Part shown: positions 1-64,000 of the stretch, in pieces
Layout: each line of letters begins with the position of its first letter
Numbering within the stretch: the first letter of the stretch is position 1
Source of the DNA: a virus
Lineage: Duplodnaviria; Caudoviricetes
Virus record (IMG/VR): IMGVR_UViG_3300043443_000284
Span: 439-64,438 of that record
Length of the DNA stretch: 64,000 nucleotides
Direction: 5' to 3' (one strand)
Notes under the pieces: generated by a model
The model's input: only the letters and a program-made list of their open reading frames with translations
Told to the model about the DNA's origin: nothing
The model's database searches: none
Translations under genes and position numbers: made by a program

Positions 1-247
1 CTTGCTGCCTTGTAAGCGCATCTAAAGGTGCATTTAAATCTTCTTTCTTACGTGCGCGTTCAGCTTCCTGTTGTGATAGTTTGAATTGGCCTTCTTGTAA
101 ACCAAATGATCTATCAGCGTCTGCCTGTTGCATCTTTTGCTGTAAGAATTGTTCTCGCTGTTGGTTTTGCTGAGCGGATCCTTGCTGCAATGAACTAAGA
201 AAACCTAGTAATGCAGATGCGCCTTGTTGATTTGTTTTTAAAGCCAT
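1..247 (-). CDS. Gln-rich virion/ejection-type protein, N-terminal part (runs off window edge)
   Basis: Manual translation from ATG at 247: MALKTNQQGASALLGFLSSLQQGSAQQNQQREQFLQQ..., open to position 1; lies directly after the pilot-like gene; not in ORF track. Confidence 0.6.
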   Translation of the reverse strand, partial: MALKTNQQGASALLGFLSSLQQGSAQQNQQREQFLQQKMQQADADRSFGLQEGQFKLSQQEAERARKKEDLNAPLDALTRQQ

Positions 248-256
248 TGTTACACC

Positions 257-1030
257 TTAACCGTAATAACCACTAGGGAATAAATTGCCTTGGGATCTAT
301 TAGCTCGTTGATTAAACTCAGCTTGCCGTAATCCAAAATCGCGATCAGCGTTACGCTGGTTAATGTATTGACCGCCGAGAGCGCCAAACTGGCTAGCCAT
401 CTGGTTGCGCTGGTTCTGTGTGGCAGCATCCATTTCCATCTGCTGTTGAGCCTCACCCATGTACTGGTTGTACATATTGTTAGACATATTGGAAGCAGTA
501 CCTAATGCCGTGTTTGCTCCACCTTGATATGTATTGAAGCCAGTTCCTGCTAACCCAAGTGCCTGTTGCCGTCGTGAATCTGCACCCATTGCATAATTAA
601 CTGCACCTTGAGACATAGCTTGTGCAATAGGATTGTTGTAGAAATTATCTTGCATCATGTTGCCGGTCATGCCACCGCCAAGATTTAAAGAATTTCCCAT
701 TGAATTGTATTTAGCTTGCGACTGTGCTGCTTGTCCGGTTATCGATCCCATTTGCGCACCAGCTTGCTGCAGCATTGCGTTGGTTGCATTTGGGTTATTC
801 AAACGTTCCATCTCATTCTCTAATCCGCGACTATACATATTAGAGAACTTATTTGCCTTAGCTTGTTGCTGTTGACCTAATGCATACTGTTGATTTTGAA
901 TGTTTTGGTTAAACATCCTCTGTTGAGATAACTGGTCTTGATACGGATTCCTCTGCTTCCCAAACAGTGAGCCAGCACCTTGACCTAATAACGTACTTCC
1001 TAACCCTATTGCATATGCTGGTATCGGCAT
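257..1030 (-). CDS. Putative DNA pilot/ejection protein (internal virion protein)
   Basis: N-terminal Gly-rich hydrophobic helix (AIGLGSTLLGQGAGSLFG), Q/N/G/A-rich body, position downstream of nozzle as in podoviruses. Confidence 0.6.
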   Translation of the reverse strand: MPIPAYAIGLGSTLLGQGAGSLFGKQRNPYQDQLSQQRMFNQNIQNQQYALGQQQQAKANKFSNMYSRGLENEMERLNNPNATNAMLQQAGAQMGSITGQAAQSQAKYNSMGNSLNLGGGMTGNMMQDNFYNNPIAQAMSQGAVNYAMGADSRRQQALGLAGTGFNTYQGGANTALGTASNMSNNMYNQYMGEAQQQMEMDAATQNQRNQMASQFGALGGQYINQRNADRDFGLRQAEFNQRANRSQGNLFPSGYYG

Positions 1031-1040
1031 TGTATTTCTC

Positions 1041-1484
1041 CTATTGTAAAACGTACCAGATTCCTGATCCCGTAGAATCTATCTGTGAAACCAGAGTTAC
1101 AGTTTCATATTGAGCAATAGGCCACGCTTTTGCTGCTGCCTTGCCCAACGTATCACCACTTTGTGCTATAGCACTAACCTGATTCGCAGTCGCATCTGTC
1201 TTGATTATATGTATAAATTGCCCGTTAGCATAATAAGCTCGTGGCAATGTGATAACTATTGCTGCTGTAGATGCATTAGCACTAACAATTAACTGTCCTG
1301 TATCTATTGTAGCAGTACTAGTTATTGTTATTGGAGTGAAGTTTGCAGGAGGATATGGCGGAGCTAATGCACCACGAGCCTGTACGTTTTGTGTTTGTAT
1401 TGTACGACTCTTACCGGGACCAATAACAGCCCCTGCAACTGGTGAAGGCGAATCAGGGCTAGTTAAGCCACCTATTATTGGCAT
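1041..1484 (-). CDS. Small tail/virion beta-sandwich protein
   Basis: ITLPxA...G..IHIIKTD..AN.V...QYETVTLVS...W pattern resembles small domains common in phage tail proteins. Confidence 0.5.
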   Translation of the reverse strand: MPIIGGLTSPDSPSPVAGAVIGPGKSRTIQTQNVQARGALAPPYPPANFTPITITSTATIDTGQLIVSANASTAAIVITLPRAYYANGQFIHIIKTDATANQVSAIAQSGDTLGKAAAKAWPIAQYETVTLVSQIDSTGSGIWYVLQ

Positions 1485-4400
1485 TATCCTCTCCTCACAG
1501 AACTTTCAGTAGAGTTTACAGAGAGTGCATGAATCTCAATGCGCGATGTAGCCCCAGTTCCATACACTTCCATTTCTAGCCAAGTGCCTCTTATTTCATT
1601 TGGGATTTGTCTAAAGCCAATAGCCTTATCTTGGTTAGCTTGCGTAGTATACGTGCCAGTTTGTGAAACAAGTTTATTGTTAGTTAACTTCCACGTAAAT
1701 TGAATAGCAGACGGAGTGTAGTAATGCACGTTAAGTTGGTGTGGTCTATTCGTACCATAGTAAGCAACTCCCTCTGCATACGTCTGACCGTATCTACGTG
1801 TAGTAATTTTCCAATCAATACCTTGAGTTGCACCAGCAAATGTTGGTCTATCGCTAAACCCTTCAAGCCTATAGATCTGGCCATTTGATGCACCTACATA
1901 CATATCGGATACATCATTGATTGACGTGCAAGATACAGCACTACTAACGTTAACTTGCACTGACGAGAACACAGGCAGTTTCCACTTAACCCATCCAGTA
2001 GTTCGCGTGTCGTATATATAGATCACACTATTTGAATTTGCAGTAGACGCACCCGCTATAGGAGCAAATGCATATAGTCGTCGTTCATGCGGTAATAGAA
2101 CAATATCTGCATAGGCCGCTGCACCAATGTAGTTAACAGATCCTGTTGGCCCAAAATCCATAGAACGAGGATTTAACACACCTTCTAGTGGAAGACTCAT
2201 CGGTTCAATTTTTGTACCGTTCATCATGCTGATGCCAGAGCTAGATACATGTAATGCTTGCCCAACTAAACTAGCAATGCCTTTACTGGCCAGTAAACCA
2301 GCCCCCGGCTCACGTACAAACTGTTGAGCTACAAACGATGTTGGGTCAAAGCCCATGATTGGAACAATACTGTTTTCTCGATAAGCAATTAAAACAGCAG
2401 AGGTGTCACCACCAGCTGCGACAACATTATCTGGTGAGTAAGACAGCAAGTTGACAATTTTCTCATTGTCATCCTGTGACCCAATAGTCATAAACGCGCC
2501 CTTGATTGCCATAAATGGATCTTGGACATTAGGAATATTAGTTGTATATACGCCGTATTCGTTATCTTTATTTAAAGGCCATGTTGCATAGAGGCCATTG
2601 TCTTTAGATGTGAATAGACGTTGCTTGTGATTTGCTATTGTTGACAAGCCAACTGGCAGCTGATCTCTACCAGAATGATAAAACATACCCGGCCTACCTG
2701 TGTTTGTAGGAAACAATATGTCTGTGTCACGCACGTCGTCATAGATTGTGTATGAGCCAGTATTTGTAGACCATGACACATCAAACGTTACGCCATCGCT
2801 GTTCACAAGTGTGTTTGTAGTGTAATCAAACACCTTGGCGTTTTGACCAGTGTATGAAGAACCAGTACCTAAGTTAGTTGGAATCATTGCTATAAGGCGT
2901 GGCATTCCATCCGTAAACAATGTGTCGCAACGTCTATAGATTAATATGTAGTCATAGGTGTAATCAGTAGTTGATGTACGTAATCCAGTATCAGTAAATG
3001 TAATTCGACCTCGACTATACGCTACTGACGATTCAATCTCTGGGCTAAATTCAGAAGGAAGTGTCTCAATGCCTTCACCGGGCGGTGCAACAATGTTATA
3101 AGCAGATGTCGCACGCCATGCTGCTGGTGCTGACTTCCACCGAGTGTAAAGGTACTTATATCTATTGTCTGGTGTAAGCCCACCTTGTCTTACGACATCA
3201 CCAAGCCCAATAAGAACGGCATCAACAGGAACGTCTGGAATATCCTCGTCAAAGCGTAAGTATATTGCCGTAACAGCATCTCTATTAGCACCCGGGATTG
3301 GGAATAACTGAAATTCCAAGAACCTAGTCTGAGTATTGTATGCAGCCTGACCAGTCCACACGATAGATCCAGCTTCTTGTATACCAAGACTAATAGGTAT
3401 CTCACTTATCCGTATATTTGGATGTAACTCTGCGCGTATTCCGATACCCCTGTCGTTTGACATGTCGGGAGTACCAGTGACAGCCAGCTTTATCAATCTG
3501 TTCTGTACGAATCCACCATATAATCCACGTACATTAGTATTTACCTGCGCAGCCTTAAAGCCAGCAAGTCCTAAATCGGTAGTTGTTGAGTTGTCATTTG
3601 CACTAGAAAGAACACTATATAAGTAAACACCATCAATAAGCACACCGGGATCGTCATCTCGTGACCAACCACTATTACTAATCTGTAAACGTAATGCTTG
3701 AAGGTTTCCTTCAAACTCACGGAAATCAATTAGGTATTCAAACTGCACCCAGTCAGCGGTAGTTTGCTTAGGAGCTGGATCTGCTACAGCAGAGAAGTAA
3801 GCGCCATTAATAATGTTCCCTGCAGAAACAGACGTACTACTATGTCCATACACAGAAACGTTTAAGTACTGACCATTGAACGGTTTTGCATCATCGTAGT
3901 TCATTAAGTAAAACGACAACTTAAACAATCCATTAACCTTTGCTGTGCCACCATTCTGTGCATAGGTGGGCAGGCTAATAACATCCTGAATAATATAATC
4001 ACTAGGTTTATCTATGTGTGCGATATTTCCAGTTGTTCTTCCATCTGCACCTTGTGAAACAGTGCCTTTTTTACCAGCCCATGGAAGTGTTTTAATATTG
4101 ACGACTTGACCAGAGTTAGTACCGATAGATGGAGAGCCAGCAATGGTATTCCAGTTCGCACACGTAGTTCCAGTTGCTGTTGCAAAGATTGGGTTTAATA
4201 TTCGGTTATCGGATGGACTTGCGCTACTGAATGTAGCCTGTGCTGCAGCATCACCATATGTCCCAGACGTGTACGACTTAACAGCTTTTACAATACCAAC
4301 GGCATTTGGCTTAGTAGATGTTGGGCCAGATACACTTGGCAAAGATGCAGCAATAGTTCCATTAGTACGAAATAAAGAAAACGTAGATCCACTACCACCA

Positions 4401-4804
4401 ACACCATATATGTATCTCCCGTACTGTGTCATGCGCACAAGTTTCCCCGCAGAGGGGAAACTAAATGATGCACCTGTAGTTTGGTCTGTTAGTTCCGTCT
4501 CTACTGCTGGGGCACCAGATGGATCAGTTGCATATAACTTTCCATTCTTAGCGTAAACCAACTTACTGACAACCGCAGAACTCTTAAGTGCTGTAAGTTC
4601 ATAAACAGGATTTGCATTAAACGTGTTCATGATTCCACGGAAACCATTGCGCAATACTGGCGAGTTTCCATCAATCATCATGTTCTCAATGTTTTGTGCA
4701 TACCCATCCTTTAGTTTATTTGGCTGAATACGTGTATCCATACCAATCCACGTAACGTCACCAAGTACGTAAGATTGCTGGTTATTCATTGCTCGTATAG
4801 CCAT
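1484..4804 (-). CDS. Tail nozzle / packaged-DNA stabilization protein (tubular protein B / P22 gp10-like) with large insertion
   Basis: GMDTRIQPNKL...AQNIENM..DG..LRNG N-terminus, beta-propeller-like body, C-terminal RGTWLEMEV; start set at TAATG overlap 4804 (track start 4813). Confidence 0.75.
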   Translation of the reverse strand: MAIRAMNNQQSYVLGDVTWIGMDTRIQPNKLKDGYAQNIENMMIDGNSPVLRNGFRGIMNTFNANPVYELTALKSSAVVSKLVYAKNGKLYATDPSGAPAVETELTDQTTGASFSFPSAGKLVRMTQYGRYIYGVGGSGSTFSLFRTNGTIAASLPSVSGPTSTKPNAVGIVKAVKSYTSGTYGDAAAQATFSSASPSDNRILNPIFATATGTTCANWNTIAGSPSIGTNSGQVVNIKTLPWAGKKGTVSQGADGRTTGNIAHIDKPSDYIIQDVISLPTYAQNGGTAKVNGLFKLSFYLMNYDDAKPFNGQYLNVSVYGHSSTSVSAGNIINGAYFSAVADPAPKQTTADWVQFEYLIDFREFEGNLQALRLQISNSGWSRDDDPGVLIDGVYLYSVLSSANDNSTTTDLGLAGFKAAQVNTNVRGLYGGFVQNRLIKLAVTGTPDMSNDRGIGIRAELHPNIRISEIPISLGIQEAGSIVWTGQAAYNTQTRFLEFQLFPIPGANRDAVTAIYLRFDEDIPDVPVDAVLIGLGDVVRQGGLTPDNRYKYLYTRWKSAPAAWRATSAYNIVAPPGEGIETLPSEFSPEIESSVAYSRGRITFTDTGLRTSTTDYTYDYILIYRRCDTLFTDGMPRLIAMIPTNLGTGSSYTGQNAKVFDYTTNTLVNSDGVTFDVSWSTNTGSYTIYDDVRDTDILFPTNTGRPGMFYHSGRDQLPVGLSTIANHKQRLFTSKDNGLYATWPLNKDNEYGVYTTNIPNVQDPFMAIKGAFMTIGSQDDNEKIVNLLSYSPDNVVAAGGDTSAVLIAYRENSIVPIMGFDPTSFVAQQFVREPGAGLLASKGIASLVGQALHVSSSGISMMNGTKIEPMSLPLEGVLNPRSMDFGPTGSVNYIGAAAYADIVLLPHERRLYAFAPIAGASTANSNSVIYIYDTRTTGWVKWKLPVFSSVQVNVSSAVSCTSINDVSDMYVGASNGQIYRLEGFSDRPTFAGATQGIDWKITTRRYGQTYAEGVAYYGTNRPHQLNVHYYTPSAIQFTWKLTNNKLVSQTGTYTTQANQDKAIGFRQIPNEIRGTWLEMEVYGTGATSRIEIHALSVNSTESSVRRG

Positions 4805-6186
4805 TACATACACCCCATTCGCTTGTAAGTTTTTACAAGGCTACCTTCTCTAGAACTTGTATTTACAAGTGTTTCTGTCTTGTCAAATTGACCATTAGTT
4901 ATATCTGCTACATCATACTCTGTTGTGCCACTACCAATAGATATTGTGGTTGCTAGTATATGTATCCTAAATACTGGCAGAGTGAATGGTAAGTCATATT
5001 CTGTTACACCTGACGTATTTTCATTACATAAATCATCTACTACATATCCACAAACTAATGGAAATAGATTTAAATAATCGGTACATTCACATGCGTTTGG
5101 TTGTTCTCCAACAGCTAGTAAAGTAGCCTTACCAATTATGCTGGATGTTCTAGTTACACCCGGAGTTTGCGGAGATACTGAATAAGATTGAAGTGTAGCT
5201 TTACCAGTAATACTAACAGTTCTGCCAACTCCATATATAGCCTGTAGTGTTGCAGACCCGCTAATGCTTGATGTTTTCTGCGATGACGTAATTGCAGTAA
5301 GCGTCCCAGATCCACTGAGTGAAGCAGGCGGAAACATTGCAAATGCCATCTGGGCATTAAGTGTTCCTGATCCACTAATAGAAGATGCATACGCATAACT
5401 ATACGCAGCCGACAATGTGCCAGAACCAGATATTGATGCGGATCTATTAAGTATTATAGAAGATGTTAAAGTTGAACTAGATGTAAGGTTTGATGCCTTA
5501 TCAAATGCAATATTAGATGTTAATGTACTAGATCCACTTATTGCAGATGCAACATTAATTGCTGAAGCAGTTGTCCCTGTAGCCGATAGAGTACTTGATG
5601 CTGAAGATGCACTAGAACCATTAAATGTAAACGATGAAGATAATGTCGATTTTGCAGAAATAGCTGACGCAGACGAACCTGTCGGGCTGGCTATTAATGT
5701 TGATGACGCACTAATTCCTGATGTCAACCCAATAGCAATAGATGAACTTAATGTACTAGACGCACTTAATGCACTGGATCTAGGAAATGTTGGGCCAGCA
5801 GCTACACTACTAGACGCAGATACTGCTGCTGTACGTGGAAACGTTGGTCCAGCAAATACTGTTGACGATGATGAAATTGCCGATGAGTATGAAAAAGAAT
5901 AAGTAGCCGATACTGTACTACTACAGCTTAATTGCGCTATTCCTACAAATACTGGAGACGCATTTAACGTACTGCTTGAAGATATTGATGATGAACGTAC
6001 AAATGACGCCGATGAAGTTAATGTGCTACTTGACGATATCGACGCTGATCGCTGGATTGACGGAGTTGCAGTAAGCGTAGCAGAGCCACTAAGGCTTGCT
6101 GCACCACTAGTTGTTAAAGAAGGTGCAGCAAGCCTTGCAGCAATAAACGCTACTGTTATGTAGCCAGCGCCAAGTGCTCCAGCCAT
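4804..6186 (-). CDS. Ser/Ala/Thr-rich repeat fibre-like structural protein
   Basis: About 18 copies of an ~18-aa repeat with core [IL]S[SGA]S[SG]TL, plus a Cys-containing C-terminal domain. Confidence 0.65.
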   Translation of the reverse strand: MAGALGAGYITVAFIAARLAAPSLTTSGAASLSGSATLTATPSIQRSASISSSSTLTSSASFVRSSSISSSSTLNASPVFVGIAQLSCSSTVSATYSFSYSSAISSSSTVFAGPTFPRTAAVSASSSVAAGPTFPRSSALSASSTLSSSIAIGLTSGISASSTLIASPTGSSASAISAKSTLSSSFTFNGSSASSASSTLSATGTTASAINVASAISGSSTLTSNIAFDKASNLTSSSTLTSSIILNRSASISGSGTLSAAYSYAYASSISGSGTLNAQMAFAMFPPASLSGSGTLTAITSSQKTSSISGSATLQAIYGVGRTVSITGKATLQSYSVSPQTPGVTRTSSIIGKATLLAVGEQPNACECTDYLNLFPLVCGYVVDDLCNENTSGVTEYDLPFTLPVFRIHILATTISIGSGTTEYDVADITNGQFDKTETLVNTSSREGSLVKTYKRMGCM

Positions 6187-6190
6187 TAGA

Positions 6191-6670
6191 TTAGTCTAAC
6201 GAAACTGTAATTGCTCCAGCAGCAAATGTAATAGACTGGCCAACTGCAAGTGAAACAGTACCACCAGTTAAATCACCGTAATAAAGAACTGATGCATCAG
6301 TTGCCATATTTGCAGGTGTTGCGTTAACTGTGTTTGTTGTGCAAATAGCAATTCCTGTAATAGAGTTATTAGCTGCACCACTAGCCGTAAACGTTAATGC
6401 GTTACGATTAAGCAATTGTGTTCCACTAGAAGATGCTGTATCTGCACCCGTGGCTGTTGAAAAACATTGTGACGCAGTGGCTGTGAATGCTGGGCGTGTC
6501 GTATATGCACCGCCAGACGCTAACTCGGTAAGAGCTGTATCACTAGTCGCGTTGGTAAGGAAAGCTAGATACATCGTAGCTCCACCTTTTGCAGTAAACG
6601 CTGCACCACGTAATGTCGAATTTAAAACCTCAGATTCGAGGGTATTTGAAAACGCTGTTCCTGCTGGCAT
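6191..6670 (-). CDS. Tail-associated structural protein (phage tail-fibre-annotated family)
   Basis: FSNTLESEVLN...YLAFLT...GGAY.R...F...LYYGDL...GQSITFAAGAITVSLD pattern of a widespread phage family. Confidence 0.65.
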   Translation of the reverse strand: MPAGTAFSNTLESEVLNSTLRGAAFTAKGGATMYLAFLTNATSDTALTELASGGAYTTRPAFTATASQCFSTATGADTASSSGTQLLNRNALTFTASGAANNSITGIAICTTNTVNATPANMATDASVLYYGDLTGGTVSLAVGQSITFAAGAITVSLD

Positions 6671-6671
6671 T

Positions 6672-7607
6672 TTATGTACCTACCTTTACAATTGGATCTG
6701 CACTGACACTAGTTGTGATTGGTTGAGACCATATCACTGTTGTATCTGCTTCATTGTACACATCAACTTGTGTACCAGTTGACGCATCTACTTTATTGCG
6801 TAGAATACGTAACGCATTGCGGACTGTGCGTCCACTTGACGTAGTCGATGCCTCATTGCCAGAACTATCAAGATTACGTGCAAGTATTGCGTCTGCAATT
6901 TCAGCAGTAGCTGTTGCTGCTAACTCGTCACTGCCAATAGCGTCTGTGGCAATTGCAGCAGCATTGATTGCGCCAGCTGCAAACGATGTGCTTGCAATAC
7001 CACCACTTGCAATGGAAGCAACTGATCCGCCCACATTGCCAGATACAGATCCGACAGATCCGGCAACGTTACCAGTAACTGACCCTACAGAACCAGTAAC
7101 ATTTCCAGACACAGATCCTACACTTCCAGATACAGATGTTATAGTCTGACTCGTAGATATAGTGGTAGCCGAAAGACCTACAGTTGTAGTTGGTGAACCC
7201 ACGTTAGCCCAGTCTAAACCAGCCTCTCCACCAGTGCTAACATCGAGCGTACGACCAGCGGTAGTTGGATACAAACACGCTTGATCACGCATTGTAAAAC
7301 GACCAACGCATGATCCAACTACACTTACAGAGTCAACCGTTCCAGTAGTTATGACACACTCGTATGACGAACCATCAACATAAAATGCTGTACTTGTACT
7401 AATAGATACAAAATTTAGTCCGGTAACACCGTCATAGTTTGTTGTTAGCGTAACGCCAGCAGTATCTTGAGTTAAGTTGTTGTCCTTATATACAGATACA
7501 ACAGGTGTTCCGGCTAACAGAAAAGGAGCACCAGTTGATGGCCTAAATGTAGTAAACATAAAAGTGATTGTGTCACCTTTACTGAAGTCTCCAACATATT
7601 TACTCAT
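6672..7607 (-). CDS. Tail fibre-like protein A2 (paralog of 8707-9828)
   Basis: Shares Y[VI]GDF N-terminus, D[GS]VTGLN motif and C-terminal IADA[IL]L.R.LDSSG...RTVR.ALR..RN motif with 8707-9828. Confidence 0.65.
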   Translation of the reverse strand: MSKYVGDFSKGDTITFMFTTFRPSTGAPFLLAGTPVVSVYKDNNLTQDTAGVTLTTNYDGVTGLNFVSISTSTAFYVDGSSYECVITTGTVDSVSVVGSCVGRFTMRDQACLYPTTAGRTLDVSTGGEAGLDWANVGSPTTTVGLSATTISTSQTITSVSGSVGSVSGNVTGSVGSVTGNVAGSVGSVSGNVGGSVASIASGGIASTSFAAGAINAAAIATDAIGSDELAATATAEIADAILARNLDSSGNEASTTSSGRTVRNALRILRNKVDASTGTQVDVYNEADTTVIWSQPITTSVSADPIVKVGT

Positions 7608-8707
7608 CGCACGTACCCCGCTAACGGATTAGCTGCCAGACCAGAACTTGCACTAGCTACAGGAGTTGCATCAATTTGTGCAAACGGCAATGCCTGATAA
7701 CTTAAGTTAGAGGCAGATAACATTGCTCCCGACGTACCGCTTCTAAATACAACATCTAAATTTGTAACTTCACCATTAAATGTAAGAGAACTGTCGGTTG
7801 TTTTATCTATATGAAAATATTGAAGCGTTTTTTCAAATGAGTTTTCAACTACAAAGAAGTACGCAGTCCCACCAGTTAATGTTGGATTAGTTGTAAAGTT
7901 AAAAGAATAACTGCCGACAGTTTGAGTGCCAACTCGCAGAAGTCCATGCGTGTATGACGGAGTAGATGCTACAGTTGTCGTAGCAGCTGCATCTAGAATG
8001 CGCCCAATATATGTACCAGTAGTTTGCGCTGCAGCACTTAAACGTAGACCTTTAATAACCACCTCATTTAAAGTGTAATTAAAACCCGTTGGTAAAGTAA
8101 ATCTAAATCCAACTTGCGACGCAACAGCCGAAGTTGCAGCAGTTGTCTGCGGTAAAGCGCGAGTACATTTATTTGAATACCAGACAGTAGAAGAACCAAT
8201 TGATAGATTTGGATAACCAGCTGCTGGAGTTACTCCGTTGACACCATATTCATCATTATTTAGTGAATACGCCGTAGCGCTGGAATACACCTGATTGAAA
8301 CTGCAACCTGCTCCAAAAGTTGTGGCTGGAAATATACGTATCGCATATCGCTCACCTTTTGTTAGAGCAGATGTCAGTGTCATTGTAAACTGGACAATTT
8401 CACCGGGTGGCATAGTTCCAATATCGTTGTCAATATTAGCTGTAGACGATAATGGCGCAGCACTATTCCATACGCCTACACCTGCCTGACTCGATATTGC
8501 ATATATTCTAGCAGAGACATTTTCACCGCCGTTATTAGTATTGGCAGAGCATTGAATAGCAATCCTAAAAGTTGCCGCACTAGCAAAATCAGCTGGACAA
8601 ATAAATACGTATGTAAATCCAGATGTCGCACTAGCAGTCTGTATAGTTCTCTGACCGTATACATAGTCTGATGGACCAAAAGGGAAGAATGTGTTGAACT
8701 TTGCCAT
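7604..8707 (-). CDS. Tail/receptor-binding beta-rich protein B2 (probable distant paralog of 9825-10898)
   Basis: Two jelly-roll-like halves, LT.G.[RK]YA motif twice, Gly-rich C-terminal tail; same position in repeated module. Confidence 0.55.
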   Translation of the reverse strand: MAKFNTFFPFGPSDYVYGQRTIQTASATSGFTYVFICPADFASAATFRIAIQCSANTNNGGENVSARIYAISSQAGVGVWNSAAPLSSTANIDNDIGTMPPGEIVQFTMTLTSALTKGERYAIRIFPATTFGAGCSFNQVYSSATAYSLNNDEYGVNGVTPAAGYPNLSIGSSTVWYSNKCTRALPQTTAATSAVASQVGFRFTLPTGFNYTLNEVVIKGLRLSAAAQTTGTYIGRILDAAATTTVASTPSYTHGLLRVGTQTVGSYSFNFTTNPTLTGGTAYFFVVENSFEKTLQYFHIDKTTDSSLTFNGEVTNLDVVFRSGTSGAMLSASNLSYQALPFAQIDATPVASASSGLAANPLAGYVR

Positions 8708-9828
8708 TATACAATTCCTCCATCTGGATTTACTGTCACGTCAGCAGTGTTGCTCAATGTGCCTTCCCATGCTGCTGTTTGATCGTCTTCTTTATAAACG
8801 GATATATTACCACTGCCAACAATTACCCTATTGCGCATAGCGCGTAAGGCAGATCGCACAGTGCGTTCATTCATAACATCAAAACTTGACCCAGAACTAT
8901 CTAGCAGCCTATTAAGTAATGCATCCGCAATCTGTGTTCGCTTGTGAATGTGAATAGGGATGATAGAGAACACATCACCCGGCTGAGGCTCAGACGTAAA
9001 TGGATCTTCTGTAGTAATGTATCCATTTAATTGATTGTAATCAGTAACTGGGACTGATTGACCAGCACATGCACCAGTAGTAAAAACAATTGTCTGTTCG
9101 TTATACGTGTCATCTAATGCGTTTAAATTCGTACTAAACGTACTATATGTAGCGATTACAGTACTAGTAACTGCTCCTGTAATACCAGTGTAAACAGATG
9201 CAAGATTGTCAAGTAGCTTGCCAAAACTGTCAGCAATAGTATGACCACTCGCTATTTCATCCCACACAGCATCGGCTACTTCATCAAGAAAACTCACGCT
9301 TGTAGCGGCGGCAGTAATAACGTCAGCTTGAAATTGATGTACGTTAGCTGCTACGTGATTACTTGCATTAATTGCCACCTCGCTAGAAGGAGATGTAGAC
9401 AACGCCCTTACTGTTCTTGCGCCAAAAGTATTTGCTGTAACGTGTGATGAAAGCAGCGCATTCCACACAGCATTTGCAATTGATGGGTATCTATTCTCAA
9501 TACTAAACTGAAATAACGGCACGTTGACTGTTTGAGTATCAATCACTGCACCAACAAGTACTACAACGTAATCGTTTCCTGCTGCATAGAATCCAGCGTC
9601 AGTGTTATTACTGAGATCAATTGATAAGCCATTAAGCCCAGTGACGCTGTCAAACCCACTTGTGTCAGTTATTCCGGCTACGGAAGCTCGTTCGGTGACA
9701 GATGTGTTTTTGTATACGCGAATTGCCCCAGCTGTCGTGCGGTTAACAGATGCTCCAGTAGATGCATTAGTGCCAAAGAAATAACGGACTGTACTGTTGG
9801 CTACAAAGTCACCGATGTATGGAATCAA
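8707..9828 (-). CDS. Tail fibre-like protein A1 (paralog of 6672-7607)
   Basis: See 6672-7607; internal DAVWDE repeats typical of phage fibre proteins. Confidence 0.65.
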   Translation of the reverse strand: MIPYIGDFVANSTVRYFFGTNASTGASVNRTTAGAIRVYKNTSVTERASVAGITDTSGFDSVTGLNGLSIDLSNNTDAGFYAAGNDYVVVLVGAVIDTQTVNVPLFQFSIENRYPSIANAVWNALLSSHVTANTFGARTVRALSTSPSSEVAINASNHVAANVHQFQADVITAAATSVSFLDEVADAVWDEIASGHTIADSFGKLLDNLASVYTGITGAVTSTVIATYSTFSTNLNALDDTYNEQTIVFTTGACAGQSVPVTDYNQLNGYITTEDPFTSEPQPGDVFSIIPIHIHKRTQIADALLNRLLDSSGSSFDVMNERTVRSALRAMRNRVIVGSGNISVYKEDDQTAAWEGTLSNTADVTVNPDGGIV

Positions 9829-10898
9829 TTAATCAGCCTCCCACCTATTACAGGCCCACCACCAGATGCGCCAGTAGATTGCGTAAAGTCGGTAACATCT
9901 AAACTCATTGCATATCGCACTGTCCCAGATTCAGTCCACGTTGTCAATGAAGAATCAGCTTCAAGGCCAAATGATGGAATATCTGATAGACAGTTGGCAT
10001 CTTGCGCTCTATTAAATGTGAATCGAGCTAAGCTTAAGTTATTTCCACTATGGTTTAAACCAACAGCATACTTAACGCCGGTAGTTAGCGTTTGTGGTGT
10101 GTTAAATGGAAAATAGACTTGTCCGGCATCTTGATTCATCGCATTAAGCCATGAGGTTGCACTACCATCAGCAAATGATCTAGACGTAATAAGGGTAGGC
10201 GGGTATGACGTTGCATTATATAAACGCAACGACAGATTAATAAAACTTGACTCAGCGCTTAATGGTGCTAATACACCTTGCAGTAAACAAGTTCCACCCA
10301 TTGATGTTGGAATAGTAAATGCTGTGCCTGAAAAAGTATTATTTCTATTTGTTAGCGTAGATGCTTGAACAGGATAGCCATAGGATTCAGTTGTTGATGC
10401 AACACCAAATCTAAAAGGCCCCGAATTTTGTGTCCATGTTCTAGCATATGGTTGACCTGACATTAATGTGTAGTCACGTTTACTTTGATCTTGTGTGCTA
10501 ACAAGCGACAATCCACCACTCCATGTCCCATATGTTTCCAAGCCAATTGCAATCGTAGTTCCTCTAGTTATCACTTGTGGTGTTGTGAGATCCCACCATA
10601 TAAATGTAGGCTGCGTAATACCAGCAGTAATGCTTATTGGATTAGGATCTGTGTATATCTTTGCTGTTAGTGGGTTTGCTGGTAAATCTCTACCTCCGGT
10701 ATATTGCCACATTGCAATCCGCACAGGCGGTGTTCCTGTTGAGCTACTAACACACATGCCAAGTTGCGTAATAGTCATAGTTTTTTCTGCTGTAAATACA
10801 TTGACAATGTATTGTCCGGTAGCATTAAAAGTCCATTGAGAATACCCGAACGCAGGTTGATAACCAGTGCTATAGCGACCAAGGAAATCTATTATCAT
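9825..10898 (-). CDS. Tail/receptor-binding beta-rich protein B1
   Basis: Beta-rich; ITRGTTIAI and LTTGVKYAV motifs echo 7604-8707; start set at ATGA overlap 10898 (track 10913). Confidence 0.55.
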   Translation of the reverse strand: MIIDFLGRYSTGYQPAFGYSQWTFNATGQYIVNVFTAEKTMTITQLGMCVSSSTGTPPVRIAMWQYTGGRDLPANPLTAKIYTDPNPISITAGITQPTFIWWDLTTPQVITRGTTIAIGLETYGTWSGGLSLVSTQDQSKRDYTLMSGQPYARTWTQNSGPFRFGVASTTESYGYPVQASTLTNRNNTFSGTAFTIPTSMGGTCLLQGVLAPLSAESSFINLSLRLYNATSYPPTLITSRSFADGSATSWLNAMNQDAGQVYFPFNTPQTLTTGVKYAVGLNHSGNNLSLARFTFNRAQDANCLSDIPSFGLEADSSLTTWTESGTVRYAMSLDVTDFTQSTGASGGGPVIGGRLIN

Positions 10899-11155
10899 GA
10901 CGCTATTACCCAAATATCATCAGGGTCACTAATGGATAACGAGGCTGTTTTGCCGTCTATTCTCTGTTCTGAATAATCTAAGAGCAACAATGTCCTAAGC
11001 AGTAACTTAATTTGAGGCGTGAGTGAGGAGCAATAATCTGCAAATGCTTGTTCATTATCAAAAACAAGCGACTCTGATTCATTCCACCAAATAATCAATC
11101 GACCATCTGGAATCACATCAGCTCGAAATATTTGTGCAGATTCGTGATAAGTCAT
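10895..11155 (-). CDS. Hypothetical protein (possible tail assembly chaperone)
   Basis: ORF overlaps both neighbours by ATGA; function unknown. Confidence 0.5.
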   Translation of the reverse strand: MTYHESAQIFRADVIPDGRLIIWWNESESLVFDNEQAFADYCSSLTPQIKLLLRTLLLLDYSEQRIDGKTASLSISDPDDIWVIAS

Positions 11156-11436
11156 TCACTGACCTTCTTAAGTGTCTTTTCAATTACAGTGTTGAATGCT
11201 TGAACAGTACGTAAACCTAATGTGCCAAGTAAAAAAGAAAGCCCAATCATCTGATGGGGCTGATCCCATCCTAGTTGTTTTGCTACTAATGGGGTTAGGT
11301 AAATTGCGGATGCAGTGCCTGACAGGACTGTAACAATCCCCTGTACAGCCGTTTTAATTTTTGGCCAATCAGTACCGATGATTGCACCTATAAATCCAGC
11401 TAATAGTTGATTCCAGTCTAACTGCAGTTTATCCAT
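11152..11436 (-). CDS. Putative holin
   Basis: 94 aa from MDKLQ, 2-3 hydrophobic segments (LLAGFIGAIIG; GTASAIYLTP; GLSFLLGTLG), basic C-terminus; resembles phage holin families. Confidence 0.65.
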   Translation of the reverse strand: MDKLQLDWNQLLAGFIGAIIGTDWPKIKTAVQGIVTVLSGTASAIYLTPLVAKQLGWDQPHQMIGLSFLLGTLGLRTVQAFNTVIEKTLKKVSE

Positions 11437-11725
11437 CGATGTCCCTCGTTGCTTCGCTGACACGTTTCACCTCCGGTAGTTTAACTGAAAATACTGGTAG
11501 GTTGCTATCTTGTCGCATGAAGAAAGCAATCAACGCAGTAGTCATAGCCGGTATACCAGCCCTGATACCTTCTATGCTACACAACAATAAACTGCGTGTC
11601 ACCATGCCAAATGACGCATTGTCGGGAACGTGCATGGATTTCCAAGCTGAATCAAACTCAGGGGCAGCCGAGGCAGTAAACGCACCTAACGCTAATAGTA
11701 TTAACCTGCCCCATGCGATATTCAC
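11429..11725 (-). CDS. Small membrane protein (holin/antiholin candidate)
   Basis: Hydrophobic N-terminus and second hydrophobic segment; adjacent to holin candidate. Confidence 0.45.
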   Translation of the reverse strand: MNIAWGRLILLALGAFTASAAPEFDSAWKSMHVPDNASFGMVTRSLLLCSIEGIRAGIPAMTTALIAFFMRQDSNLPVFSVKLPEVKRVSEATRDIDG

Positions 11726-12426
11726 TTCTTTTCTCCACCACCCATAACAGGCGGGATACTGAATATTCCATTTGGACCTTTGTAAGATGGGTCAAGTCTC
11801 ATCCACAATTGCATCCGAACTTGGTCGTACCAATCACCCCAAAAAGCACGACCAACAATAGATGGATCATCGTAATTTTTTAATGCTATTTTACGGGCAG
11901 CATATGCTGGCAGTGCTTGCATTAATAGATCATCACTCAGGAATGAAAACGTCCCTGAGCCTTCTGTAATAGCTGTAGGTAATCCAGCTCCACGAGCAAT
12001 GAATGAAATTGCAGTAGATGGAACAGAGTAAAACCCAATGTTGTTGTATCCAGCCTCATACCAATACGTAGGTTCACCTGACGTAATAGTGTAATTTAAA
12101 TCGTAAGAGCGTAACTCATTTTCTCCGCAACGGGTAAGCGGAACAGTAGTACCATTAATATGAATTGTTATTGGAAACGCTAATGCCGATGAACTGAAAT
12201 CATAGGTTCTGCCAGTATGTGATCCGACAGACAATGTCGTTGGTAGATACACACAAGTGCGACATAAATCAAAAGCAGCATCATTTAGATACTGCAAGAT
12301 GCCAGCATTATTTGTTGCTGTTGGTGTTGTGCCATCACCTGCTGGCACTTCAGCTACAACAGAGTCATTTGTTTCGTTTAGTAATCGTAGCGTTTCAACT
12401 TTTAAATCGGTAAAACCTTTAGCCAT
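11722..12426 (-). CDS. Head-tail adaptor / tail tubular protein A-like
   Basis: L.YLNDA..DLCR, GEPTYWY, IGFY.VP, AL.AYAARK pattern of podovirus adaptor family; position after capsid genes. Confidence 0.65.
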   Translation of the reverse strand: MAKGFTDLKVETLRLLNETNDSVVAEVPAGDGTTPTATNNAGILQYLNDAAFDLCRTCVYLPTTLSVGSHTGRTYDFSSSALAFPITIHINGTTVPLTRCGENELRSYDLNYTITSGEPTYWYEAGYNNIGFYSVPSTAISFIARGAGLPTAITEGSGTFSFLSDDLLMQALPAYAARKIALKNYDDPSIVGRAFWGDWYDQVRMQLWMRLDPSYKGPNGIFSIPPVMGGGEKK

Positions 12427-13073
12427 TACTTTGCCCTCCGGCCATAAGTACTAGCATAATTATCCACCATGGATAGTCTGTCTGTGTATTCAGCCTTAAA
12501 TATTTGATACCCGTTCATTTCACCCATTTGCATTGAGCGAGCTTGGAGTACAGCATATACAAGGCAGTCATGTGCAACTTCGGGAAGTGGGCATTCTGTA
12601 GCGTCAGTGTTTGGCAATGGATTGCCAGCTGAGTCGTATTGCCAGATATCTCCGGGTTGTGCGTATCCTTCTATAAGGATTCCGTTTGTAACGGTTGCAG
12701 CTACGGCTGGATACACACTTATATTATTCATTCCACGGAATACTGCTATTTCCGGTCTTGCGTCGGATGGCTTATTCCTCCAACCGTCAATGTATTGATC
12801 TTGATAATCAAACACACGTATAGATTGATAATCACCAAGAATATCTTTCACCTTGATGACTTTAATTTTATATATGTCTGGAGCACAGTAGTCATTTACA
12901 TCTACTGTCAGATCTAAATACCGACGGCCAACCAGACAGTCCGTTTGACGAGCTATCTGATTGGCCTGTTCTAGAATTAGATAGTCTAGGCCAAATGGAT
13001 CACGATCTGCATCAGTGCCAAAGTAATTCCTACCCAGCATTCGCACATTGCGTTTAATTTGACCTAGATTCAT
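12426..13073 (-). CDS. Head-tail adaptor-like protein (paralog of 11722-12426)
   Basis: MNLGQIK..VR, ISVYPA, P..AHDCLVYAV pattern of adaptor family. Confidence 0.65.
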   Translation of the reverse strand: MNLGQIKRNVRMLGRNYFGTDADRDPFGLDYLILEQANQIARQTDCLVGRRYLDLTVDVNDYCAPDIYKIKVIKVKDILGDYQSIRVFDYQDQYIDGWRNKPSDARPEIAVFRGMNNISVYPAVAATVTNGILIEGYAQPGDIWQYDSAGNPLPNTDATECPLPEVAHDCLVYAVLQARSMQMGEMNGYQIFKAEYTDRLSMVDNYASTYGRRAK

Positions 13074-13075
13074 AC

Positions 13076-13621
13076 CTAGATTACTCCCTCACGTCCATTC
13101 TGGATATGCATACGTGTAATGTTGAACACGCCAGTTGCACGAATTGCAGAGAACGTAATGCGTAACCGCAAGAACTTTGCATAAGACTGAAGTGGCAACA
13201 CAAGCATTTCATCTCCAGCTGCTGCAGCTACTGTATGCACAGCACTTGAAAGTAATGTTGCTGCCGATGGCGTAAACGCCAACGTGTCAGATCCATGAAG
13301 TTCAATTGTAACTGTATCAGCAGCAGTTAAGTTGGTGTAGTTACCAGCAAACAGCACATACAGCGGATTAAGGATTTGACCGCGTACGTAATCTGCATTG
13401 GTTACAGATCCATCTGCGTTACCATCCATAACAGCACCAGACACACCGTTCATAACAAGTCCGCCGTAATCTAATACAGCAGATGTAGCACGAGGTGTAC
13501 CAGTCGTAGATGCAAAGGTAAGTTGAACAACTCCATTAACTGAGCCGGGTGCAACTACAGTTAATTGATCTGCTGTACCACCAACTGCTGCAAACGAGAA
13601 AGTAAGTTTAGCGTCTCTCAT
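13076..13621 (-). CDS. Capsid cement/decoration protein (Bbp16-like)
   Basis: MRDAKLTFS start, TIELHGSD, KFLRLRI motifs; directly after major capsid gene. Confidence 0.55.
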   Translation of the reverse strand: MRDAKLTFSFAAVGGTADQLTVVAPGSVNGVVQLTFASTTGTPRATSAVLDYGGLVMNGVSGAVMDGNADGSVTNADYVRGQILNPLYVLFAGNYTNLTAADTVTIELHGSDTLAFTPSAATLLSSAVHTVAAAAGDEMLVLPLQSYAKFLRLRITFSAIRATGVFNITRMHIQNGREGVI

Positions 13622-13633
13622 ATCAAATTCTCC

Positions 13634-14647
13634 TTAGTTGGTTGCTAACCGTAAGCGACCAATAGAACGGGTGTTAGGCATCCAAAGTCCCATACCCCAG
13701 TCGAACAGCACATTGTGCATGATGCCGTTTTCCTTGGACTTGCCCAAATACTCTGGGCGGAATGGACCGGACTGCCAACCCTGAACATAACCAGTTCCAT
13801 AACGAACTGCATAAATGTCAGCAAAGTTACTTGGAGCTGCAATGACAGCAGTTGTTCCATCTAACTTACGTCCAACAGTACGGATCTTTGCACCCTTGTA
13901 GGTTTCAACCGAGCGGTCGAATGCGTCTACATCGGTGTTAAAACCAGTACCAGCACCAAGTGCACGAATAACAAATTCAAAGCGACGCTTTGTATCTTCA
14001 TTCATGTAAAGAACAATGCCACTACCATCAGGAGAGTTCAAGTTGTCAAACAATTCCTGAATAGCAGACATACATCCGTTAGCTTCGAGCGCATTGTACG
14101 AACTTGTTGTGTCAAGTGACGCGGAAGTCGATGCTGGTGCGACAAGACAGTCAGATGGAATATCATAGTCGGCACGATGCTCTAAACGATACTTAAGACC
14201 AGGGAAACAGTCAGGGCTATTACCTGCTGTCGCACTGGTCGGATCGTTATTTATGTATTTATCATTGAAGTCATACGCAAAGCCTTCCATGAAGATCTTT
14301 ACCTGTGCTTCAACAGGATCAATGATGTTGTTCGGCTGATCTAACAGACGAGAGTCAACGGTGATCTTGTTACGAATGAGATACATCTGCTCTTCGTACG
14401 ACTTTGGCTTACCCTTAACGGCATTTGGTTCACCGTTGATAGATGACCATGTTGGCGTCGGGATTGTGCCAGCTTCGTTCGTGTAACGTACGCCGATCTG
14501 ACGTAACGATGGAGAGGTGTAGAAAGGGATGTCCTTGATAGCGTTCCATGTCTGGTGCAAAGACATAGTGATTTCCTTTACAACTGGGTCGTTGGAAAGG
14601 ACAGCTTGGTCTGCGAGTGTAAGTGCACCATTGAAGTCAATAGCCAT
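13634..14647 (-). CDS. Major capsid protein (HK97 fold, BPP-1 Bbp17-like)
   Basis: LTLAD N-terminal motif, IPF, FPGLKYRL, IYAVRYG, DWGMGL; 337 aa, after scaffold. Confidence 0.8.
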   Translation of the reverse strand: MAIDFNGALTLADQAVLSNDPVVKEITMSLHQTWNAIKDIPFYTSPSLRQIGVRYTNEAGTIPTPTWSSINGEPNAVKGKPKSYEEQMYLIRNKITVDSRLLDQPNNIIDPVEAQVKIFMEGFAYDFNDKYINNDPTSATAGNSPDCFPGLKYRLEHRADYDIPSDCLVAPASTSASLDTTSSYNALEANGCMSAIQELFDNLNSPDGSGIVLYMNEDTKRRFEFVIRALGAGTGFNTDVDAFDRSVETYKGAKIRTVGRKLDGTTAVIAAPSNFADIYAVRYGTGYVQGWQSGPFRPEYLGKSKENGIMHNVLFDWGMGLWMPNTRSIGRLRLATN

Positions 14648-14656
14648 TGTTTACTC

Positions 14657-15517
14657 CTACCGAATACCTAGCAATCTAGTGATACTAGACATGCGGTTCT
14701 GTTGATTTGATTGTTGCGGTGGGACTACGGGATTAGCAGAATCACCACTACCAATAGGCGTAGGTGCTGATTGTTGATTTGTAACCATGTCCACTAATTG
14801 CGGTACAAGGGATTCAACAAGACCTGTAACCTGACGATGTACAGCGGATGCAGCATCCATAGGACTCATACCCTGCTGGATTAAACTATCCATTACATCT
14901 ACAGCACGTGACGCATATGGAAATTGCTGCAATGCTGATTCACGCTGTTGTGCCACCATATAGGAGTTCATTTGACCAACTACTTGGTCATATCTAAACT
15001 TCTGTACTTCGGCCTCGGCTTGAACGCGAGCCATGTCTGGATCCATGTAGTTAGTGTTAACTTCTTGCATCCAACGCTCACGGATTTGAGCTTCTTGGTT
15101 TTGCATCTGTTGCTCTTGATATGCCTTTTGCACATCTGCTGCAGATGAAAAACCGCTTTCCTCAAATTGCCGAATAACATCAGCCCACTTTGAGTACGCT
15201 TCTTGCGCACTACGGAGCTGTTTTGCCTCATCGTTTACTTCTTTGAAGCGTTCATATGGTACGTTTCCCGGTTGTTTATCCGGAAGAACGTTATCAAGTA
15301 ATTGCCTTTTAACTCGTTCTTGAATAGAAGTTTGCTCAAGACCACTCGTTACTTGCTCGCTCGGTGTGTTAGATTGCTCTGCGGATTGGTTTAACGTCCC
15401 TGCTCCACTATCGTTAGAACCGGACGATTCTCTAACGAAATCAATCAGCGCACCACCAACATTGCCCGTTGCCGCTGCTGGCGAATCAGCGGTTCGTGTC
15501 ACCATCTCTTCGGACAT
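14657..15517 (-). CDS. Capsid scaffolding protein
   Basis: Acidic/Gln-rich coiled coil with VPYERFKEVN motif, between portal and major capsid. Confidence 0.75.
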   Translation of the reverse strand: MSEEMVTRTADSPAAATGNVGGALIDFVRESSGSNDSGAGTLNQSAEQSNTPSEQVTSGLEQTSIQERVKRQLLDNVLPDKQPGNVPYERFKEVNDEAKQLRSAQEAYSKWADVIRQFEESGFSSAADVQKAYQEQQMQNQEAQIRERWMQEVNTNYMDPDMARVQAEAEVQKFRYDQVVGQMNSYMVAQQRESALQQFPYASRAVDVMDSLIQQGMSPMDAASAVHRQVTGLVESLVPQLVDMVTNQQSAPTPIGSGDSANPVVPPQQSNQQNRMSSITRLLGIR

Positions 15518-15538
15518 TTATACTATACCTCTATCTTT

Positions 15539-17806
15539 TTAAAACATGCCAGATTCAACTGGCGGTTGCGCACCCAATTGTGGCAACATTTGTTGAGCCG
15601 GTTGTCCACCCTGTGGTGGCAACATGCTCATTTCATTACTAGGCATCGCTTGTTCTTTGCCTAATTCTGTAACTGCATAGTCTTCATTCTGCTGAGCTTC
15701 AATGCCAGCCTTGGCAGCTGCAAGTGAAATGTCTGCTTCCAGCTTGGCTTGAATAACTGCCTGTTGTTTCTGGATTTCGATCTGTGCCTTGGCTTGCTCA
15801 ATTTCTGGATTAAACTGCTCTTGCTTAGATTGTGCTTCCATCATGGCTTGCTGTTGTGCCATCTGGGCTTGCTGTTGTTGCATCATCTGCATCTTTTCGG
15901 CTTGCTGATCTAAGTGTTGATAGATACGTGACGCATTAGGTATATTCGCCAATTCAATGAACAACCTATTTGTGTCTGGATCCATTGGGTCACCAAATAC
16001 ACCCATCTGACGTAAGGCTACAAGTTTTTGCAACTTCTGGTCTGGGCTATCATCCATCGATGATCCGGGAATATATACAATGCGATATTGCCCACCAGAA
16101 CGCAGTGCGTCAAAACGCATAACACCTTGCCGTATTTGATCTTGAGGAAGCATCTTGCCTTGAATGTTTCCAACAAATGGAACAATAGCAAACTGCTCTA
16201 TCAGTGATACTTCCCATTCTTTGATGCGAGATGCACTAATCTCGATATCTGCTCGTATAAAACTGTGCTGCGTATTATCAGATCGCTGCAACAATCTTAC
16301 AGATTCAGCTGGCGTTCCTGCACTAGCTTGGCCTTGACTAACATCATGCAATCCAGCTACGTCCATCATGTCCTTCTCAAGCATTTGTAACAGTGGGAAT
16401 AGATCTGATCCGATGCCGGGTGCTCGTTGTATAGCAGGTGGATGACTACCACGCTTGTAATTAATGCGACGATAGATTCTATTCTTGTCATCAATGCTGT
16501 CACTTGTGTTGTCGTATGCATCAGCACCAACGCCACTTAAGTTCTCAACAAGGATGTAATCTTTTTGACTTTCAAATTGCTCAATTAATCGTGAATAAAC
16601 TCGATTGTACGTAAGCTGCAATGAACATAAGTCCCAACCTAGACTGTATCCATATGGAGTTCCACTACGTGGTTGCCATCGTAACGGAATGAACGGGAAC
16701 GTGTCTTTCTTCTTGTATGGCCAAATTCCTGCGTAAAGCAAACATGTGTTTGTGCTTACGATGTATCTACCGTCAGGGTAAATTGCAGTTGGTCGTTCCC
16801 AGTATTCATATACAACAGCTGCTTGCCGTTTAGTATCTTGGTTCGTTAAGTTTGCAGGAGATGGAGGCATCCACCCACGCCCGCTACCATTACTTCCGTC
16901 AATATACGCGTCAACATAACTACTGTTAGTACCAGACTGGCCATCAGCTTTAACTAACTTTCCATCTTCTCCATACTTATCAACAAACCATGACAATGGC
17001 TTGACCGACGCATGAATCATCCAGCGAATATCGGCATCGCGCTTTGCTGTTGGATCAAAATAAACATCAAATGCTGGAAGTATCTGCTCGACTACATCAC
17101 CAACCTTCATGGTTGTGTGTCCAATAATCTCTGTTCCTGATGCATCCATTTGCGGAACAACTTGTTCTTGACTTGCATCCCAGAATACTTTTAAGAATGA
17201 TGTGCCACTAACACATGCCCATCGAACACGTTCCTTAGTTTGTGTTTCTCTATCGAACTTCCTGTTGTAGTGATTAACAATGTAGTTGGCTTCATCGGCA
17301 GCCATTAAATCAACTGGGTTGTTACTAATCGGGACAGCATTGGAATCTGGTGCGCACTGAGTCAACTTACCAACAACGCCATCAATTAATGACCGCATTT
17401 TATTGACAGTCATATAGCGGTTTGGTTCGGACTCGTGCTGCAAACTTTCTAGATTACGAGCTTGGCTGTTTATGCGAAACCATTGACGACCTTCAAAGAA
17501 CGCCGTCGCCATAGCCCATTCAAGTTCCATCTCTTGTCGGGATCTATAAGCAAGATCAAATTGCTGCTTGATGAACGACGTGACTTTCTTAGCTTCTTCT
17601 GGTTGGTCTTTCGGAATGACACGCCAGTCTTTTGTGTTTAGGTCTAAGTTTAAATTTTTTGGATTATCTTTAGCGTCGCTTTTTAATGCAAAACTTCCGG
17701 GTGTTCCGTTGGCTGATGGTTTTTCAAAAGCAGAGACTCGTGGTTGTTGTCCCATTACAGATTTCGTTAATGCACTTCGCATTAAGTTATTAATGTCTAT
17801 AGACAT
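15539..17806 (-). CDS. Portal protein (P22-like with Gln-rich C-terminal barrel)
   Basis: FFEGRQW, TVNKMR..IDG.VG, G..FLKVFWD, PF..L, DVAGLHDVSQG, Q-rich tail; follows terL. Confidence 0.85.
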   Translation of the reverse strand: MSIDINNLMRSALTKSVMGQQPRVSAFEKPSANGTPGSFALKSDAKDNPKNLNLDLNTKDWRVIPKDQPEEAKKVTSFIKQQFDLAYRSRQEMELEWAMATAFFEGRQWFRINSQARNLESLQHESEPNRYMTVNKMRSLIDGVVGKLTQCAPDSNAVPISNNPVDLMAADEANYIVNHYNRKFDRETQTKERVRWACVSGTSFLKVFWDASQEQVVPQMDASGTEIIGHTTMKVGDVVEQILPAFDVYFDPTAKRDADIRWMIHASVKPLSWFVDKYGEDGKLVKADGQSGTNSSYVDAYIDGSNGSGRGWMPPSPANLTNQDTKRQAAVVYEYWERPTAIYPDGRYIVSTNTCLLYAGIWPYKKKDTFPFIPLRWQPRSGTPYGYSLGWDLCSLQLTYNRVYSRLIEQFESQKDYILVENLSGVGADAYDNTSDSIDDKNRIYRRINYKRGSHPPAIQRAPGIGSDLFPLLQMLEKDMMDVAGLHDVSQGQASAGTPAESVRLLQRSDNTQHSFIRADIEISASRIKEWEVSLIEQFAIVPFVGNIQGKMLPQDQIRQGVMRFDALRSGGQYRIVYIPGSSMDDSPDQKLQKLVALRQMGVFGDPMDPDTNRLFIELANIPNASRIYQHLDQQAEKMQMMQQQQAQMAQQQAMMEAQSKQEQFNPEIEQAKAQIEIQKQQAVIQAKLEADISLAAAKAGIEAQQNEDYAVTELGKEQAMPSNEMSMLPPQGGQPAQQMLPQLGAQPPVESGMF

Positions 17807-17808
17807 GA

Positions 17809-17961
17809 TTAGATCCACCTCTCATTTGAAACTATTTTCTGTACGAGTAATCGCTCATCACGTATAGCTCGCAAGTGATTTACGATGCCGTACATAAGTA
17901 ACGTTTGAGCCATCAAGCACAATGTCACAATAACACTACATATAACTAAACAGATAATCAT
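17809..17961 (-). CDS. Small single-pass membrane protein (50 aa)
   Basis: Manual translation MIICLVICSVIVTLCLMAQTLLMYGIVNHLRAIRDERLLVQKIVSNERWI; ATGA overlap with terL stop; below ORF-track cutoff. Confidence 0.55.
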   Translation of the reverse strand: MIICLVICSVIVTLCLMAQTLLMYGIVNHLRAIRDERLLVQKIVSNERWI

Positions 17962-19703
17962 ATCCAGTTATTATTTTCCTTTTTCTTTAACCACTTAGGA
18001 ACGTATCTTTCCGACGTAGGCATTTTATCTTCTAACTCAGGACATTTGATCGGATATTCACGCCACATTACTCCATACCTGAAGCTATCAATTGCGTGAT
18101 CGTTTTTAGTCCCGCTATCAATATCTTCTGGATCACGTGGATGAGCCATAGTTGCTGATAACTGTTTAATTAAATTAGGGCATGAGCCACGAACGATTCT
18201 TAGCTTTGGCGTTGGTGAACCATCAACTATGTCTGTGGCGGAAATCCATTCTTTAACCCGTCTCCAACCAGCTTTTCGGTCTTTAACAGCGCGGACTGCT
18301 GGTAGTCCACGCTCCCACCAGATTTCAACTGGGTATTCACCAATTCGTTCTTCAGCCTTCATTGGTGGGAATGTATTAGCCCAGTCAAATGCAATAGCTT
18401 CTAGTTTAGAATTCCATTGTCCATCTCTGACCTTGATGTTTACAGGAGACGCAAGCTTCTTACTCTCAAGTAGTTCTAAACATCGCTCGGCTTGTTTGCT
18501 GCTAACAAGACCTGATTCATACATTTCACCAATTACATAAACATTTTCTCTATCATCACTTGCATAGATAAGGAAGCATGCTGGAGCACCTGTACCAAAG
18601 TCATGACTAGCCCATACTCTCCACCAAGGCTGAATCTCAATGTGATCAACAACATGCCATGGTTTTCCATCAGAGTTGTATTCACGAAATTCAGGAAAGA
18701 ATAAACCACCTACACCAACCTCATGTTGACACTCTCTTAAAAAAGAAAGTATTCCGTAGGTATCAATTTCATGCTGGCATACTTCTATAGTCTTATGCTG
18801 CCACGTCGGTTTTCCGGCTACTATCTTGTAACCAACACGGCCATCATTACGTTCGTACGTTGTGTACTCAAGACCGTCTACAGCTGGTACTATCGGCGAT
18901 TGAATGCGATCTTGAAGCATATCTAGATCACCATTTAATACTTGTGACATTACAGAGTTAGCATGAATCCGGTTCTGAACAAAGACTACTGCGCAGTCCG
19001 TACTTTTAGCGGGGAGAATAGTCTGAGTGATTGTTCGTATCTTCTTATCTACTGCATTTACGGAGTCATCTAGTTCATCAATGTCGTCAAGAATAATCAT
19101 ATCCGGACGTAAGTGATCAAGTTTTACACCACGAGCACCAGTGTCTAATCCAAATGCTAAGACGTTAAATCCATTTGCAGTTCTTAATTTAGACGCACTC
19201 CACCCACGGCTAAAACCATACTTGTTAACGGCGCGTTCAATACCACATCGCTCCATTGCAGTAGCAATATCTTGCACGTGCCTATCAGCCATGTCTTGTG
19301 TAGCACATACATATACAGCAAAGCGACGAGTTGCCTTTACTGCCAAGCGACTGACAACAAGTTCCATTGTTGTACTTTTTCCACCACCACGAAACCAGCA
19401 TTCAATTAGCGCTGGGCCAAATTTACCCGGACTAATATTTTCTGCCCATTGCCATGCTCGATGATGATGCTCTCCAAGTGTTGATGATGCTGCATGAGGA
19501 GCATACACTTTGAGCCAATCTTCGTAATTTAGTTCATGTCCGGGTAATGCTGTTGCTAAACCACTATCAAAATCACCTAACTCTATGGCAGTATCTATCT
19601 CAGCAGACATTGCTTCAAGCAATGCAACGGCTAATGGCTTAGTTGGCCTAACAAACTTTTTTAAACTACGCGGTGTCAGGCGCGACGATACTTGATTCTT
19701 CAT
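17958..19703 (-). CDS. terL: Terminase large subunit
   Basis: Walker A (FRGGGKSTT), Walker B (IILDDIDE), RNase H-like nuclease (SHDFG...NDHAIDSFRY). Confidence 0.92.
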   Translation of the reverse strand: MKNQVSSRLTPRSLKKFVRPTKPLAVALLEAMSAEIDTAIELGDFDSGLATALPGHELNYEDWLKVYAPHAASSTLGEHHHRAWQWAENISPGKFGPALIECWFRGGGKSTTMELVVSRLAVKATRRFAVYVCATQDMADRHVQDIATAMERCGIERAVNKYGFSRGWSASKLRTANGFNVLAFGLDTGARGVKLDHLRPDMIILDDIDELDDSVNAVDKKIRTITQTILPAKSTDCAVVFVQNRIHANSVMSQVLNGDLDMLQDRIQSPIVPAVDGLEYTTYERNDGRVGYKIVAGKPTWQHKTIEVCQHEIDTYGILSFLRECQHEVGVGGLFFPEFREYNSDGKPWHVVDHIEIQPWWRVWASHDFGTGAPACFLIYASDDRENVYVIGEMYESGLVSSKQAERCLELLESKKLASPVNIKVRDGQWNSKLEAIAFDWANTFPPMKAEERIGEYPVEIWWERGLPAVRAVKDRKAGWRRVKEWISATDIVDGSPTPKLRIVRGSCPNLIKQLSATMAHPRDPEDIDSGTKNDHAIDSFRYGVMWREYPIKCPELEDKMPTSERYVPKWLKKKENNNWI

Positions 19704-20421
19704 CTATGATTTCTGCATCCTGTATATCTTCTTGTTGATATGTTTTTAATAATTTGCCAAACCCCATCTTTATAGCTTCAAGAGTAGCTGCGTCACGTAC
19801 ACAATCCTTTACAATCTTTAGGATTTGCATAGCTAGACTATATGCCTGATCGACTTCTAACGTATAGGCTTTCGTATGCATCATGCGAGCTTCAGCTTCA
19901 ACAATATCAGTTCTCTTATCAATAAGTTGAACGACATCTTGACTTGCTCGATAAACATCAATGCCTTCACTGATCATTTTGTCAAGAGCTTTAAATGCCT
20001 TACCGAACTCATCAGTCCCAACAGTGGCCTTACATACAGCCATCTGGTCTTTTATCTCTTCATAATGCTCTACTGATATGCCATTACTTGCAGCTTCAGC
20101 ACGTATATCCATTAACGCTGTCAGATACGCAGCATCATCCTTTAATGAAAAAAGATCTGGATCTTCACGCAACTCATCTATGCGTGATAATAACTTAGGT
20201 GCAACTTGTGAAAACCTACGTCGTTGTTTAGACCATAGGCCATTTTTAAACGCTGGATTATCTGGTCCAATCAATGCTTTACCACCATGATACTTGCAGT
20301 AATCACGTCCTTTAACTGCAAGGTTCTTGCACATATGCCCATCTTCTAATGTTGATTTGCACAGTGCAATCTTTGCTCCGTTTGCCATAACGCGACAATG
20401 GTCTTCTGTCATTACTCTCAC
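19666..20421 (-). CDS. terS: Terminase small subunit candidate (HGG motif Zn-finger)
   Basis: C..C...C..HGG N-terminal motif, helical C-terminus, overlaps terL start. Confidence 0.7.
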   Translation of the reverse strand: MRVMTEDHCRVMANGAKIALCKSTLEDGHMCKNLAVKGRDYCKYHGGKALIGPDNPAFKNGLWSKQRRRFSQVAPKLLSRIDELREDPDLFSLKDDAAYLTALMDIRAEAASNGISVEHYEEIKDQMAVCKATVGTDEFGKAFKALDKMISEGIDVYRASQDVVQLIDKRTDIVEAEARMMHTKAYTLEVDQAYSLAMQILKIVKDCVRDAATLEAIKMGFGKLLKTYQQEDIQDAEIIDEESSIVAPDTA

Positions 20422-21569
20422 TTTGTCACAATGTCATGCTGCCGTGCAGAAGGCCTTGGGAAGAATGCATTTTTAACGACACTGCCATATCCCTTTAAAA
20501 GGTCTTTTATCTGACCAACGTCTCCAGAGCCAATAGCGCCCATGGCTTTTACTAGCTCTTGAGTTGCTGGATGCTTTGCAAGATCTTCTTGATGATATTC
20601 CAGTGCTTGCATAAGTTTTAAAATATCCCAGCCTGTATTTTGAGCATTTGTTAAACCTAATTGCTGATTGTAATAATCGCCTTGCATTGCTGGTTTATAT
20701 TGGAATGCATCAAATTTAGGTAGATTTTGTCCATAGTTAGTAGATTCCATTGGCGGTGCAATGTTTGTATCTGGAAGTGACTGTGGATTTCCGCCAGTAA
20801 ATCGCGATGCAATTTCAGTTCCTTGCTGCATTACTGGTTGCAATATTTTCATCAAAGCCAATGTTGTTTCATCCCAATGTGGCTGTGTCATGTAATGCTC
20901 ACCTGCGTCAAGCATTTTCTTACTGCCAGCGACTGCTGGTTTTTTAGCAATATCTTTTTTTGCTAAATCATTAAGGTAATTTTCAAAACCGGGTATCGCC
21001 TGAAAGTATGATTTTCCTCCTAATTCTGGGCGACCTTTTTGTAAAAATCCTGCCAACTCCAATAATTGCTTATACATCATTGGGTCAGTAACAAGATTTG
21101 TCATTGGAGCTGATTTCTCTGCTTGTTTTATTCCCTGTTTAACAACTGGATTCGTTATGGCTGACCCCAAGCCGGGTAACCCCTTGCTTAATAAAAGTCC
21201 CATAAGTTGATCTTTTGCAAAATTACCACCACCTAATATAAGTTGTTCTCCAACTTTATTAGTTCGATATTTCGGATCTACATCTGGAGATAATTGTTTT
21301 AGTGCCGTTAGTCCTAGATCATGTGCCATTGGACCTTCAGTCATAACTCGTCCAACAGCTCGTTTAGCACCAGTCTTACCACTTAATTTATATGCAGTTG
21401 TGTCTGCTGCTAATTTACCAATTGGTTCAGTGGCATATGAACCCTGAGCTGCTTGCAATAACGTGACAAAAGGAGGAAGTGAGTTTAAGTAATCAGTCAT
21501 CTTTGCAGATGTAGATTTGTCCTGCCTTTCTGGTAAGTACCGAGTTCTTTTACCGGGTAACTCTTGCAT
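20418..21569 (-). CDS. Hypothetical protein (possible internal virion protein)
   Basis: 383-aa ORF coupled to neighbours; no family recognised. Confidence 0.6.
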   Translation of the reverse strand: MQELPGKRTRYLPERQDKSTSAKMTDYLNSLPPFVTLLQAAQGSYATEPIGKLAADTTAYKLSGKTGAKRAVGRVMTEGPMAHDLGLTALKQLSPDVDPKYRTNKVGEQLILGGGNFAKDQLMGLLLSKGLPGLGSAITNPVVKQGIKQAEKSAPMTNLVTDPMMYKQLLELAGFLQKGRPELGGKSYFQAIPGFENYLNDLAKKDIAKKPAVAGSKKMLDAGEHYMTQPHWDETTLALMKILQPVMQQGTEIASRFTGGNPQSLPDTNIAPPMESTNYGQNLPKFDAFQYKPAMQGDYYNQQLGLTNAQNTGWDILKLMQALEYHQEDLAKHPATQELVKAMGAIGSGDVGQIKDLLKGYGSVVKNAFFPRPSARQHDIVTK

Positions 21570-24500
21570 TACTGCCTCCTATCACCTGACTGTACTTGTA
21601 GTGCTCCAGCAAGTCCACTTAAGACGCCGTATTTACCAACAGCTTTACCTGCTCCTCCCGGCCTTGATTTACTCTTAAGTAATGCTTGCATGTTATCGAT
21701 TGGAACCATATTTCTTGCTGGAGGTTGTTTTGCAGGAGTTGCAGCAGACTGAACAATAGCTGGTCGGCGATTGATTTTAGTCCCACCAGATACTTTTTTG
21801 TAATCAGGCTTACCTTTCTTTGCATTTTCAATCTCAGAATATTTAGCAGCTCGAATTTTAATATCACTTAAATTAAATTCGTCTGTTTGCGTATATTTAC
21901 CAGCTTTACGTGACGCAGCTGCAATTTCTTCTAGGCGTTTAATGTCGTCGTTAGAACCCTCCGCGTAAATCCATCCAATTTCTGGGAAGAATTCAGTTGC
22001 GTAGAATTTTGCCTTTGATCTATTTACTGCACGAGTTTGCTCGTTAGCTTTGCGTGCTGCCTCAACCTTTTCTGCAATAGTGCGATCATCAGTTGGTTCA
22101 CTAGCAGGACGTTGCACATTTAATTTAGACCCACGGATTATCTGTTGTTGTGCAACATCAGCAGCTTCTGGCGTTACATCAAAGTTTTCAACAAAGTCGC
22201 GCAGTTGAGTATTAACTACTCTCATTTGATCGGCATCATCTGAAAGGTATGCATCAATATAATCACGCATGTAATCCCTTACCTGTGCTGTTTGCATGTT
22301 GTCTGCGCCAACCATTGGCATGGATCGTATTAAACTCTTCATTACCTGTTCTGCAGCAGCAGCTCGGCTATTAGGGTCAGCAATACCATTTCCATCCATT
22401 AACTCATCAGCGTATGTACGGATAACATTCTTGGCTTGGTTTGCCATCGAGAACACAGTTGATCGGTGATTATCAATTGCTGTTTGCCTTGCTTCCTTTT
22501 CTAATCCAGCAATAGCCTTTTCAGCTGTACCAAAAGATCTTCCTCTAGTACTTGTCGCATTCATAGCCCAGTTGACTTGTGCATCAGGCCGTAAACTATC
22601 GGCTGCTCCATATGCATCTAGGAAACCAAGTAATTGGCGTCCCTGTCGTGGAGTAGCTTTTTGCAGAAACTTTAATACCTCTGCAGTTTCAATCTTATTG
22701 TTTTTATCTACGTAGATACCGATCTCTTCAATCAAGTACTTACGTCGCTCTGCAGCATCTGGCCCAGATGGCTCAACGATATTCTGCAAGTGAACACGCA
22801 TGTCATTGACTTGCTGTCGCTTGTAATCTGCATTTACTGCTCCACCAGAACTAGTATCATTCGCAGCCTTACCAAGAAGTGCAGTTGCTTGTTGCTGTCC
22901 AGTATTTAACGGAGCAGAGGATGTCATTGGGCGACCAAAGATGTCTTTAGCCTGTACCCATGAGGACCCTTGTTTTTCGTACACAGGATAATCGACAAAT
23001 CCATCAGCGCCACGTTTTACCGACACCGTCATTTGCGCAGGGATTGGATTACCTTCTCGGTCAACAGGTGTAACTAAAACTGAATTACTAGAACGAGCCG
23101 TAGTTGACCCAGTACTTGAAAAGTATCTGTTAATGTCTACTTTTGAATCACCAGTAATCCATGCACTAAGCATGTCTGTAACCTGTGACACGCGACTAGC
23201 AGAACCAGTTGCAGCAATAGGTCGTGAATAATCTGGGCCATCAGGTGTCATGGCAAATAGATGTTTTCGTCCAGCACCAACTGAGACAAAATCATCTAAG
23301 TTGTTCATCGCCTTGTCGCGTGACCGTCTCAGTTCTGCCAGCATTGACTTAGCTGCAGATTCTTGATATCCACTTAGATTTCCAGAGTTGATTTGGAAGT
23401 TTAACTTACTGATTGCATCATCAACTGCATTCAGCGTTTGTGAAAACAATGGGTCATTCGCAATTGCCTTTGATCCATCTTTATTTGGAGCTAAATACGT
23501 AACAATATCTTCTAATCCAGATGTAGCAGCTAATTCAGTATCTGTATCAGAAATAAATCCTGTGTTGTACGCCTTTTTTGTTTCTCCGGAAAATCCACCA
23601 AATAAAGAAGAGTCAACACGGAAGTTTCCTGCTAGTCTTGCAATCAAATGGTCAGGAGACATTTTTAATTGGGATGCTTCGTACTTTTCATCAGCAGTTG
23701 CAAAGCTTTGCCTTCTTGCAAGATATGCATCAATACGTTGACGGCGACTACCACCAGCACCAGTGATGTTTTCAAGATCAATCAGTTTTAAATCACGTGG
23801 TCGCCCTTGTCCTTCAACTGGATCATTAGGGCCAAATAAGATATCTAGTTGGTCTGTACTTGCGTATGGAGCCATGATACGTTTTGCTAAACCCATATCT
23901 TTAGCATTCATAGCATCTTGTACCTTTGGTACATCCATTTCAAATTGATCTTCTTTGCCAGCAATATCAAACGTAAACAAGTTACGCATTGCACGCTTGA
24001 CTCCAAATGGAGCAGTAATCGCATCCATAACAACTTGCTTTGCTTCGTTATCATTGGAATCAAAAATTTGCTTGATAGTGTTATCTGTATCAACTACCTG
24101 TAAGTTAAACGCTAAGGCATTTTGAAAATATTGTCCAAGAGGTGTTTTGTGCAGAGTGTGAAAAGCTTCGATTGGATCATTGTTTGAGAATGCATCATAA
24201 AACGGTGTTGTAAAACTATTCATCAATCGAACAGCTGCAGAACGAGCAGTTCTGTTACCCACACCTCCGTCTGCAGTACGGTATGTAGCACCTGCTGCAA
24301 AGTTTTCACCAGCATCATCTATGGCATTTTTCATCACCATAGCTGTTGCGCCACGAATCCTATCGAATGACGCAACGTTTTTGGCTACTTGCCCACTTGC
24401 GCCAGTCCTAAACACGGCACCAAGTACTGGATCAGCTGCATACCACTTTTCAATGCCTTCCGAATACATCTTCATTGTGGGGTCGCCATATAAAGATGTA

Positions 24501-25864
24501 TTAAAATAGCTTCTAGCGTCTTCTACGTCGGCATCGTTATTCAGAGGAATAGATGCTAGGTACGCAATAGCACCTTTGGCTATACGTGTTTTTGCCGTAT
24601 TGTTGAATTGCTGTTGAGTACCAACATTTACAGCACTGGACAAAATGTTATAACCAGCACTTTGCGTAATTGCTTCTGACTCTGTGCGGTATTGAGTAGC
24701 CTTATTTGATATCTGTGTACGCAATGTATCTAACTGAGTTGGCGTAAACAAATCTTGTCCAGTTGATCTCTTGTACTCAACCATAACTTCATCAAGAGTC
24801 TTGCCATAGGAAGTTCGTGCAATTTGTGTAAATGGATGGTTTTCATTGATGGTCGTATTTTGACCCCAGATAGAACCAACCTCACTAATTAATCCACGAT
24901 CAAGATTTTCCGCACGAGTAAGATTTTTCCGTGCTTCACCAGCTAATTGATTATGTACTGTTTGAATAATGCCGAATGGATTGTTTGACATTCCACCTTT
25001 TTTAACAGTATCGCGAATCAAAGTGTCTGCACGTAATGTTGTACGTAACGCAGCAGGTGGTTGACTCAACGGGTCTACCATGACAAACGCATCACCGGAG
25101 ATTTTGCGTTTCTCCGCCATCGCTGCGCGTTGTATTTCCTCTTCCGTCTGAGGTATTTCGCTAGTCATACCTTGACCAAAACTAGGGCGCTGCATGCTAC
25201 CTAACTGAGCATCACGCTGTTCTTGTGTAAGTGCTCCTGCTTGAAATGCAGATTCAATACCCGCGTCATATCGCGCAGATGCCATGAGGTCGTCAGCTGA
25301 TGTACGTGGACTTGGACCAGCTCCCTGACCTGTAGGGCGAACGTCTTGGATACGTGTTTGTGTTGGTGGCAATTCAGTGCCAGCGGCTTCAGCTGCTTGT
25401 GATGCAGCTTCGTAGTCTAAATCACGACCAGCCTTTTTAATTATCTTATTGCCACTAGCATCTAACTTAGGTGTAAATGTAACTTTCCCGCTAATAGGGT
25501 CTACTGATGATTCACCTTCGTATTCAGTAAATGCTGGCTTAGTACCACCTTCTTGACTGCGCCAATCATAAGAAGGCAAATCGGCTCCACCAGTACCTCT
25601 TACTGGTGCTGCCTTTCGTAATGGACCAACTGCCTTTGGCTTTACAGGTCCGCGACCTTGTGACAACAGATCAAGCAATCCACCTAAATCTGGGGTTGCT
25701 CCTGTACCACTACCAGCTTGTTGTGCTGCTGGTGCTGTAGCAGGTGGTGGCATCTGCGGTGCTGGTTGACCAGCGGGAGGTACTGGAGTAGAAGGCGTAC
25801 CTGCTGGAGGTTGCGCATTTTTCTTCTCATCGTCCATCATCATATTCAACAACGCAGATGCCAT
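21569..25864 (-). CDS. Large hypothetical protein, 1431 aa (possible internal virion protein)
   Basis: Long ORF, Pro/Ala-rich disordered N-terminus, helical body, C-terminal KYGVLSGLAGAL motif. Confidence 0.7.
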   Translation of the reverse strand: MASALLNMMMDDEKKNAQPPAGTPSTPVPPAGQPAPQMPPPATAPAAQQAGSGTGATPDLGGLLDLLSQGRGPVKPKAVGPLRKAAPVRGTGGADLPSYDWRSQEGGTKPAFTEYEGESSVDPISGKVTFTPKLDASGNKIIKKAGRDLDYEAASQAAEAAGTELPPTQTRIQDVRPTGQGAGPSPRTSADDLMASARYDAGIESAFQAGALTQEQRDAQLGSMQRPSFGQGMTSEIPQTEEEIQRAAMAEKRKISGDAFVMVDPLSQPPAALRTTLRADTLIRDTVKKGGMSNNPFGIIQTVHNQLAGEARKNLTRAENLDRGLISEVGSIWGQNTTINENHPFTQIARTSYGKTLDEVMVEYKRSTGQDLFTPTQLDTLRTQISNKATQYRTESEAITQSAGYNILSSAVNVGTQQQFNNTAKTRIAKGAIAYLASIPLNNDADVEDARSYFNTSLYGDPTMKMYSEGIEKWYAADPVLGAVFRTGASGQVAKNVASFDRIRGATAMVMKNAIDDAGENFAAGATYRTADGGVGNRTARSAAVRLMNSFTTPFYDAFSNNDPIEAFHTLHKTPLGQYFQNALAFNLQVVDTDNTIKQIFDSNDNEAKQVVMDAITAPFGVKRAMRNLFTFDIAGKEDQFEMDVPKVQDAMNAKDMGLAKRIMAPYASTDQLDILFGPNDPVEGQGRPRDLKLIDLENITGAGGSRRQRIDAYLARRQSFATADEKYEASQLKMSPDHLIARLAGNFRVDSSLFGGFSGETKKAYNTGFISDTDTELAATSGLEDIVTYLAPNKDGSKAIANDPLFSQTLNAVDDAISKLNFQINSGNLSGYQESAAKSMLAELRRSRDKAMNNLDDFVSVGAGRKHLFAMTPDGPDYSRPIAATGSASRVSQVTDMLSAWITGDSKVDINRYFSSTGSTTARSSNSVLVTPVDREGNPIPAQMTVSVKRGADGFVDYPVYEKQGSSWVQAKDIFGRPMTSSAPLNTGQQQATALLGKAANDTSSGGAVNADYKRQQVNDMRVHLQNIVEPSGPDAAERRKYLIEEIGIYVDKNNKIETAEVLKFLQKATPRQGRQLLGFLDAYGAADSLRPDAQVNWAMNATSTRGRSFGTAEKAIAGLEKEARQTAIDNHRSTVFSMANQAKNVIRTYADELMDGNGIADPNSRAAAAEQVMKSLIRSMPMVGADNMQTAQVRDYMRDYIDAYLSDDADQMRVVNTQLRDFVENFDVTPEAADVAQQQIIRGSKLNVQRPASEPTDDRTIAEKVEAARKANEQTRAVNRSKAKFYATEFFPEIGWIYAEGSNDDIKRLEEIAAASRKAGKYTQTDEFNLSDIKIRAAKYSEIENAKKGKPDYKKVSGGTKINRRPAIVQSAATPAKQPPARNMVPIDNMQALLKSKSRPGGAGKAVGKYGVLSGLAGALQVQSGDRRQ

Positions 25865-25874
25865 ATATCACCTA

Positions 25875-26210
25875 TTACTTCATTAACGACTTGGTAAAGT
25901 AAGACGCATTGGATGGTAGATCCTTTTTCTTAGGGGCTACCTTAGCAGCAGCAGGGCCTTTAGCTACCATGCGCCCACTACTATCAGACTGTCGTCCTGC
26001 GACTTTACCTTTAGTGAATCCGCGATATTCAGCATCGCTAACTTCACGTGCAGCACGAATGCCTGTAGCAGCAAGAGTGCCAGCTGCACCTGCAAGAAGA
26101 CCTTGAGCACGACCTGTACTGCGTGCATTCTTTGGCCAGTTTGCTTCAATCTTTGGAGGCATTTTGCCACCTTGACGATACACTTTTTTAGGGGGAGTTC
26201 CACCGGGCAT
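25875..26210 (-). CDS. Small basic protein
   Basis: K/R/A/G-rich 111 aa with GLLAGAAGTL segment. Confidence 0.6.
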   Translation of the reverse strand: MPGGTPPKKVYRQGGKMPPKIEANWPKNARSTGRAQGLLAGAAGTLAATGIRAAREVSDAEYRGFTKGKVAGRQSDSSGRMVAKGPAAAKVAPKKKDLPSNASYFTKSLMK

Positions 26211-26213
26211 AGC

Positions 26214-26624
26214 TTACCTTCTTCCTTTTGATGCTTCTAATGCATTAGCAATTCCTAAAAGCGCACCAAAACTTTTAGTTCCCATGGCCTTACCAGATCC
26301 AAGAGTAATTTTACTCTTTTCAAAACTAGATGGCATACGACCTCTTGACGATTCTATAACTTTTGATGTAGCCGTTTCTACGTTTGCACGTTTATCGCGT
26401 ATTCTCGTTGTTGGGCTACCATCAGGACCAGCATAACCGCGTTGTCTATTTGTGAAGTTATTACCTAACCGAGTCGCATAAAAGTATTGACTCTCTCCGG
26501 GTTCTGGTGGAGGAGGAGTCCAACCAGCTGCATGCCAGCGATCAAGAGCTTTTTGCGTAGTCATGGTAATAGCTTGTGGTTTACCAGTTGGCGTATAAAA
26601 TTGAGGCCCTTTGTTCTGTGGCAT
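26214..26624 (-). CDS. Small basic protein
   Basis: 136 aa with C-terminal KSFGALLGIANAL. Confidence 0.6.
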   Translation of the reverse strand: MPQNKGPQFYTPTGKPQAITMTTQKALDRWHAAGWTPPPPEPGESQYFYATRLGNNFTNRQRGYAGPDGSPTTRIRDKRANVETATSKVIESSRGRMPSSFEKSKITLGSGKAMGTKSFGALLGIANALEASKGRR

Positions 26625-26633
26625 ACGGTTACC

Positions 26634-26798
26634 TTATTTCACGCGTTTTAAACGTGGGTTACTGCGCTTTGCTGCCTTTGATGCATTGCGCGTAGACGCT
26701 GCAAGAATAGCACCAGCTGCTTCTTTACTCACGCCTTGCTTACGTGCAATTTTATTTTGCACTGCCTTAAATCCGGGGTGTTTTTTTAGTACTTGCAT
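26634..26798 (-). CDS. Small basic protein (54 aa, KHPGFKAVQ family)
   Basis: Manual translation MQVLKKHPGFKAVQNKIARKQGVSKEAAGAILAASTRNASKAAKRSNPRLKRVK; resembles a family common in uncultured phages; below track cutoff. Confidence 0.7.
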   Translation of the reverse strand: MQVLKKHPGFKAVQNKIARKQGVSKEAAGAILAASTRNASKAAKRSNPRLKRVK

Positions 26799-26992
26799 CC
26801 GCAGTTAGCCTTACCGCATTTAGGACATTTCTTGCCCTTGCCGTATTCTGCTGCTTCATGTTTTTCCATTGCTTTTGGGGACAAACCCTTTTTGCTATAT
26901 TCTTTCTTTTCCATTGCAGCCATAGATTTCTTCATTCCAGCATGACCACCCATTTTCATGCCCATCATCTGACCTAGTGATTGTTTTCTCAT
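26786..26992 (-). CDS. Small Met/Lys-rich protein with C-terminal Cys cluster
   Basis: Ends CPKCGKANCGCKY; translationally coupled. Confidence 0.55.
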   Translation of the reverse strand: MRKQSLGQMMGMKMGGHAGMKKSMAAMEKKEYSKKGLSPKAMEKHEAAEYGKGKKCPKCGKANCGCKY

Positions 26993-27240
26993 TTACAGTT
27001 CCACGCTCTCAATGATTTATTGATCCTACTATTAGGATCTCGTGCCGTCTTAGCTGAAGTGTTCTTTGCTTTCATTCCAGACATGCGTGCGCAAAATGAC
27101 GCTCGTCGTCCAGCGTCTGCAGATGTTTTTGGATTTGGTGCAGGTGGTTTCAGATTAGCCCCAGTCGTGCGTTTAAAATGAGCACGTCCAGCGGCATTTA
27201 ATCCACCAGCAGGGTTTTGGTATTTTTTTACTACTCCCAC
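26989..27240 (-). CDS. DUF6321-like small basic phage protein
   Basis: QNPAGGLNAAGR...RRASFCARM...SRINKSLRAWNC signature. Confidence 0.75.
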   Translation of the reverse strand: MGVVKKYQNPAGGLNAAGRAHFKRTTGANLKPPAPNPKTSADAGRRASFCARMSGMKAKNTSAKTARDPNSRINKSLRAWNCK

Positions 27241-27242
27241 TA

Positions 27243-27986
27243 TTACCCCCTTATGTTACACGCGCTATCCATAACGCGAGCCTTGGCTTTGCCTGATCCA
27301 TTTCCACTATTGGATTTAGGTTTTACTGGAGTTACCTTTTTAGGTTGTGGTTTGACAACTGGTTTCTGAATCACGGGAGGTTCATCTCGTGAGCGGTCCC
27401 GTCCAGTTGCAACTAAGGCTCCAGCCAATCCGCCTATTAGACCAAATTTAGGAGCAAACCGTACCGCGTTTCGCCCAGACGATTGCTTCATGGGTACAGG
27501 TTTTTGAGTAGGTGGCGTTGACACAGACGAGTTTGAATTAACTGTATTAGTTACACGGGCTGTGCTAGAAGATGCATTTCCGTTTGTGTTATTTCCGCTT
27601 GTCTTATTAGTTACGATTGTATTTGACGATTGTTTACTTGAAGATGGTTTATTACTAGTTGGTGTATTTGTTGATGGCTTATTACTAGTTGGTGTGTTTG
27701 TTGATGGCTTATTACCACTGGTGCTATCGGATTTAGGAACAGATGGCGAGGCTGGCTTATTATTGTAAGGCACTGGTGAAGGTGCTGATTTGTTACTGTA
27801 AGCCACTGGTCGTGGCATAGGCTTATTGGAAACAGGAACAGATGGAGCCATTGGCCTTGAAGCAGCACGCGGCATACTACCTTTGGCTGCAATATCAGGT
27901 GGTGCTTTAAGAGTCTGTTTAGCTCCATCAGGCTTGGCTTTAAGCGATTGCTTGGCGTTATCGGGTTGCTTCTTTTCGTTTTGCAT
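27243..27986 (-). CDS. Low-complexity basic protein with NKP repeats
   Basis: Disordered N/K/P/S/T-rich; KFGLIGGLAGAL segment; start set at MQNEK after AAGGTG (track start 28004). Confidence 0.6.
   Translation of the reverse strand: MQNEKKQPDNAKQSLKAKPDGAKQTLKAPPDIAAKGSMPRAASRPMAPSVPVSNKPMPRPVAYSNKSAPSPVPYNNKPASPSVPKSDSTSGNKPSTNTPTSNKPSTNTPTSNKPSSSKQSSNTIVTNKTSGNNTNGNASSSTARVTNTVNSNSSVSTPPTQKPVPMKQSSGRNAVRFAPKFGLIGGLAGALVATGRDRSRDEPPVIQKPVVKPQPKKVTPVKPKSNSGNGSGKAKARVMDSACNIRG
27643..27714 (+). repeat. In-frame 30-bp tandem repeat (about 2.4 copies; NKPSTNTPTS)
   Basis: gatgg(t/c)ttattactagttggtgt(a/g)tttgtt at 27643 and 27673, partial at 27703. Confidence 0.9.
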
Positions 27987-28011
27987 AATACACCTTGAAT
28001 GCATTATACAT

Positions 28012-28036
28012 AAAAAGACCCGCTATATGCGGGTCT
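28012..28036 (-). terminator. Intrinsic terminator after ssb
   Basis: AGACCCGC-ATATA-GCGGGTCT followed by TTTT on minus strand. Confidence 0.75.
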
Positions 28037-28042
28037 CAACAC

Positions 28043-28429
28043 TTAGTCTGCGAATGGATCTTCTATGTCAGAAGTAGGCAACATTCCTGCAGGTTTCGGA
28101 TTTGGAACACTGTCTTGTTCCTTCCTAGAATCTAGTAATTGCCAGTTATCAATCATAATCTTTACTGATTGCTGCTTTACGCCTTCTTTGTTAACGTATT
28201 GATCAAGTTGAATCTTGCCAACAATACCAATAAGACGACCCTTTTGTGCGTACTCGGCCAAAGCATCACCCTGTTGACCAAAGGCCGTACAACTAAAGAA
28301 GTCTGTTTCTTTTTCACGCCCTTTACGGTCTACTGCTACGCGAATACTACAAACAGATTTACCGCTTGGTGTTTGCCGAGACTCTGGATCAGCAACCAAC
28401 CGTCCTACAATAGTGCATTGATTAATCAT
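28043..28429 (-). CDS. ssb: Single-stranded DNA-binding protein
   Basis: NQCTIVGRLVADPE...ETDFF...KGRLIGIVGKI OB-fold; acidic C-terminal DPFAD. Confidence 0.95.
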   Translation of the reverse strand: MINQCTIVGRLVADPESRQTPSGKSVCSIRVAVDRKGREKETDFFSCTAFGQQGDALAEYAQKGRLIGIVGKIQLDQYVNKEGVKQQSVKIMIDNWQLLDSRKEQDSVPNPKPAGMLPTSDIEDPFAD

Positions 28430-28438
28430 GGTGATATG

Positions 28439-28459
28439 ATTATATCAGATGTATTACAT
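28439..28459 (-). promoter_or_regulatory. Extended -10 promoter for ssb (TGATATAAT) with adjacent palindrome ATGTAATACAT
   Basis: -10 at 28439-28444, TG extension, perfect palindrome at 28449-28459. Confidence 0.6.
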
Positions 28460-28477
28460 CGGACAGGAGGGTTTACT

Positions 28478-28672
28478 ATGAGTTGGTTAAGCAAAACACT
28501 GAAAAAGTTTAGCGGTGACAAGATCCCTGAAATTGATTTCTCTGAGTCTTTTGTCGCTAAAAATGTAACAATTATTACAGTCCAGCGGTTATTGTTAGAG
28601 CTTGGGGACAATGATCTTCGTAGACTCTGGCACATGATTGGAAATGAGCTAGCTAAGCGCAAGAATCAATAG
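28478..28672 (+). CDS. Hypothetical protein (64 aa), lone plus-strand gene in minus arm
   Basis: AGGAGG SD 7 nt before ATG 28478; MSWLSKTLKK...; fills the gap between ssb and thyX. Confidence 0.65.
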   Translation: MSWLSKTLKKFSGDKIPEIDFSESFVAKNVTIITVQRLLLELGDNDLRRLWHMIGNELAKRKNQ

Positions 28673-28689
28673 TACACAGAGCGTTGATT

Positions 28690-29343
28690 TTACTCAGCGC
28701 TCTTTTCTTCTTTTATCCAGTACTTTTCAAATGCTTTTGTTGTGTTTGGAAGCACTTCACATAAAACATTCCAGCAATCTGTAGCAATTTCACGATGCTC
28801 TAGCTGTGTGTGGCTATCCATTCGTACCCTGCAATAGTGCAACCAATCCCTGACTGTCCCCTTCATATACATCCTTGTGCCAACACACATGGGAAGTACC
28901 ATTCTTGCTGATTCCAAGGCAACTCCAGACTTAACTAGATCGTCATATGCTCTAATTGCCACTAGGATTGGCGCAAGAGCCTTGTTATCCATTTGAAATT
29001 GCGTCTCTGTATCTTCAAAAAGCAAGCTGCTTTGACGATTGGTGCTACCTTTACGTCGCATTGATGGAAGATCCAGCTCTATTTTGCTTGGGTTGGCATA
29101 TCGTTGGCTAAATTCTTGGAAATGGAAGCTCCTGTGACGCAGTATTTGTGCTGCAATAGCCCTAGATGTATAGATTTCCATGACAACATCAGCCATTTGG
29201 AACACAGACCAGTGTTCTTTACGCATACAGTAGTTAAGCAGCTTGACGTAGTCTGGATTATCTTCGTTATCTGATGAAACACGTGCAAGGTGAATCATGA
29301 ATTCTTCTGCGTCGGGCTGAATATACTTGAGTGTTGCTGCCAT
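28690..29343 (-). CDS. thyX: FAD-dependent thymidylate synthase
   Basis: HWSVF, ILRHRSFHFQEFSQRYA signature, ESARMVLP, HTQLEHR. Confidence 0.95.
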   Translation of the reverse strand: MAATLKYIQPDAEEFMIHLARVSSDNEDNPDYVKLLNYCMRKEHWSVFQMADVVMEIYTSRAIAAQILRHRSFHFQEFSQRYANPSKIELDLPSMRRKGSTNRQSSLLFEDTETQFQMDNKALAPILVAIRAYDDLVKSGVALESARMVLPMCVGTRMYMKGTVRDWLHYCRVRMDSHTQLEHREIATDCWNVLCEVLPNTTKAFEKYWIKEEKSAE

Positions 29344-29354
29344 TTTTGCTCCTA

Positions 29355-29435
29355 TGCCTCAGACGGGACTCGAACCCGTACGTCTTGCGACAACAGATTT
29401 TAAGTCTGTCGTGTCTACCGTTCCACCACCGAGGC
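29355..29435 (-). tRNA. tRNA-Leu (UAA)
   Basis: GCCTCGG acceptor stem, anticodon arm ACAGACTTAAAATCTGT, long variable arm, GGTTCGAGTCC T-loop; no encoded CCA. Confidence 0.93.
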
Positions 29436-29444
29436 TGATGGCGT

Positions 29445-29466
29445 ATTGTATCACCAAGTATTACAT
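29445..29466 (-). promoter_or_regulatory. Extended -10 promoter for tRNA-Leu/thyX (TGATACAAT) with palindrome ATGTAATACTT
   Basis: -10 at 29445-29450; box at 29456-29466. Confidence 0.6.
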
Positions 29467-29555
29467 GGTAGTATATTTACAAGACGCGATGATAGTTTAA
29501 AAAGTCCGCCCATCATGCCCGAGAGACATTTAAACCGAGCGAATTAGAAGCCCCT

Positions 29556-29948
29556 TCACAGAGGGGCTTCTGTTATTATTGCCGTTGCTTTAATTGCTTT
29601 TCGTTTAGTTCCACCAAAGTACTCGTATGCTTCTAGAGACTTTGTAACTTCCACATTGAGTGTTGTTGGTGATTTGTCTGTCTTTACATGGACTAATCGT
29701 CGTCCGTATTTATCTGCTTTTTGAAGTACCTGAATGCTAAATCGTTCAGCTGTATTTTGCCTTGAGGTAAACCATTCCTTTGCTGTATCCGTAGCAGCTT
29801 TACCTTCCGTAGTGTTTTTCTCTGGTGTGTCCACGCCAAAGAGGCGACAGTGCTGATCCATAAGCCAAATACCAAAACCGAGATCAATGTCGCAAACGAA
29901 AGTATCTCCGTCGATGATGCGCTTAAAGCGAATACCATATTCATACAT
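29556..29948 (-). CDS. Thermonuclease (SNase-like) family protein
   Basis: RIIDGDTF..DIDLGF...RLFGVDTPE...DKYGRRL signature. Confidence 0.9.
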   Translation of the reverse strand: MYEYGIRFKRIIDGDTFVCDIDLGFGIWLMDQHCRLFGVDTPEKNTTEGKAATDTAKEWFTSRQNTAERFSIQVLQKADKYGRRLVHVKTDKSPTTLNVEVTKSLEAYEYFGGTKRKAIKATAIITEAPL

Positions 29949-30298
29949 TACTTTTTCATCCCCATAATGTTGCTCATACGTGGTCGTTTTGCTGACTCGT
30001 ATTTTTGTGTATCTCTACTCATAATTTCGTGCAGTTTATATTCGGCATCATTTGCTGCTTTTTTATTTGGATACATGGCGTATAGTCCAGTTTTTTTGGC
30101 ATGACTAACTACGTCATCCATGTTCTCATTCACTTTGCCATTGAAGTAACTTGGTGCGTACATTACACCTTCATCAAAATCAATTCGTGTGCCACGAAAT
30201 GTAGTTGTTTTGTTGCCATCTTTAAGACCACCTTTAGCTAGGTTTGATCTATGGTAGTTAATAAGTTTACGCTCGTCTGCTCGTAGTGGATCTTTCAT
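29948..30298 (-). CDS. Hypothetical protein
   Basis: 116 aa, translationally coupled; no family recognised. Confidence 0.6.
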   Translation of the reverse strand: MKDPLRADERKLINYHRSNLAKGGLKDGNKTTTFRGTRIDFDEGVMYAPSYFNGKVNENMDDVVSHAKKTGLYAMYPNKKAANDAEYKLHEIMSRDTQKYESAKRPRMSNIMGMKK

Positions 30299-30681
30299 CG
30301 ATGTCTTGCTGCCTTCTGTGCAACTGTACGTGGTTGCGCTACGAACTGCTTACCTGCTTTATTGCCAGCTGCTTTAGTTCTATTAGTAGAAGCTATTTCG
30401 CTCTTAGACAATGAACCCCATGCCTTATCTGGCAAGTATCTTTTGGTTCCATTAGAAGGAGTCCCATCACTAGTACGCCACTTCTGATCAGTCCATTTAG
30501 AGAGACTATTGTCACTAGTCTTTGGCCCTACGTATGACCCACCAGATGACTTGTATTTTTGTGTTGCAAGTTGTGCTTTGCGTGCTGACCACTCACCGGG
30601 ATCACCACCTTTAGTCCCTGCTTTAACACTAGCGACGATGCGTTTCCATTTAGCTGGATCTCGTTTAGTTGCTGTAGCCAT
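30295..30681 (-). CDS. DUF5872-like basic phage protein
   Basis: KWKRIVA..KAG.KGG.PGEWSARKAQL...SLSKWT.QKWRT...RYLP..AW signature. Confidence 0.8.
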   Translation of the reverse strand: MATATKRDPAKWKRIVASVKAGTKGGDPGEWSARKAQLATQKYKSSGGSYVGPKTSDNSLSKWTDQKWRTSDGTPSNGTKRYLPDKAWGSLSKSEIASTNRTKAAGNKAGKQFVAQPRTVAQKAARHR

Positions 30682-30695
30682 ATGGCATTATAGCC

Positions 30696-30725
30696 AAAAA
30701 AGACCAGCGTGGCTGACTGGTCTTT
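30696..30725 (-). terminator. Intrinsic terminator ending the tRNA-Asn/ncRNA transcript
   Basis: AAAGACCAG-N9-CTGGTCTTTTTT on minus strand. Confidence 0.75.
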
Positions 30726-30880
30726 CTTGTTTGCAGAGTTTGAATTTGACGGGGCAGAAGGGAGGTTTCTGGCCTTTCAAAGCTCACCTCTCGGTGGCAA
30801 AAATATAATACCACCCTCCGGTAGAAAGAGTAAGGGCCGGAGAGTGGCATCATCCCCAGAGCGTTTGCATACATGGGGGA
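30696..30880 (-). ncRNA. Candidate structured small RNA trailing tRNA-Asn
   Basis: No credible minus-strand ORF; 4-5 hairpins including a 14-bp stem with G-U pairs only on this strand, a GAGA tetraloop and a C-rich loop; ends in terminator. Confidence 0.45.
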
Positions 30881-30952
30881 CTCCTACTGCTGGGATCGAA
30901 CCAGCGACCATTCGGTTAACAGCCGAACGCTCTACCGCTGAGCTAAGTAGGA
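30881..30952 (-). tRNA. tRNA-Asn (GUU)
   Basis: TCCTACT/AGTAGGA acceptor stem, TTCGGCTGTTAACCGAA anticodon arm, GGTTCGATCC T-loop. Confidence 0.95.
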
Positions 30953-30959
30953 TAACAAA

Positions 30960-31379
30960 CTACTCTATGGCTCCTTTGAGCCAATTGTTGATACGATCCG
31001 TAAATGGTTGACGTAAAACGTTATCGCTTCTCTCACGAACCAACTTTGGTTCCTCTTGGATACCATTGATTGTATGTTGGCCAACATCTCCGGTGTCATG
31101 CGTAGTACAAACATGCACGGGTAATTGACCTCCCTCTGTTTCTTTATCTTCATGCATTAATCCTTTACATACATGCACAACAGTCTCAGCGTATTTTGAG
31201 TTCTTGGTTAATGCGTATGCAAGAAACCAAAGTGCTTTAAGCACATCCTCGTTGTATGAGGATTCTTTTTTCTTACCGGCCCTAGCAAGGTATGCCACAG
31301 CAGTAAAAAGATACCTGTCAAGGTTCCACGCATCCGCTGCGTGTACTGGTTGCAACTCATCATCATTGTAGTAGGCCAT
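30960..31379 (-). CDS. DUF3310/SaV-like protein with extended C-terminus
   Basis: AVAYLARAGKK...EDVLKALWFL; start set at MAYYN (track start 31445 overlaps dut). Confidence 0.65.
   Translation of the reverse strand: MAYYNDDELQPVHAADAWNLDRYLFTAVAYLARAGKKKESSYNEDVLKALWFLAYALTKNSKYAETVVHVCKGLMHEDKETEGGQLPVHVCTTHDTGDVGQHTINGIQEEPKLVRERSDNVLRQPFTDRINNWLKGAIE
30965..31153 (-). CDS. Ribbon-helix-helix (Arc/CopG-like) DNA-binding protein, nested in DUF3310-like ORF
   Basis: MFVLRMTPEMLANIQSMVSKRNQSWFVREAITFY fits RHH strand-helix-S-helix pattern; AAGGA SD upstream. Confidence 0.65.
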   Translation of the reverse strand: MKIKKQREVNYPCMFVLRMTPEMLANIQSMVSKRNQSWFVREAITFYVNHLRIVSTIGSKEP

Positions 31380-31380
31380 G

Positions 31381-31836
31381 TTATACACCCGTAGATCCAA
31401 ATCCACCAGCACCCCGTGGAGTGTCAAACAACGATCCAGACTCAACTACCACTGGCTCACACATGCACACAGGAGCAATAACAAGTTGTGCTATGCGCAT
31501 GCCGGGTACAAACACAAACGTTTCAGCACTCATGTTTTTGATGATGACTTTGATCTCACCAGTGTAGTCTGCATCAATCGTACCGGGGCTATTTAAGACG
31601 ATAATGCCGTGCTTATAAGCCATTCCGCTACGAGTACGCACCTGTGCCTCAAAACCCTCGTGTAGCTTAATTTTCATGCCCGTAGGCACTAACACAATTT
31701 GGTCTGGGCGAACAGGCATAGTCTTATCAGCTATGTACTGGAGATCTATTCCTGATGCTTGTTTTGTAGCGCGGTGTGGATCAAATAGATACTCGCTAGT
31801 GCTACTACCGCAATAAATAATTTCAAGGCGATCCAC
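31381..31836 (-). CDS. dut: Trimeric dUTPase
   Basis: ASGIDL, RTRSGMAYK, NSPGTIDADYTGEIKV, RIAQLV, RGAGGFGSTG motifs. Confidence 0.97.
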   Translation of the reverse strand: MDRLEIIYCGSSTSEYLFDPHRATKQASGIDLQYIADKTMPVRPDQIVLVPTGMKIKLHEGFEAQVRTRSGMAYKHGIIVLNSPGTIDADYTGEIKVIIKNMSAETFVFVPGMRIAQLVIAPVCMCEPVVVESGSLFDTPRGAGGFGSTGV

Positions 31837-32096
31837 TACTCCGCAGCTCCAGCCTCAACTACTGTAACGACGCTATCTAACGCCATCTGTAAGAAGTCAA
31901 TAACAAACCGAGCTGGCACCTTTACACCGTCATTACGGAGGTTTGCGCAGTACTGAGCAGCTTCAACCAAGCTGAGTTGAGTGCGGTACTGAGGCACATT
32001 GCCGTCATCCTTGCGCTTAACTGTAACGGAGTATCCTTCACGGGCACTCTGCTGCACTGTTACTTCACTGTCACTACCCTGCGTTAATAAAAACAT
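31836..32096 (-). CDS. Hypothetical protein, first gene of minus arm
   Basis: Start MFLLTQG 4 nt after GAGGTG; track start 32132 lies in promoter region. Confidence 0.55.
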   Translation of the reverse strand: MFLLTQGSDSEVTVQQSAREGYSVTVKRKDDGNVPQYRTQLSLVEAAQYCANLRNDGVKVPARFVIDFLQMALDSVVTVVEAGAAE

Positions 32097-32111
32097 AGCA
32101 CACCTCAATAT

Positions 32112-32131
32112 ATGTATAACATATGGTACCA
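32112..32131 (-). promoter_or_regulatory. Extended -10-like TGGTACCAT followed by palindrome variant ATGTTATACAT
   Basis: Box 32112-32122 has one mismatch to consensus; directly upstream of SD of dut/RHH operon. Confidence 0.5.
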
Positions 32132-32242
32132 CAATTGTATGGGACCCATTTTTCTACGCGGGTAAGAGTTTCTCCGATGGGAGAAATAGATAATAGAGTA
32201 TAGAGAATATATGCGTCGGAGTCACATTCTAAGCGACTGAGC

Positions 32243-32279
32243 GGGGGTAGGGGCTTGCCATGGGGGTGGTGGGGGTGGG
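32243..32279 (+). other. G-tract cluster (potential G-quadruplex) at arm divergence
   Basis: GGGGG-TA-GGGG-N8-GGGGG-TGGT-GGGGG-T-GGG; flanked by TCTAAGCG direct repeats at 32228 and 32295. Confidence 0.6.
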
Positions 32280-32329
32280 TTTTCCAGCTTAGCATCTAAG
32301 CGTCGGTTGCTTTCTTGTATACCATGTGT

Positions 32330-32398
32330 GTAGCCGACGCTCCTTGCGTTCGCTACAGGGTGCGCAGGGTGTAGCGTATACACCTTGCGCGCCCTTTT
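32330..32398 (+). promoter_or_regulatory. Two-hairpin leader/attenuator-like structure before first early gene
   Basis: GTAGC..ACGC-TCCTT-GCGT..GCTAC, then 17-bp stem 32357-32373/32379-32395 with two G-U pairs, followed by T-rich tract. Confidence 0.55.
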
Positions 32399-32464
32399 GT
32401 CGTTTATACGCCTATTATCGTTGTTTCATTGATGTTTCTGTTAGTCACAAGGAGTTTAGTTACC

Positions 32465-32845
32465 ATGTCTACAATTCGCGCTGAGTTTATCAATGTCGTT
32501 TCCCTGTTAGAGTCTGAGTTTCCAGAGTCCAATATCTCTAACTGCTGTCGCAACATGTTGCGCAACGCTACTGCACCTGACCGCCCGGTGTCCAAGTGGC
32601 ATGTCGTCACCCGTCGTGGCAATGTCCCTGAGACTTGGGATGCCACCGTTGCTATCACTGACCTTCGTAACACGGTTGCCCTTGCGCATCGTGAAGGTTT
32701 CTTGGACGATGCTGGTTACAAGCAGTTTGAGATTGCCATCCACGAGTGGAAGGAAGACCTCAAGGTTGAGAAGGTTGAGGATGCCTTCGCTATCCTTCAG
32801 AAGTCCATCCGCCGGGATGCACGTCGGTTGGCTAAGGGGGGCTAG
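32465..32845 (+). CDS. First early protein, hypothetical
   Basis: AAGGAG SD before ATG 32465; own terminator downstream. Confidence 0.75.
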   Translation: MSTIRAEFINVVSLLESEFPESNISNCCRNMLRNATAPDRPVSKWHVVTRRGNVPETWDATVAITDLRNTVALAHREGFLDDAGYKQFEIAIHEWKEDLKVEKVEDAFAILQKSIRRDARRLAKGG

Positions 32846-32854
32846 TCCCCTTGA

Positions 32855-32889
32855 CCTACTCGGGACTCAATCCCGGGTAGGTTTTTTTA
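32855..32889 (+). terminator. Intrinsic terminator
   Basis: CCTACTCGGGA-CTCAA-TCCCGGGTAGG + T7. Confidence 0.85.
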
Positions 32890-32924
32890 TATCTATTTTT
32901 TTGAAAAACACAGGAGAAAAATAT

Positions 32925-33254
32925 ATGGCAGTTGTTATTACCCGGCATCTTGGTGCTGTTGATTGGTTGATTCGTCACGGGTTTATCAAGAACGACCCTA
33001 ACGAGGATTGTGTTATTGACCACGCTACTGAAGCAGATGTACGTGGACAGGTTGTATATGGCGTATTGCCATTACACCTTGCGAGTAAGGCAGCATGTGT
33101 ATGGAGTATTGATATTCCTAACCTGCCTGTGAATCGCAGGGGAACTGAGCTGAGCGCAGACGATATGGATGCGTTCGGTGCGCATTGCACACGCTATTAC
33201 GTGCAGTGTATTGAGACACGCACATCAGGTGCGTTCAAGGAGGAAAGCAAGTGA
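32925..33254 (+). CDS. csx16: Csx16-family (Cas_VVA1548-like) protein, candidate cyclic-oligoadenylate ring nuclease
   Basis: AGGAG SD; 109 aa; TRHLGAVDWL, VYGVLPLHLA, RRGTELSADDM..G.....YYV match Csx16 motifs recognised by eye. Confidence 0.8.
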   Translation: MAVVITRHLGAVDWLIRHGFIKNDPNEDCVIDHATEADVRGQVVYGVLPLHLASKAACVWSIDIPNLPVNRRGTELSADDMDAFGAHCTRYYVQCIETRTSGAFKEESK

Positions 33255-33457
33255 AGACACGCAAGTATTGGGCCGATGATCGGTCACGGTTGGATGATGA
33301 CCAACAGGACTTGGATGACGCGACTGCTGTTATTGCAGCCCTATCGGGTTGTGATGACGATAATGTCCCGACATCACAAGCGAGCGGGAGTTTGCGTGGT
33401 GTTTGGGTTCGCTCAAACGATGACGCTATCTTGCGCAGGTTTCGTCGTATTCGCTGA
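33251..33457 (+). CDS. Hypothetical acidic protein (68 aa)
   Basis: GTG start overlapping csx16 stop, AGGAGG SD; followed by terminator. Confidence 0.45.
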   Translation: MKTRKYWADDRSRLDDDQQDLDDATAVIAALSGCDDDNVPTSQASGSLRGVWVRSNDDAILRRFRRIR

Positions 33458-33475
33458 GGAAATGAAGCGATGTAT

Positions 33476-33506
33476 CCCCACTGGAGTAATCTGGTGGGGT
33501 TTTTTT
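33476..33506 (+). terminator. Intrinsic terminator
   Basis: CCCCACTGGA-GTAA-TCTGGTGGGG + T7. Confidence 0.85.
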
Positions 33507-33519
33507 ATGGGAGTTTAAT

Positions 33520-33711
33520 ATGAAGATCAAGATGACAACAGCTGAGAAAGCTTACGTAGTTATGGGCTTTGTTGCCCTCATGCTCGCAGGGTTTGCGATG
33601 TACCAACAGAGCTTAGTTCAGGCAGCTGAGTTTCGTGCTCACATTGCTGAAGAACTGTTGGAGAAATCACAGGACGCTTTGGTCAATCAAGAAGTAACGG
33701 CAGGTAAGTAA
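33520..33711 (+). CDS. Small membrane-anchored protein
   Basis: GGGAG SD; hydrophobic YVVMGFVALMLAGFAMY followed by coiled coil. Confidence 0.7.
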   Translation: MKIKMTTAEKAYVVMGFVALMLAGFAMYQQSLVQAAEFRAHIAEELLEKSQDALVNQEVTAGK

Positions 33712-33899
33712 TGAAGACACTGGCATATAGCGGATGGCGCGTAGTTAACGGCAAGCGCCGTTGGGTGACGGTTGAGTTTCTTGGCGGTCACTTGTTTGAG
33801 TTTCGTGTTGGTTGGTTCTTTCCAGCCAAGACACAAGCAGTATGGTTGTGCAACGGACGCTTCAATGATTTCGTTGACGCAACACTCACTTGGATGTAA
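33711..33899 (+). CDS. Hypothetical protein
   Basis: TAATG coupling; followed by terminator. Confidence 0.6.
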   Translation: MKTLAYSGWRVVNGKRRWVTVEFLGGHLFEFRVGWFFPAKTQAVWLCNGRFNDFVDATLTWM

Positions 33900-33909
33900 T
33901 GCGGTAATC

Positions 33910-33937
33910 GGAGGGGCGCAAGCCCCTCCATTTTTTT
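33910..33937 (+). terminator. Intrinsic terminator
   Basis: GGAGGGGC-GCAA-GCCCCTCC-A-T7. Confidence 0.9.
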
Positions 33938-33950
33938 GTAGGAGTTTATT

Positions 33951-34151
33951 ATGAATAGCAACAAGACATCGGGCAAATGGCACAGCACTGACGAACTGCG
34001 CCGTCTCAACAATCAACTCGAAGAACTTATCCGTGACATGGAAAAGCATGTACTGCGTGACGGCAATCCATTGCACGCACACTACACAGCGGTGATCGCA
34101 TTCGCTGAACTCATTGAGCGTCAAGCTCGGAAAGACCAAGGAAACCTGTAA
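33951..34151 (+). CDS. Hypothetical helical protein
   Basis: AGGAG SD; 66 aa. Confidence 0.7.
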   Translation: MNSNKTSGKWHSTDELRRLNNQLEELIRDMEKHVLRDGNPLHAHYTAVIAFAELIERQARKDQGNL

Positions 34152-34498
34152 TGCAACGACCAACATTCAACAACCTGTATGCCATCTTCTCTGAAGGAGG
34201 TGGCGTACGGGAACTCATCTCATCAACAGACACAACAGAACGAGAATACATCGAAGGCGAGATGGTCGTTCACTGTGATGACAATGACCAAGTATGGGCG
34301 ATTGTCTTTGAAGACACTGACACGGCTGAACACGTGCGTCAAGAATACATCGACGCAACTGGTAACTCAGACGTTGAGGTTAAACCTACACTCGCTACCT
34401 CAGTTGAAGAACACCACAACTATAGACTCTATCGTTACGATGGAGAATGGGAGGACATCACACACAAAAACTACATCGAACGGATGCTAGTTGACTAG
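34151..34498 (+). CDS. Hypothetical acidic protein
   Basis: TAATG coupling; D/E-rich; weak SseB/DUF3110-like pattern. Confidence 0.7.
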   Translation: MQRPTFNNLYAIFSEGGGVRELISSTDTTEREYIEGEMVVHCDDNDQVWAIVFEDTDTAEHVRQEYIDATGNSDVEVKPTLATSVEEHHNYRLYRYDGEWEDITHKNYIERMLVD

Positions 34499-34506
34499 TC
34501 GTCACG

Positions 34507-34570
34507 GAGGGGTCAGAAATTATACCCCTCTAATTTTTACTGGGGGGAGGGGTCGGATTCTACCCCCCTC
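34507..34570 (+). repeat. Two near-duplicate hairpins GAGGGGTC-N-TACCCC(CC)TC
   Basis: Copies at 34507-34530 and 34547-34570. Confidence 0.6.
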
Positions 34571-34577
34571 ATATATA

Positions 34578-34607
34578 TTGAATAATACTCAATGTAATAC
34601 TTATAAT
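34578..34607 (+). promoter_or_regulatory. Sigma70-type promoter (TTGAAT-N18-TATAAT) with palindrome ATGTAATACTT in spacer
   Basis: -35 at 34578-34583, -10 at 34602-34607, box at 34592-34602. Confidence 0.7.
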
Positions 34608-34628
34608 GTATCCGACAAGGAGTTTAGA

Positions 34629-34976
34629 ATGAACACAATCACCGTACCTTTTAGTGCACTGTCATCCGCTGAACAAAAGCGACTCATCAAGGCTGGCATC
34701 GTCAAAGCACCTCTTGACCCAATGTTCGCTACCAAGCGTGACTGGTTCTACATCTGCTTGGAATCGAAGACAATCGGACGTGACCGCGTTGCATATCTTT
34801 GTGGTGTAACACTGACAACGTTCAATACATACATGAGCAACGATGACCGTCGCTGGGAATTGATGGATCGTTTTTACGAAACAACTCAACCACGTCAACG
34901 TGATGTGACACTCATGTCAAATGCATTACGTAACGTGGCACGTAAAGCTGATGAAAGCAGGTCAACCAATGAGTAA
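34629..34976 (+). CDS. Putative helix-turn-helix protein
   Basis: AAGGAG SD; GRDRVAYLCGVTLTTFNTYM resembles HTH. Confidence 0.6.
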   Translation: MNTITVPFSALSSAEQKRLIKAGIVKAPLDPMFATKRDWFYICLESKTIGRDRVAYLCGVTLTTFNTYMSNDDRRWELMDRFYETTQPRQRDVTLMSNALRNVARKADESRSTNE

Positions 34977-35265
34977 ATGGCCAATTGGCAGTAGAGTCCA
35001 GTCTGTTCGCAGACCGGGCTTCTACGGCACTGTGGTTAGCGAAGAAGACAACTTCTACGTCAACCAAGCACACAACAGAATCAAAGTTAAGTGGGACAAG
35101 GTTAGTAAGGACTCACGTGGTAGGTGGAAGTCTGGTGTACTAGACGAACTGCCTGTTGACTTGCGTGACTCACGTTCAAAAGACCTTTTACCCGACGCGG
35201 AGAAAAAGATGACACCCGCTGAGTACAGTCGCTTACTCAGCAACGTGAAATACAAAGAACTATGA
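34969..35265 (+). CDS. Hypothetical protein (SH3/KOW-like N-terminus)
   Basis: WPIGSRVQ...YGTVV...IKVKWD pattern. Confidence 0.65.
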   Translation: MSKWPIGSRVQSVRRPGFYGTVVSEEDNFYVNQAHNRIKVKWDKVSKDSRGRWKSGVLDELPVDLRDSRSKDLLPDAEKKMTPAEYSRLLSNVKYKEL

Positions 35266-35375
35266 CACTACTAATCGCTTGCATCTGCACCGTCATCCTG
35301 TCACTTATCTATTTGGCAGGATGGTTTTTTTCTAGCATCTTTAAATATCAAAAGGACATCGACAATGACAACTGA
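35262..35375 (+). CDS. Small membrane peptide (37 aa)
   Basis: Manual translation MTLLIACICTVILSLIYLAGWFFSSIFKYQKDIDNDN; ATGA overlap upstream. Confidence 0.5.
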   Translation: MTLLIACICTVILSLIYLAGWFFSSIFKYQKDIDNDN

Positions 35376-35577
35376 AGACAAGAAAATCGCCTACTGGAAG
35401 TGGGTAAACGAAATGGTTCTTATCAATGACATGGCAAACATGTTTTTACCTAAGTCATTAAAATCTGATTTTAAGGAAGAACTACCAGACACTGATGATG
35501 TCGAGACACAGTATCAATTTATGCTTGGATACAACACAAGCAAAGCCAAGCAATTGAGAGAGGAAATGAGTAAATGA
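35365..35577 (+). CDS. Hypothetical protein (weak paralog of 37708-37926)
   Basis: AAGGA SD; MT.E.KK..Y..WV.E pattern shared. Confidence 0.65.
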   Translation: MTTEDKKIAYWKWVNEMVLINDMANMFLPKSLKSDFKEELPDTDDVETQYQFMLGYNTSKAKQLREEMSK

Positions 35578-35966
35578 CGAACAACGAATACATATCACCT
35601 GATGATGCAGCAAATGCCGTGTATGAAATCATACGCGGTCCATACAAACATCCATACGACATGATGCTATCAAGCAGTGGCAGTCGCTCCTGCTTCAAGC
35701 GACACGGTCGAACAACCCTGACACAAAACTACACTGTAGAGTTTGAGACCGATGTTCCATATCAAGCCTATCGATTGCAAGTAGGTGCTGACTTACTTGG
35801 TGATAGCGGTGACGCACAAATTTCATTGCACGGAGCTGGCTTGATGGCTTACTACGTGTTCCCTGCTGATATTGACAGCCTTGAACTTTGGCTCGTTCAA
35901 TTCAGAATATGTTTGCGCCGTGAGTTTACAAAAGACACACAAATGAAAGAGAAAACAAATGACTAA
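35574..35966 (+). CDS. Hypothetical protein
   Basis: Coupled ORF with GAGG SD. Confidence 0.65.
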   Translation: MTNNEYISPDDAANAVYEIIRGPYKHPYDMMLSSSGSRSCFKRHGRTTLTQNYTVEFETDVPYQAYRLQVGADLLGDSGDAQISLHGAGLMAYYVFPADIDSLELWLVQFRICLRREFTKDTQMKEKTND

Positions 35967-36285
35967 ACACTACAAGATCCTTATTCTCCGCTTCGCATAC
36001 CTCCACATCCATCCGGGTGGAGGTTTCGAGCGACTCATCAAGCTTGCTCCGGGATTTCAACAGCGCCTTGATCGAGAAGCACGCATGTTTCTTGCTGAGC
36101 TTTTGGATTTTGCTGATGCTCATGTGCCACATGACACTCGCAATGCACAAGGCTTTGATGACTGGCTTGGACAAGAACCAGATGCTAGTGAAGAAGCACT
36201 ATTCAATAAATGGATGGCAGCTCTTTCCGAGGTGCCATATCCAACGCCAAAAGGATGGGAGGAGGTAGATACTACCAGTGCCTAG
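35959..36285 (+). CDS. Hypothetical protein
   Basis: Coupled ORF. Confidence 0.65.
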   Translation: MTKHYKILILRFAYLHIHPGGGFERLIKLAPGFQQRLDREARMFLAELLDFADAHVPHDTRNAQGFDDWLGQEPDASEEALFNKWMAALSEVPYPTPKGWEEVDTTSA

Positions 36286-36526
36286 ATACACTTATCACAA
36301 TCAGATGCATGACTTTCAGGGCCGAGCAATCGGCCCTGTTGGTGTCTTTCATACCGCATTAACTGCAAGAGCAGTAGCTATGATTCATGTCTACTGCCAA
36401 TATCATGTCATGCAAATAAGAATCACACGATGCCTTGAGAATACATACGAGTTCAAGCCATATGCGATTGTTTACATGAACATTGTTACTAATAAAGCGA
36501 TGACAAGTAGAAGGAAAGTATTTTAA
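36278..36526 (+). CDS. Hypothetical protein
   Basis: GGAGG SD, GTG start. Confidence 0.55.
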   Translation: MPRYTYHNQMHDFQGRAIGPVGVFHTALTARAVAMIHVYCQYHVMQIRITRCLENTYEFKPYAIVYMNIVTNKAMTSRRKVF

Positions 36527-36781
36527 ATGAGATTTAAATATGAAGTTCTTTATGGGAGCTTAGTTATTGAAGCGCTCCTTAAAGAGAAATTGATTACAAA
36601 AGATCATTACGATCATATGTGGGAAGTATTTGTCGATCGAGGTAATGAATTGACATATACATTGATTGATTTAGCTGATGTTTTAATTAATCTTGAGCAA
36701 GTTGATTGCGAAATGATTGTTAATTACATGACAGCCAACCATAACTTAATTGAGTTTTACACCACTAAGCTCGCTATCTAA
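36527..36781 (+). CDS. Hypothetical acidic protein
   Basis: Abuts upstream stop; AGGA SD. Confidence 0.6.
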   Translation: MRFKYEVLYGSLVIEALLKEKLITKDHYDHMWEVFVDRGNELTYTLIDLADVLINLEQVDCEMIVNYMTANHNLIEFYTTKLAI

Positions 36782-36787
36782 TGTTTG

Positions 36788-36837
36788 TGTGAGGGGTGCG
36801 TCTCACTAACAACGCATAGAAAAGAAACACAATCATC
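36788..36837 (+). repeat. Intergenic direct repeat copy 1 (pseudoknot-like leader)
   Basis: TGTGAGGGGTGCGTCTCACTAACAACGCA identical to 37338-37366, then A-rich leader. Confidence 0.92.
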
Positions 36838-37332
36838 ATGTCTACAGTTAACCTTTACACAAACTACTTCTCTGACCGCGTTGTTGCTAACCACGAGCGT
36901 TTGCTTGCTGGCACGCTTGGAGCGTACGAATACTACGAGTCTTTATGTCACGATGTACATATGAATATCAACGACAGTCGGTTCAAGGTCGTTTACAAGC
37001 TGCGCATTGACATTGCTGACAAAGAGAGTGTCGCATTACCTAAGCCAAAGGTAACCGTCGAGGTTACATTTGAAGCATATGAAAATGAAGATGTATCAAT
37101 CTGCTCACCATCTGCTAGTAAGACGATTAAGTATAACGTCACTATTACAACGGAAGAAATTACTGAGCAGGTGAAAGAGGCTATTGATAAGTACCGAGAA
37201 CTTATCAATGACTATCCTATGCCTCATCTTGACTTTGACTTCTGGACTCAGACTGCTAAGTTAATGAAGCAGTTTGATAAGAATGGTGCATCGACAGCAC
37301 GTGACAACTCAGACTTCCTTGAGTTGATCTAG
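36838..37332 (+). CDS. Hypothetical protein
   Basis: 164 aa between repeat copies 1 and 2; no SD. Confidence 0.75.
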   Translation: MSTVNLYTNYFSDRVVANHERLLAGTLGAYEYYESLCHDVHMNINDSRFKVVYKLRIDIADKESVALPKPKVTVEVTFEAYENEDVSICSPSASKTIKYNVTITTEEITEQVKEAIDKYRELINDYPMPHLDFDFWTQTAKLMKQFDKNGASTARDNSDFLELI

Positions 37333-37337
37333 ATTTA

Positions 37338-37381
37338 TGTGAGGGGTGCGTCTCACTAACAACGCACAGAAATAGAACACA
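37338..37381 (+). repeat. Intergenic direct repeat copy 2 (pseudoknot-like leader)
   Basis: 29-nt identity to copy 1; 3' 25 nt (to ATG) identical to 37686-37710. Confidence 0.92.
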
Positions 37382-37684
37382 ATGAATAAAACAACATGGT
37401 ATCAACGCAAAATCAGCCTTGATGACGGGACAGTGATATCCATCATCTGTACTGAAGACATAAGTTATGGTCATGCCGACAAACTGTTTGAGTGTGCATT
37501 AGTTGCACCAGATGGCAGCATAGATGACGAAAAACTCAAGGGCTACCTAGATTTTGATCAAGTAGCAGAATACATAAAAAACGCGAAGAAACAACACAAT
37601 GAGCAGGTAACCGAAACATTAAAACCGACAGAAAAATCACGAGGGACATATATATTTGGAGTGACTAATTACAAGGATTATTAA
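37382..37684 (+). CDS. Hypothetical protein
   Basis: ISII......SYG..D.LFE.A pattern seen in phage early proteins; no SD. Confidence 0.7.
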   Translation: MNKTTWYQRKISLDDGTVISIICTEDISYGHADKLFECALVAPDGSIDDEKLKGYLDFDQVAEYIKNAKKQHNEQVTETLKPTEKSRGTYIFGVTNYKDY

Positions 37685-37685
37685 T

Positions 37686-37707
37686 CAACGCACAGAAATA
37701 GAACACA
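37686..37707 (+). repeat. Intergenic direct repeat copy 3 (3' half only)
   Basis: CAACGCACAGAAATAGAACACA identical to 37360-37381. Confidence 0.9.
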
Positions 37708-37926
37708 ATGACTGACGAACAAAAGAAACATCGTTACTATAACTGGGTTCGTGAACAAAGATGTCTTAGTCTAATGCTTGGCAAAACGTGGGAAGAGCCA
37801 GTTAAAGAAGATGGTACCGATGAAGATGACATCAATATCTTATGGAATTTCTATACCAGTACCATCAAACGTCAATTGGATGAACTCGTAATTAAACTTA
37901 CAGAGTTAGAAAGAAAAACACAATGA
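37708..37926 (+). CDS. Hypothetical protein (weak paralog of 35365-35577)
   Basis: 72 aa after repeat copy 3. Confidence 0.65.
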   Translation: MTDEQKKHRYYNWVREQRCLSLMLGKTWEEPVKEDGTDEDDINILWNFYTSTIKRQLDELVIKLTELERKTQ

Positions 37927-38162
37927 CAAAACGAGATAAAGCACATATGGATGCAGTACTTAAGCATTGCAATCTTGATGTATTTACATACAGCCCCGGT
38001 GACGGCGTAACACGATACAAGTTTGCCCGTAAAGGTTTGTATGGCGATTACTTTGTAGCCAGTATTGGAGCGCAAGCCTGTGGATTTAGCGAGGCCATGA
38101 CATGGTTGTATGGCTATCAACAAGCACTTATGGATCATCACATGAATGGAGAGAAAATTTAA
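37923..38162 (+). CDS. Hypothetical protein
   Basis: YSPGDGVTRYKF...DYF pattern; coupled ORF. Confidence 0.7.
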   Translation: MTKRDKAHMDAVLKHCNLDVFTYSPGDGVTRYKFARKGLYGDYFVASIGAQACGFSEAMTWLYGYQQALMDHHMNGEKI

Positions 38163-38407
38163 TGAATAGAACAATCTGTTTGGTTAGTGTAGAAATGTTT
38201 AACGCCCCCGGAATGTTGCGGTGGGCACGTCACTTTTATCGTATGACGAACTGCTCAAAGAAAGACAAAAAGTATTTCTTGGGTGTGATGGAAGCATGGG
38301 TAACAGACAAGGCAACTGCAAAATATTGCCTTGAATGTCCTGATGATGTCATCGTATGGGATGACAAAGATGAGACTGTCACAATAACAATAAAGGTACC
38401 AAAATGA
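38162..38407 (+). CDS. Hypothetical protein
   Basis: TAATG coupling; start MNRTI. Confidence 0.6.
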   Translation: MNRTICLVSVEMFNAPGMLRWARHFYRMTNCSKKDKKYFLGVMEAWVTDKATAKYCLECPDDVIVWDDKDETVTITIKVPK

Positions 38408-38721
38408 GTTTTGAATTTAGACCTATCAAATATACGTTCTGGAATACGTTCCAAGACAACACACCAAACGATTTCGTCTGTACGTACATCGAACCGCATT
38501 ATGGTAACCCATGCTTCATCAAAATAAGACGTAAGCTTGCGGTCGAAATCGGATGCACTCGTCTGCGCAGAGGAGTTGAGTATCACAGAGGTGATATGGA
38601 ATGCTCTATGTGGAGTGAAAGACATGCTGTCATTGGCTATGCCGAAGTGTTAGCACCAGTAACAGTTGAGTCAAAAGCGCAAGCATTAGCAGTGTGTGAG
38701 TTTATGGAGTTGAAACAATAA
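38404..38721 (+). CDS. Hypothetical protein
   Basis: ATGA coupling. Confidence 0.6.
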   Translation: MSFEFRPIKYTFWNTFQDNTPNDFVCTYIEPHYGNPCFIKIRRKLAVEIGCTRLRRGVEYHRGDMECSMWSERHAVIGYAEVLAPVTVESKAQALAVCEFMELKQ

Positions 38722-39098
38722 TGAGTGAATGGTTTAGCTTGGAAGATCGTAACTTTTATAGCGACTATCGTGTTAGATGTATTGACGATCGATGGTGGAC
38801 AGAAATTGATGAAAACAAAATGTATGCTCGCCACAAATACGATACTGAAGATGGGTGCCAAGTGTGGCATCCATTTAAGTATGAGACCTGCCCTGTGTGC
38901 AGAGGAAAAGGCAGTCATGTCAATCCTAATATTGATTCTGGCGGACTAACCTTTGAAGACATGTATGACGATGGATTCAGAGATGATTATCTATCTGGTG
39001 TTTATGATCAGCCATGTAATTTATGCAGAGGCATACGAGTCATACCAATCATGAATGGGAAACCTAAATTGAAGGAGGTAAACAACACTGATGAATGA
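38721..39098 (+). CDS. DnaJ-type zinc-finger protein
   Basis: CPVCRGKG...CNLCRG.R motif pair. Confidence 0.7.
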   Translation: MSEWFSLEDRNFYSDYRVRCIDDRWWTEIDENKMYARHKYDTEDGCQVWHPFKYETCPVCRGKGSHVNPNIDSGGLTFEDMYDDGFRDDYLSGVYDQPCNLCRGIRVIPIMNGKPKLKEVNNTDE

Positions 39099-39492
39099 CG
39101 ATGACATATTTCTACAAGCATGGAATGAAATCATAGAAGACAAAGAGGTGGCACAAGAGTGCTACCTCTCTCTTTATGAACAAATACCTTATTATGGTGG
39201 GCCAGAGGAAGGAGGATGGTGGGGATACTTTCATATACTCAAACAGTATTGCAAGTGTCCAACACAAGAACACGCAGAAGAGTTACGCAAGAAGTTAGAA
39301 ATACACTGTAAAGAATTAACAGAAGAAGCAAAACGAGCCGATGGTGAGCATTGTTTGCATTACATAAAGCAAGCCGAAGCACGTAATGAAGATGTAGATG
39401 ATTATGGATATGACGGACCAATGTCATATTACGTAATCATCGAATCGGTAGCCGGACAAAATCAAGTAACAGAAAGAAGCCACTATGAATAA
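39091..39492 (+). CDS. Acidic early protein with YGGPEEGGWW motif
   Basis: GGAGG SD; motif recurrent in phage early proteins; function unknown. Confidence 0.7.
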   Translation: MNDDDIFLQAWNEIIEDKEVAQECYLSLYEQIPYYGGPEEGGWWGYFHILKQYCKCPTQEHAEELRKKLEIHCKELTEEAKRADGEHCLHYIKQAEARNEDVDDYGYDGPMSYYVIIESVAGQNQVTERSHYE

Positions 39493-40387
39493 CATGACAG
39501 CACAACAGTATCTCAACAAGTTTGGGCTTGACCCAGATCCAAATCTATTTACTAATGTACGCAATGGGCGAATCATGAGACCCAAGTACAACTCATACTG
39601 TGTATATGATGGCGTAAGCCAGTTAGATAAACAATCTCGTATCGTCTGCATTATGTCTAACTGTCAGACAAATAATGAGGACTGGAACATCAAGACTGGT
39701 GACATGATCCAGTCATACATAATCATGCGTGATGTGCATCCACAAGATGCAATCGACCAGCTACTTGACGGTTGCATTTGCGGTAATTGTACACATCGCA
39801 AGCGACGCAAGCGTCATACTCGCACTGCCAAAATCAAAGATGTGCGTACGTGTTACGTCAATATTGGCAAGGGCACTACTGCTGTTTGGGAATCATTCCA
39901 TAAGGGCAATATCCCAATCGTTTCCAGTACAGTTGCTGCAACTATACAAATGGTTGCTGGCAAAAAGTTGCGTATGGGTAGTTACGGTGATCCAGTTGCA
40001 GTTCCATACCCAATATGGGGCGACATGCTGCGCTACTCACTTGGACATACTGGCTATACACACCAATGGCGTGAGCGTATCGCACAACCATTCCGTGGAA
40101 TGCTTCAAGCATCATGCGACTCATACATTGATAGATGGGAAGCAAAAGATGCTGGCTGGGGCACGTTCCTAGTTCGTCCACATGATGGCTACATTGACAA
40201 ACGTCACACTGCTTATGCTCGTGGGTGTAAGCAGTGCCCAAGCGATCCTGTCATTAACGAGATCAGAGCAATACGCAATATGCTACCTATGATTGTGACG
40301 TGCAATACGTGCCCTGCGTCTCTACGATGTGATGGCGATAGCGATATCGTCATCCGTGCCCACGGCTCAGCTGCGCTGTGGGTTTAA
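39485..40387 (+). CDS. Cys-rich probable Fe-S/metal enzyme (DUF7227-like)
   Basis: N.KTGDM.Q, ICGNC.HR, CYV, R.GSYGDP, TGYTHQW, C..CP...C..C...C.G, AHG motifs. Confidence 0.65.
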   Translation: MNNMTAQQYLNKFGLDPDPNLFTNVRNGRIMRPKYNSYCVYDGVSQLDKQSRIVCIMSNCQTNNEDWNIKTGDMIQSYIIMRDVHPQDAIDQLLDGCICGNCTHRKRRKRHTRTAKIKDVRTCYVNIGKGTTAVWESFHKGNIPIVSSTVAATIQMVAGKKLRMGSYGDPVAVPYPIWGDMLRYSLGHTGYTHQWRERIAQPFRGMLQASCDSYIDRWEAKDAGWGTFLVRPHDGYIDKRHTAYARGCKQCPSDPVINEIRAIRNMLPMIVTCNTCPASLRCDGDSDIVIRAHGSAALWV

Positions 40388-40417
40388 TTAAACACAATAA
40401 AAACGAGGTAAATAAAC

Positions 40418-40831
40418 ATGTTCTATTCAATAGCTGATTATGACGAATGGTCATCTGACCATTGGGACGGACAAGGGCACTACACCAAAGATGGTGAGTG
40501 CTTATCGCCAGCGTGTGGCGCGTACTTTATGGCTGCGCTTGGTAAACGTATTTTCAAATCTATTGACGTGCGTTACACAGATGCAGCAATACGTAGATTT
40601 ATTTGTGAAGAGGAAGCACAAGGGGAGGTGAAAGTTACTGAGGATGAAATTACAAACTTCATTGCTTTAGTACAGTCCGTGTACCACGAACGCACCATAG
40701 AAGAATTTAATGAGGCTATGTGGGAATACATCTGTGACTCTACATACAGCGAGTGGAATGACATATTTAGTGCGCATGACTTAGGTTATGCATGCAAGTT
40801 AGAAGAACCAGAAGGGTGGCCAATAGGATGA
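40418..40831 (+). CDS. Hypothetical acidic protein
   Basis: GAGGT SD; D/E-rich. Confidence 0.7.
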   Translation: MFYSIADYDEWSSDHWDGQGHYTKDGECLSPACGAYFMAALGKRIFKSIDVRYTDAAIRRFICEEEAQGEVKVTEDEITNFIALVQSVYHERTIEEFNEAMWEYICDSTYSEWNDIFSAHDLGYACKLEEPEGWPIG

Positions 40832-41121
40832 CAGAAAAAGAATGGGACATTAAGGATTTAGCTTTTGAAAAAGCGTTGCGCAAACTGCGGGAGGAATTCC
40901 CGGAGTTTTATGTTGAAGCGTGGGGGCCATACGACTTTGTTTGTGGAGTAAGTCGAGATGAGTTTCTATCACACGACTTAATCATGGCCGAAATTATTGA
41001 GCGAGCAAACGAATGGCCAGATGTTGTAAATGAATTACACGAAGGGTTTGATGCTAACTATGGCACAAATTGGAACCGACTAGAAATTACAGTAAAGGAA
41101 GTACGACGCAATGCAAAATGA
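40828..41121 (+). CDS. Hypothetical acidic protein
   Basis: ATGA coupling, start MTEKEW; D/E-rich. Confidence 0.7.
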   Translation: MTEKEWDIKDLAFEKALRKLREEFPEFYVEAWGPYDFVCGVSRDEFLSHDLIMAEIIERANEWPDVVNELHEGFDANYGTNWNRLEITVKEVRRNAK

Positions 41122-41440
41122 TTACACATTTGAGCACATGACGCTCACAATCCAATCCATCAACACAGAGTGGTGGTACGAAATGATGATGGACATGATC
41201 CAATACAACGATTGGGTCAAGAATGTACGCACCGTTGAACATACAGATACAAACTGGGTGCTTGAGATTATTGATGATGAATGTGAAACACATCTCATAT
41301 CAGATTTAAATGTATTAGAACACTTACGAAAAGCATGGTCAATTGGAGACCGCACGTTTTTAGAGCCACAAAATATCGATTACGACATCATCGACTGCAT
41401 TGTGCAGGAGTTGTGCTTTGGTGAGTTAGTTTACGGTTAA
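41111..41440 (+). CDS. Hypothetical acidic protein with D..D.IVQ...FGE.VYG C-terminus
   Basis: C-terminal motif recurrent in phage early proteins. Confidence 0.7.
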   Translation: MQNDYTFEHMTLTIQSINTEWWYEMMMDMIQYNDWVKNVRTVEHTDTNWVLEIIDDECETHLISDLNVLEHLRKAWSIGDRTFLEPQNIDYDIIDCIVQELCFGELVYG

Positions 41441-41451
41441 GGAGTAAAACA

Positions 41452-41958
41452 ATGCCGAATTGGTGCGATAACACATTTATTGTTTCTGGTGACAACATCG
41501 ACGATGTAACAAAATGGCAAACAGAAAACACAACTGTAGATAAACACGGTCTCTACCAAGTAGATTTCAATGGATCAGTGCCAATGCCAGATGAAGAAGA
41601 TGGCAACAACTGGTACACATGGTCTCTGTCCAACTGGGGGACTAAATGGAATGCATGTTACGGATGCATACTGGAGAGCATTGGTAACGATAACGAGTTA
41701 CGGTATTCGTTCGACACAGCATGGGGGCCACCACGTGAATGGTTCATCACTATGAGTGCAAAGTATCCCAAGCTCAACTTTGTAATGCACTACTCAGAAC
41801 CGGGCATGTGCTTTGCTGGCACTATGTCTAGACAAGATGGTTACTTTGACGAAGTGCAGCGATGTGACGAAGACTTAACTGATGAAGACAAAGAAGCAAT
41901 GGGATACACACCATGTGAAGCATGTGGTGGTTGGGAAGAAGAATGTATGTGTGACTAA
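41452..41958 (+). CDS. YubB/Api92-like ferredoxin-fold protein (DUF1281-related)
   Basis: MPNWC.N, W...NWGTKWNA, FDTAWGPP, YSEPGMCFAG signatures. Confidence 0.8.
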   Translation: MPNWCDNTFIVSGDNIDDVTKWQTENTTVDKHGLYQVDFNGSVPMPDEEDGNNWYTWSLSNWGTKWNACYGCILESIGNDNELRYSFDTAWGPPREWFITMSAKYPKLNFVMHYSEPGMCFAGTMSRQDGYFDEVQRCDEDLTDEDKEAMGYTPCEACGGWEEECMCD

Positions 41959-41967
41959 CGTCTGCGG

Positions 41968-41986
41968 TACAATATATGTATTACTT
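41968..41986 (+). promoter_or_regulatory. -10-like TACAAT followed by palindrome ATGTATTACTT
   Basis: Intergenic, upstream of recombination/replication operon; box at 41976-41986. Confidence 0.5.
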
Positions 41987-42005
41987 TAATGATTGAAAGG
42001 TTCGT

Positions 42006-42404
42006 ATGTTACAAGATTTAATTAATTTGCTGGATGCCATGAAAAAGAATAGTGATTACAAAGATGGGTGGGACAAACTAGAGCCATTAATTGGACTGAA
42101 TGGAGTTGTTTCTTTATCGTGGCCACAATGGCGTCTCAAGATTGTTACGTTCCGTATGCCAAAAGAGTGGGATGGCAGTCCTGAAGCAGCAGAAGATGTT
42201 CGTACTATAGATAATTTATTCTGGCACAACGATCAAATTATATGGATTACAGACAAAAACAAAAACATGTTTGATGAGTCAACATTAGTGCGTGTTACAG
42301 TAGCCGATCTAATAGATGAGTTTCTATCTGGAAAGTGGACTCCGCCATGGAAATGTGGCTATTGCGTTACACGACACAAAGGTTTACTTAGTCCTAAGTT
42401 CTAA
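42006..42404 (+). CDS. Hypothetical protein
   Basis: GAAAGG SD; 132 aa. Confidence 0.65.
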   Translation: MLQDLINLLDAMKKNSDYKDGWDKLEPLIGLNGVVSLSWPQWRLKIVTFRMPKEWDGSPEAAEDVRTIDNLFWHNDQIIWITDKNKNMFDESTLVRVTVADLIDEFLSGKWTPPWKCGYCVTRHKGLLSPKF

Positions 42405-42961
42405 TGCCAACACGACGCAGAAGTAATCATCATGCAGTGGCCTATACCATTAAAGGTTTAGGTCACTGTGTAACTGTCAATACTAAATTTACAGCCAAAG
42501 TTATTTATCAACTGTGGATTCAATTGGCACGCGAAAAACAAATGAAAGGATCCGTGACTGTATATGCATTAATGTCGCCAACGTCGTGGTCTGAATGGAG
42601 CCGTAAACATATCATCGCCCTAATGAATAACTCATGGAAGTGGCGCATGATGTGCAAGACAATTATTGATAATGAACAAACAAAAGAAATAGAAAGCAAC
42701 ACTAACTTTACAATTAGGGGTGACCTTTATGAATCAAATGCTGAATACACATACAAAGACTTGCCACATACAGTTCTTCATGCATTGCACATGTCAATGC
42801 TGTATCCCGAAGTCTTACAATTGTTATTGCGTGCACCTACCGCACTATCAGCTAAGGTAGCTATGAAAACAGCTAACTACATTACATGGCCTGATGGTAC
42901 AAAAATAGACCACATTGATAAAGTGTGGGAGTACTTACATCTTGAGGTCAAACGATACTGA
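42404..42961 (+). CDS. Hypothetical protein
   Basis: TAATG coupling; 185 aa. Confidence 0.6.
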   Translation: MPTRRRSNHHAVAYTIKGLGHCVTVNTKFTAKVIYQLWIQLAREKQMKGSVTVYALMSPTSWSEWSRKHIIALMNNSWKWRMMCKTIIDNEQTKEIESNTNFTIRGDLYESNAEYTYKDLPHTVLHALHMSMLYPEVLQLLLRAPTALSAKVAMKTANYITWPDGTKIDHIDKVWEYLHLEVKRY

Positions 42962-43055
42962 AAAGGAAGCCAAGATTGGTTGCCTGATTCAGTTTATAGC
43001 AGCAGTTATAACATTTACTTTGTTATGGATACACGAAAAGTTACAACGTAAATAG
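42942..43055 (+). CDS. Small membrane peptide (37 aa)
   Basis: TTG start after GGGAG; ...KIGCLIQFIAAVITFTLLWIHEKLQRK; TAGTG overlap with next gene. Confidence 0.4.
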   Translation: MRSNDTEKEAKIGCLIQFIAAVITFTLLWIHEKLQRK

Positions 43056-43438
43056 TGAGACAAAACAAAGAAGCTGTATTTCAACAGCAAGTTCGCACAT
43101 TGCTTTCAGCGTGTGGTTATACCGTCATAGAAGTAGGTAAGTCGAGAGGTAAGACTCGATGTCCTACATGCAAGACGTACCACTACTCTACGGGATGGCA
43201 AGGCAATACTATTGGTGCGCCAGACATATACATACACAGAAAAGAATGGCATGGGCTTGCTGTTGGGATAGAACTCAAAACAGAGAAAGGAGTAGTCCGT
43301 AAAGAACAACAAGAACTGGCAACACAAGAACTAACAACAATCTGCAGATCACTTGAAGATGTTGTTGATGTAATAAAACGAATAGATAGTCGAATGAATT
43401 TGGAAAGTAAATTGGAGAAGATAACTTGGATATTGTAA
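43055..43438 (+). CDS. VRR-NUC domain nuclease (resolvase-like)
   Basis: EAVFQQQV, GAPDIYI, IELKTEKG.VR.EQ PD-(D/E)xK signature. Confidence 0.85.
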   Translation: MRQNKEAVFQQQVRTLLSACGYTVIEVGKSRGKTRCPTCKTYHYSTGWQGNTIGAPDIYIHRKEWHGLAVGIELKTEKGVVRKEQQELATQELTTICRSLEDVVDVIKRIDSRMNLESKLEKITWIL

Positions 43439-44085
43439 AACGTTGGCCATTTGATGTTGATAACCATGACGTATGGCTTGACCTAGAGAGCCACAAGACA
43501 TGTATTATTGCGCGGTCAACTAATAGAAACAAAACAATATCATGCAGTACTAAAAACTCATGGATGTTTTGCAATGTATGGTCAAACAAACAAGACGCTA
43601 TTACATATTTAAATGAGAATGGTGAGGGGCCTGATGATTACACTCTTGAACAAATAGCATGCGCTGAATTCTTTAGTGTGTATAGAGCAGTCAATTACGA
43701 TGGAAAGATTATGCTTGTTACTGGCATTACATCTGGTTTACAAGTAACAACAACGTATGTACCAACGCAACGCCTAGTGACTGATCCAACAGTTATGTGG
43801 ATGTATGCAACGCAAGGCGATGACTTAGTCAAGCGTAACAATGCTCTCGTTGTTGCATTATCACCAGTAACATTAATGTCTGAATTGTATGACTCTACTG
43901 ATTCATTTGAAAATGATTTTGTAGAAGGTCAATACAAATTACACTGTTGCACGTTAATGGAACTATTAAAGTTGTGCGAGGATGTTTATACAGACGGAGA
44001 CGTTTACAACTTAAAACGGGAGATGTCATTCAGTAAAGTAATGCATCAAATGATGCTTGAGAAAGAGAGAGATACAAATGTTTAA
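43426..44085 (+). CDS. Hypothetical protein
   Basis: TTG start after GGAG; 219 aa; possibly two SseB-like halves. Confidence 0.6.
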   Translation: MDIVKRWPFDVDNHDVWLDLESHKTCIIARSTNRNKTISCSTKNSWMFCNVWSNKQDAITYLNENGEGPDDYTLEQIACAEFFSVYRAVNYDGKIMLVTGITSGLQVTTTYVPTQRLVTDPTVMWMYATQGDDLVKRNNALVVALSPVTLMSELYDSTDSFENDFVEGQYKLHCCTLMELLKLCEDVYTDGDVYNLKREMSFSKVMHQMMLEKERDTNV

Positions 44086-44662
44086 CCCACGCGATCACTT
44101 CATCAACCTTAAAGGTAAGCAATACTTGCCAGTCGCAGCTCGTATTGCTTGGTTCAGAGATGAATGTCCAGACTGGACAGTTAACACGTACGCAGTGCCC
44201 GAACTTTCGGGTGCTGACTACTGTACATTTGCAGGTGAAATCCTTGATAACAATGGGCGACTTATTGCCAAAGGTCACAAGACAGAACACGAAAAACACT
44301 TTGCTGATTACCGTGAGAAGGCAGAGACTGGTGCCATCGGTCGTGCTCTTGCGCTATGTGGATTTGGTACGTTGTTTGCCCAAGAGCTTGAAGAACCTAT
44401 TACTCCAGCTGGTGACATGCGTATTGTAGATGCACCACAACCAAATAAGGCACCTGCACTTACACCGGGTAAGCAGTTTGCTTTTGAGTGTAAACGAATA
44501 TGGGGAGCAGGTATCACACCAAGTGATATGAAACGTGTATTCTTTAAGTTAGCAGGGCATAACGACACTAGCGATGAGAATCTTAGGTTAGTTGTTGAGG
44601 TGTTGATGGGATTCAATACACCGGAAGAAGCAGAGTCGGTGTTCTTGGCAGAGGAGGAATAA
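44078..44662 (+). CDS. Rad52/Sak-like single-strand annealing protein
   Basis: KGKQYLPVAARIAWFR...A.GH..E...EKAETGAIGRALA.CGFG signature. Confidence 0.75.
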   Translation: MFNPRDHFINLKGKQYLPVAARIAWFRDECPDWTVNTYAVPELSGADYCTFAGEILDNNGRLIAKGHKTEHEKHFADYREKAETGAIGRALALCGFGTLFAQELEEPITPAGDMRIVDAPQPNKAPALTPGKQFAFECKRIWGAGITPSDMKRVFFKLAGHNDTSDENLRLVVEVLMGFNTPEEAESVFLAEEE

Positions 44663-45244
44663 ATGAATACGAATAACTTTGTAGATCTGACTAAGTTCGA
44701 CATTATTGGAGATAGCATTTACGAGATTGAGACTGGCGAATATGCCGGTCCAGTTGATGGATGGTTAGGCGAGGAACTTAAAACAGAAGATGACGTTCTT
44801 TTAGCTTTACAGCGTTTACTAAAGTACGAAACGGAATTAAAAGCAGAACAACTTGCGACGCAATCAATTATTGAGCGTTGTAAAACAATGGTGAAGGATA
44901 AGGAACGTAAAGTTCAATGGCTGCAAGCACGTTATGGTGCACAGATTGCAAATTTTGCTAAGTGCCAACTTACTGGTAAAGCCAAAACATGGAAGTGCCC
45001 ATGGGGTCAGGTGTCATTCCGCACTTCAACTCCAACGCTATCTATTATCGACGAGGAAAAAGCAGCAATGGTAATACCTTTGAATCTTGATGCAATAAAA
45101 CTGGAAACAAAGATATACAAAAGCAAGATCCCAAAAGAGATTCAACTTACACTTGTTGAGCAGTATCCAGAGTTATTTAGCATGACAGAAGCTACTGAAA
45201 ATTTCACAGTTAAAACATTGACAGCAACCGACACCGAGGAGTAA
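44663..45244 (+). CDS. Mu Gam / Gp157-like DNA end-binding protein
   Basis: Coiled coil then KTWKCPWGQVSFR; adjacent to annealase. Confidence 0.7.
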   Translation: MNTNNFVDLTKFDIIGDSIYEIETGEYAGPVDGWLGEELKTEDDVLLALQRLLKYETELKAEQLATQSIIERCKTMVKDKERKVQWLQARYGAQIANFAKCQLTGKAKTWKCPWGQVSFRTSTPTLSIIDEEKAAMVIPLNLDAIKLETKIYKSKIPKEIQLTLVEQYPELFSMTEATENFTVKTLTATDTEE

Positions 45245-45251
45245 GATTGCT

Positions 45252-45325
45252 GTGCTCCGTAACTATATCCCACGGAGCACAACTGCCAAATGGAGGACCA
45301 CGGACATCAACACCGTGGTCCTTTT
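45252..45325 (+). terminator. Double hairpin with terminator-like second stem before replication genes
   Basis: GTGCTCCGT-N11-ACGGAGCAC and GGACCACGG-N9-CCGTGGTCC-TTTT. Confidence 0.6.
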
Positions 45326-45345
45326 GTCTCAAAGAAAGAAAGAGT

Positions 45346-45963
45346 ATGAGCGACGAATTAGTTTATATTGGTAGTATCCCAGACGCGGTAAGCGTTACTG
45401 ATATTGGACTACAGTTTAATCACGATATTGAATACGATCAGTGGTTGCGGTTAATGGCTACCCTACAGCAGTTGACAACAGCATTTCAGTTTGCAATTGG
45501 TGACGCACTTAACTACGGACAAAAACGATACGGTGAGAAGTATGCACAGGCTATGGATGTTACTGGTTGCGCTTATCAAAGTCTTGCTAACTGGAGCTGG
45601 GTTTCTAGCCATGTTCCTATTGATAACCGTGTTGCAGGTCTTAGCTGGACTCACCATAGGTTGGTCGCGAATATGGGAACGGAACAACAAAAACAAATCT
45701 TAGAGTCCGCAAAGGCCAGAGGGGTGTCTGTTACAGAATTTGAAAGAGAATTAAAGGGAGATAAGGAAGAAGAAAAAAAACCACTTAAATCAATCGAGAT
45801 ACCAAGCGGATGGACAGTTGACGATGTCAACAAAGCATTGTCGCTTATTAGTACAACACCAATACCATTACAAGAAGTTTATGACGCAGGACTTACAAAG
45901 CTATCAGAAGATGATGAAGTGCAAAGAGTAAGATACTGCGATCAATGCCCATATAACCAATAG
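45346..45963 (+). CDS. LmbU-like DNA-binding protein
   Basis: QFAIGDALNYG...GEKYAQA...TG..YQSL.N..WV......R...LSWTHH..VA signature; start MSDELV. Confidence 0.7.
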   Translation: MSDELVYIGSIPDAVSVTDIGLQFNHDIEYDQWLRLMATLQQLTTAFQFAIGDALNYGQKRYGEKYAQAMDVTGCAYQSLANWSWVSSHVPIDNRVAGLSWTHHRLVANMGTEQQKQILESAKARGVSVTEFERELKGDKEEEKKPLKSIEIPSGWTVDDVNKALSLISTTPIPLQEVYDAGLTKLSEDDEVQRVRYCDQCPYNQ

Positions 45964-45971
45964 GATTCACA

Positions 45972-46685
45972 ATGATTACCGTGTTTAACGGCAAGTCTTT
46001 TGGCTTGTCCGGTGCGTCGTCGTCTGGATTTGTACAGATAGATAGATTGCTTGTGCATCACATATCTAGTTTTACTCCGTCTGGATTTGTAACATTCATG
46101 GCGTTAGTAATGCATGTAGATAATGAAGGCTATTGCTGGCCAAGCATCAAGCGTTTATGTGAGTGCACTGGTTTATCTGAGACTACAGTGAAGAGTGCAC
46201 TACATCATCTAACGACTATGAAGATCAATGACTGTAGATTGCTTGAGATAAATTCTAGAGTTTCTCCTAATGGGAGAACAACAAGTAATGGATACAAGTT
46301 GTTTCCTGACTCCATGCAGCACAATGAGGATGCAAAAGTTACATCAGTAAAGCAAGAAAAGAAGGAGCTATCAAAGGAAGATGACCCAGCATTCTTTCTA
46401 TACAAAGCATTTAAACGAGCACGATGGGGGATAGTGTCTGAGTCAGCAATTACAGACAAGGAGTGGAAAGGTGTTCGTTTAACAATATGGCAGATGCACA
46501 AGGCTGGAGTCACATCAACTGACATAGAAGAACGAACAAGCATATTGCTTAGCAAATGGAAGAATGCAGAAATGGTTACAGTTCGCTCACTGTGGAAGCA
46601 TTGGGAGACATATGCTCTTCCACAGCCTTTGATTAACGGTTTACCAACAAGTATAGAGGAGTGGTTCAATGACAATGACAGATAA
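45972..46685 (+). CDS. Replication initiator with N-terminal winged HTH
   Basis: G.CWPSIKRLCE.TGLSETTVKSAL..L HTH_36-like; upstream of loader and DnaB. Confidence 0.75.
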   Translation: MITVFNGKSFGLSGASSSGFVQIDRLLVHHISSFTPSGFVTFMALVMHVDNEGYCWPSIKRLCECTGLSETTVKSALHHLTTMKINDCRLLEINSRVSPNGRTTSNGYKLFPDSMQHNEDAKVTSVKQEKKELSKEDDPAFFLYKAFKRARWGIVSESAITDKEWKGVRLTIWQMHKAGVTSTDIEERTSILLSKWKNAEMVTVRSLWKHWETYALPQPLINGLPTSIEEWFNDNDR

Positions 46686-47103
46686 ATTACTAGCGGTTCT
46701 TTCTCAGTTACCTAGTTCCATACAATGGAATGAAACAAGTCAAACCGTATATCGCGTTGCAATAAACGGCTTAACAGATGAAGACATAAAGGGTGGCTGT
46801 CAAAGGATTCTCACCCGATGTAAGTTCAGGCCTACGCCATCAGAGGTTCTTAATTACATTGCTATAGAGAAGTATGGTGATGCCCAACCTCACATGGTTA
46901 CGCATGACATAAGTGAGGGCATAAGGATAGGCACTGATCCAAATAAGCTTCATCCTACTGTTGTGCTTGTGCTGAAGAAGACGGGTGGTTATAGAGCATG
47001 GCGAGTTGAACCACCACTAAAGGGCCAGCAACTACAAGACGTAATCAATGAAGTACACATTGTTAGGTTAACGGAATACATCAATGAGCAAAGAAACAAG
47101 TAG
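46669..47103 (+). CDS. Putative helicase loader (G39P/lambda P-like position)
   Basis: L.D....G...IL..CKFRPTPSEV pattern; between initiator and dnaB. Confidence 0.6.
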   Translation: MTMTDKLLAVLSQLPSSIQWNETSQTVYRVAINGLTDEDIKGGCQRILTRCKFRPTPSEVLNYIAIEKYGDAQPHMVTHDISEGIRIGTDPNKLHPTVVLVLKKTGGYRAWRVEPPLKGQQLQDVINEVHIVRLTEYINEQRNK

Positions 47104-48463
47104 AAGCCTTGGCTTCAATATAGAGATCCCATCGGACGTTATGAGTGAGCAATCACTTATAGCGTCTGTTCTTCTCGGTGGAAAGAAACTATTTAAGAAT
47201 GTCACTCATATAGATAAGAGCATGTTCTACAGGGTCTCACACAGTCTTATATGGGAGGCATATACATCTATTGATGCATCTGGCCAAGACATAGATATCG
47301 TGACCGTGAATGAGGAGTTAACTAAGCGCAACGCACTTGAAGCATGTGGTGGTCTAGGTTACATCATGCAATGCGCAGAACTGTTACCTACGACTTCTAA
47401 CTATGAGAGTTATGTCAAGTTGGTCATTGAGTATCACAGGCGCAGAGAGATTATCTTTGCGTCTGAACACGCTAGTAAGAGAGCGTCGATAGGAGATGAT
47501 GACGTTGAAACAATCTTGAAGGATTTAAATAACTCTGCTACGTTTATCAATTCCGGAAACTCAACAGACGATTTATCTAAATTAATATGGGACACAACCA
47601 ACGAGGCTATACTCAGAGATGAAGACAAGTTGGACTTCTCAATCGGTTCAGGTTACAACGACGTAGACTCAATTACAGGAGGGTGGCGCAATGGAGAACT
47701 AATAATACTAGGTGGCAGACCATCAATGGGTAAGTCTAGTCTTGGATTGCAATATGCATGGAATGCAGCTAGGTTCATGAAGGGCTTAGAGAAAAAGACC
47801 GGAGTACTTATTGTTAGTGCAGAAATGTCAAAGGACATGGTCACTGCACGTATGTTGTCAATCTACAGTGAAGTGGATAGTCAAGTTATACAGACCAAGA
47901 AGCTGAATAACTATCAGAAGGATCAGTTACACAACGTAGCTAGAGAGGCTAAGACACTTCATGTTAGGATTGTCGCAGATAAAACTGTCACCCTTGGAGG
48001 AATACGTGACGCAATTAGAGATACCCAAAAATCATTTGATGTTGGCTTGGTGGTTGTTGATTACTTACAGATGATCGCAATGCCTAGTTCATATAAGTCT
48101 GAGAATAGAACTAGGGATATTGGCGTTATTAGCCGTGGACTGAAAGACATTGCACGTGAGTTTGCATGTCCTGTCATTGCTTTATCTAGTCTTTCTCGTG
48201 CTGTAGAACAGCGACAAGACAAGCGCCCAATGATGTCTGACCTAAGAGAGTCTGGTGATATCGAATCAGACGCAGATGTCATTCAGTTCATCTATCGTGC
48301 TGGTTACTACGATAAGAAACAGGACGGTGATTATGAAGAGGAGTCAGACAAAGCTGAAGTTATAACTGCCAAGAATAGAAATGGACGAACCGGGGTGTCA
48401 CTACTTGAGTTTCAACCCCGGTTTGCAAAGTTTGTAGACTACGGGCTAGATAGTCTTCTTTAG
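47084..48463 (+). CDS. dnaB: Replicative DNA helicase
   Basis: SEQSLIASVL, GGRPSMGKS, SAEMS, VVVDYLQM, LSSLSRAVEQR.DKRP.MSDLRESG.IE.DAD, KNRNG. Confidence 0.97.
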   Translation: MSKETSRSLGFNIEIPSDVMSEQSLIASVLLGGKKLFKNVTHIDKSMFYRVSHSLIWEAYTSIDASGQDIDIVTVNEELTKRNALEACGGLGYIMQCAELLPTTSNYESYVKLVIEYHRRREIIFASEHASKRASIGDDDVETILKDLNNSATFINSGNSTDDLSKLIWDTTNEAILRDEDKLDFSIGSGYNDVDSITGGWRNGELIILGGRPSMGKSSLGLQYAWNAARFMKGLEKKTGVLIVSAEMSKDMVTARMLSIYSEVDSQVIQTKKLNNYQKDQLHNVAREAKTLHVRIVADKTVTLGGIRDAIRDTQKSFDVGLVVVDYLQMIAMPSSYKSENRTRDIGVISRGLKDIAREFACPVIALSSLSRAVEQRQDKRPMMSDLRESGDIESDADVIQFIYRAGYYDKKQDGDYEEESDKAEVITAKNRNGRTGVSLLEFQPRFAKFVDYGLDSLL

Positions 48464-49228
48464 ATAGACTTTCTTTTGGTCACTATTGGCGATGCAATCA
48501 AGATTAAAACTACGAGCAAGATCTCTGATTGCTGCATACGATTTACCATCTCGTAGAATGCATTGAACGGCCAGTGGCTCACCATTGAGTACTGGCCCAT
48601 CTTCCCAAGCCAATACAATATTGTCCCCAGCGACAAGCCGAACAAAGTCACGCACAGGCGCGTATGTCCTTCCGTTCTGCAATAAGGCAACAATGTGGTT
48701 GTCTCCATATACAATCTTCCAATCCTGCCCAGTTTGAATCAATGACCAAGGTCTAATGAATCGAACAATATCCCTATTGCGATTTCCATACAATGATCTA
48801 TGGGCTACTTCATATCCATTGCGACTGCCATCATTGTTGCTGTTTCCCTCAATGGATTTCCAAACACCTTCCTCATCTTTGCCTTCAACAATTCCAATGT
48901 GAAATGCATCTTGTCGTCCATTCTTTAAGGTCTTGACCAAGATAACTAAATCACCAGCCATCGGAGTTGTATGCAATACACCGTGTTTTTTAGCAACAGC
49001 TAACCAGACATCGCAGTCTGCACTAAAACACAATGGCCAATCCAATCCACTTTTGTTTTCCCACTCAGCAGCAATGCCACTTACGAATGATGCGCACCAA
49101 TAACTACCAATAGGCGCATTAACTAATGTGTTCCATCTGTCGATCATTGGTCCACAGTTACTACCTACAGGTTGCTCTAAGACACCGATGTATTTCTGTG
49201 CTGTTGTTATAAAAATACTTGCGCTCAT
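48446..49228 (-). CDS. Endolysin: CHAP peptidase plus C-terminal stalk-like (copper amine oxidase N-terminal-like) domain
   Basis: YWCASFV, FHIGIV, SIEGNS catalytic motifs; NGRTYAPVRD and DGKSYAAIRDL repeats. Confidence 0.85.
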   Translation of the reverse strand: MSASIFITTAQKYIGVLEQPVGSNCGPMIDRWNTLVNAPIGSYWCASFVSGIAAEWENKSGLDWPLCFSADCDVWLAVAKKHGVLHTTPMAGDLVILVKTLKNGRQDAFHIGIVEGKDEEGVWKSIEGNSNNDGSRNGYEVAHRSLYGNRNRDIVRFIRPWSLIQTGQDWKIVYGDNHIVALLQNGRTYAPVRDFVRLVAGDNIVLAWEDGPVLNGEPLAVQCILRDGKSYAAIRDLARSFNLDCIANSDQKKVYLKKTI

Positions 49229-52200
49229 TTATCCATCTTCTCCCGACCTCTACGATACATATCGCTCATTTGCTCTAGAGTCATCTCAGGTATTGTCACC
49301 TTGCCCTTTTTCTCCTTCATGGATTCCCTTAAACGTTCACTGCGTTCAGTAGATGAATCAATCACAGCCTGTGTAGGTAATCCGGGTCTTCTTACTGGCT
49401 GCTTACTTTCCCATCCATCTCCACCAATATCTCCACTACCGGGTATACCCTCAAAGAGACTCCATAATCCGTACTGGCTAATCATGTCAAACATGTTTGG
49501 ATAATCGTATTGCTGAGTCTTCATCTCGTTAGACAACTCACCTATGGTTATGCCTCCAGATTTCAAACTTGGAATCTGCTTTTGAATCATAACGTTAGAA
49601 TAGTTATTTTCTACACCAAACATACGACCCGCCATTGAAAGTCCGACGTTGTACTGTGCATTTGGTTGATATTCCATAAGCTCAATATCTTGCATTAACT
49701 TTTGAATTGGCAAAATCTCTTGCTCAATAGCAAACCTACTGGCACCACGAGGATACATCTTCTGCAGTCTAAAAAGATCTAAAGAATAAATACCAGCACG
49801 CTGTAAGTAGTAATTTGGATTCTGTAAGAACCGATAGAACCCCGGATGCTGTTGATAAAGAGCTGTGTTGTTAAACGTACGTCCAGTCATCTGATTCCAT
49901 GCGCCAGAATACATAGCGTTAACACGGCTTGTGACTTCGGTTCTAAGTATCGTTTCAGCTATAGCTCGAGCAGGACTTTCGCCATCGTTAATTTTTTGCT
50001 GAACGTAATCAAGTGGGGCCAGTACAAATCTATGTAGTCCCATAATGATAGGAGGTGCCTGAACCTGCATGTTACCTAAAGTAATAACTTTTCCAAATTT
50101 AGATGACTTCAGTAACTCTTGCTGCTCTACACCAGCATTCATTTCATCCATTAACTGTGCAATTTTTGCAACTTCATACCACTCAGTTGGTTTACCCTGC
50201 GCAGCCAGAAGCGCACGCTCTTGAATATTTGTTTGCATTGCTGCAAATAACCATCCAAGTGCAGCAACCTGCCCAAACGCAGCAGCCTTTCGTTGCAGGT
50301 CAAATAGCGCTGGAGTCTTAGAAGTAATCCCTCCCGGCGTCGTAAACGTACTGATTGCCCGAATGTAGTTATGGTAAGCGCCTACATTTAATGTGTTGTA
50401 CTCCGCACCATTAAATACTTTTCTCCAAACAGGACGTAACAGTGAGTTGATTCCATGTGCTAATCCAAGCTCAATCATCATTGGCAAGTATGTAACTGCC
50501 TTTAATGACTTACCCCAGTTAGGAGCAGTATAAACAGATGCTAACTTGTATCCTAAATCTCTAGCAACAGGATGGACGTTAGGGTCTTCACCAACTGGCG
50601 TTCCGGATATCGTGTTGATAATACGCGCAAATTCTCGCTTAGATCTTTCAGCTTCGTAATAAGCAGACTTTTCACTTGATGCACCAGAACGTAAGTAGTC
50701 AAATATACGCCTATCAATAACACGCGATATCTCTAGGAATTGCTTGATGCGTAAAATGTCAGTAGACATAACACCACCGCGCTCCATCATTCCAACAAAT
50801 GGAATAACTCTCTGCGCTAAAACGCCAGTACCCAAGTTCTCTGCACCTGTTAACTGTATAGGGGTGTCATACAGTGTCATCAAAGGATTCTGTGCTTGAG
50901 CAGCAGCTGCTGTTTCGTACCATTCTCCATAGGTTGTTGCTAAGCCCATGTTGTTTAAGTCTTCAATGGTATATGACTGGTGTTTATTAGCTTCCCTGTC
51001 GTAGAACCCACCAACTGTAGCCCTATGAATACCGGGGATGCCATATCCAATAACACTACCCTTGCGTCCATACTTGTCAAACAAACCTGAAATAATTTTG
51101 TGATACTGCATGTCTCCGAGTGCAACATTTTTATGATGTCCAAACATCTTGCCTAGAACACCAGCACTGTGGTTACTGCCATGCGGGAACCAAAGATTTG
51201 GGAACATGCCCAACAATCCATAGAACTGCATTGCTGTGTTCTTTGGGTTCATGGCTGTAAGCATGAAGTTCTGAATCATAGGTCTGGCAAAGTCTCGGCT
51301 TAACCGCTTTGCTGTTTCTAAACCACTTAACTCAGTCCATCCGTTTAATACAGTTCTCCAGAATGGTGCGTCTTTAGGTAGCGTGTTTAACGGCATTGAC
51401 GCTCCACCGTTTTCAGGAACCTCACTTAAAAGCGTTGTGACTGATGGGTCGGAACTAAACAGTACATTCAACGTCTCAGTAAACTTACTACTTGGAATAG
51501 TGACATGAACATCACTACCATCTACTGCAATACCAACTTGATCGTTATCTGTGTGACGCTTGAATACAATGTTCTTTGGTTCACCTATGTCATTCATCTT
51601 CTCTTGAATGAGTTCATATCTTTGTTGCTTCCATTCATTAGCGAGGCGTTGGTCATTGTCGGCTAATGGAGGCTGCTCTGGTAGATTGCGGAGTAAATCC
51701 ATCTCGTAATCGCTGAATGGTTTTCCGCTCTCAGATGGTAATTCACCTGAAGACAACCACGTGCCTTTACGTGAATTATTTACAAGCACTGACTGAAGTA
51801 CGTCGTACGTCTCATCGCCGACATTAGCAATAGCCTTCTTAATGCGGAAGTTATCCTTCATTCCATCCTTCCATGCTTGTGGTATAGATTGAGGATTCTC
51901 TCGTTGCGCCCTAGCAACAAGCATCTTGGCTACGTAAATCTCTGGCTGAATAATTGATGTCTTACGAATGCGTTCAATCGCACTGTAGTTATCTGGTGTT
52001 GCACTATCAAAATATCGTTGCGTAGCAAGCCACATCAATTTAGACGGACTCTGACGCATCACTCTTTGATTATTGACATACGTCATGTCTTCTGGGCCAT
52101 CACCTGAAATATGGTAACCAGAGTATGGATTAACGATTTTGTCTACGGAAAAATGAATGCCAGTTTTAGCAGCAGTCTTTGGATTCTCCTTATTAATCCT

Positions 52201-55200
52201 ATAGAAATACATGCCGTCTGGTGCATTAGGATTAGTCACATCCTTTGTGCGCATAATGACAATGCCACTTTTACTAATCCTGTACTGTTCCTGCTCAATG
52301 GGTGTCATTGAATTGACTAGCATGTCTTCCTGTTGAATAGGCATGCCAATCTTCTTGCCATCCTGATCACGTTCTGCAACTTGCGCTACAAATGGAACCT
52401 CTGCATCAGGGTTAAATAATGGATATCGACTACTATGAACATCTGCCTTAAATACATGGCCAGCTCGCAAGTGGTCAACACCGATGTTTTGTACGTGGTT
52501 CTTATGGAAATCCACCTGCATCATTCGTCCAGATGGATCCATAATGCGAACCTTTCCATTATCAGCAAATGCAGAAGATGGTAAAGAGTATTGATTCCAC
52601 TTGTACTTAGCCGTGTTGATTTGCCGTTCTTGTAAATCAAGAATGTGGCTAGTAGCCATTGCAAGCTGCATTGCACGTTCGCGTTCATTTGAATCAGGAC
52701 TTGCAAGACGTTGCATAAATTCCCATTTACCAACAACGTTATCTCGTCCAAAGATTACGTCAGTTACACGATTTAGGACATAACCGGCACTATTAGTCTG
52801 GTATGCATCCAATGGCATTGATAAGTTTTGATTCAGTTCAATACCTTTAATCATCTCGGATATGGTGGTGTAACCCATGAATGGATCACTTGTACCGACG
52901 CCGGATGCTTGCATTACTGACTGTAGTAACGGAACAACATCTGTGACTGCGCCGTTGTACATTGCGTCAGTTGTCAACTGAAATTGTTCATCAACATCAG
53001 CGTTGAATGTTGAAATGAAATCACTAACCCGATCCTGTAATGCAACTTTATTTGATCGTGCCTCGCCACGAGTTAATGGCCGTGGGTTAACAGCATTGTA
53101 AATATCCATATACAACGCTTCGATGCCTTGATCAATAAAGTCACTGACTCCCTCTGGTGCAACGTTAGCCTTAATTGCCTTATTCCGTAAAGCATCAGTC
53201 ACCTTCTGGTGAAATCCGCGCAACGCTTCGTAGTCTGGCATTCCGGGGCGCATTTCAAAAGCTGATCCCTCAGCATTTAATTCACCAAATCTAAAACTAC
53301 GTAGAGAGTTCCTAAATAATCGCTGACTGTCAATGTATTTAGCTAATGGGTTGACAGCGAATTGGTTTAGGTCATCAATGAACATTGCACCTTCTTCAGT
53401 GTATGTACCATCTGTACCTATTAATCTCTTTGCACGCATAAGACCAAGCAACTCGTTTTCAAAACTTGATCTACCTGTAGTCATGTTTGCATACATGTCT
53501 ACACCAGCTGCTCTAACATCCTTGCCTTGGTCAGACCAGTATGCGGCGATTCTGTCTTTAGGGTCTACCCCTTGACGCATATCTGTACGGAAATCTTCTG
53601 GAGTGCCTGTGACAATATGCTTCTCAAACTTTAACTGGTCTTGGTATGAGTGATAATTAGACACAGCGCGAGTCACAGTGTCAATTTTTCTGTTTAAGTC
53701 ATACAACACAGCAGAGAATTTAGGATTGTAATCACCTGTAAATCCAAGTAGTTGAGGATTGTATTCTGAATTTGTTAAAGAATCAGCTGAAACAATCCAT
53801 CGTGCATTGGTTTGATAACTACTTGATGTACCCTTGCGGTTTGGTTCATACATCGTGACTTCAACTGGTGCTTCTAATACAAAGTAACTATCAACTGCGG
53901 GGACAGTCGTGTAGCCATCAGCAGTTTTTTCCAAACGCGATTTAAAGAAACCGCTATCATGTACGCCATCGTTGTCCTTCATGCTTGCAAATGAGAATGT
54001 CTTTCCTCCCATTTGATATGCAAAGATAGTCGGCTGTTGGTCGGTTCCAGCAGTCTTTAAAACAACTTGATCTACAATGCGACCATTAAATCTTTGTCCC
54101 CAGATAGTTCGATCCGTATTCATTTCGGTACGGTCTCTGCCAATAGGGTTTACATAAAACGCAACTTTACGACCCTTGGCTAAGCGACCTGCAATATCAG
54201 ACAGTGCTCTTTCATTGTCAATTGGAGCATTAACCTGATGTGTCACTGTCTGCCCATCAAGTGTGAAAGTTGCTTTAGATTTAAAACCAAACTTATGAGT
54301 AGTACTATTTGTGGCAACTCCGGTGGTAGTCCACATAGTCAATAAGTCAGGCAAGTTGAACATGTCATGTCGTGAAGTTGTTAACTTAGTTTCATTTGGG
54401 ATGACTAAGCGGACATAATCTCCCTGCCGTACCTGTGGATAATCAATACCGCGCCCACGCCCAGTGGTGTATTTAGCAACTGGAACATTAGATGCCCATG
54501 ACCTGTATGGCTTTCCATTACGAATCACAATGTCAGGTTGGTTAGCCCTAGACAATTGATGCCACATACTTCTGATTGGGCCAGCAACCTGTTGAAAGAT
54601 TGCAGCAGCATCCGTGTCCATTGCGGAAGATGCATCCATTGATGTTGGCTCGCTAAAGTCAGTAATGAAATTCTGTAAAGCAGTGGCAAATAATTCGTGG
54701 CCACTGTTGTACCAGTCAGACTGCATTACAGAGATGCGCTCATCTGACATTCCTTCTTTACGCCAGAACTCAACAACGGAAGGGTCACGCCACATATCCT
54801 GTAAGCCAACTCCGCGTTTACCCGGGTTAGCAGCATCATAAATGTCGATAGCCTTTAACTGTAATACGACAGGATACAAAGGGTTTGTTTTAGCAGTGGC
54901 ATCTGCGATGTCGTCAAATTGTGGGACTAGTGACCTTAAGAACTTAACTTGATTGGTGTCATCAAGCGCAGTAAACAAACTGTGAGTCATTTCGTGGAAT
55001 AAAGTATCAGCAGTACGTGGGCCATTAGCGTCCGAGCTAAGCATCATTAATCTTTGCGTTGCTAAGAATGCTCCATGTACTAACTTCCCGCCTTGTGCTG
55101 TTATCATCTGCGCATTAGATTTAGACATCAAGTCACTTGATGTCATCATTAACTTGCCAGCATGTAAGTAGTAATTAACGCGACCCTTAGCAATTAAGTA

Positions 55201-58200
55201 CGTTGCTAACGCAGTTTGTTGCTCATTGGTCATGAATTGCCGTGCTACCTCACCACGAGTCAATCCACGCTCTTGACCTTCAGATAATATCTGGTCAAGC
55301 GAACCTGCTTTTCCCTTAAAGTAATTTACTACCCGTGTGTCAACACCAACCTTAACCATCGCGTCAGCAACAATTGCTCTATGCTCAGGCAAAGATGATG
55401 TAAGCAACATTGCATACTGTTGTTTTCCGTAACCATATGCAAAGTTGTCATATGTCTTTGCTAATCCAGCAGATAGCTCACGTGCTGCTCCAATGAATTG
55501 CCTGTCCCGCTCAACCTTCGCAGCCTTTTCTTGGTACTGGCTACGTTGTAAATAAATATTTTTGATGCGCTCTATTGATTCCTGAGTCGTTCGACCATAA
55601 CGATCCATATCTATCTTGGAATACATCTTGTAAAGCTGCTCTGCTGTTGCAGGTGTCATTGCAGCTAGACCATCTGCTGTAGGTTCAGAAAGGATAGATG
55701 GTAAGTTTTTCGGATGCAAGAACGATACATAGTATTCACTATTGATATCGGACGACAGTGCAGATATTGCGGTGGCAATTTGATATGGAGTATCTACATA
55801 ACCGTCTGCATGCGAATACGTTGTCCCCAATAAATCTGGCTTATTGAAGACATCTAAGACAGCCGTCTCTGAAAAAGCCATGATCATTTGAGCACGAATG
55901 TCTGGGTCAATACGCGCTTTATCAATTGTTCGTGCGACTGTATTAGATAGATCTGCTACTAGTGTATTAACATCGCTATATGCACTTGCATTCGCAAGTA
56001 TGGCATCAATCTCAGGGAGGATGTTATTTAATGATCGACGTGCTCCTGATGGGACTTCAAGACTCTTAATAAGTTGCTCTGTAGCCAATCGCAATCGAGG
56101 TGCCCACAATGTTTGAGCGGTATTAACTAAGTGGTCGTTGTCAAAAAATGATTGTTCTCCCAGCGCACCAGTTCGCTGAGGTTTATACGCACCATTAGAC
56201 ATAACGCCACGTTGCGTGTTTACCGATTCTCCAAGGTCCGCGACGGCTTCGTCAGTAGATTCAAAATCAAACTGGCGTAGTAACAATGACTCAAGTAGCG
56301 TACGCATGCCTTCATAGTTACGCGCATGTAATGAATATAACTTCACGCGCTTCGAGTCTGGAATAGTAGATGTTGCCATACCGTCAAATGCAACATCATC
56401 TACGAGGTCACTTTCCATTGCCTGAATACTAATGACTGGCGTTGGATCAAGGAATGCAGCCATATCTAAATCAATGGCATCGCGATCAAACATTAAATCC
56501 GCTTCACCAATAGTTGGATCAGCACTGAGTGCGTCATGATTCAAATCATCGATTGAACGCAAGTGCTCACTGATTTCTTTGCGCCCATTAAGAGCATTCA
56601 TCGTTAACCCAGTAAGCGTAATTGTTCCAGCTTCAATGTCTTCCGTTATTTCAATAGGCGCACTTGCTTGTCGCAATGCTTGGACATCGTCACTGATATT
56701 ACGAGTACGACTATATTCACGAGACACATCGCTAAGAACGTTGTTCTTAATCTGAGTAATCTTTTGTGGCCCAGTGAAAATATCCTTAGAAATAAGGCCT
56801 AGCATTTCAGCTGACATATTTCCAATGATTGTTAAGCTGTCAGCCATAGATGCCGGGTCAGACAAATCAATGATATTTGGCAACTCAGCGGAAACATACT
56901 CATTGAATGCGGTTAATGCGTCTGAAAAAGGAGTGATTGTGTTTGTCTTATTAGTAGTAGTAGCTAATGTATCTCCTTCAATTCGCTTAATTAAATTATC
57001 GTAATACTTAGATACGCCTAATTGAAACTGCTCAGACTTACCAGATTGCACAGCCTGTTTTAAAGCAGCTTCCTTCTCTTGATTTAGTTTCTTCTTGTAA
57101 GCCTCAAGTTCTTTTGGAGCTAAATCTGATAACTGTTGAGCAGATGACTGAGCTACATCAGCCACACCCTCTTCTGATGCTTGTTTAACAACACGCGCAC
57201 CACTTCTACTACCAGCTAAATCAAACGTCCCAAATGACTCAGTATAAATACTTCCAGAAGCAAAGTAGTCATTCTGGTAGTCATCAAATGCATTACGTAA
57301 AACGTCATAAACAGACCTAAGTTCTGTAGTATCAACTTTAAGTATTGATTCATAGGTGTCTACAAGATCGCCTACTACATCTAACACTTTGATTAATGAG
57401 CGATATGCAGAATTAAATGCCTGTTGTTTTGCACCAGCTAACTCACTAGATAACCGATTAACTTCAGCATCATTCTTTGCGGTTAATGCCTGATTTAACT
57501 GATCCTGTATAGTACGCACGCCATAGTGGTCTTCCCACCGTGCAACATGGCTTGTTAATTGTGGTGCATCTTCAAATGTAAAGTGACCAAGCGCTCGTGC
57601 TAACTGAGTTACAGCAAAACCAGACCGTAATTTTTCGTATGCAGATCGTCGTGCAAGTTCAGTAATGTCGTAACTAGCCATAGTTTCGTTACGAGCAACA
57701 GTAGCAAGAGTCGGATCATTCTCAAAATCGGCAGCCATATCTTCTTGGATTTTGGCAACATCATCTTCACTTAACGCCTGATCAATAATCATTTGCGCAG
57801 CGCGGTCAATTGTCTGTTGATATTGAACCAATCCCAAATCATTAGCAGAGCCGTCGCTTAGTAATGTGTACTCGACGTTACCAGTAATGTTAGATGGTCT
57901 GTAGGCAGAAATATTAGCAAGTTGCTCAGGACTCATATCCTGAATTTGCCCACGTAAATTATTCAATGCCGTCAATAAATCTGTTTTGGCTTGTGTGTCA
58001 ATAAGTTCAGAGTTTGCAACACTGCGAACGATATCTTCACCAAACCTTGCAATGACTTGAATAAACGACACTTGGTTAGTCTGATGGACTGTTGACTCAT
58101 CAACATAACCCATGAAGTCACCAGAGCTAATGTCAGATTCAATTGCTTTTAAAACAATCGTAGGGATGGCTTCATTCGATACGTATGTATTTAACTTACG

Positions 58201-61200
58201 CTGCCAGTCACGATATGCATTAGCGTCTTCGTTGATTGACTTGACAATATTTGCACGGCGTTGTTCAGTAGCTGCGTACCATAAAAACTCTAGCCCTAAA
58301 TCTGATAAAGCAGCTTTCGTTTCAAATGGGTCTTGGGTTGCTATCTTTTTCTGAACGGTCATAACGGCTTGCTTATAAGCACGCTCACTCGTCCAGAACC
58401 TAGATAGGATTGGATCAAATCCAGCACTTGTTATTAAAGATAGGCCAGTCGGATCGGACGTAACAGCAATTGCCCTACCAAGAAACACTTGCATTTCGGG
58501 TGAAGCGCCAGCAAGTGTGCGCATCTGCCACATATTGTCAGCATGGTATGCAGCATGAGGCGCTATTCCACGTAGTTGGTATGCATAAGCAATAGCGTCA
58601 CGTCGTGTTGCTGGAGTATCAATTACGTTTAATGATTTAACGGCTTGAGCATAAAGAGCGTCTGGAGTACGAATTGAATTACTGCGGTATGCAAGTATGT
58701 TCATTCTCCTAGCAATAGCATGCGCAGTTGACCGACTCTGAATTGACTGGGCACTAAGTAATGCTCCAGATTTACCAAGAGACATTAATCCATCAAGGTA
58801 ATAAAGCTGCTCCATAAAACCGGAATCACCATAGAGGTCAGCCACACGTACAAGATAGTTATATACGGTTGTCCCCGGTTTGATAGCGTCATCGTAAACG
58901 CCAACGACTGCGTCGAAAACAGCCTCAACATTTTGATTAGCAGCAGCCCATGAGATTAATCCAAGTTTGACATCACCACTAAACGCATTACCAGATTTAA
59001 CAACATCTAATAATATTCCCGGCAGTTCTTCTGCTGTGGCGCCTTCTATACGCGTCCTCTGGTTTTTTGATGAACGTAATGCCATGTACGTGTTGAACTC
59101 TTCTTCATCAGTGAGAGTTCTAGTCCAAGGCCTGTGATACGGAACGTCATCAGTTGGCCTAAAGTTGTCGAGTCTTGTTTGCAATTCGCCTCGATCAGCT
59201 TGAGATTCAATAATGACATTGTCAACAGGAACTGTGTAAGCGTCACCAGTTGGGTCAGACAACAAACGAACAGTTACTAAATTGTTATCCGACTTAATGA
59301 CAATTGCTTTTTCTAAATCAGATTCCGTAGTAAATGCACCTGATACTAAATCACCTACCTGTACATCAACGTCGTTAATCAAATCACCGCTTACTGGATC
59401 CATACGCATTGCTTGGCGCGTTCCAGCAACATTCAAAGCGTAATCTTCAGCAACAATATTACGAATGGTCTGTGCTTTTTCTTCTAAAGTCCCACCACCA
59501 TCCAAGACTGTTTCCAATAAGTCTAAAACCTCTAAAGACACTGGAACCCTAGCTGGTAAGCCAGTGTCGTGGATATCCATGCGGATATAGCCAATTTGTG
59601 AGTCAACTGCAATACGTGCATCTTTAATCGTCTGTGTATTTGCAGTATCTGGTGACTGCTCTAATTGACGAGCACTTAATGGAGTCTTGGTCTGAACCCT
59701 TGCTTGCTCAGCCGACAAAGGCTGCATATATACAGTTCCGTCTGGCAACTGATAGATACCCATAGGCTGAGTTCCACCAGCAGTCTCAATGAGACGTCCA
59801 TTTACAAAGCGCACTTGACCATCTTCGGATGTAAACGGAACCTTATCCGGAAAGTCTTGGCTTTCAGTAAAGTCCAACAGTTCTTTACCGGCTTCAGACT
59901 CAGTTGTTGTATTTAGGATAGTTAAAATTGGGCGCAAAGTGTCAAGTAATCGTAGGTTGTTTGCTGATAGATCCCTCATTAAATCTACTGCGCCAACATT
60001 TTCTACACTGACATTTCCCTCGCGTGTTCTCGTCTTAAGCATGATTTGTCCACCGGGATTAAAACCTGCAATAGATTTTGTTTTCCCACCGGAAGACCAT
60101 CTGTTTCGCGAGTTGAACGGGTTAAAAATATCGAGCCTAGAAGATAAGGCTTTTACTAATTGCTCTGCCGTGTAGAATGCTGACTTCCTATTTACGGTAG
60201 GTTGATCCAAAAAGATTAAATCGGAAGTATCTTCATCACCACGAACAATTTCTTGAGACCTAAATGTATAACCATCAGGCCCGCGATGTGGATTAAATGC
60301 TAGATATTGCGGGACTCCGTCGGCAGCATCTTCGATACGCACAGCAAAGAACTGCTGTTGTTGTGATCGAGGTGCAACAGTCCTCTGTTGGGCTTGTTGC
60401 TCCGGTGTGCCAGTCGCTGGCTCAACTGGCTTTTCGGTTGGTTGCTGACTTGCCTTCATTGCGTCCAACATTCGTTTTTCAATGTGTGGAGTTAATTCGG
60501 CAATTGCACGACTCTTTGCTTTTGGATCTACGACAAAGATGTTTTCATTTATGCGTTGTTGTAATAACGGATTGTTGTCAGATAATGGAGCCTTGTCTCC
60601 CTTGACGCGCATAGATGTAACTAACTTATTAAATTGCTCTTGCAGTGGAGCGTCGTCAAGCGCACGGCCAGTAAGTAGTTTTTGGAAGAATACTTCAGCA
60701 GCATGCGTAGGAAGAACTTCACCAGAAATAACTGCTTGGCGAGCTGGTTCTGCAATCATTTCATATGCAGCACTAACAACACGCTTAACGTCATCTGGGT
60801 TGGCGTCTTTTCCAGTAAGTTGCTTAAAGCGTTGTTGAACAACATCGCTTCTCCACCCACCAGAATCAACCCAGTCACGGGCAACTAACGTTGCTTCCGT
60901 TTTAATATCTGACCCTTGACCCAATACTTTGCCACGCAAAGCCGGAGTCATAAATGCAGATAACTTTCCTGCCGGTCTCACAGCAGTAAACGTCAGTAAT
61001 GCTGCGCGACCAATGTCAGACATAGTCGGCAACTTGTAGGCTTTCTCGCCAGTCTCAGTTAGTGTTTGATCAGTAATTGCCCGATAGGTCTGAGCAATAG
61101 GTTCAAATGCGTTGTTAATTCCAAATGCAGCATCTGGGCCAACGCTACCAATAAGTTCGGTCTTCTCACGCAACAGCCGATCTCCAGCATTAAGGAATCG

Positions 61201-62673
61201 TCCTTGATACTGTGAGGCATTTGCCTTAGCCAATAAGCGATTGACTTTAAACAACTGACGCGCATCTTTATAAAATGATCCAATGCCAGAACCAAATAAT
61301 CCAACTGTTGCAGCAGTTTGCGCTACTCCATTAGGATCTAACTGTGCCATGCGCTGTTCTTTTTGTGCACGAGCATCAATCACTTGACCTTCAGTGGTTT
61401 GCAATTGCACTGGTATAGCTTCTACAGCAGATGCAAGAGGGCGACCTGCCATCTGCGTCGCTATGTTAGCCCTCTCAGCTTGCTCTGGTGTTCCACCAAA
61501 CGCTTTAGTTACCTGACCCGGAATACCCGCTGTGCCTAAACCACCAACGGCCATTGGCACCATCGACCCAGCAGTCCGTGCTACTTGAGACTGAATCATC
61601 GTCTTGACAACTGGTCGTGTAGCAGCAGCAAATGCTGTGCCAGCAAACTTCATTGTTAATAAATCTAGACCAGCACCGGGAACAGTACCCGCAATAATCC
61701 CACCAGATAATGCACTAGCCTGACGTAACAAGTTGTCTGGATCACCAGTTCTCTGTGCGTACCAATCACCAATGCCTAGACTTGTATAGTTAGCATCAAA
61801 TTCTTGCTTTGCTGCTTTTCCTTGTAACTTACCAATGCCGTGTCCAATTGCAATACGGCCTAGTTCACCACCGACAATGGCTGGAGATGCTACTATCTTT
61901 TCAATTTCACCAGATGATCCGTACATAGATTCAAGGAATAAGTTTTCCTTGCCTGTATCAGCTGCACCTTGCTGATATTTCTTTTCACCTTCATCTAAGA
62001 AATTGTAAGCCTCACCGAATGTTTCATTAGCAGTTACGGTGCGACCAAGATTTGCAACGGACTTAATTGCTCCAAGCCCAAGACCAGCAATGGTTCCAGC
62101 GCCAGCACTAGCCATAGCTGCAGCTTCTCGCGCAAATAACGGTAATTTGCCTTGCTCTGCTGCTAACTGCTTCTTATATTGCTTATTCTTTTCAATCTTA
62201 TCTTTTTGAATTGAATCCCAGTCTGGGCTGAATGAACGACCAGACACATGCTCTTTTCCGCTATGGATTTGATTTCCAGATACAATCCTTGTCTTACGTG
62301 CTTGCATCAATTTCTCTGATGCAAGAGATGTGTACTTTCGCTTTTCTTCTAACGAAATATAACCAGCTTTTTGTGCCTTATCAATTTCGTTCTCTACATT
62401 AGAATCAATACCATTTTTCTTCCAAGCACCAGTGAGTAGGCTTTGTGTAGCAGGACGCAGAATGTTTTGGCGAAATGCTTTTTGTGTATCAAAGAATTCT
62501 TTTTCTTCTTTTGAAACAGGGGCCTTGTCTCCGTAGTCAACCGCCTGTTCCCAGTAGGATTTTTTGCCAACCTTTGCACGCTTCGCTTTGGCTGCTGCTT
62601 TTTCAGCTTCAACGATTTGGCGTTGCCGTGCATAACCCGGTGCAAAAGTTTGTGGCTTCTTTGACATGCTCAT
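49225..62673 (-). CDS. Giant (4482 aa) internal virion / large polyvalent protein with zincin HExxH motif
   Basis: Uninterrupted 13.4-kb ORF at end of ejection module; TLFHEMTHSLF at 54982-54996 with downstream HELFA; KOW-like segment VQVGDLV. Confidence 0.8.
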   Translation of the reverse strand: MSMSKKPQTFAPGYARQRQIVEAEKAAAKAKRAKVGKKSYWEQAVDYGDKAPVSKEEKEFFDTQKAFRQNILRPATQSLLTGAWKKNGIDSNVENEIDKAQKAGYISLEEKRKYTSLASEKLMQARKTRIVSGNQIHSGKEHVSGRSFSPDWDSIQKDKIEKNKQYKKQLAAEQGKLPLFAREAAAMASAGAGTIAGLGLGAIKSVANLGRTVTANETFGEAYNFLDEGEKKYQQGAADTGKENLFLESMYGSSGEIEKIVASPAIVGGELGRIAIGHGIGKLQGKAAKQEFDANYTSLGIGDWYAQRTGDPDNLLRQASALSGGIIAGTVPGAGLDLLTMKFAGTAFAAATRPVVKTMIQSQVARTAGSMVPMAVGGLGTAGIPGQVTKAFGGTPEQAERANIATQMAGRPLASAVEAIPVQLQTTEGQVIDARAQKEQRMAQLDPNGVAQTAATVGLFGSGIGSFYKDARQLFKVNRLLAKANASQYQGRFLNAGDRLLREKTELIGSVGPDAAFGINNAFEPIAQTYRAITDQTLTETGEKAYKLPTMSDIGRAALLTFTAVRPAGKLSAFMTPALRGKVLGQGSDIKTEATLVARDWVDSGGWRSDVVQQRFKQLTGKDANPDDVKRVVSAAYEMIAEPARQAVISGEVLPTHAAEVFFQKLLTGRALDDAPLQEQFNKLVTSMRVKGDKAPLSDNNPLLQQRINENIFVVDPKAKSRAIAELTPHIEKRMLDAMKASQQPTEKPVEPATGTPEQQAQQRTVAPRSQQQQFFAVRIEDAADGVPQYLAFNPHRGPDGYTFRSQEIVRGDEDTSDLIFLDQPTVNRKSAFYTAEQLVKALSSRLDIFNPFNSRNRWSSGGKTKSIAGFNPGGQIMLKTRTREGNVSVENVGAVDLMRDLSANNLRLLDTLRPILTILNTTTESEAGKELLDFTESQDFPDKVPFTSEDGQVRFVNGRLIETAGGTQPMGIYQLPDGTVYMQPLSAEQARVQTKTPLSARQLEQSPDTANTQTIKDARIAVDSQIGYIRMDIHDTGLPARVPVSLEVLDLLETVLDGGGTLEEKAQTIRNIVAEDYALNVAGTRQAMRMDPVSGDLINDVDVQVGDLVSGAFTTESDLEKAIVIKSDNNLVTVRLLSDPTGDAYTVPVDNVIIESQADRGELQTRLDNFRPTDDVPYHRPWTRTLTDEEEFNTYMALRSSKNQRTRIEGATAEELPGILLDVVKSGNAFSGDVKLGLISWAAANQNVEAVFDAVVGVYDDAIKPGTTVYNYLVRVADLYGDSGFMEQLYYLDGLMSLGKSGALLSAQSIQSRSTAHAIARRMNILAYRSNSIRTPDALYAQAVKSLNVIDTPATRRDAIAYAYQLRGIAPHAAYHADNMWQMRTLAGASPEMQVFLGRAIAVTSDPTGLSLITSAGFDPILSRFWTSERAYKQAVMTVQKKIATQDPFETKAALSDLGLEFLWYAATEQRRANIVKSINEDANAYRDWQRKLNTYVSNEAIPTIVLKAIESDISSGDFMGYVDESTVHQTNQVSFIQVIARFGEDIVRSVANSELIDTQAKTDLLTALNNLRGQIQDMSPEQLANISAYRPSNITGNVEYTLLSDGSANDLGLVQYQQTIDRAAQMIIDQALSEDDVAKIQEDMAADFENDPTLATVARNETMASYDITELARRSAYEKLRSGFAVTQLARALGHFTFEDAPQLTSHVARWEDHYGVRTIQDQLNQALTAKNDAEVNRLSSELAGAKQQAFNSAYRSLIKVLDVVGDLVDTYESILKVDTTELRSVYDVLRNAFDDYQNDYFASGSIYTESFGTFDLAGSRSGARVVKQASEEGVADVAQSSAQQLSDLAPKELEAYKKKLNQEKEAALKQAVQSGKSEQFQLGVSKYYDNLIKRIEGDTLATTTNKTNTITPFSDALTAFNEYVSAELPNIIDLSDPASMADSLTIIGNMSAEMLGLISKDIFTGPQKITQIKNNVLSDVSREYSRTRNISDDVQALRQASAPIEITEDIEAGTITLTGLTMNALNGRKEISEHLRSIDDLNHDALSADPTIGEADLMFDRDAIDLDMAAFLDPTPVISIQAMESDLVDDVAFDGMATSTIPDSKRVKLYSLHARNYEGMRTLLESLLLRQFDFESTDEAVADLGESVNTQRGVMSNGAYKPQRTGALGEQSFFDNDHLVNTAQTLWAPRLRLATEQLIKSLEVPSGARRSLNNILPEIDAILANASAYSDVNTLVADLSNTVARTIDKARIDPDIRAQMIMAFSETAVLDVFNKPDLLGTTYSHADGYVDTPYQIATAISALSSDINSEYYVSFLHPKNLPSILSEPTADGLAAMTPATAEQLYKMYSKIDMDRYGRTTQESIERIKNIYLQRSQYQEKAAKVERDRQFIGAARELSAGLAKTYDNFAYGYGKQQYAMLLTSSLPEHRAIVADAMVKVGVDTRVVNYFKGKAGSLDQILSEGQERGLTRGEVARQFMTNEQQTALATYLIAKGRVNYYLHAGKLMMTSSDLMSKSNAQMITAQGGKLVHGAFLATQRLMMLSSDANGPRTADTLFHEMTHSLFTALDDTNQVKFLRSLVPQFDDIADATAKTNPLYPVVLQLKAIDIYDAANPGKRGVGLQDMWRDPSVVEFWRKEGMSDERISVMQSDWYNSGHELFATALQNFITDFSEPTSMDASSAMDTDAAAIFQQVAGPIRSMWHQLSRANQPDIVIRNGKPYRSWASNVPVAKYTTGRGRGIDYPQVRQGDYVRLVIPNETKLTTSRHDMFNLPDLLTMWTTTGVATNSTTHKFGFKSKATFTLDGQTVTHQVNAPIDNERALSDIAGRLAKGRKVAFYVNPIGRDRTEMNTDRTIWGQRFNGRIVDQVVLKTAGTDQQPTIFAYQMGGKTFSFASMKDNDGVHDSGFFKSRLEKTADGYTTVPAVDSYFVLEAPVEVTMYEPNRKGTSSSYQTNARWIVSADSLTNSEYNPQLLGFTGDYNPKFSAVLYDLNRKIDTVTRAVSNYHSYQDQLKFEKHIVTGTPEDFRTDMRQGVDPKDRIAAYWSDQGKDVRAAGVDMYANMTTGRSSFENELLGLMRAKRLIGTDGTYTEEGAMFIDDLNQFAVNPLAKYIDSQRLFRNSLRSFRFGELNAEGSAFEMRPGMPDYEALRGFHQKVTDALRNKAIKANVAPEGVSDFIDQGIEALYMDIYNAVNPRPLTRGEARSNKVALQDRVSDFISTFNADVDEQFQLTTDAMYNGAVTDVVPLLQSVMQASGVGTSDPFMGYTTISEMIKGIELNQNLSMPLDAYQTNSAGYVLNRVTDVIFGRDNVVGKWEFMQRLASPDSNERERAMQLAMATSHILDLQERQINTAKYKWNQYSLPSSAFADNGKVRIMDPSGRMMQVDFHKNHVQNIGVDHLRAGHVFKADVHSSRYPLFNPDAEVPFVAQVAERDQDGKKIGMPIQQEDMLVNSMTPIEQEQYRISKSGIVIMRTKDVTNPNAPDGMYFYRINKENPKTAAKTGIHFSVDKIVNPYSGYHISGDGPEDMTYVNNQRVMRQSPSKLMWLATQRYFDSATPDNYSAIERIRKTSIIQPEIYVAKMLVARAQRENPQSIPQAWKDGMKDNFRIKKAIANVGDETYDVLQSVLVNNSRKGTWLSSGELPSESGKPFSDYEMDLLRNLPEQPPLADNDQRLANEWKQQRYELIQEKMNDIGEPKNIVFKRHTDNDQVGIAVDGSDVHVTIPSSKFTETLNVLFSSDPSVTTLLSEVPENGGASMPLNTLPKDAPFWRTVLNGWTELSGLETAKRLSRDFARPMIQNFMLTAMNPKNTAMQFYGLLGMFPNLWFPHGSNHSAGVLGKMFGHHKNVALGDMQYHKIISGLFDKYGRKGSVIGYGIPGIHRATVGGFYDREANKHQSYTIEDLNNMGLATTYGEWYETAAAAQAQNPLMTLYDTPIQLTGAENLGTGVLAQRVIPFVGMMERGGVMSTDILRIKQFLEISRVIDRRIFDYLRSGASSEKSAYYEAERSKREFARIINTISGTPVGEDPNVHPVARDLGYKLASVYTAPNWGKSLKAVTYLPMMIELGLAHGINSLLRPVWRKVFNGAEYNTLNVGAYHNYIRAISTFTTPGGITSKTPALFDLQRKAAAFGQVAALGWLFAAMQTNIQERALLAAQGKPTEWYEVAKIAQLMDEMNAGVEQQELLKSSKFGKVITLGNMQVQAPPIIMGLHRFVLAPLDYVQQKINDGESPARAIAETILRTEVTSRVNAMYSGAWNQMTGRTFNNTALYQQHPGFYRFLQNPNYYLQRAGIYSLDLFRLQKMYPRGASRFAIEQEILPIQKLMQDIELMEYQPNAQYNVGLSMAGRMFGVENNYSNVMIQKQIPSLKSGGITIGELSNEMKTQQYDYPNMFDMISQYGLWSLFEGIPGSGDIGGDGWESKQPVRRPGLPTQAVIDSSTERSERLRESMKEKKGKVTIPEMTLEQMSDMYRRGREKMDK

Positions 62674-62686
62674 GTTCTATTATTAC

Positions 62687-64000
62687 CTACTTTACTTTTT
62701 CGACAATGCCAGCCCTATTTTTAATCCACGTAATAGTAGCTTCTTTTTGTTTGTCAGCAGCATCATTACCAGTTTTCTTATTGCGTAATCTCGTGATAGC
62801 TTCTTCTCCAGCTTCACGTAAAGCATTTTCAGCCACCATGCCATACCTGCCAGTCTGTTGATTTAACTGAGTCTGCAGATCAGGATTACGGACTGAATTA
62901 ACAGCATTTAATTTAGTAAGACCTTTTCGCTCAGCAGCTGAGTACATTGCTGCGACAGTTGCAAGATCAATTCCTTCTAGGGTTGTTGCGTCAATACCCA
63001 TTAAGTCAGCAGCCATCTCTTTTGACTTTACGCCTTCATTAGCAATCTTCCTATATGTTTCAATTGCATCCTTTGCAGTAGTGTAAGCATTTCCCTTATC
63101 AGTCACTAATGCTGCAAGAGTAGCTGCAGCTTGTGGATCTTTAGTGTTTACATTGCTTATACGTGCAATATCTTTTTTGTTTGCTTGCTCAACTGCATTG
63201 TCATATAGCGCCCATCGTCGTTCACGTGCAGCCTTTTCTTCTGCTAGTTGTGTACCTAAAGACTCAGTAACACTTGCACGCATGTCTTTTGCGGACGCAA
63301 GTAGAGTTTCTGAAGGTGCAATGTACTTACTTACACGTGACGTAAATCTAGTTTTCTGGTCAGAACTTAAACCGCCCCACCAATTCTGTTTCGGTGCCCA
63401 TTGACCACTAGCATCTTGCTGTATAGGCCACAGTGATTTATCCTTGCCTAATATAGATTCAAATGCCTGTTCTTTTGGAATGTAATTTTGATCAGCAACG
63501 TAACCAACCTCATTTAACATCTCAACAAATGACTGGGCTTTGTCACCTATAAAGCGTTGATAATCTGGATCGTATGATTTTGGCGCTCTAATAAAGGACT
63601 TGGTTCCATAATATTGCCCCTTTGGTCCTGCTTGTCCTTTTTCAAAACCGATGTCTGGTCGCTGAAAATAATCAACACCTAACAATGATCCAAGGTTTGC
63701 GTTCTTTGCAGTCTTCTCAAACAGATCCATTTCGGCAGATGTCAATGGAAGAGTTTGATTTCCACCTTGTTGCCCTTGTAGTAAAAACCCAAACGGGCCA
63801 GCTGGTCCAGCAGGAGCAGGTGCTCCAGCTTGAGTACCTGCTTGTGCACCCTGCACTGTAAATGCACCTGTTGTCGGCGAACCTATACCACCTGTTGCAG
63901 TAGGAGCGACAGAGCCAACACCAGATGGTGCGCCTGTGCCCATTGGAGAAACACCAGTTGTAGCCCCAGATGTCTCCCACGGCTTAATTGTTACGCCGGG
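62687..64000 (-). CDS. Internal virion/ejection-type protein, 5' truncated by window edge
   Basis: Frame stays open upstream of ATG 63943 to 64000 (PGVTIKPWETSGATTGVSP); G/A/P/T-rich linker then helical domain. Confidence 0.7.
   Translation of the reverse strand, partial: PGVTIKPWETSGATTGVSPMGTGAPSGVGSVAPTATGGIGSPTTGAFTVQGAQAGTQAGAPAPAGPAGPFGFLLQGQQGGNQTLPLTSAEMDLFEKTAKNANLGSLLGVDYFQRPDIGFEKGQAGPKGQYYGTKSFIRAPKSYDPDYQRFIGDKAQSFVEMLNEVGYVADQNYIPKEQAFESILGKDKSLWPIQQDASGQWAPKQNWWGGLSSDQKTRFTSRVSKYIAPSETLLASAKDMRASVTESLGTQLAEEKAARERRWALYDNAVEQANKKDIARISNVNTKDPQAAATLAALVTDKGNAYTTAKDAIETYRKIANEGVKSKEMAADLMGIDATTLEGIDLATVAAMYSAAERKGLTKLNAVNSVRNPDLQTQLNQQTGRYGMVAENALREAGEEAITRLRNKKTGNDAADKQKEATITWIKNRAGIVEKVK

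Follow-up and report, generated by a model that had tools for sequence, protein, structure and literature searches.

The gene csx16 lies on the plus strand at positions 32925..33254 of the window, by which we mean the whole analysed stretch of 64,000 nucleotides. It encodes a 109-aa protein of the Csx16/Cas_VVA1548 family which, given its HMM matches, conserved residues, predicted fold and a dN/dS of 0.12, we regard as a putative cA4 ring nuclease. The open reading frame runs from an ATG at 32925 to a TGA at 33252-33254 and comprises 109 codons. Reading the sequence 5' of it, we find a Shine-Dalgarno motif (AGGAG, 32912..32916, plus strand) 8 nt before the ATG, and the GGAG is retained upstream of csx16 in related phages. 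We prefer this ATG as the start because the homologues all open with M-x-[VI]-[VI]-[VI]-T-R-H, and because related phages carry indels just upstream of it whose lengths are not multiples of three. A 117-aa version returned by the gene caller (P0002) begins with a TTG at 32901, that is, inside the spacer following a terminator, and is less likely. A 217-aa frame (32601-33254) that shares the frame of csx16 is an artefact, as it overlaps the first gene of the arm in another frame and crosses the terminator hairpin. The initial annotation had described a 109-aa reading frame with its own Shine-Dalgarno motif and the motifs RHxGA..W, GxLPxHLA and RGxELS. All of this is borne out: the motifs are present as TRHLGAVDW (residues 6-14), GVLPLHLA (46-53) and RRGTELS (71-77), and they coincide with invariant or near-invariant columns in an alignment of 78 sequences.

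The gene belongs to a rightward early arm, which diverges from a leftward one whose first genes are an ORF of 98 aa and a DCD/dUTPase-like gene. The rightward arm opens with gene 1 (32465..32845, plus strand), a 126-aa ORFan; related phages (L002, L035 and L004) have orthologues of it in the corresponding place, with 26-30% identity. We were not able to find a family for it in Pfam, NCBIfam or PHROGs, its sole match being a sub-threshold one to DUF6303 (E 0.07). The next gene is csx16, and it is followed by a 68-aa acidic ORFan (33251..33457, plus strand) that is conserved in the lineage alignment and starts at a GTG overlapping the TGA of csx16 (GTGA). For this small protein we found no match in Pfam, PHROGs or PADLOC, no usable atlas match and no fold assignment.

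Two hairpins followed by T-runs enclose csx16 and the 68-aa ORF, so that the description as a terminator-bounded two-gene unit is accurate, as is the rank of csx16 as second gene in the early arm. The first hairpin (32853..32883, plus strand) lies between gene 1 and csx16 and resembles an intrinsic terminator, with a stem of 13 bp, a loop of 5 nt and a run of seven T; its main stem has a predicted energy of -21.8 kcal/mol, and the folded stretch 32836-32892, which includes a small upstream hairpin besides it, has a z of -4.15. The second (33476..33499, plus strand), likewise terminator-like, ends the unit with a 10 bp stem, a 4-nt loop and again seven T (-16.8 kcal/mol, z -3.94). Furthermore, there are plus-strand hairpins with T-runs ahead of gene 1 (32357-32395) and downstream of the second flanking hairpin (33910-33929). 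A strong hairpin with a T-run thus precedes each first early gene or gene pair, the next start codon being 20-70 nt away. Both hairpins around the csx16 unit are kept in related phages (L038-L041) with pair-preserving changes. We could not recognise a sigma-70-like promoter on the plus strand between the four hairpins, and csx16 is therefore probably transcribed by read-through or antitermination from an upstream start. The series of hairpins suggests a read-through or antitermination cascade, or else sites of RNA processing and stabilisation. Judging from its position, csx16 would be expressed early.

The virus record from IMG/VR has a length of 64,438 bp and is rated 97% complete, and the window covers almost all of it. 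Phage hallmarks of the record are its portal, its TerL and a helicase of the DnaB type, and two tRNAs are present as well. A single ORF of 4,482 aa (window 49225-62673, minus strand) accounts for 21% of the genome. Two further large ORFs, of 1,431 aa (21569-25864) and 1,109 aa (1484-4813), have no PHROG match, and at 41452-41958 (plus strand) we see a 168-aa protein with a DUF1281_C / Api92-like ferredoxin-like domain (E 1.5e-11). We found no near-identical phage record. TerL, portal and DnaB have at most 35% identity to their counterparts in cultured phages of Actinomycetota, Pseudomonadota (Alphaproteobacteria, Vibrio) and Bacillota, and given this mixture of hosts we make no host call.

The absence of cas genes and of an array, noted initially for the window, extends to the full 64,438-bp record: the search for Cas10/Cmr2 gave nothing, and neither the spaced-repeat search nor the search with Rfam CRISPR-repeat models found an array or even lone repeats. 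Three tandem 30-nt (10-codon) repeats at window 27632-27721 (minus strand), within a 253-aa ORF (27243-28004), are not CRISPR-like. The phage csx16 therefore stands outside any type III CRISPR-Cas locus, which is a feature of its context and not of its structure. In this sense the designation as a stand-alone phage Csx16 is correct with respect to the family, the phage genome and the place in the early arm.

The gene product belongs almost certainly to the Csx16 family. It matches Pfam PF09652 (Cas_VVA1548) over model positions 2-90 of 91 with an E of 2.4e-18 and 66.5 bits, where the gathering score is 25 bits. The PADLOC Csx16 models match as well (best E 4.7e-19), and they include models of CARF-HEPN-Csx16 and CARF-Csx16-TM fusions. 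On the other hand, the threshold of NCBIfam TIGR02620 is not reached (40.6 bits, E 2.2e-10, against a curated cutoff of 46.35 bits), which marks the phage sequences as divergent from the CRISPR-associated seed sequences; they are a divergent clade of the Csx16 family, not a separate family. The PHROGs search returned no family for csx16 or its neighbours. An exhaustive phmmer search against 1.84 billion cluster representatives gave 1,199 clusters at E<=1e-3, 152 of them at E<=1e-10. In the alignment of 78 sequences twelve positions are invariant or conserved in at least 90% (R7, H8, L15, V44, G46, P49, L52, A53, R72, G73, L76 and Y91), and the phage protein retains every one of them. The initial annotation had placed the protein in a family different from the DUF1874 ring nucleases. 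This agrees with what we find, as the protein has no PF08960 hit at E<=1 and the DUF1874 search of the whole record was negative.

An AlphaFold2 model built from the 78-sequence alignment is confident (pLDDT 92.4, pTM 0.80) and has five strands with short flanking helices in a Rossmann/CARF-like arrangement. In this model the conserved residues appear to sit in loops straight after strands 1, 3 and 4. Loops at these strand ends form the usual ligand-binding crown of Rossmann/CARF-like folds. Foldseek searches of the PDB and BFVD gave no match at E<=1e-3; among the weak rows, CARF and ring-nuclease chains are enriched. A phmmer search of the PDB returned DARPin/ankyrin matches (dozens of chains, E 1e-4 to 1e-2), which we rejected as spurious: the matching stretches are brief, repeated and of low score, and the model does not have a helical-repeat fold. 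They arise because G.LPLHLA in the 109-aa protein (P0001, residues 46-53) resembles the ankyrin consensus TPLHLA. Note that this likeness of GVLPLHLA to the ankyrin repeat is a trap for the automated annotation of Csx16 proteins.

Natural tandem Csx16-Csx16 proteins exist (P0011, P0021 and P0090), and these fusions fit a dimeric working unit. For example, P0011 is a tandem fusion of 205 aa (L037 896-1513), both halves of which are 46-49% identical to the phage Csx16, and its AlphaFold2 model is one confident two-domain unit (pLDDT 93.3, pTM 0.85). Its contig is phage-like, with GH25 lysozyme, DUF1257 and DUF2997 genes beside it. In the second repeat of P0011 the R-H of the family is replaced by D-K; by its sequence, the pseudo-dimer may have a single active site.

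The same gene is found at the equivalent place of the early arm in at least four further groups of related uncultivated phage contigs. The identity to the csx16 of the window is 87% in L038/L039 (L038 comes from a 64,375-bp contig), 78% in L040/L041, 61-62% in L002/L003/L004 (L002 comes from a 66,075-bp contig) and 52-58% in L035/L036. In all these groups csx16 is the second or third gene of the arm that diverges from DCD/dUTPase. The shared order consists of the DCD/dUTPase gene on the minus strand and, on the plus strand, an ORFan of about 125 aa, sometimes an extra gene of 105-133 aa, then csx16 and an ORF of about 70 aa; in L040 the leading plus-strand ORFan has 74 aa instead of about 125 aa. 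According to the Nei-Gojobori method, the dN/dS of csx16 is 0.12 against L038 (dS 0.73) and 0.12-0.26 for the remaining non-saturated pairs. These low values show that the gene is maintained by purifying selection.

The ORF of about 70 aa lies directly 3' of csx16 in every member of the lineage that we checked, and in most of them the two genes overlap. Across the lineage the C-terminus of the 68-aa protein is near-invariant (GVWV[R/T]SNDDAILRRFRR). A profile search for this partner among 5.8 billion proteins returned five clusters, all of which belong to the present phage lineage.

Outside this lineage, stand-alone csx16 occurs in an unrelated IMG/VR phage (L005/L006) that encodes RecA, DnaB, a primase and a PDDEXK nuclease. 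There (L006 5992-7144, L005 2476-3628) an RNA ligase gene (PF09414) comes immediately after csx16 and overlaps it; the ligase may give the phage a second means against effectors that cleave RNA. Annotated copies are also present in the archaeal viruses Drs3 and PhiF3, to which we return below. A look through viral databases, as suggested initially, finds csx16 in the related phage groups, in an unrelated phage and in viruses of archaea. We looked for cellular copies with a motif-seeded search of one genome per prokaryotic species, which yielded 28 cellular loci of 32-44% identity, mostly from Pseudomonadota such as Chromatiaceae; since a relative must share two short motifs to be found in this way, the counts of three viral and 28 cellular loci are lower bounds. 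The two cellular loci that we examined (L007 and L026) are of type III-B, with Cmr3, Cmr4, Cmr6, Cas10 and a Csx1-type CARF protein (TIGR02221); Cmr1 was detected in L026 and not in L007. In L007 csx16 is found directly 3' of the CARF gene, in L026 just beyond the cmr genes.

We wanted to know where the phage gene comes from. In a tree calculated from 101 columns, in which most forks are poorly resolved, the phage lineage joins sequences known only from metagenomes (SH-aLRT 89) and is separate from the proteobacterial III-B clade. The initial annotation had proposed that the phage co-opted a ring nuclease of its host. This proposal is not sustained: the phage proteins are at most 44% identical to any cellular copy found and group with the metagenome-only sequences, so we name no donor and claim no recent capture from a host.

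[quoted passage not shown] As to Csx16 itself, its conserved His, Arg and acidic residues and its fusions to Csx1 had led to the prediction of ring nuclease activity (Makarova 2020, as reported in PMC8284326). For one cellular enzyme there is now experimental support as a cA4 ring nuclease (Hoikkala et al. 2025; PMC12409355). In that work, purified Csx16 fully converted a 100-fold excess of cA4 into linear products in a buffer with EDTA, with multiple turnover; it did not cleave cA6, and it did not cleave cA3 even with 10-fold more enzyme (PMC12409355). Ring nucleases of cellular loci are accompanied solely by effectors that depend on cA4, and of 28,114 phage genomes two carry Csx16, 36 AcrIII-1 and four Csx20 (PMC12409355). 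The ability of AcrIII-1 and other viral ring nucleases to function as anti-CRISPRs is described in PMC13148439.

Because Csx16 is experimentally supported as a cA4-specific ring nuclease (PMC12409355), the best-supported reading of the phage gene is that of a metal-independent cA4 ring nuclease acting against type III CRISPR, and we put the probability of this reading at roughly 0.7. The initial annotation had arrived at a candidate anti-type III ring nuclease, and the family, the phage context and the early position all agree with it. The protein would be made from the first transcripts after infection and would act as a homodimeric, metal-independent phosphodiesterase. Its conserved face, to which the loops following strands 1, 3 and 4 contribute R7-H8, G46..P49 and R72-G73, would bind cA4, and the enzyme would cleave the ring to short linear products. 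When the Cas10 of the host senses phage RNA and makes cA4, the phage Csx16 would remove it, and host CARF effectors such as Csx1, Can or Cam would stay inactive. Such a strategy would be like that of AcrIII-1, performed by a different sequence family.

Alternatively, the phage protein could bind cA4 or another cyclic oligonucleotide and turn it over so slowly that it serves as a sponge and not as an enzyme. There is a precedent in Csx15, a related small CARF-type protein that works well as a sponge for cA4 and very slowly as a nuclease, and phages commonly use sponges against CBASS, Thoeris and Pycsar (PMC13148439). The position of the phage clade below the TIGR02620 cutoff also means that its activity could have drifted. 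However, the phage protein has kept the R-H dyad and the further polar residues that are conserved in the family, and the Csx16 that was assayed turns over many times when its substrate is in 100-fold excess (PMC12409355). It has furthermore been argued that the amounts of cOA made by type III systems are too large for a sponge to be worthwhile, and that Csx15 itself is absent from phage genomes (PMC13148439). Taken together, we consider a sponge unlikely.

Just as improbable, in our estimate, is that the protein degrades or binds another signal, such as cA3, cA6 or the messenger of CBASS or of another defence, and so counters a different system. Specificity does vary among the ring nuclease families (Csx20 also cuts cA3, and that of Crn4 is broad), and the phage clade is only 33-44% identical to the CRISPR-linked copies found. 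On the other hand, the residues of the ligand face are common to phage and cellular copies, and the specificity of the sole characterised Csx16 for cA4, as well as the restriction of cellular ring nucleases to cA4-dependent effectors (PMC12409355), speak for cA4 as the ligand.

We know of no member of the Csx16 family with a role unrelated to cOA. A function outside defence, for example as a nucleotide- or RNA-binding regulator of the phage early programme together with the 68-aa protein, would be in line with the strict linkage and mostly translational coupling of csx16 to a lineage-specific ORFan, but it is the least probable reading of all, given that both cellular loci examined are of type III, that fusions to CARF-HEPN effectors exist and that stand-alone copies recur in unrelated viruses (archaeal siphoviruses and another IMG/VR phage), as expected of a mobile counter-defence gene.

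Returning to the anti-type III ring nuclease, the 68-aa acidic protein could be part of the same counter-defence. In such a two-component module the small protein might tune the activity of the ring nuclease or act against type III immunity at a further step (e.g. an effector or Cas10), and the conserved hairpins might grade the expression of the pair via read-through or antitermination. We offer this extension as a tentative idea with a rather small chance of being right.

If the reading as a ring nuclease is correct, what does it add? Our full-text literature search found no publication that characterises a viral Csx16, in agreement with the initial annotation, which knew of no characterised phage Csx16. 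The novelty is smaller than was hoped, as Csx16 had already been counted in two of 28,114 phage genomes (PMC12409355) and is annotated in Drs3 and PhiF3. The idea of a phage Csx16 as an anti-CRISPR is already in the literature, and the present gene opens no new question; it is a credible candidate for a further case of a known viral tactic. What is specific to this case is the fixed position across a lineage of phages of about 64-66 kb, the enclosure of the unit by terminators and the 68-aa partner that is strictly inherited with csx16. That csx16 is under purifying selection at a fixed early site across the lineage suggests that several families of CRISPR off-switches serve as anti-CRISPRs. 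At 109 aa and well conserved, the protein is also a compact candidate for biochemistry.

One of the closest known systems is AcrIII-1 / Crn2 (DUF1874, PF08960), a viral cA4 ring nuclease and anti-CRISPR (Athukoralage et al. 2020, as cited in PMC13148439). The phage Csx16 has no match to it at the level of sequence and a weak similarity in structure, nor is a correspondence of their catalytic residues known. Orthologues of Csx20 and Crn4 in phages and plasmids are likewise CRISPR ring nucleases on mobile elements and have been proposed as anti-CRISPRs; they are, however, of other sequence families, and Crn4 has an unrelated fold and a broad specificity. The copies of Methanobacterium virus Drs3 and of PhiF3 are annotated stand-alone Csx16 proteins of tailed viruses with no adjoining CRISPR locus, as in the present phage. 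They may be the two phage matches counted in PMC12409355. They differ from the present gene in that they belong to archaeal viruses, have 34-37% identity to it and lie at a genome end, whereas csx16 is found here at a divergent early junction. Finally, cellular Csx16 (PF09652; TIGR02620) shares with the phage protein the same Pfam family over the full length, the R-H, G..LP..LA and RG.EL motifs, a size of about 100 aa, a predicted five-stranded CARF-like fold and even the same weak best neighbour in the PDB. The phage copy differs from it by the lack of cas genes in its genome, an identity of at most 44%, a score below the TIGR02620 cutoff and the coupled 68-aa ORF, and presumably also by its role, which would be the sabotage of a signal that the cellular protein resets.

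Follow-up and report, generated by a model that had tools for sequence, protein, structure and literature searches.

The question raised by this locus is why two nearly identical copies of a short repeat stand between tightly packed small genes of a phage, and whether what is conserved there is an RNA fold or a DNA signal. The source is an IMG/VR phage record of 64,438 bp that is rated 97% complete, and the stretch analyzed here (64,000 nucleotides, hereafter the window) covers nearly the whole of it. A first-pass annotation had read the repeat as an H-type RNA pseudoknot followed by an A-rich leader without a Shine-Dalgarno (SD) sequence, and had proposed that it serves as a portable element for SD-independent initiation, exonuclease blocking or coordinated control. 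In what follows, we examine the fold, the distribution and the position of the element, and weigh the functions that it could have.

Copies of the repeat and their setting in the phage genome

The window is organized as follows:

1 to 31.8 kb, minus strand: structural genes
15539-17818, minus strand: portal gene
17958-19703, minus strand: TerL
32.6 to 48.5 kb, plus strand: small-gene block of about 40 tightly packed genes, the last of which is DnaB
49225-62673, minus strand: ORF of 4482 aa

Searches of Pfam, PHROG and PDB sequences gave no match for the 4482-aa ORF. Comparison of the window with 50,697 deposited phage genomes by blastn yielded zero matches, and the nearest TerL among those records was only 26-31% identical. 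Vibrio phage CHOED, examined as a cultured relative, was without the element, and nothing was found when the portal protein was queried against bacterial genomes for host identification. Two side observations were made in the early region. First, a 217-aa early protein (32601-33254, plus strand) matched Cas_VVA1548 (Csx16, PF09652) with E = 1.3e-17. Second, the head of the plus-strand early cluster (32357-33929, plus strand) carries four strong intrinsic-terminator-like hairpins with U tracts, at 32357, 32853, 33476 and 33910, and a near-consensus sigma-70 promoter comes next (34578-34607).

The 29-mer occurred exactly twice in the window, both times on the plus strand, where 0 occurrences were expected by chance. 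Both copies were as the first-pass annotation had described them, one ending in U and the other in C, and this difference preserves pairing (G-U vs G-C). The features around them are:

36779-36781, plus strand: TAA stop codon of the upstream 84-aa gene (36527-36781), 7 nt before the first knot
36789-36817, plus strand: pseudoknot copy 1, with S1 GUGAG(G)/(U)CUCAC, L1 G(G), S2 GUGCG/CGCAU and L3 UAACAA
36818-36837, plus strand: A-rich, unstructured, weak-SD leader of the 164-aa gene, with ATG at 36838
36838-37332, plus strand: 164-aa gene between the two knots, no PHROG match
37339-37367, plus strand: pseudoknot copy 2, as copy 1 except for S2 GUGCG/CGCAC, all Watson-Crick
37368-37381, plus strand: A-rich, weak-SD leader of the 100-aa gene, with ATG at 37382
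37382-37684, plus strand: 100-aa gene, in a slot occupied by different genes in related phages
37680-37707, plus strand: degenerate third copy, leader only, ahead of a 72-aa gene (37708-37926)

Including the leader, the repeat unit is 50 nt long with 90% identity between the copies. The two knots scored almost equally with the covariance model, copy 1 (in which S2 has a terminal G-U pair) at 64.1 bits and copy 2 at 64.3 bits. The gaps that contain them measure 56 and 49 nt, amid a cluster of mostly overlapping or nearly abutting genes. The third copy scored 14.9 bits with 21 model positions skipped: its leader, CAACGCACAGAAATAGAACACA, is an exact match to that of copy 2, and the 21-nt hairpin part, GTGAGGGGTGCGTCTCACTAA, is missing. 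With regard to the genes themselves, the family of the 164-aa gene is the commonest one downstream of the knot in related phages, and homologues of the gene at 37708 belong to a family whose 15 members in related loci are preceded by the knot. A descriptor scan for further knots of the same shape in the window found none above shuffled background.

Distribution of the knot among phages

Beyond the window, at least 40 related IMG/VR contigs carried the element, each with 1-4 copies and with every copy on the coding strand, and the exact 23-mer core was found in 26 IMG/VR contigs besides that of the window. A covariance-model search across phage genomes had been proposed by the first-pass annotation; with looser patterns and the covariance model R1, 2-4 copies were recovered in all 14 near-complete related genomes (60-67 kb). 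Within each such genome, the copies all lay on the strand of the genes and fell inside a stretch of about 5 kb. The core was constant across related loci, and the flanks on both sides had diverged.

The knot was not confined to relatives of the window phage. At least three other phage lineages carry it, none of which has a detectable protein in common with the window phage, and the carriers included a complete phage of 37 kb (G019). When the ORFs of G019, L064/L066/L067, L115, L097 and L089 were compared with those of the window by blastp, no match was obtained (E < 1e-4). The knot precedes at least 13 gene families, which are unrelated to one another, and follows at least 10; in the slot after the second knot, gene content differs between otherwise syntenic genomes. 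The portability supposed earlier is thus borne out, both by the range of downstream genes and by the carriers without a shared detectable protein.

Three variants of the element were observed in addition. First, GC-rich carriers have S1 CGCAG/CUGCG (L115:382-410 and 3671-3699, L097:1857-1885, and L089 on the minus strand). Their contigs are short, are binned as Gammaproteobacteria, Anaerolineae and Woesearchaeota MAGs, and are probably mis-binned phage DNA. Second, a knot with a short L3 (GAA or AUA) begins 5 nt past a TGA stop codon at L080:49-86, L081:332-368 and L037:4835-4872 (minus strand). A strong SD, GGAG or AGGAGG, comes immediately after it, ahead of a conserved gene whose product starts MAAK. 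In several related genomes this short-L3 knot lies about 3 kb upstream of the main knot cluster; no counterpart of it was found in the window. Third, a knot 8-12 nt after the stop codon is combined with a tRNA-like cloverleaf at L064:7588-7700, L066:2249-2360 and L067:2546-2655. The cloverleaf, beyond the knot, has a 6-bp acceptor-like stem and a canonical T arm (loop UUCGAUU), with compensatory changes in some of its pairs; it was called in these three contigs by neither ARAGORN nor Rfam.

Sequence comparison points to an RNA pseudoknot

Pairing statistics were obtained over 60 distinct sequences. S1 was paired in 100% of them, with compensating changes on both sides in four of the five core pairs and 0 unpaired. 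Nine S1 variants were found in all, the ninth of which came from a separate search: GUGAG/CUCAC, CUGAG/CUCAG, GCGUG/CACGU, AGGAG/CUCCU, GGCAG/CUGCC, ACGAG/CUCGU, GCGAG/CUCGU, CCGAG/CUCGG and CGCAG/CUGCG. S2 (GUGCG/CGCAC) was paired in every one of the 60 sequences as well. Its outer pair varied, being G-C in 37, A-U in 12, G-U in 11 and A·C in 0, and its other four pairs were invariant, also across unrelated phages, as was L1. As a control, sliding the 3' partner by 1-3 columns left only 18-59% of cells paired.

The invariance of S2 must be read with some caution, because the searches behind the alignments, by pattern and by model, prescribed parts of S2, and it is thus partly an artefact of the search. 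However, one of the patterns (pattern A) left both S2 arms free, yet retrieved this S2 only; its other matches, which had different loops, showed no S2 pairing and were about as many as expected by chance. Furthermore, the two stems have no nucleotides in common and each is stable alone (-7.2 and -4.5 kcal/mol). The G-U pairs are found on the sense strand only, since the opposite strand would have A·C mismatches. Taken together, strong covariation in S1, one covarying pair and no mispairs in S2, and the strand-specific G-U pairs speak for the proposed H-type RNA pseudoknot, for which the support from sequence comparison is good in S1 and moderate in S2.

The details of the earlier parse needed some revision. 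S1 and the core of S2 were as described, whereas a sixth S2 pair (U13-A24) was broken in 10 of 43 distinct sequences. Position 13 pairs instead with G6 in 50 of the 60 sequences (G-U in 42, G-C in 8), which lengthens S1. A better parse is therefore S1 of 5-6 bp, L1 of 1-2 nt, S2 of 5 bp and L3 UAACAA (6 nt). Across the sequences, L3 reads YRA(C/A/U)AA, and it is 3 nt long in the short-L3 class.

These data also bear on whether the block acts as DNA. It would then be an operator or a promoter, the latter either with T3/T7-like CTCACTAA as its core or as an N4-type hairpin that the 4482-aa protein reads, and the polymerase would be of phage or virion origin. The first-pass annotation had listed action as DNA among the cases that would overturn its reading. 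A sharply bounded block of 30 nt with diverged flanks, intergenic and co-oriented with the genes, is what such a signal could look like, and the giant ORF is without a Pfam, PHROG or PDB-sequence match. However, the CTCAC arm is swapped for CTCAG, CACGT, CTCCT, CTGCC, CTCGT, CTCGG or CTGCG and the opposite arm always matches, S2 covaries, G-U pairs occur on the sense strand only, the element is present in unrelated phages that share no proteins, and there is no reason for a promoter to lie 5-8 nt past stop codons. The covariation thus contradicts promoter or operator action, and we regard a DNA-level signal as extremely improbable. Particular candidates were rejected on similar grounds. The T7/T3-like promoter was discarded as its core covaries away, and the likeness of CTCACTAA to T3/T7 promoters is coincidental, given that this is the arm that covaries. 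The N4-type hairpin promoter was discarded because of the sense-strand G-U pairs and the carriers without the 4482-aa protein. A search of the genome with PF00940 gave no match, but the controls of the same search were silent too. Finally, a scan for a sigma-70 promoter or an intrinsic terminator showed neither consensus at the element.

A purely recombinational role was considered in the same light. A block of 30-50 nt could act as a hotspot or selfish repeat that mediates cassette swaps in co-infecting phages and has little function in expression. The different genes after the second knot in otherwise syntenic genomes, and the occurrence of an identical leader with and without the knot, would be expected from such a process, for which the PeSL cassettes of T4 are the closest parallel. 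Yet spread by homology leaves the compensatory changes and the strand-specific G-U pairs unexplained, and it does not account for the same fold with different flanks in unrelated phages, which makes this explanation of the element improbable.

No known family could be assigned. Rfam 15 gave no match at gathering thresholds on the window, and none at E <= 10 on either 1.1 kb or 66 nt; because the motif is absent from Rfam, it is currently missed by phage genome annotation. Two other candidates were also set aside. For a mimic of CRISPR repeats (an RNA anti-CRISPR), a scan of genome contigs gave 89 matches, about the chance number, four of which had S1 pairing, on three short contigs (two on one of them) and outside arrays. 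An AUG-UGA mini-ORF that overlaps S1 is absent from the other S1 variants.

The pattern of conservation does resemble that of an aptamer, in that S1 is free to covary and unrelated phages show no variation in L1, S2 or the end of L3, and both the size and the H-type geometry are near those of the preQ1-I riboswitch. It is conceivable that the knot is a regulatory RNA of the preQ1-I kind that senses a ligand or a host protein, with the invariant loop and S2 bases as its pocket. On the other hand, preQ1-I (RF00522) was not matched even at the permissive Rfam threshold on the 66-nt query, and the base corresponding to its ligand-pairing C can be U, C or A. The genes downstream do not share a function, and the knot leaves both the SD and the start codon unsequestered, at a variable distance. 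Hence, a sensor of this type seems rather improbable as well.

The knot is tied to the upstream stop codon

The position of the knot was analyzed in 89 distinct contexts. In 84 of them, unrelated phages included, it started 5-8 nt after the stop codon of the upstream gene. The distance to the next start codon ranged from 6 to 28 nt (41 nt in L115), and the spacing from stop to knot is thus much tighter than that from knot to start. The window copies, which begin 7 and 6 nt past the stop codon of the preceding gene (the latter being the TAG at 37330-37332), conform to this rule, a relationship that the first-pass annotation had missed. The upstream stop codon was UAA in 53 of the 89 contexts.

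Considering the known footprint of the ribosome, we infer that, with the stop codon in the A site and a spacer of 5-8 nt, S1 would have its first pair around +12 to +15, where the mRNA enters the ribosome; therefore, a terminating ribosome should leave the knot folded. It should be mentioned that the tight spacing could also be mere genome compaction.

The same spacing raises the possibility of recoding, in which the knot would drive readthrough or frameshifting at the upstream stop codon. Recoding signals classically lie 5-8 nt beyond the A-site codon, as the knot does, and coremin-type knots, to which we return below, stimulate -1 frameshifting in vitro (PMC10321173). However, the predominance of UAA, the least leaky stop codon, is not what such a role would lead one to expect, and no common slippery heptamer was seen in the listed upstream sequences. 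In addition, the spacer varies by 1-3 nt, so that the frame is not kept, and no conserved extension ORF is possible, as the downstream leaders and genes differ. Recoding is thus very improbable here.

Leaders and translation signals downstream of the knot

In the window, the start codons at 36838 and 37382 follow their knots by 20 and 14 nt, and the SD-antiSD duplex energies of the two leaders are -0.9 and +0.2 kcal/mol, compared with a median of -5.3 kcal/mol for 29 other plus-strand genes. A similar tendency was observed in the main phage group as a whole, where the median SD pairing after the knot was -2.4 vs -5.3 kcal/mol for other plus-strand genes. The 28 nt downstream of the knot had a median folding energy of 0 kcal/mol (background, -2.3 kcal/mol), with 83% of the values at or above -1 kcal/mol, and the first 16 nt after the knot were 56% A in this group vs 32% in the background. 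Folding energy and A content therefore agree with the unstructured A-rich tract that had been noted after the knot.

The absence of an SD, in contrast, holds only in part: the SD is weak in the main phage group, but elsewhere it is strong, with AGGAGG, GGAG or AAAGGAG directly 3' of the knot in GC-rich carriers and in the short-L3 class. In the three contigs with a cloverleaf (L064, L066 and L067), 5 nt separate the knot from the tRNA-like RNA, and a start codon is absent.

These features are relevant to the function that the first-pass annotation had put foremost, namely that the knot and its A-rich leader form a translation-initiation module, which would recruit the 30S subunit by way of ribosomal protein S1 or a standby site, or would be the operator of a regulator, and so provide coordinated expression of small early genes independent of SDs. 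Several observations are in line with such a module. The leaders after the knot in the phage group of the window are unstructured, rich in A and weak in SD; knot and leader were duplicated jointly as a 50-nt unit; the sequences of L1 and S2 do not change from lineage to lineage, which is what a specific binding partner predicts; and, judged by eye, the knot resembles PK1 of E. coli tmRNA, which also has an SD-less A-rich tract and a resume codon downstream. On the other hand, it is the distance to the stop codon that is fixed, whereas that to the start codon is variable. Moreover, strong SDs follow directly after the same knot in other lineages, three contigs have a tRNA-like RNA rather than a start codon at this place, the third copy in the window has the leader and the gene without the knot, and no phage protein is common to the carriers that could be a shared regulator. 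SD-independent initiation is thus unlikely to be the core function of the element, and we consider the broader translation module unlikely too, although it is the strongest of the alternatives.

A proposed roadblock or insulator at gene boundaries

In all contexts, a folded knot comes shortly after a stop codon, and the next RNA unit, be it a gene with a weak SD, a gene with a strong SD or a tRNA-like RNA, lies just beyond it. For this reason, we tentatively favor the idea that the element is a portable roadblock or insulator at gene boundaries of the polycistronic early mRNA, an activity that is predicted from sequence patterns and that we hold to be nearly an even prospect.

The proposed mechanism is as follows. 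A compact knot at the cistron boundary, just outside the footprint of the terminating ribosome, would be expected to stay folded during translation of the upstream gene. If the A-rich leader were cleaved, the knot would form a cap that protects the upstream message at its 3' end from 3' exonucleases, a variant of the exonuclease blocking already put forward by the first-pass annotation. The knot might also hinder nucleases that scan from a 5' end as well as ribosomes that enter the next unit, and could prevent a weak-SD leader from pairing with upstream coding RNA. In combination, these effects would allow small accessory gene cassettes to be expressed alike wherever recombination places them. 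In the phage group of the window, the knot joined to its A-rich, weak-SD leader would then constitute a portable expression cassette.

Several points argue against this boundary role or limit it. The invariant L1 and the four invariant S2 pairs point to a partner (a protein, the ribosome or a ligand) that recognizes the sequence itself, which weakens a purely mechanical role, since mechanics need no such recognition; the invariant core hints at a conserved host partner and in this way keeps both the translation module and the sensor alive. A knot of 5 + 5 bp may be too weak against processive bacterial nucleases. The weak-SD, A-rich leaders in the phage group of the window fit a role in translation equally well. 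In addition, the third junction in the window lost the knot and kept the gene.

Should the knot prove to block nucleases or ribosomes, bacterial operons would have in it a minimal natural insulator, useful in the design of synthetic operons. It would also bear on the stability of long early phage transcripts and on the context-free expression of newly acquired accessory or anti-defence genes. With 29 nt, the motif is short enough for direct reporter testing of stem mutants.

Comparison with known systems

The system first invoked for this element was the leader knot of gene 32 in T4, T2 and RB69. In both cases, a phage mRNA leader has an H-type knot and, beyond it, an unstructured tract rich in A/U and then the start codon. 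However, the gene 32 knot serves one autoregulated gene, on whose mRNA it nucleates binding of the gene's own product. The knot described here, unlike that of gene 32, is near the start codon, is tied to the upstream stop codon, and has at least 13 unrelated genes, and also a tRNA-like RNA, downstream of it. Autoregulation of the gene 32 kind is at odds with so many different downstream genes and with unrelated carriers that share no protein.

The second comparison is with PK1 of E. coli tmRNA (ssrA, locus L180), which we parsed by eye as S1 CGAGG/CCUCG, L1 G, S2 GCGGU/GCCGC and L3 UAAAAA. The layout of the phage knot is close to this, and PK1 then leads into an A-rich single strand and the SD-less resume codon. 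Unlike the phage knot, PK1 has a 3-nt L2. No tmRNA was detected by ARAGORN or Rfam in the related loci or by Rfam in the window, and no tRNA-like domain or tag frame was found; the similarity may reflect only the common geometry of H-type knots.

Third, T4-type PeSLs consist of a sigma-70 promoter and a stem-loop, and are mobile regulatory cassettes. The phage element is like them in being a short conserved intergenic block that brackets variable small early genes and probably promotes the shuffling of cassettes. It is unlike them in that no promoter consensus is present at the element and its conserved part is a covarying RNA knot.

With respect to roadblocks, no title or abstract on an element of this type came up when the literature was searched for bacteriophage pseudoknots that resist exoribonucleases. 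Such RNAs are known from eukaryotic viruses: coremin (xrRNA-C) and its Watson-Crick variant xrRNA-WCC occur in plant, fungal and insect RNA viruses (PMC6546385, PMC10520033, PMC10321173), and small pseudoknots of the coremin type stall both Xrn1 and scanning ribosomes (PMC10321173, PMC10520033). Coremin has been reported from intergenic positions as well (PMC6546385, PMC10520033, PMC10321173), and its hairpin 1 has 3-5 bp and a YGAD or YGNNAD loop (PMC6546385, PMC10520033). The phage knot is larger than coremin and differs from it in several respects. Its loop is G(G)GUGCG(N), of 6-8 nt with G as the first base, and thus does not conform to YGAD or YGNNAD. S2 has 5 bp, compared with 3 bp in coremin, and the spacer sequence is different. 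The hp2 that coremin requires for Xrn1 resistance is absent, the RNA downstream of the phage knot being unstructured. Lastly, the hosts of the phage knot are bacteria. To our knowledge, many bacteria are without an Xrn1-like enzyme.

The likeness to coremin lies in the architecture and in the role. Both are very small H-type knots with an L1 of one G and a 6-nt A-rich loop, and in both this loop ends in AA just before the C that pairs with the last G of the loop-side S2 arm. The role as a roadblock is known for coremin and proposed for the phage knot. By analogy, the knot could be the bacterial-phage counterpart of the eukaryotic viral xrRNAs, that is, a directional roadblock just beyond the terminating ribosome, with a GGGRUGCG/ACGCAY core that would contact a conserved host factor. 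We consider this more specific proposal doubtful, more so than the boundary role in general. If it were correct, the knot would halt host decay (scanning by RNase E, and exonucleases) together with stray ribosomes at cistron boundaries, and each accessory gene would become a self-contained and swappable expression cassette.
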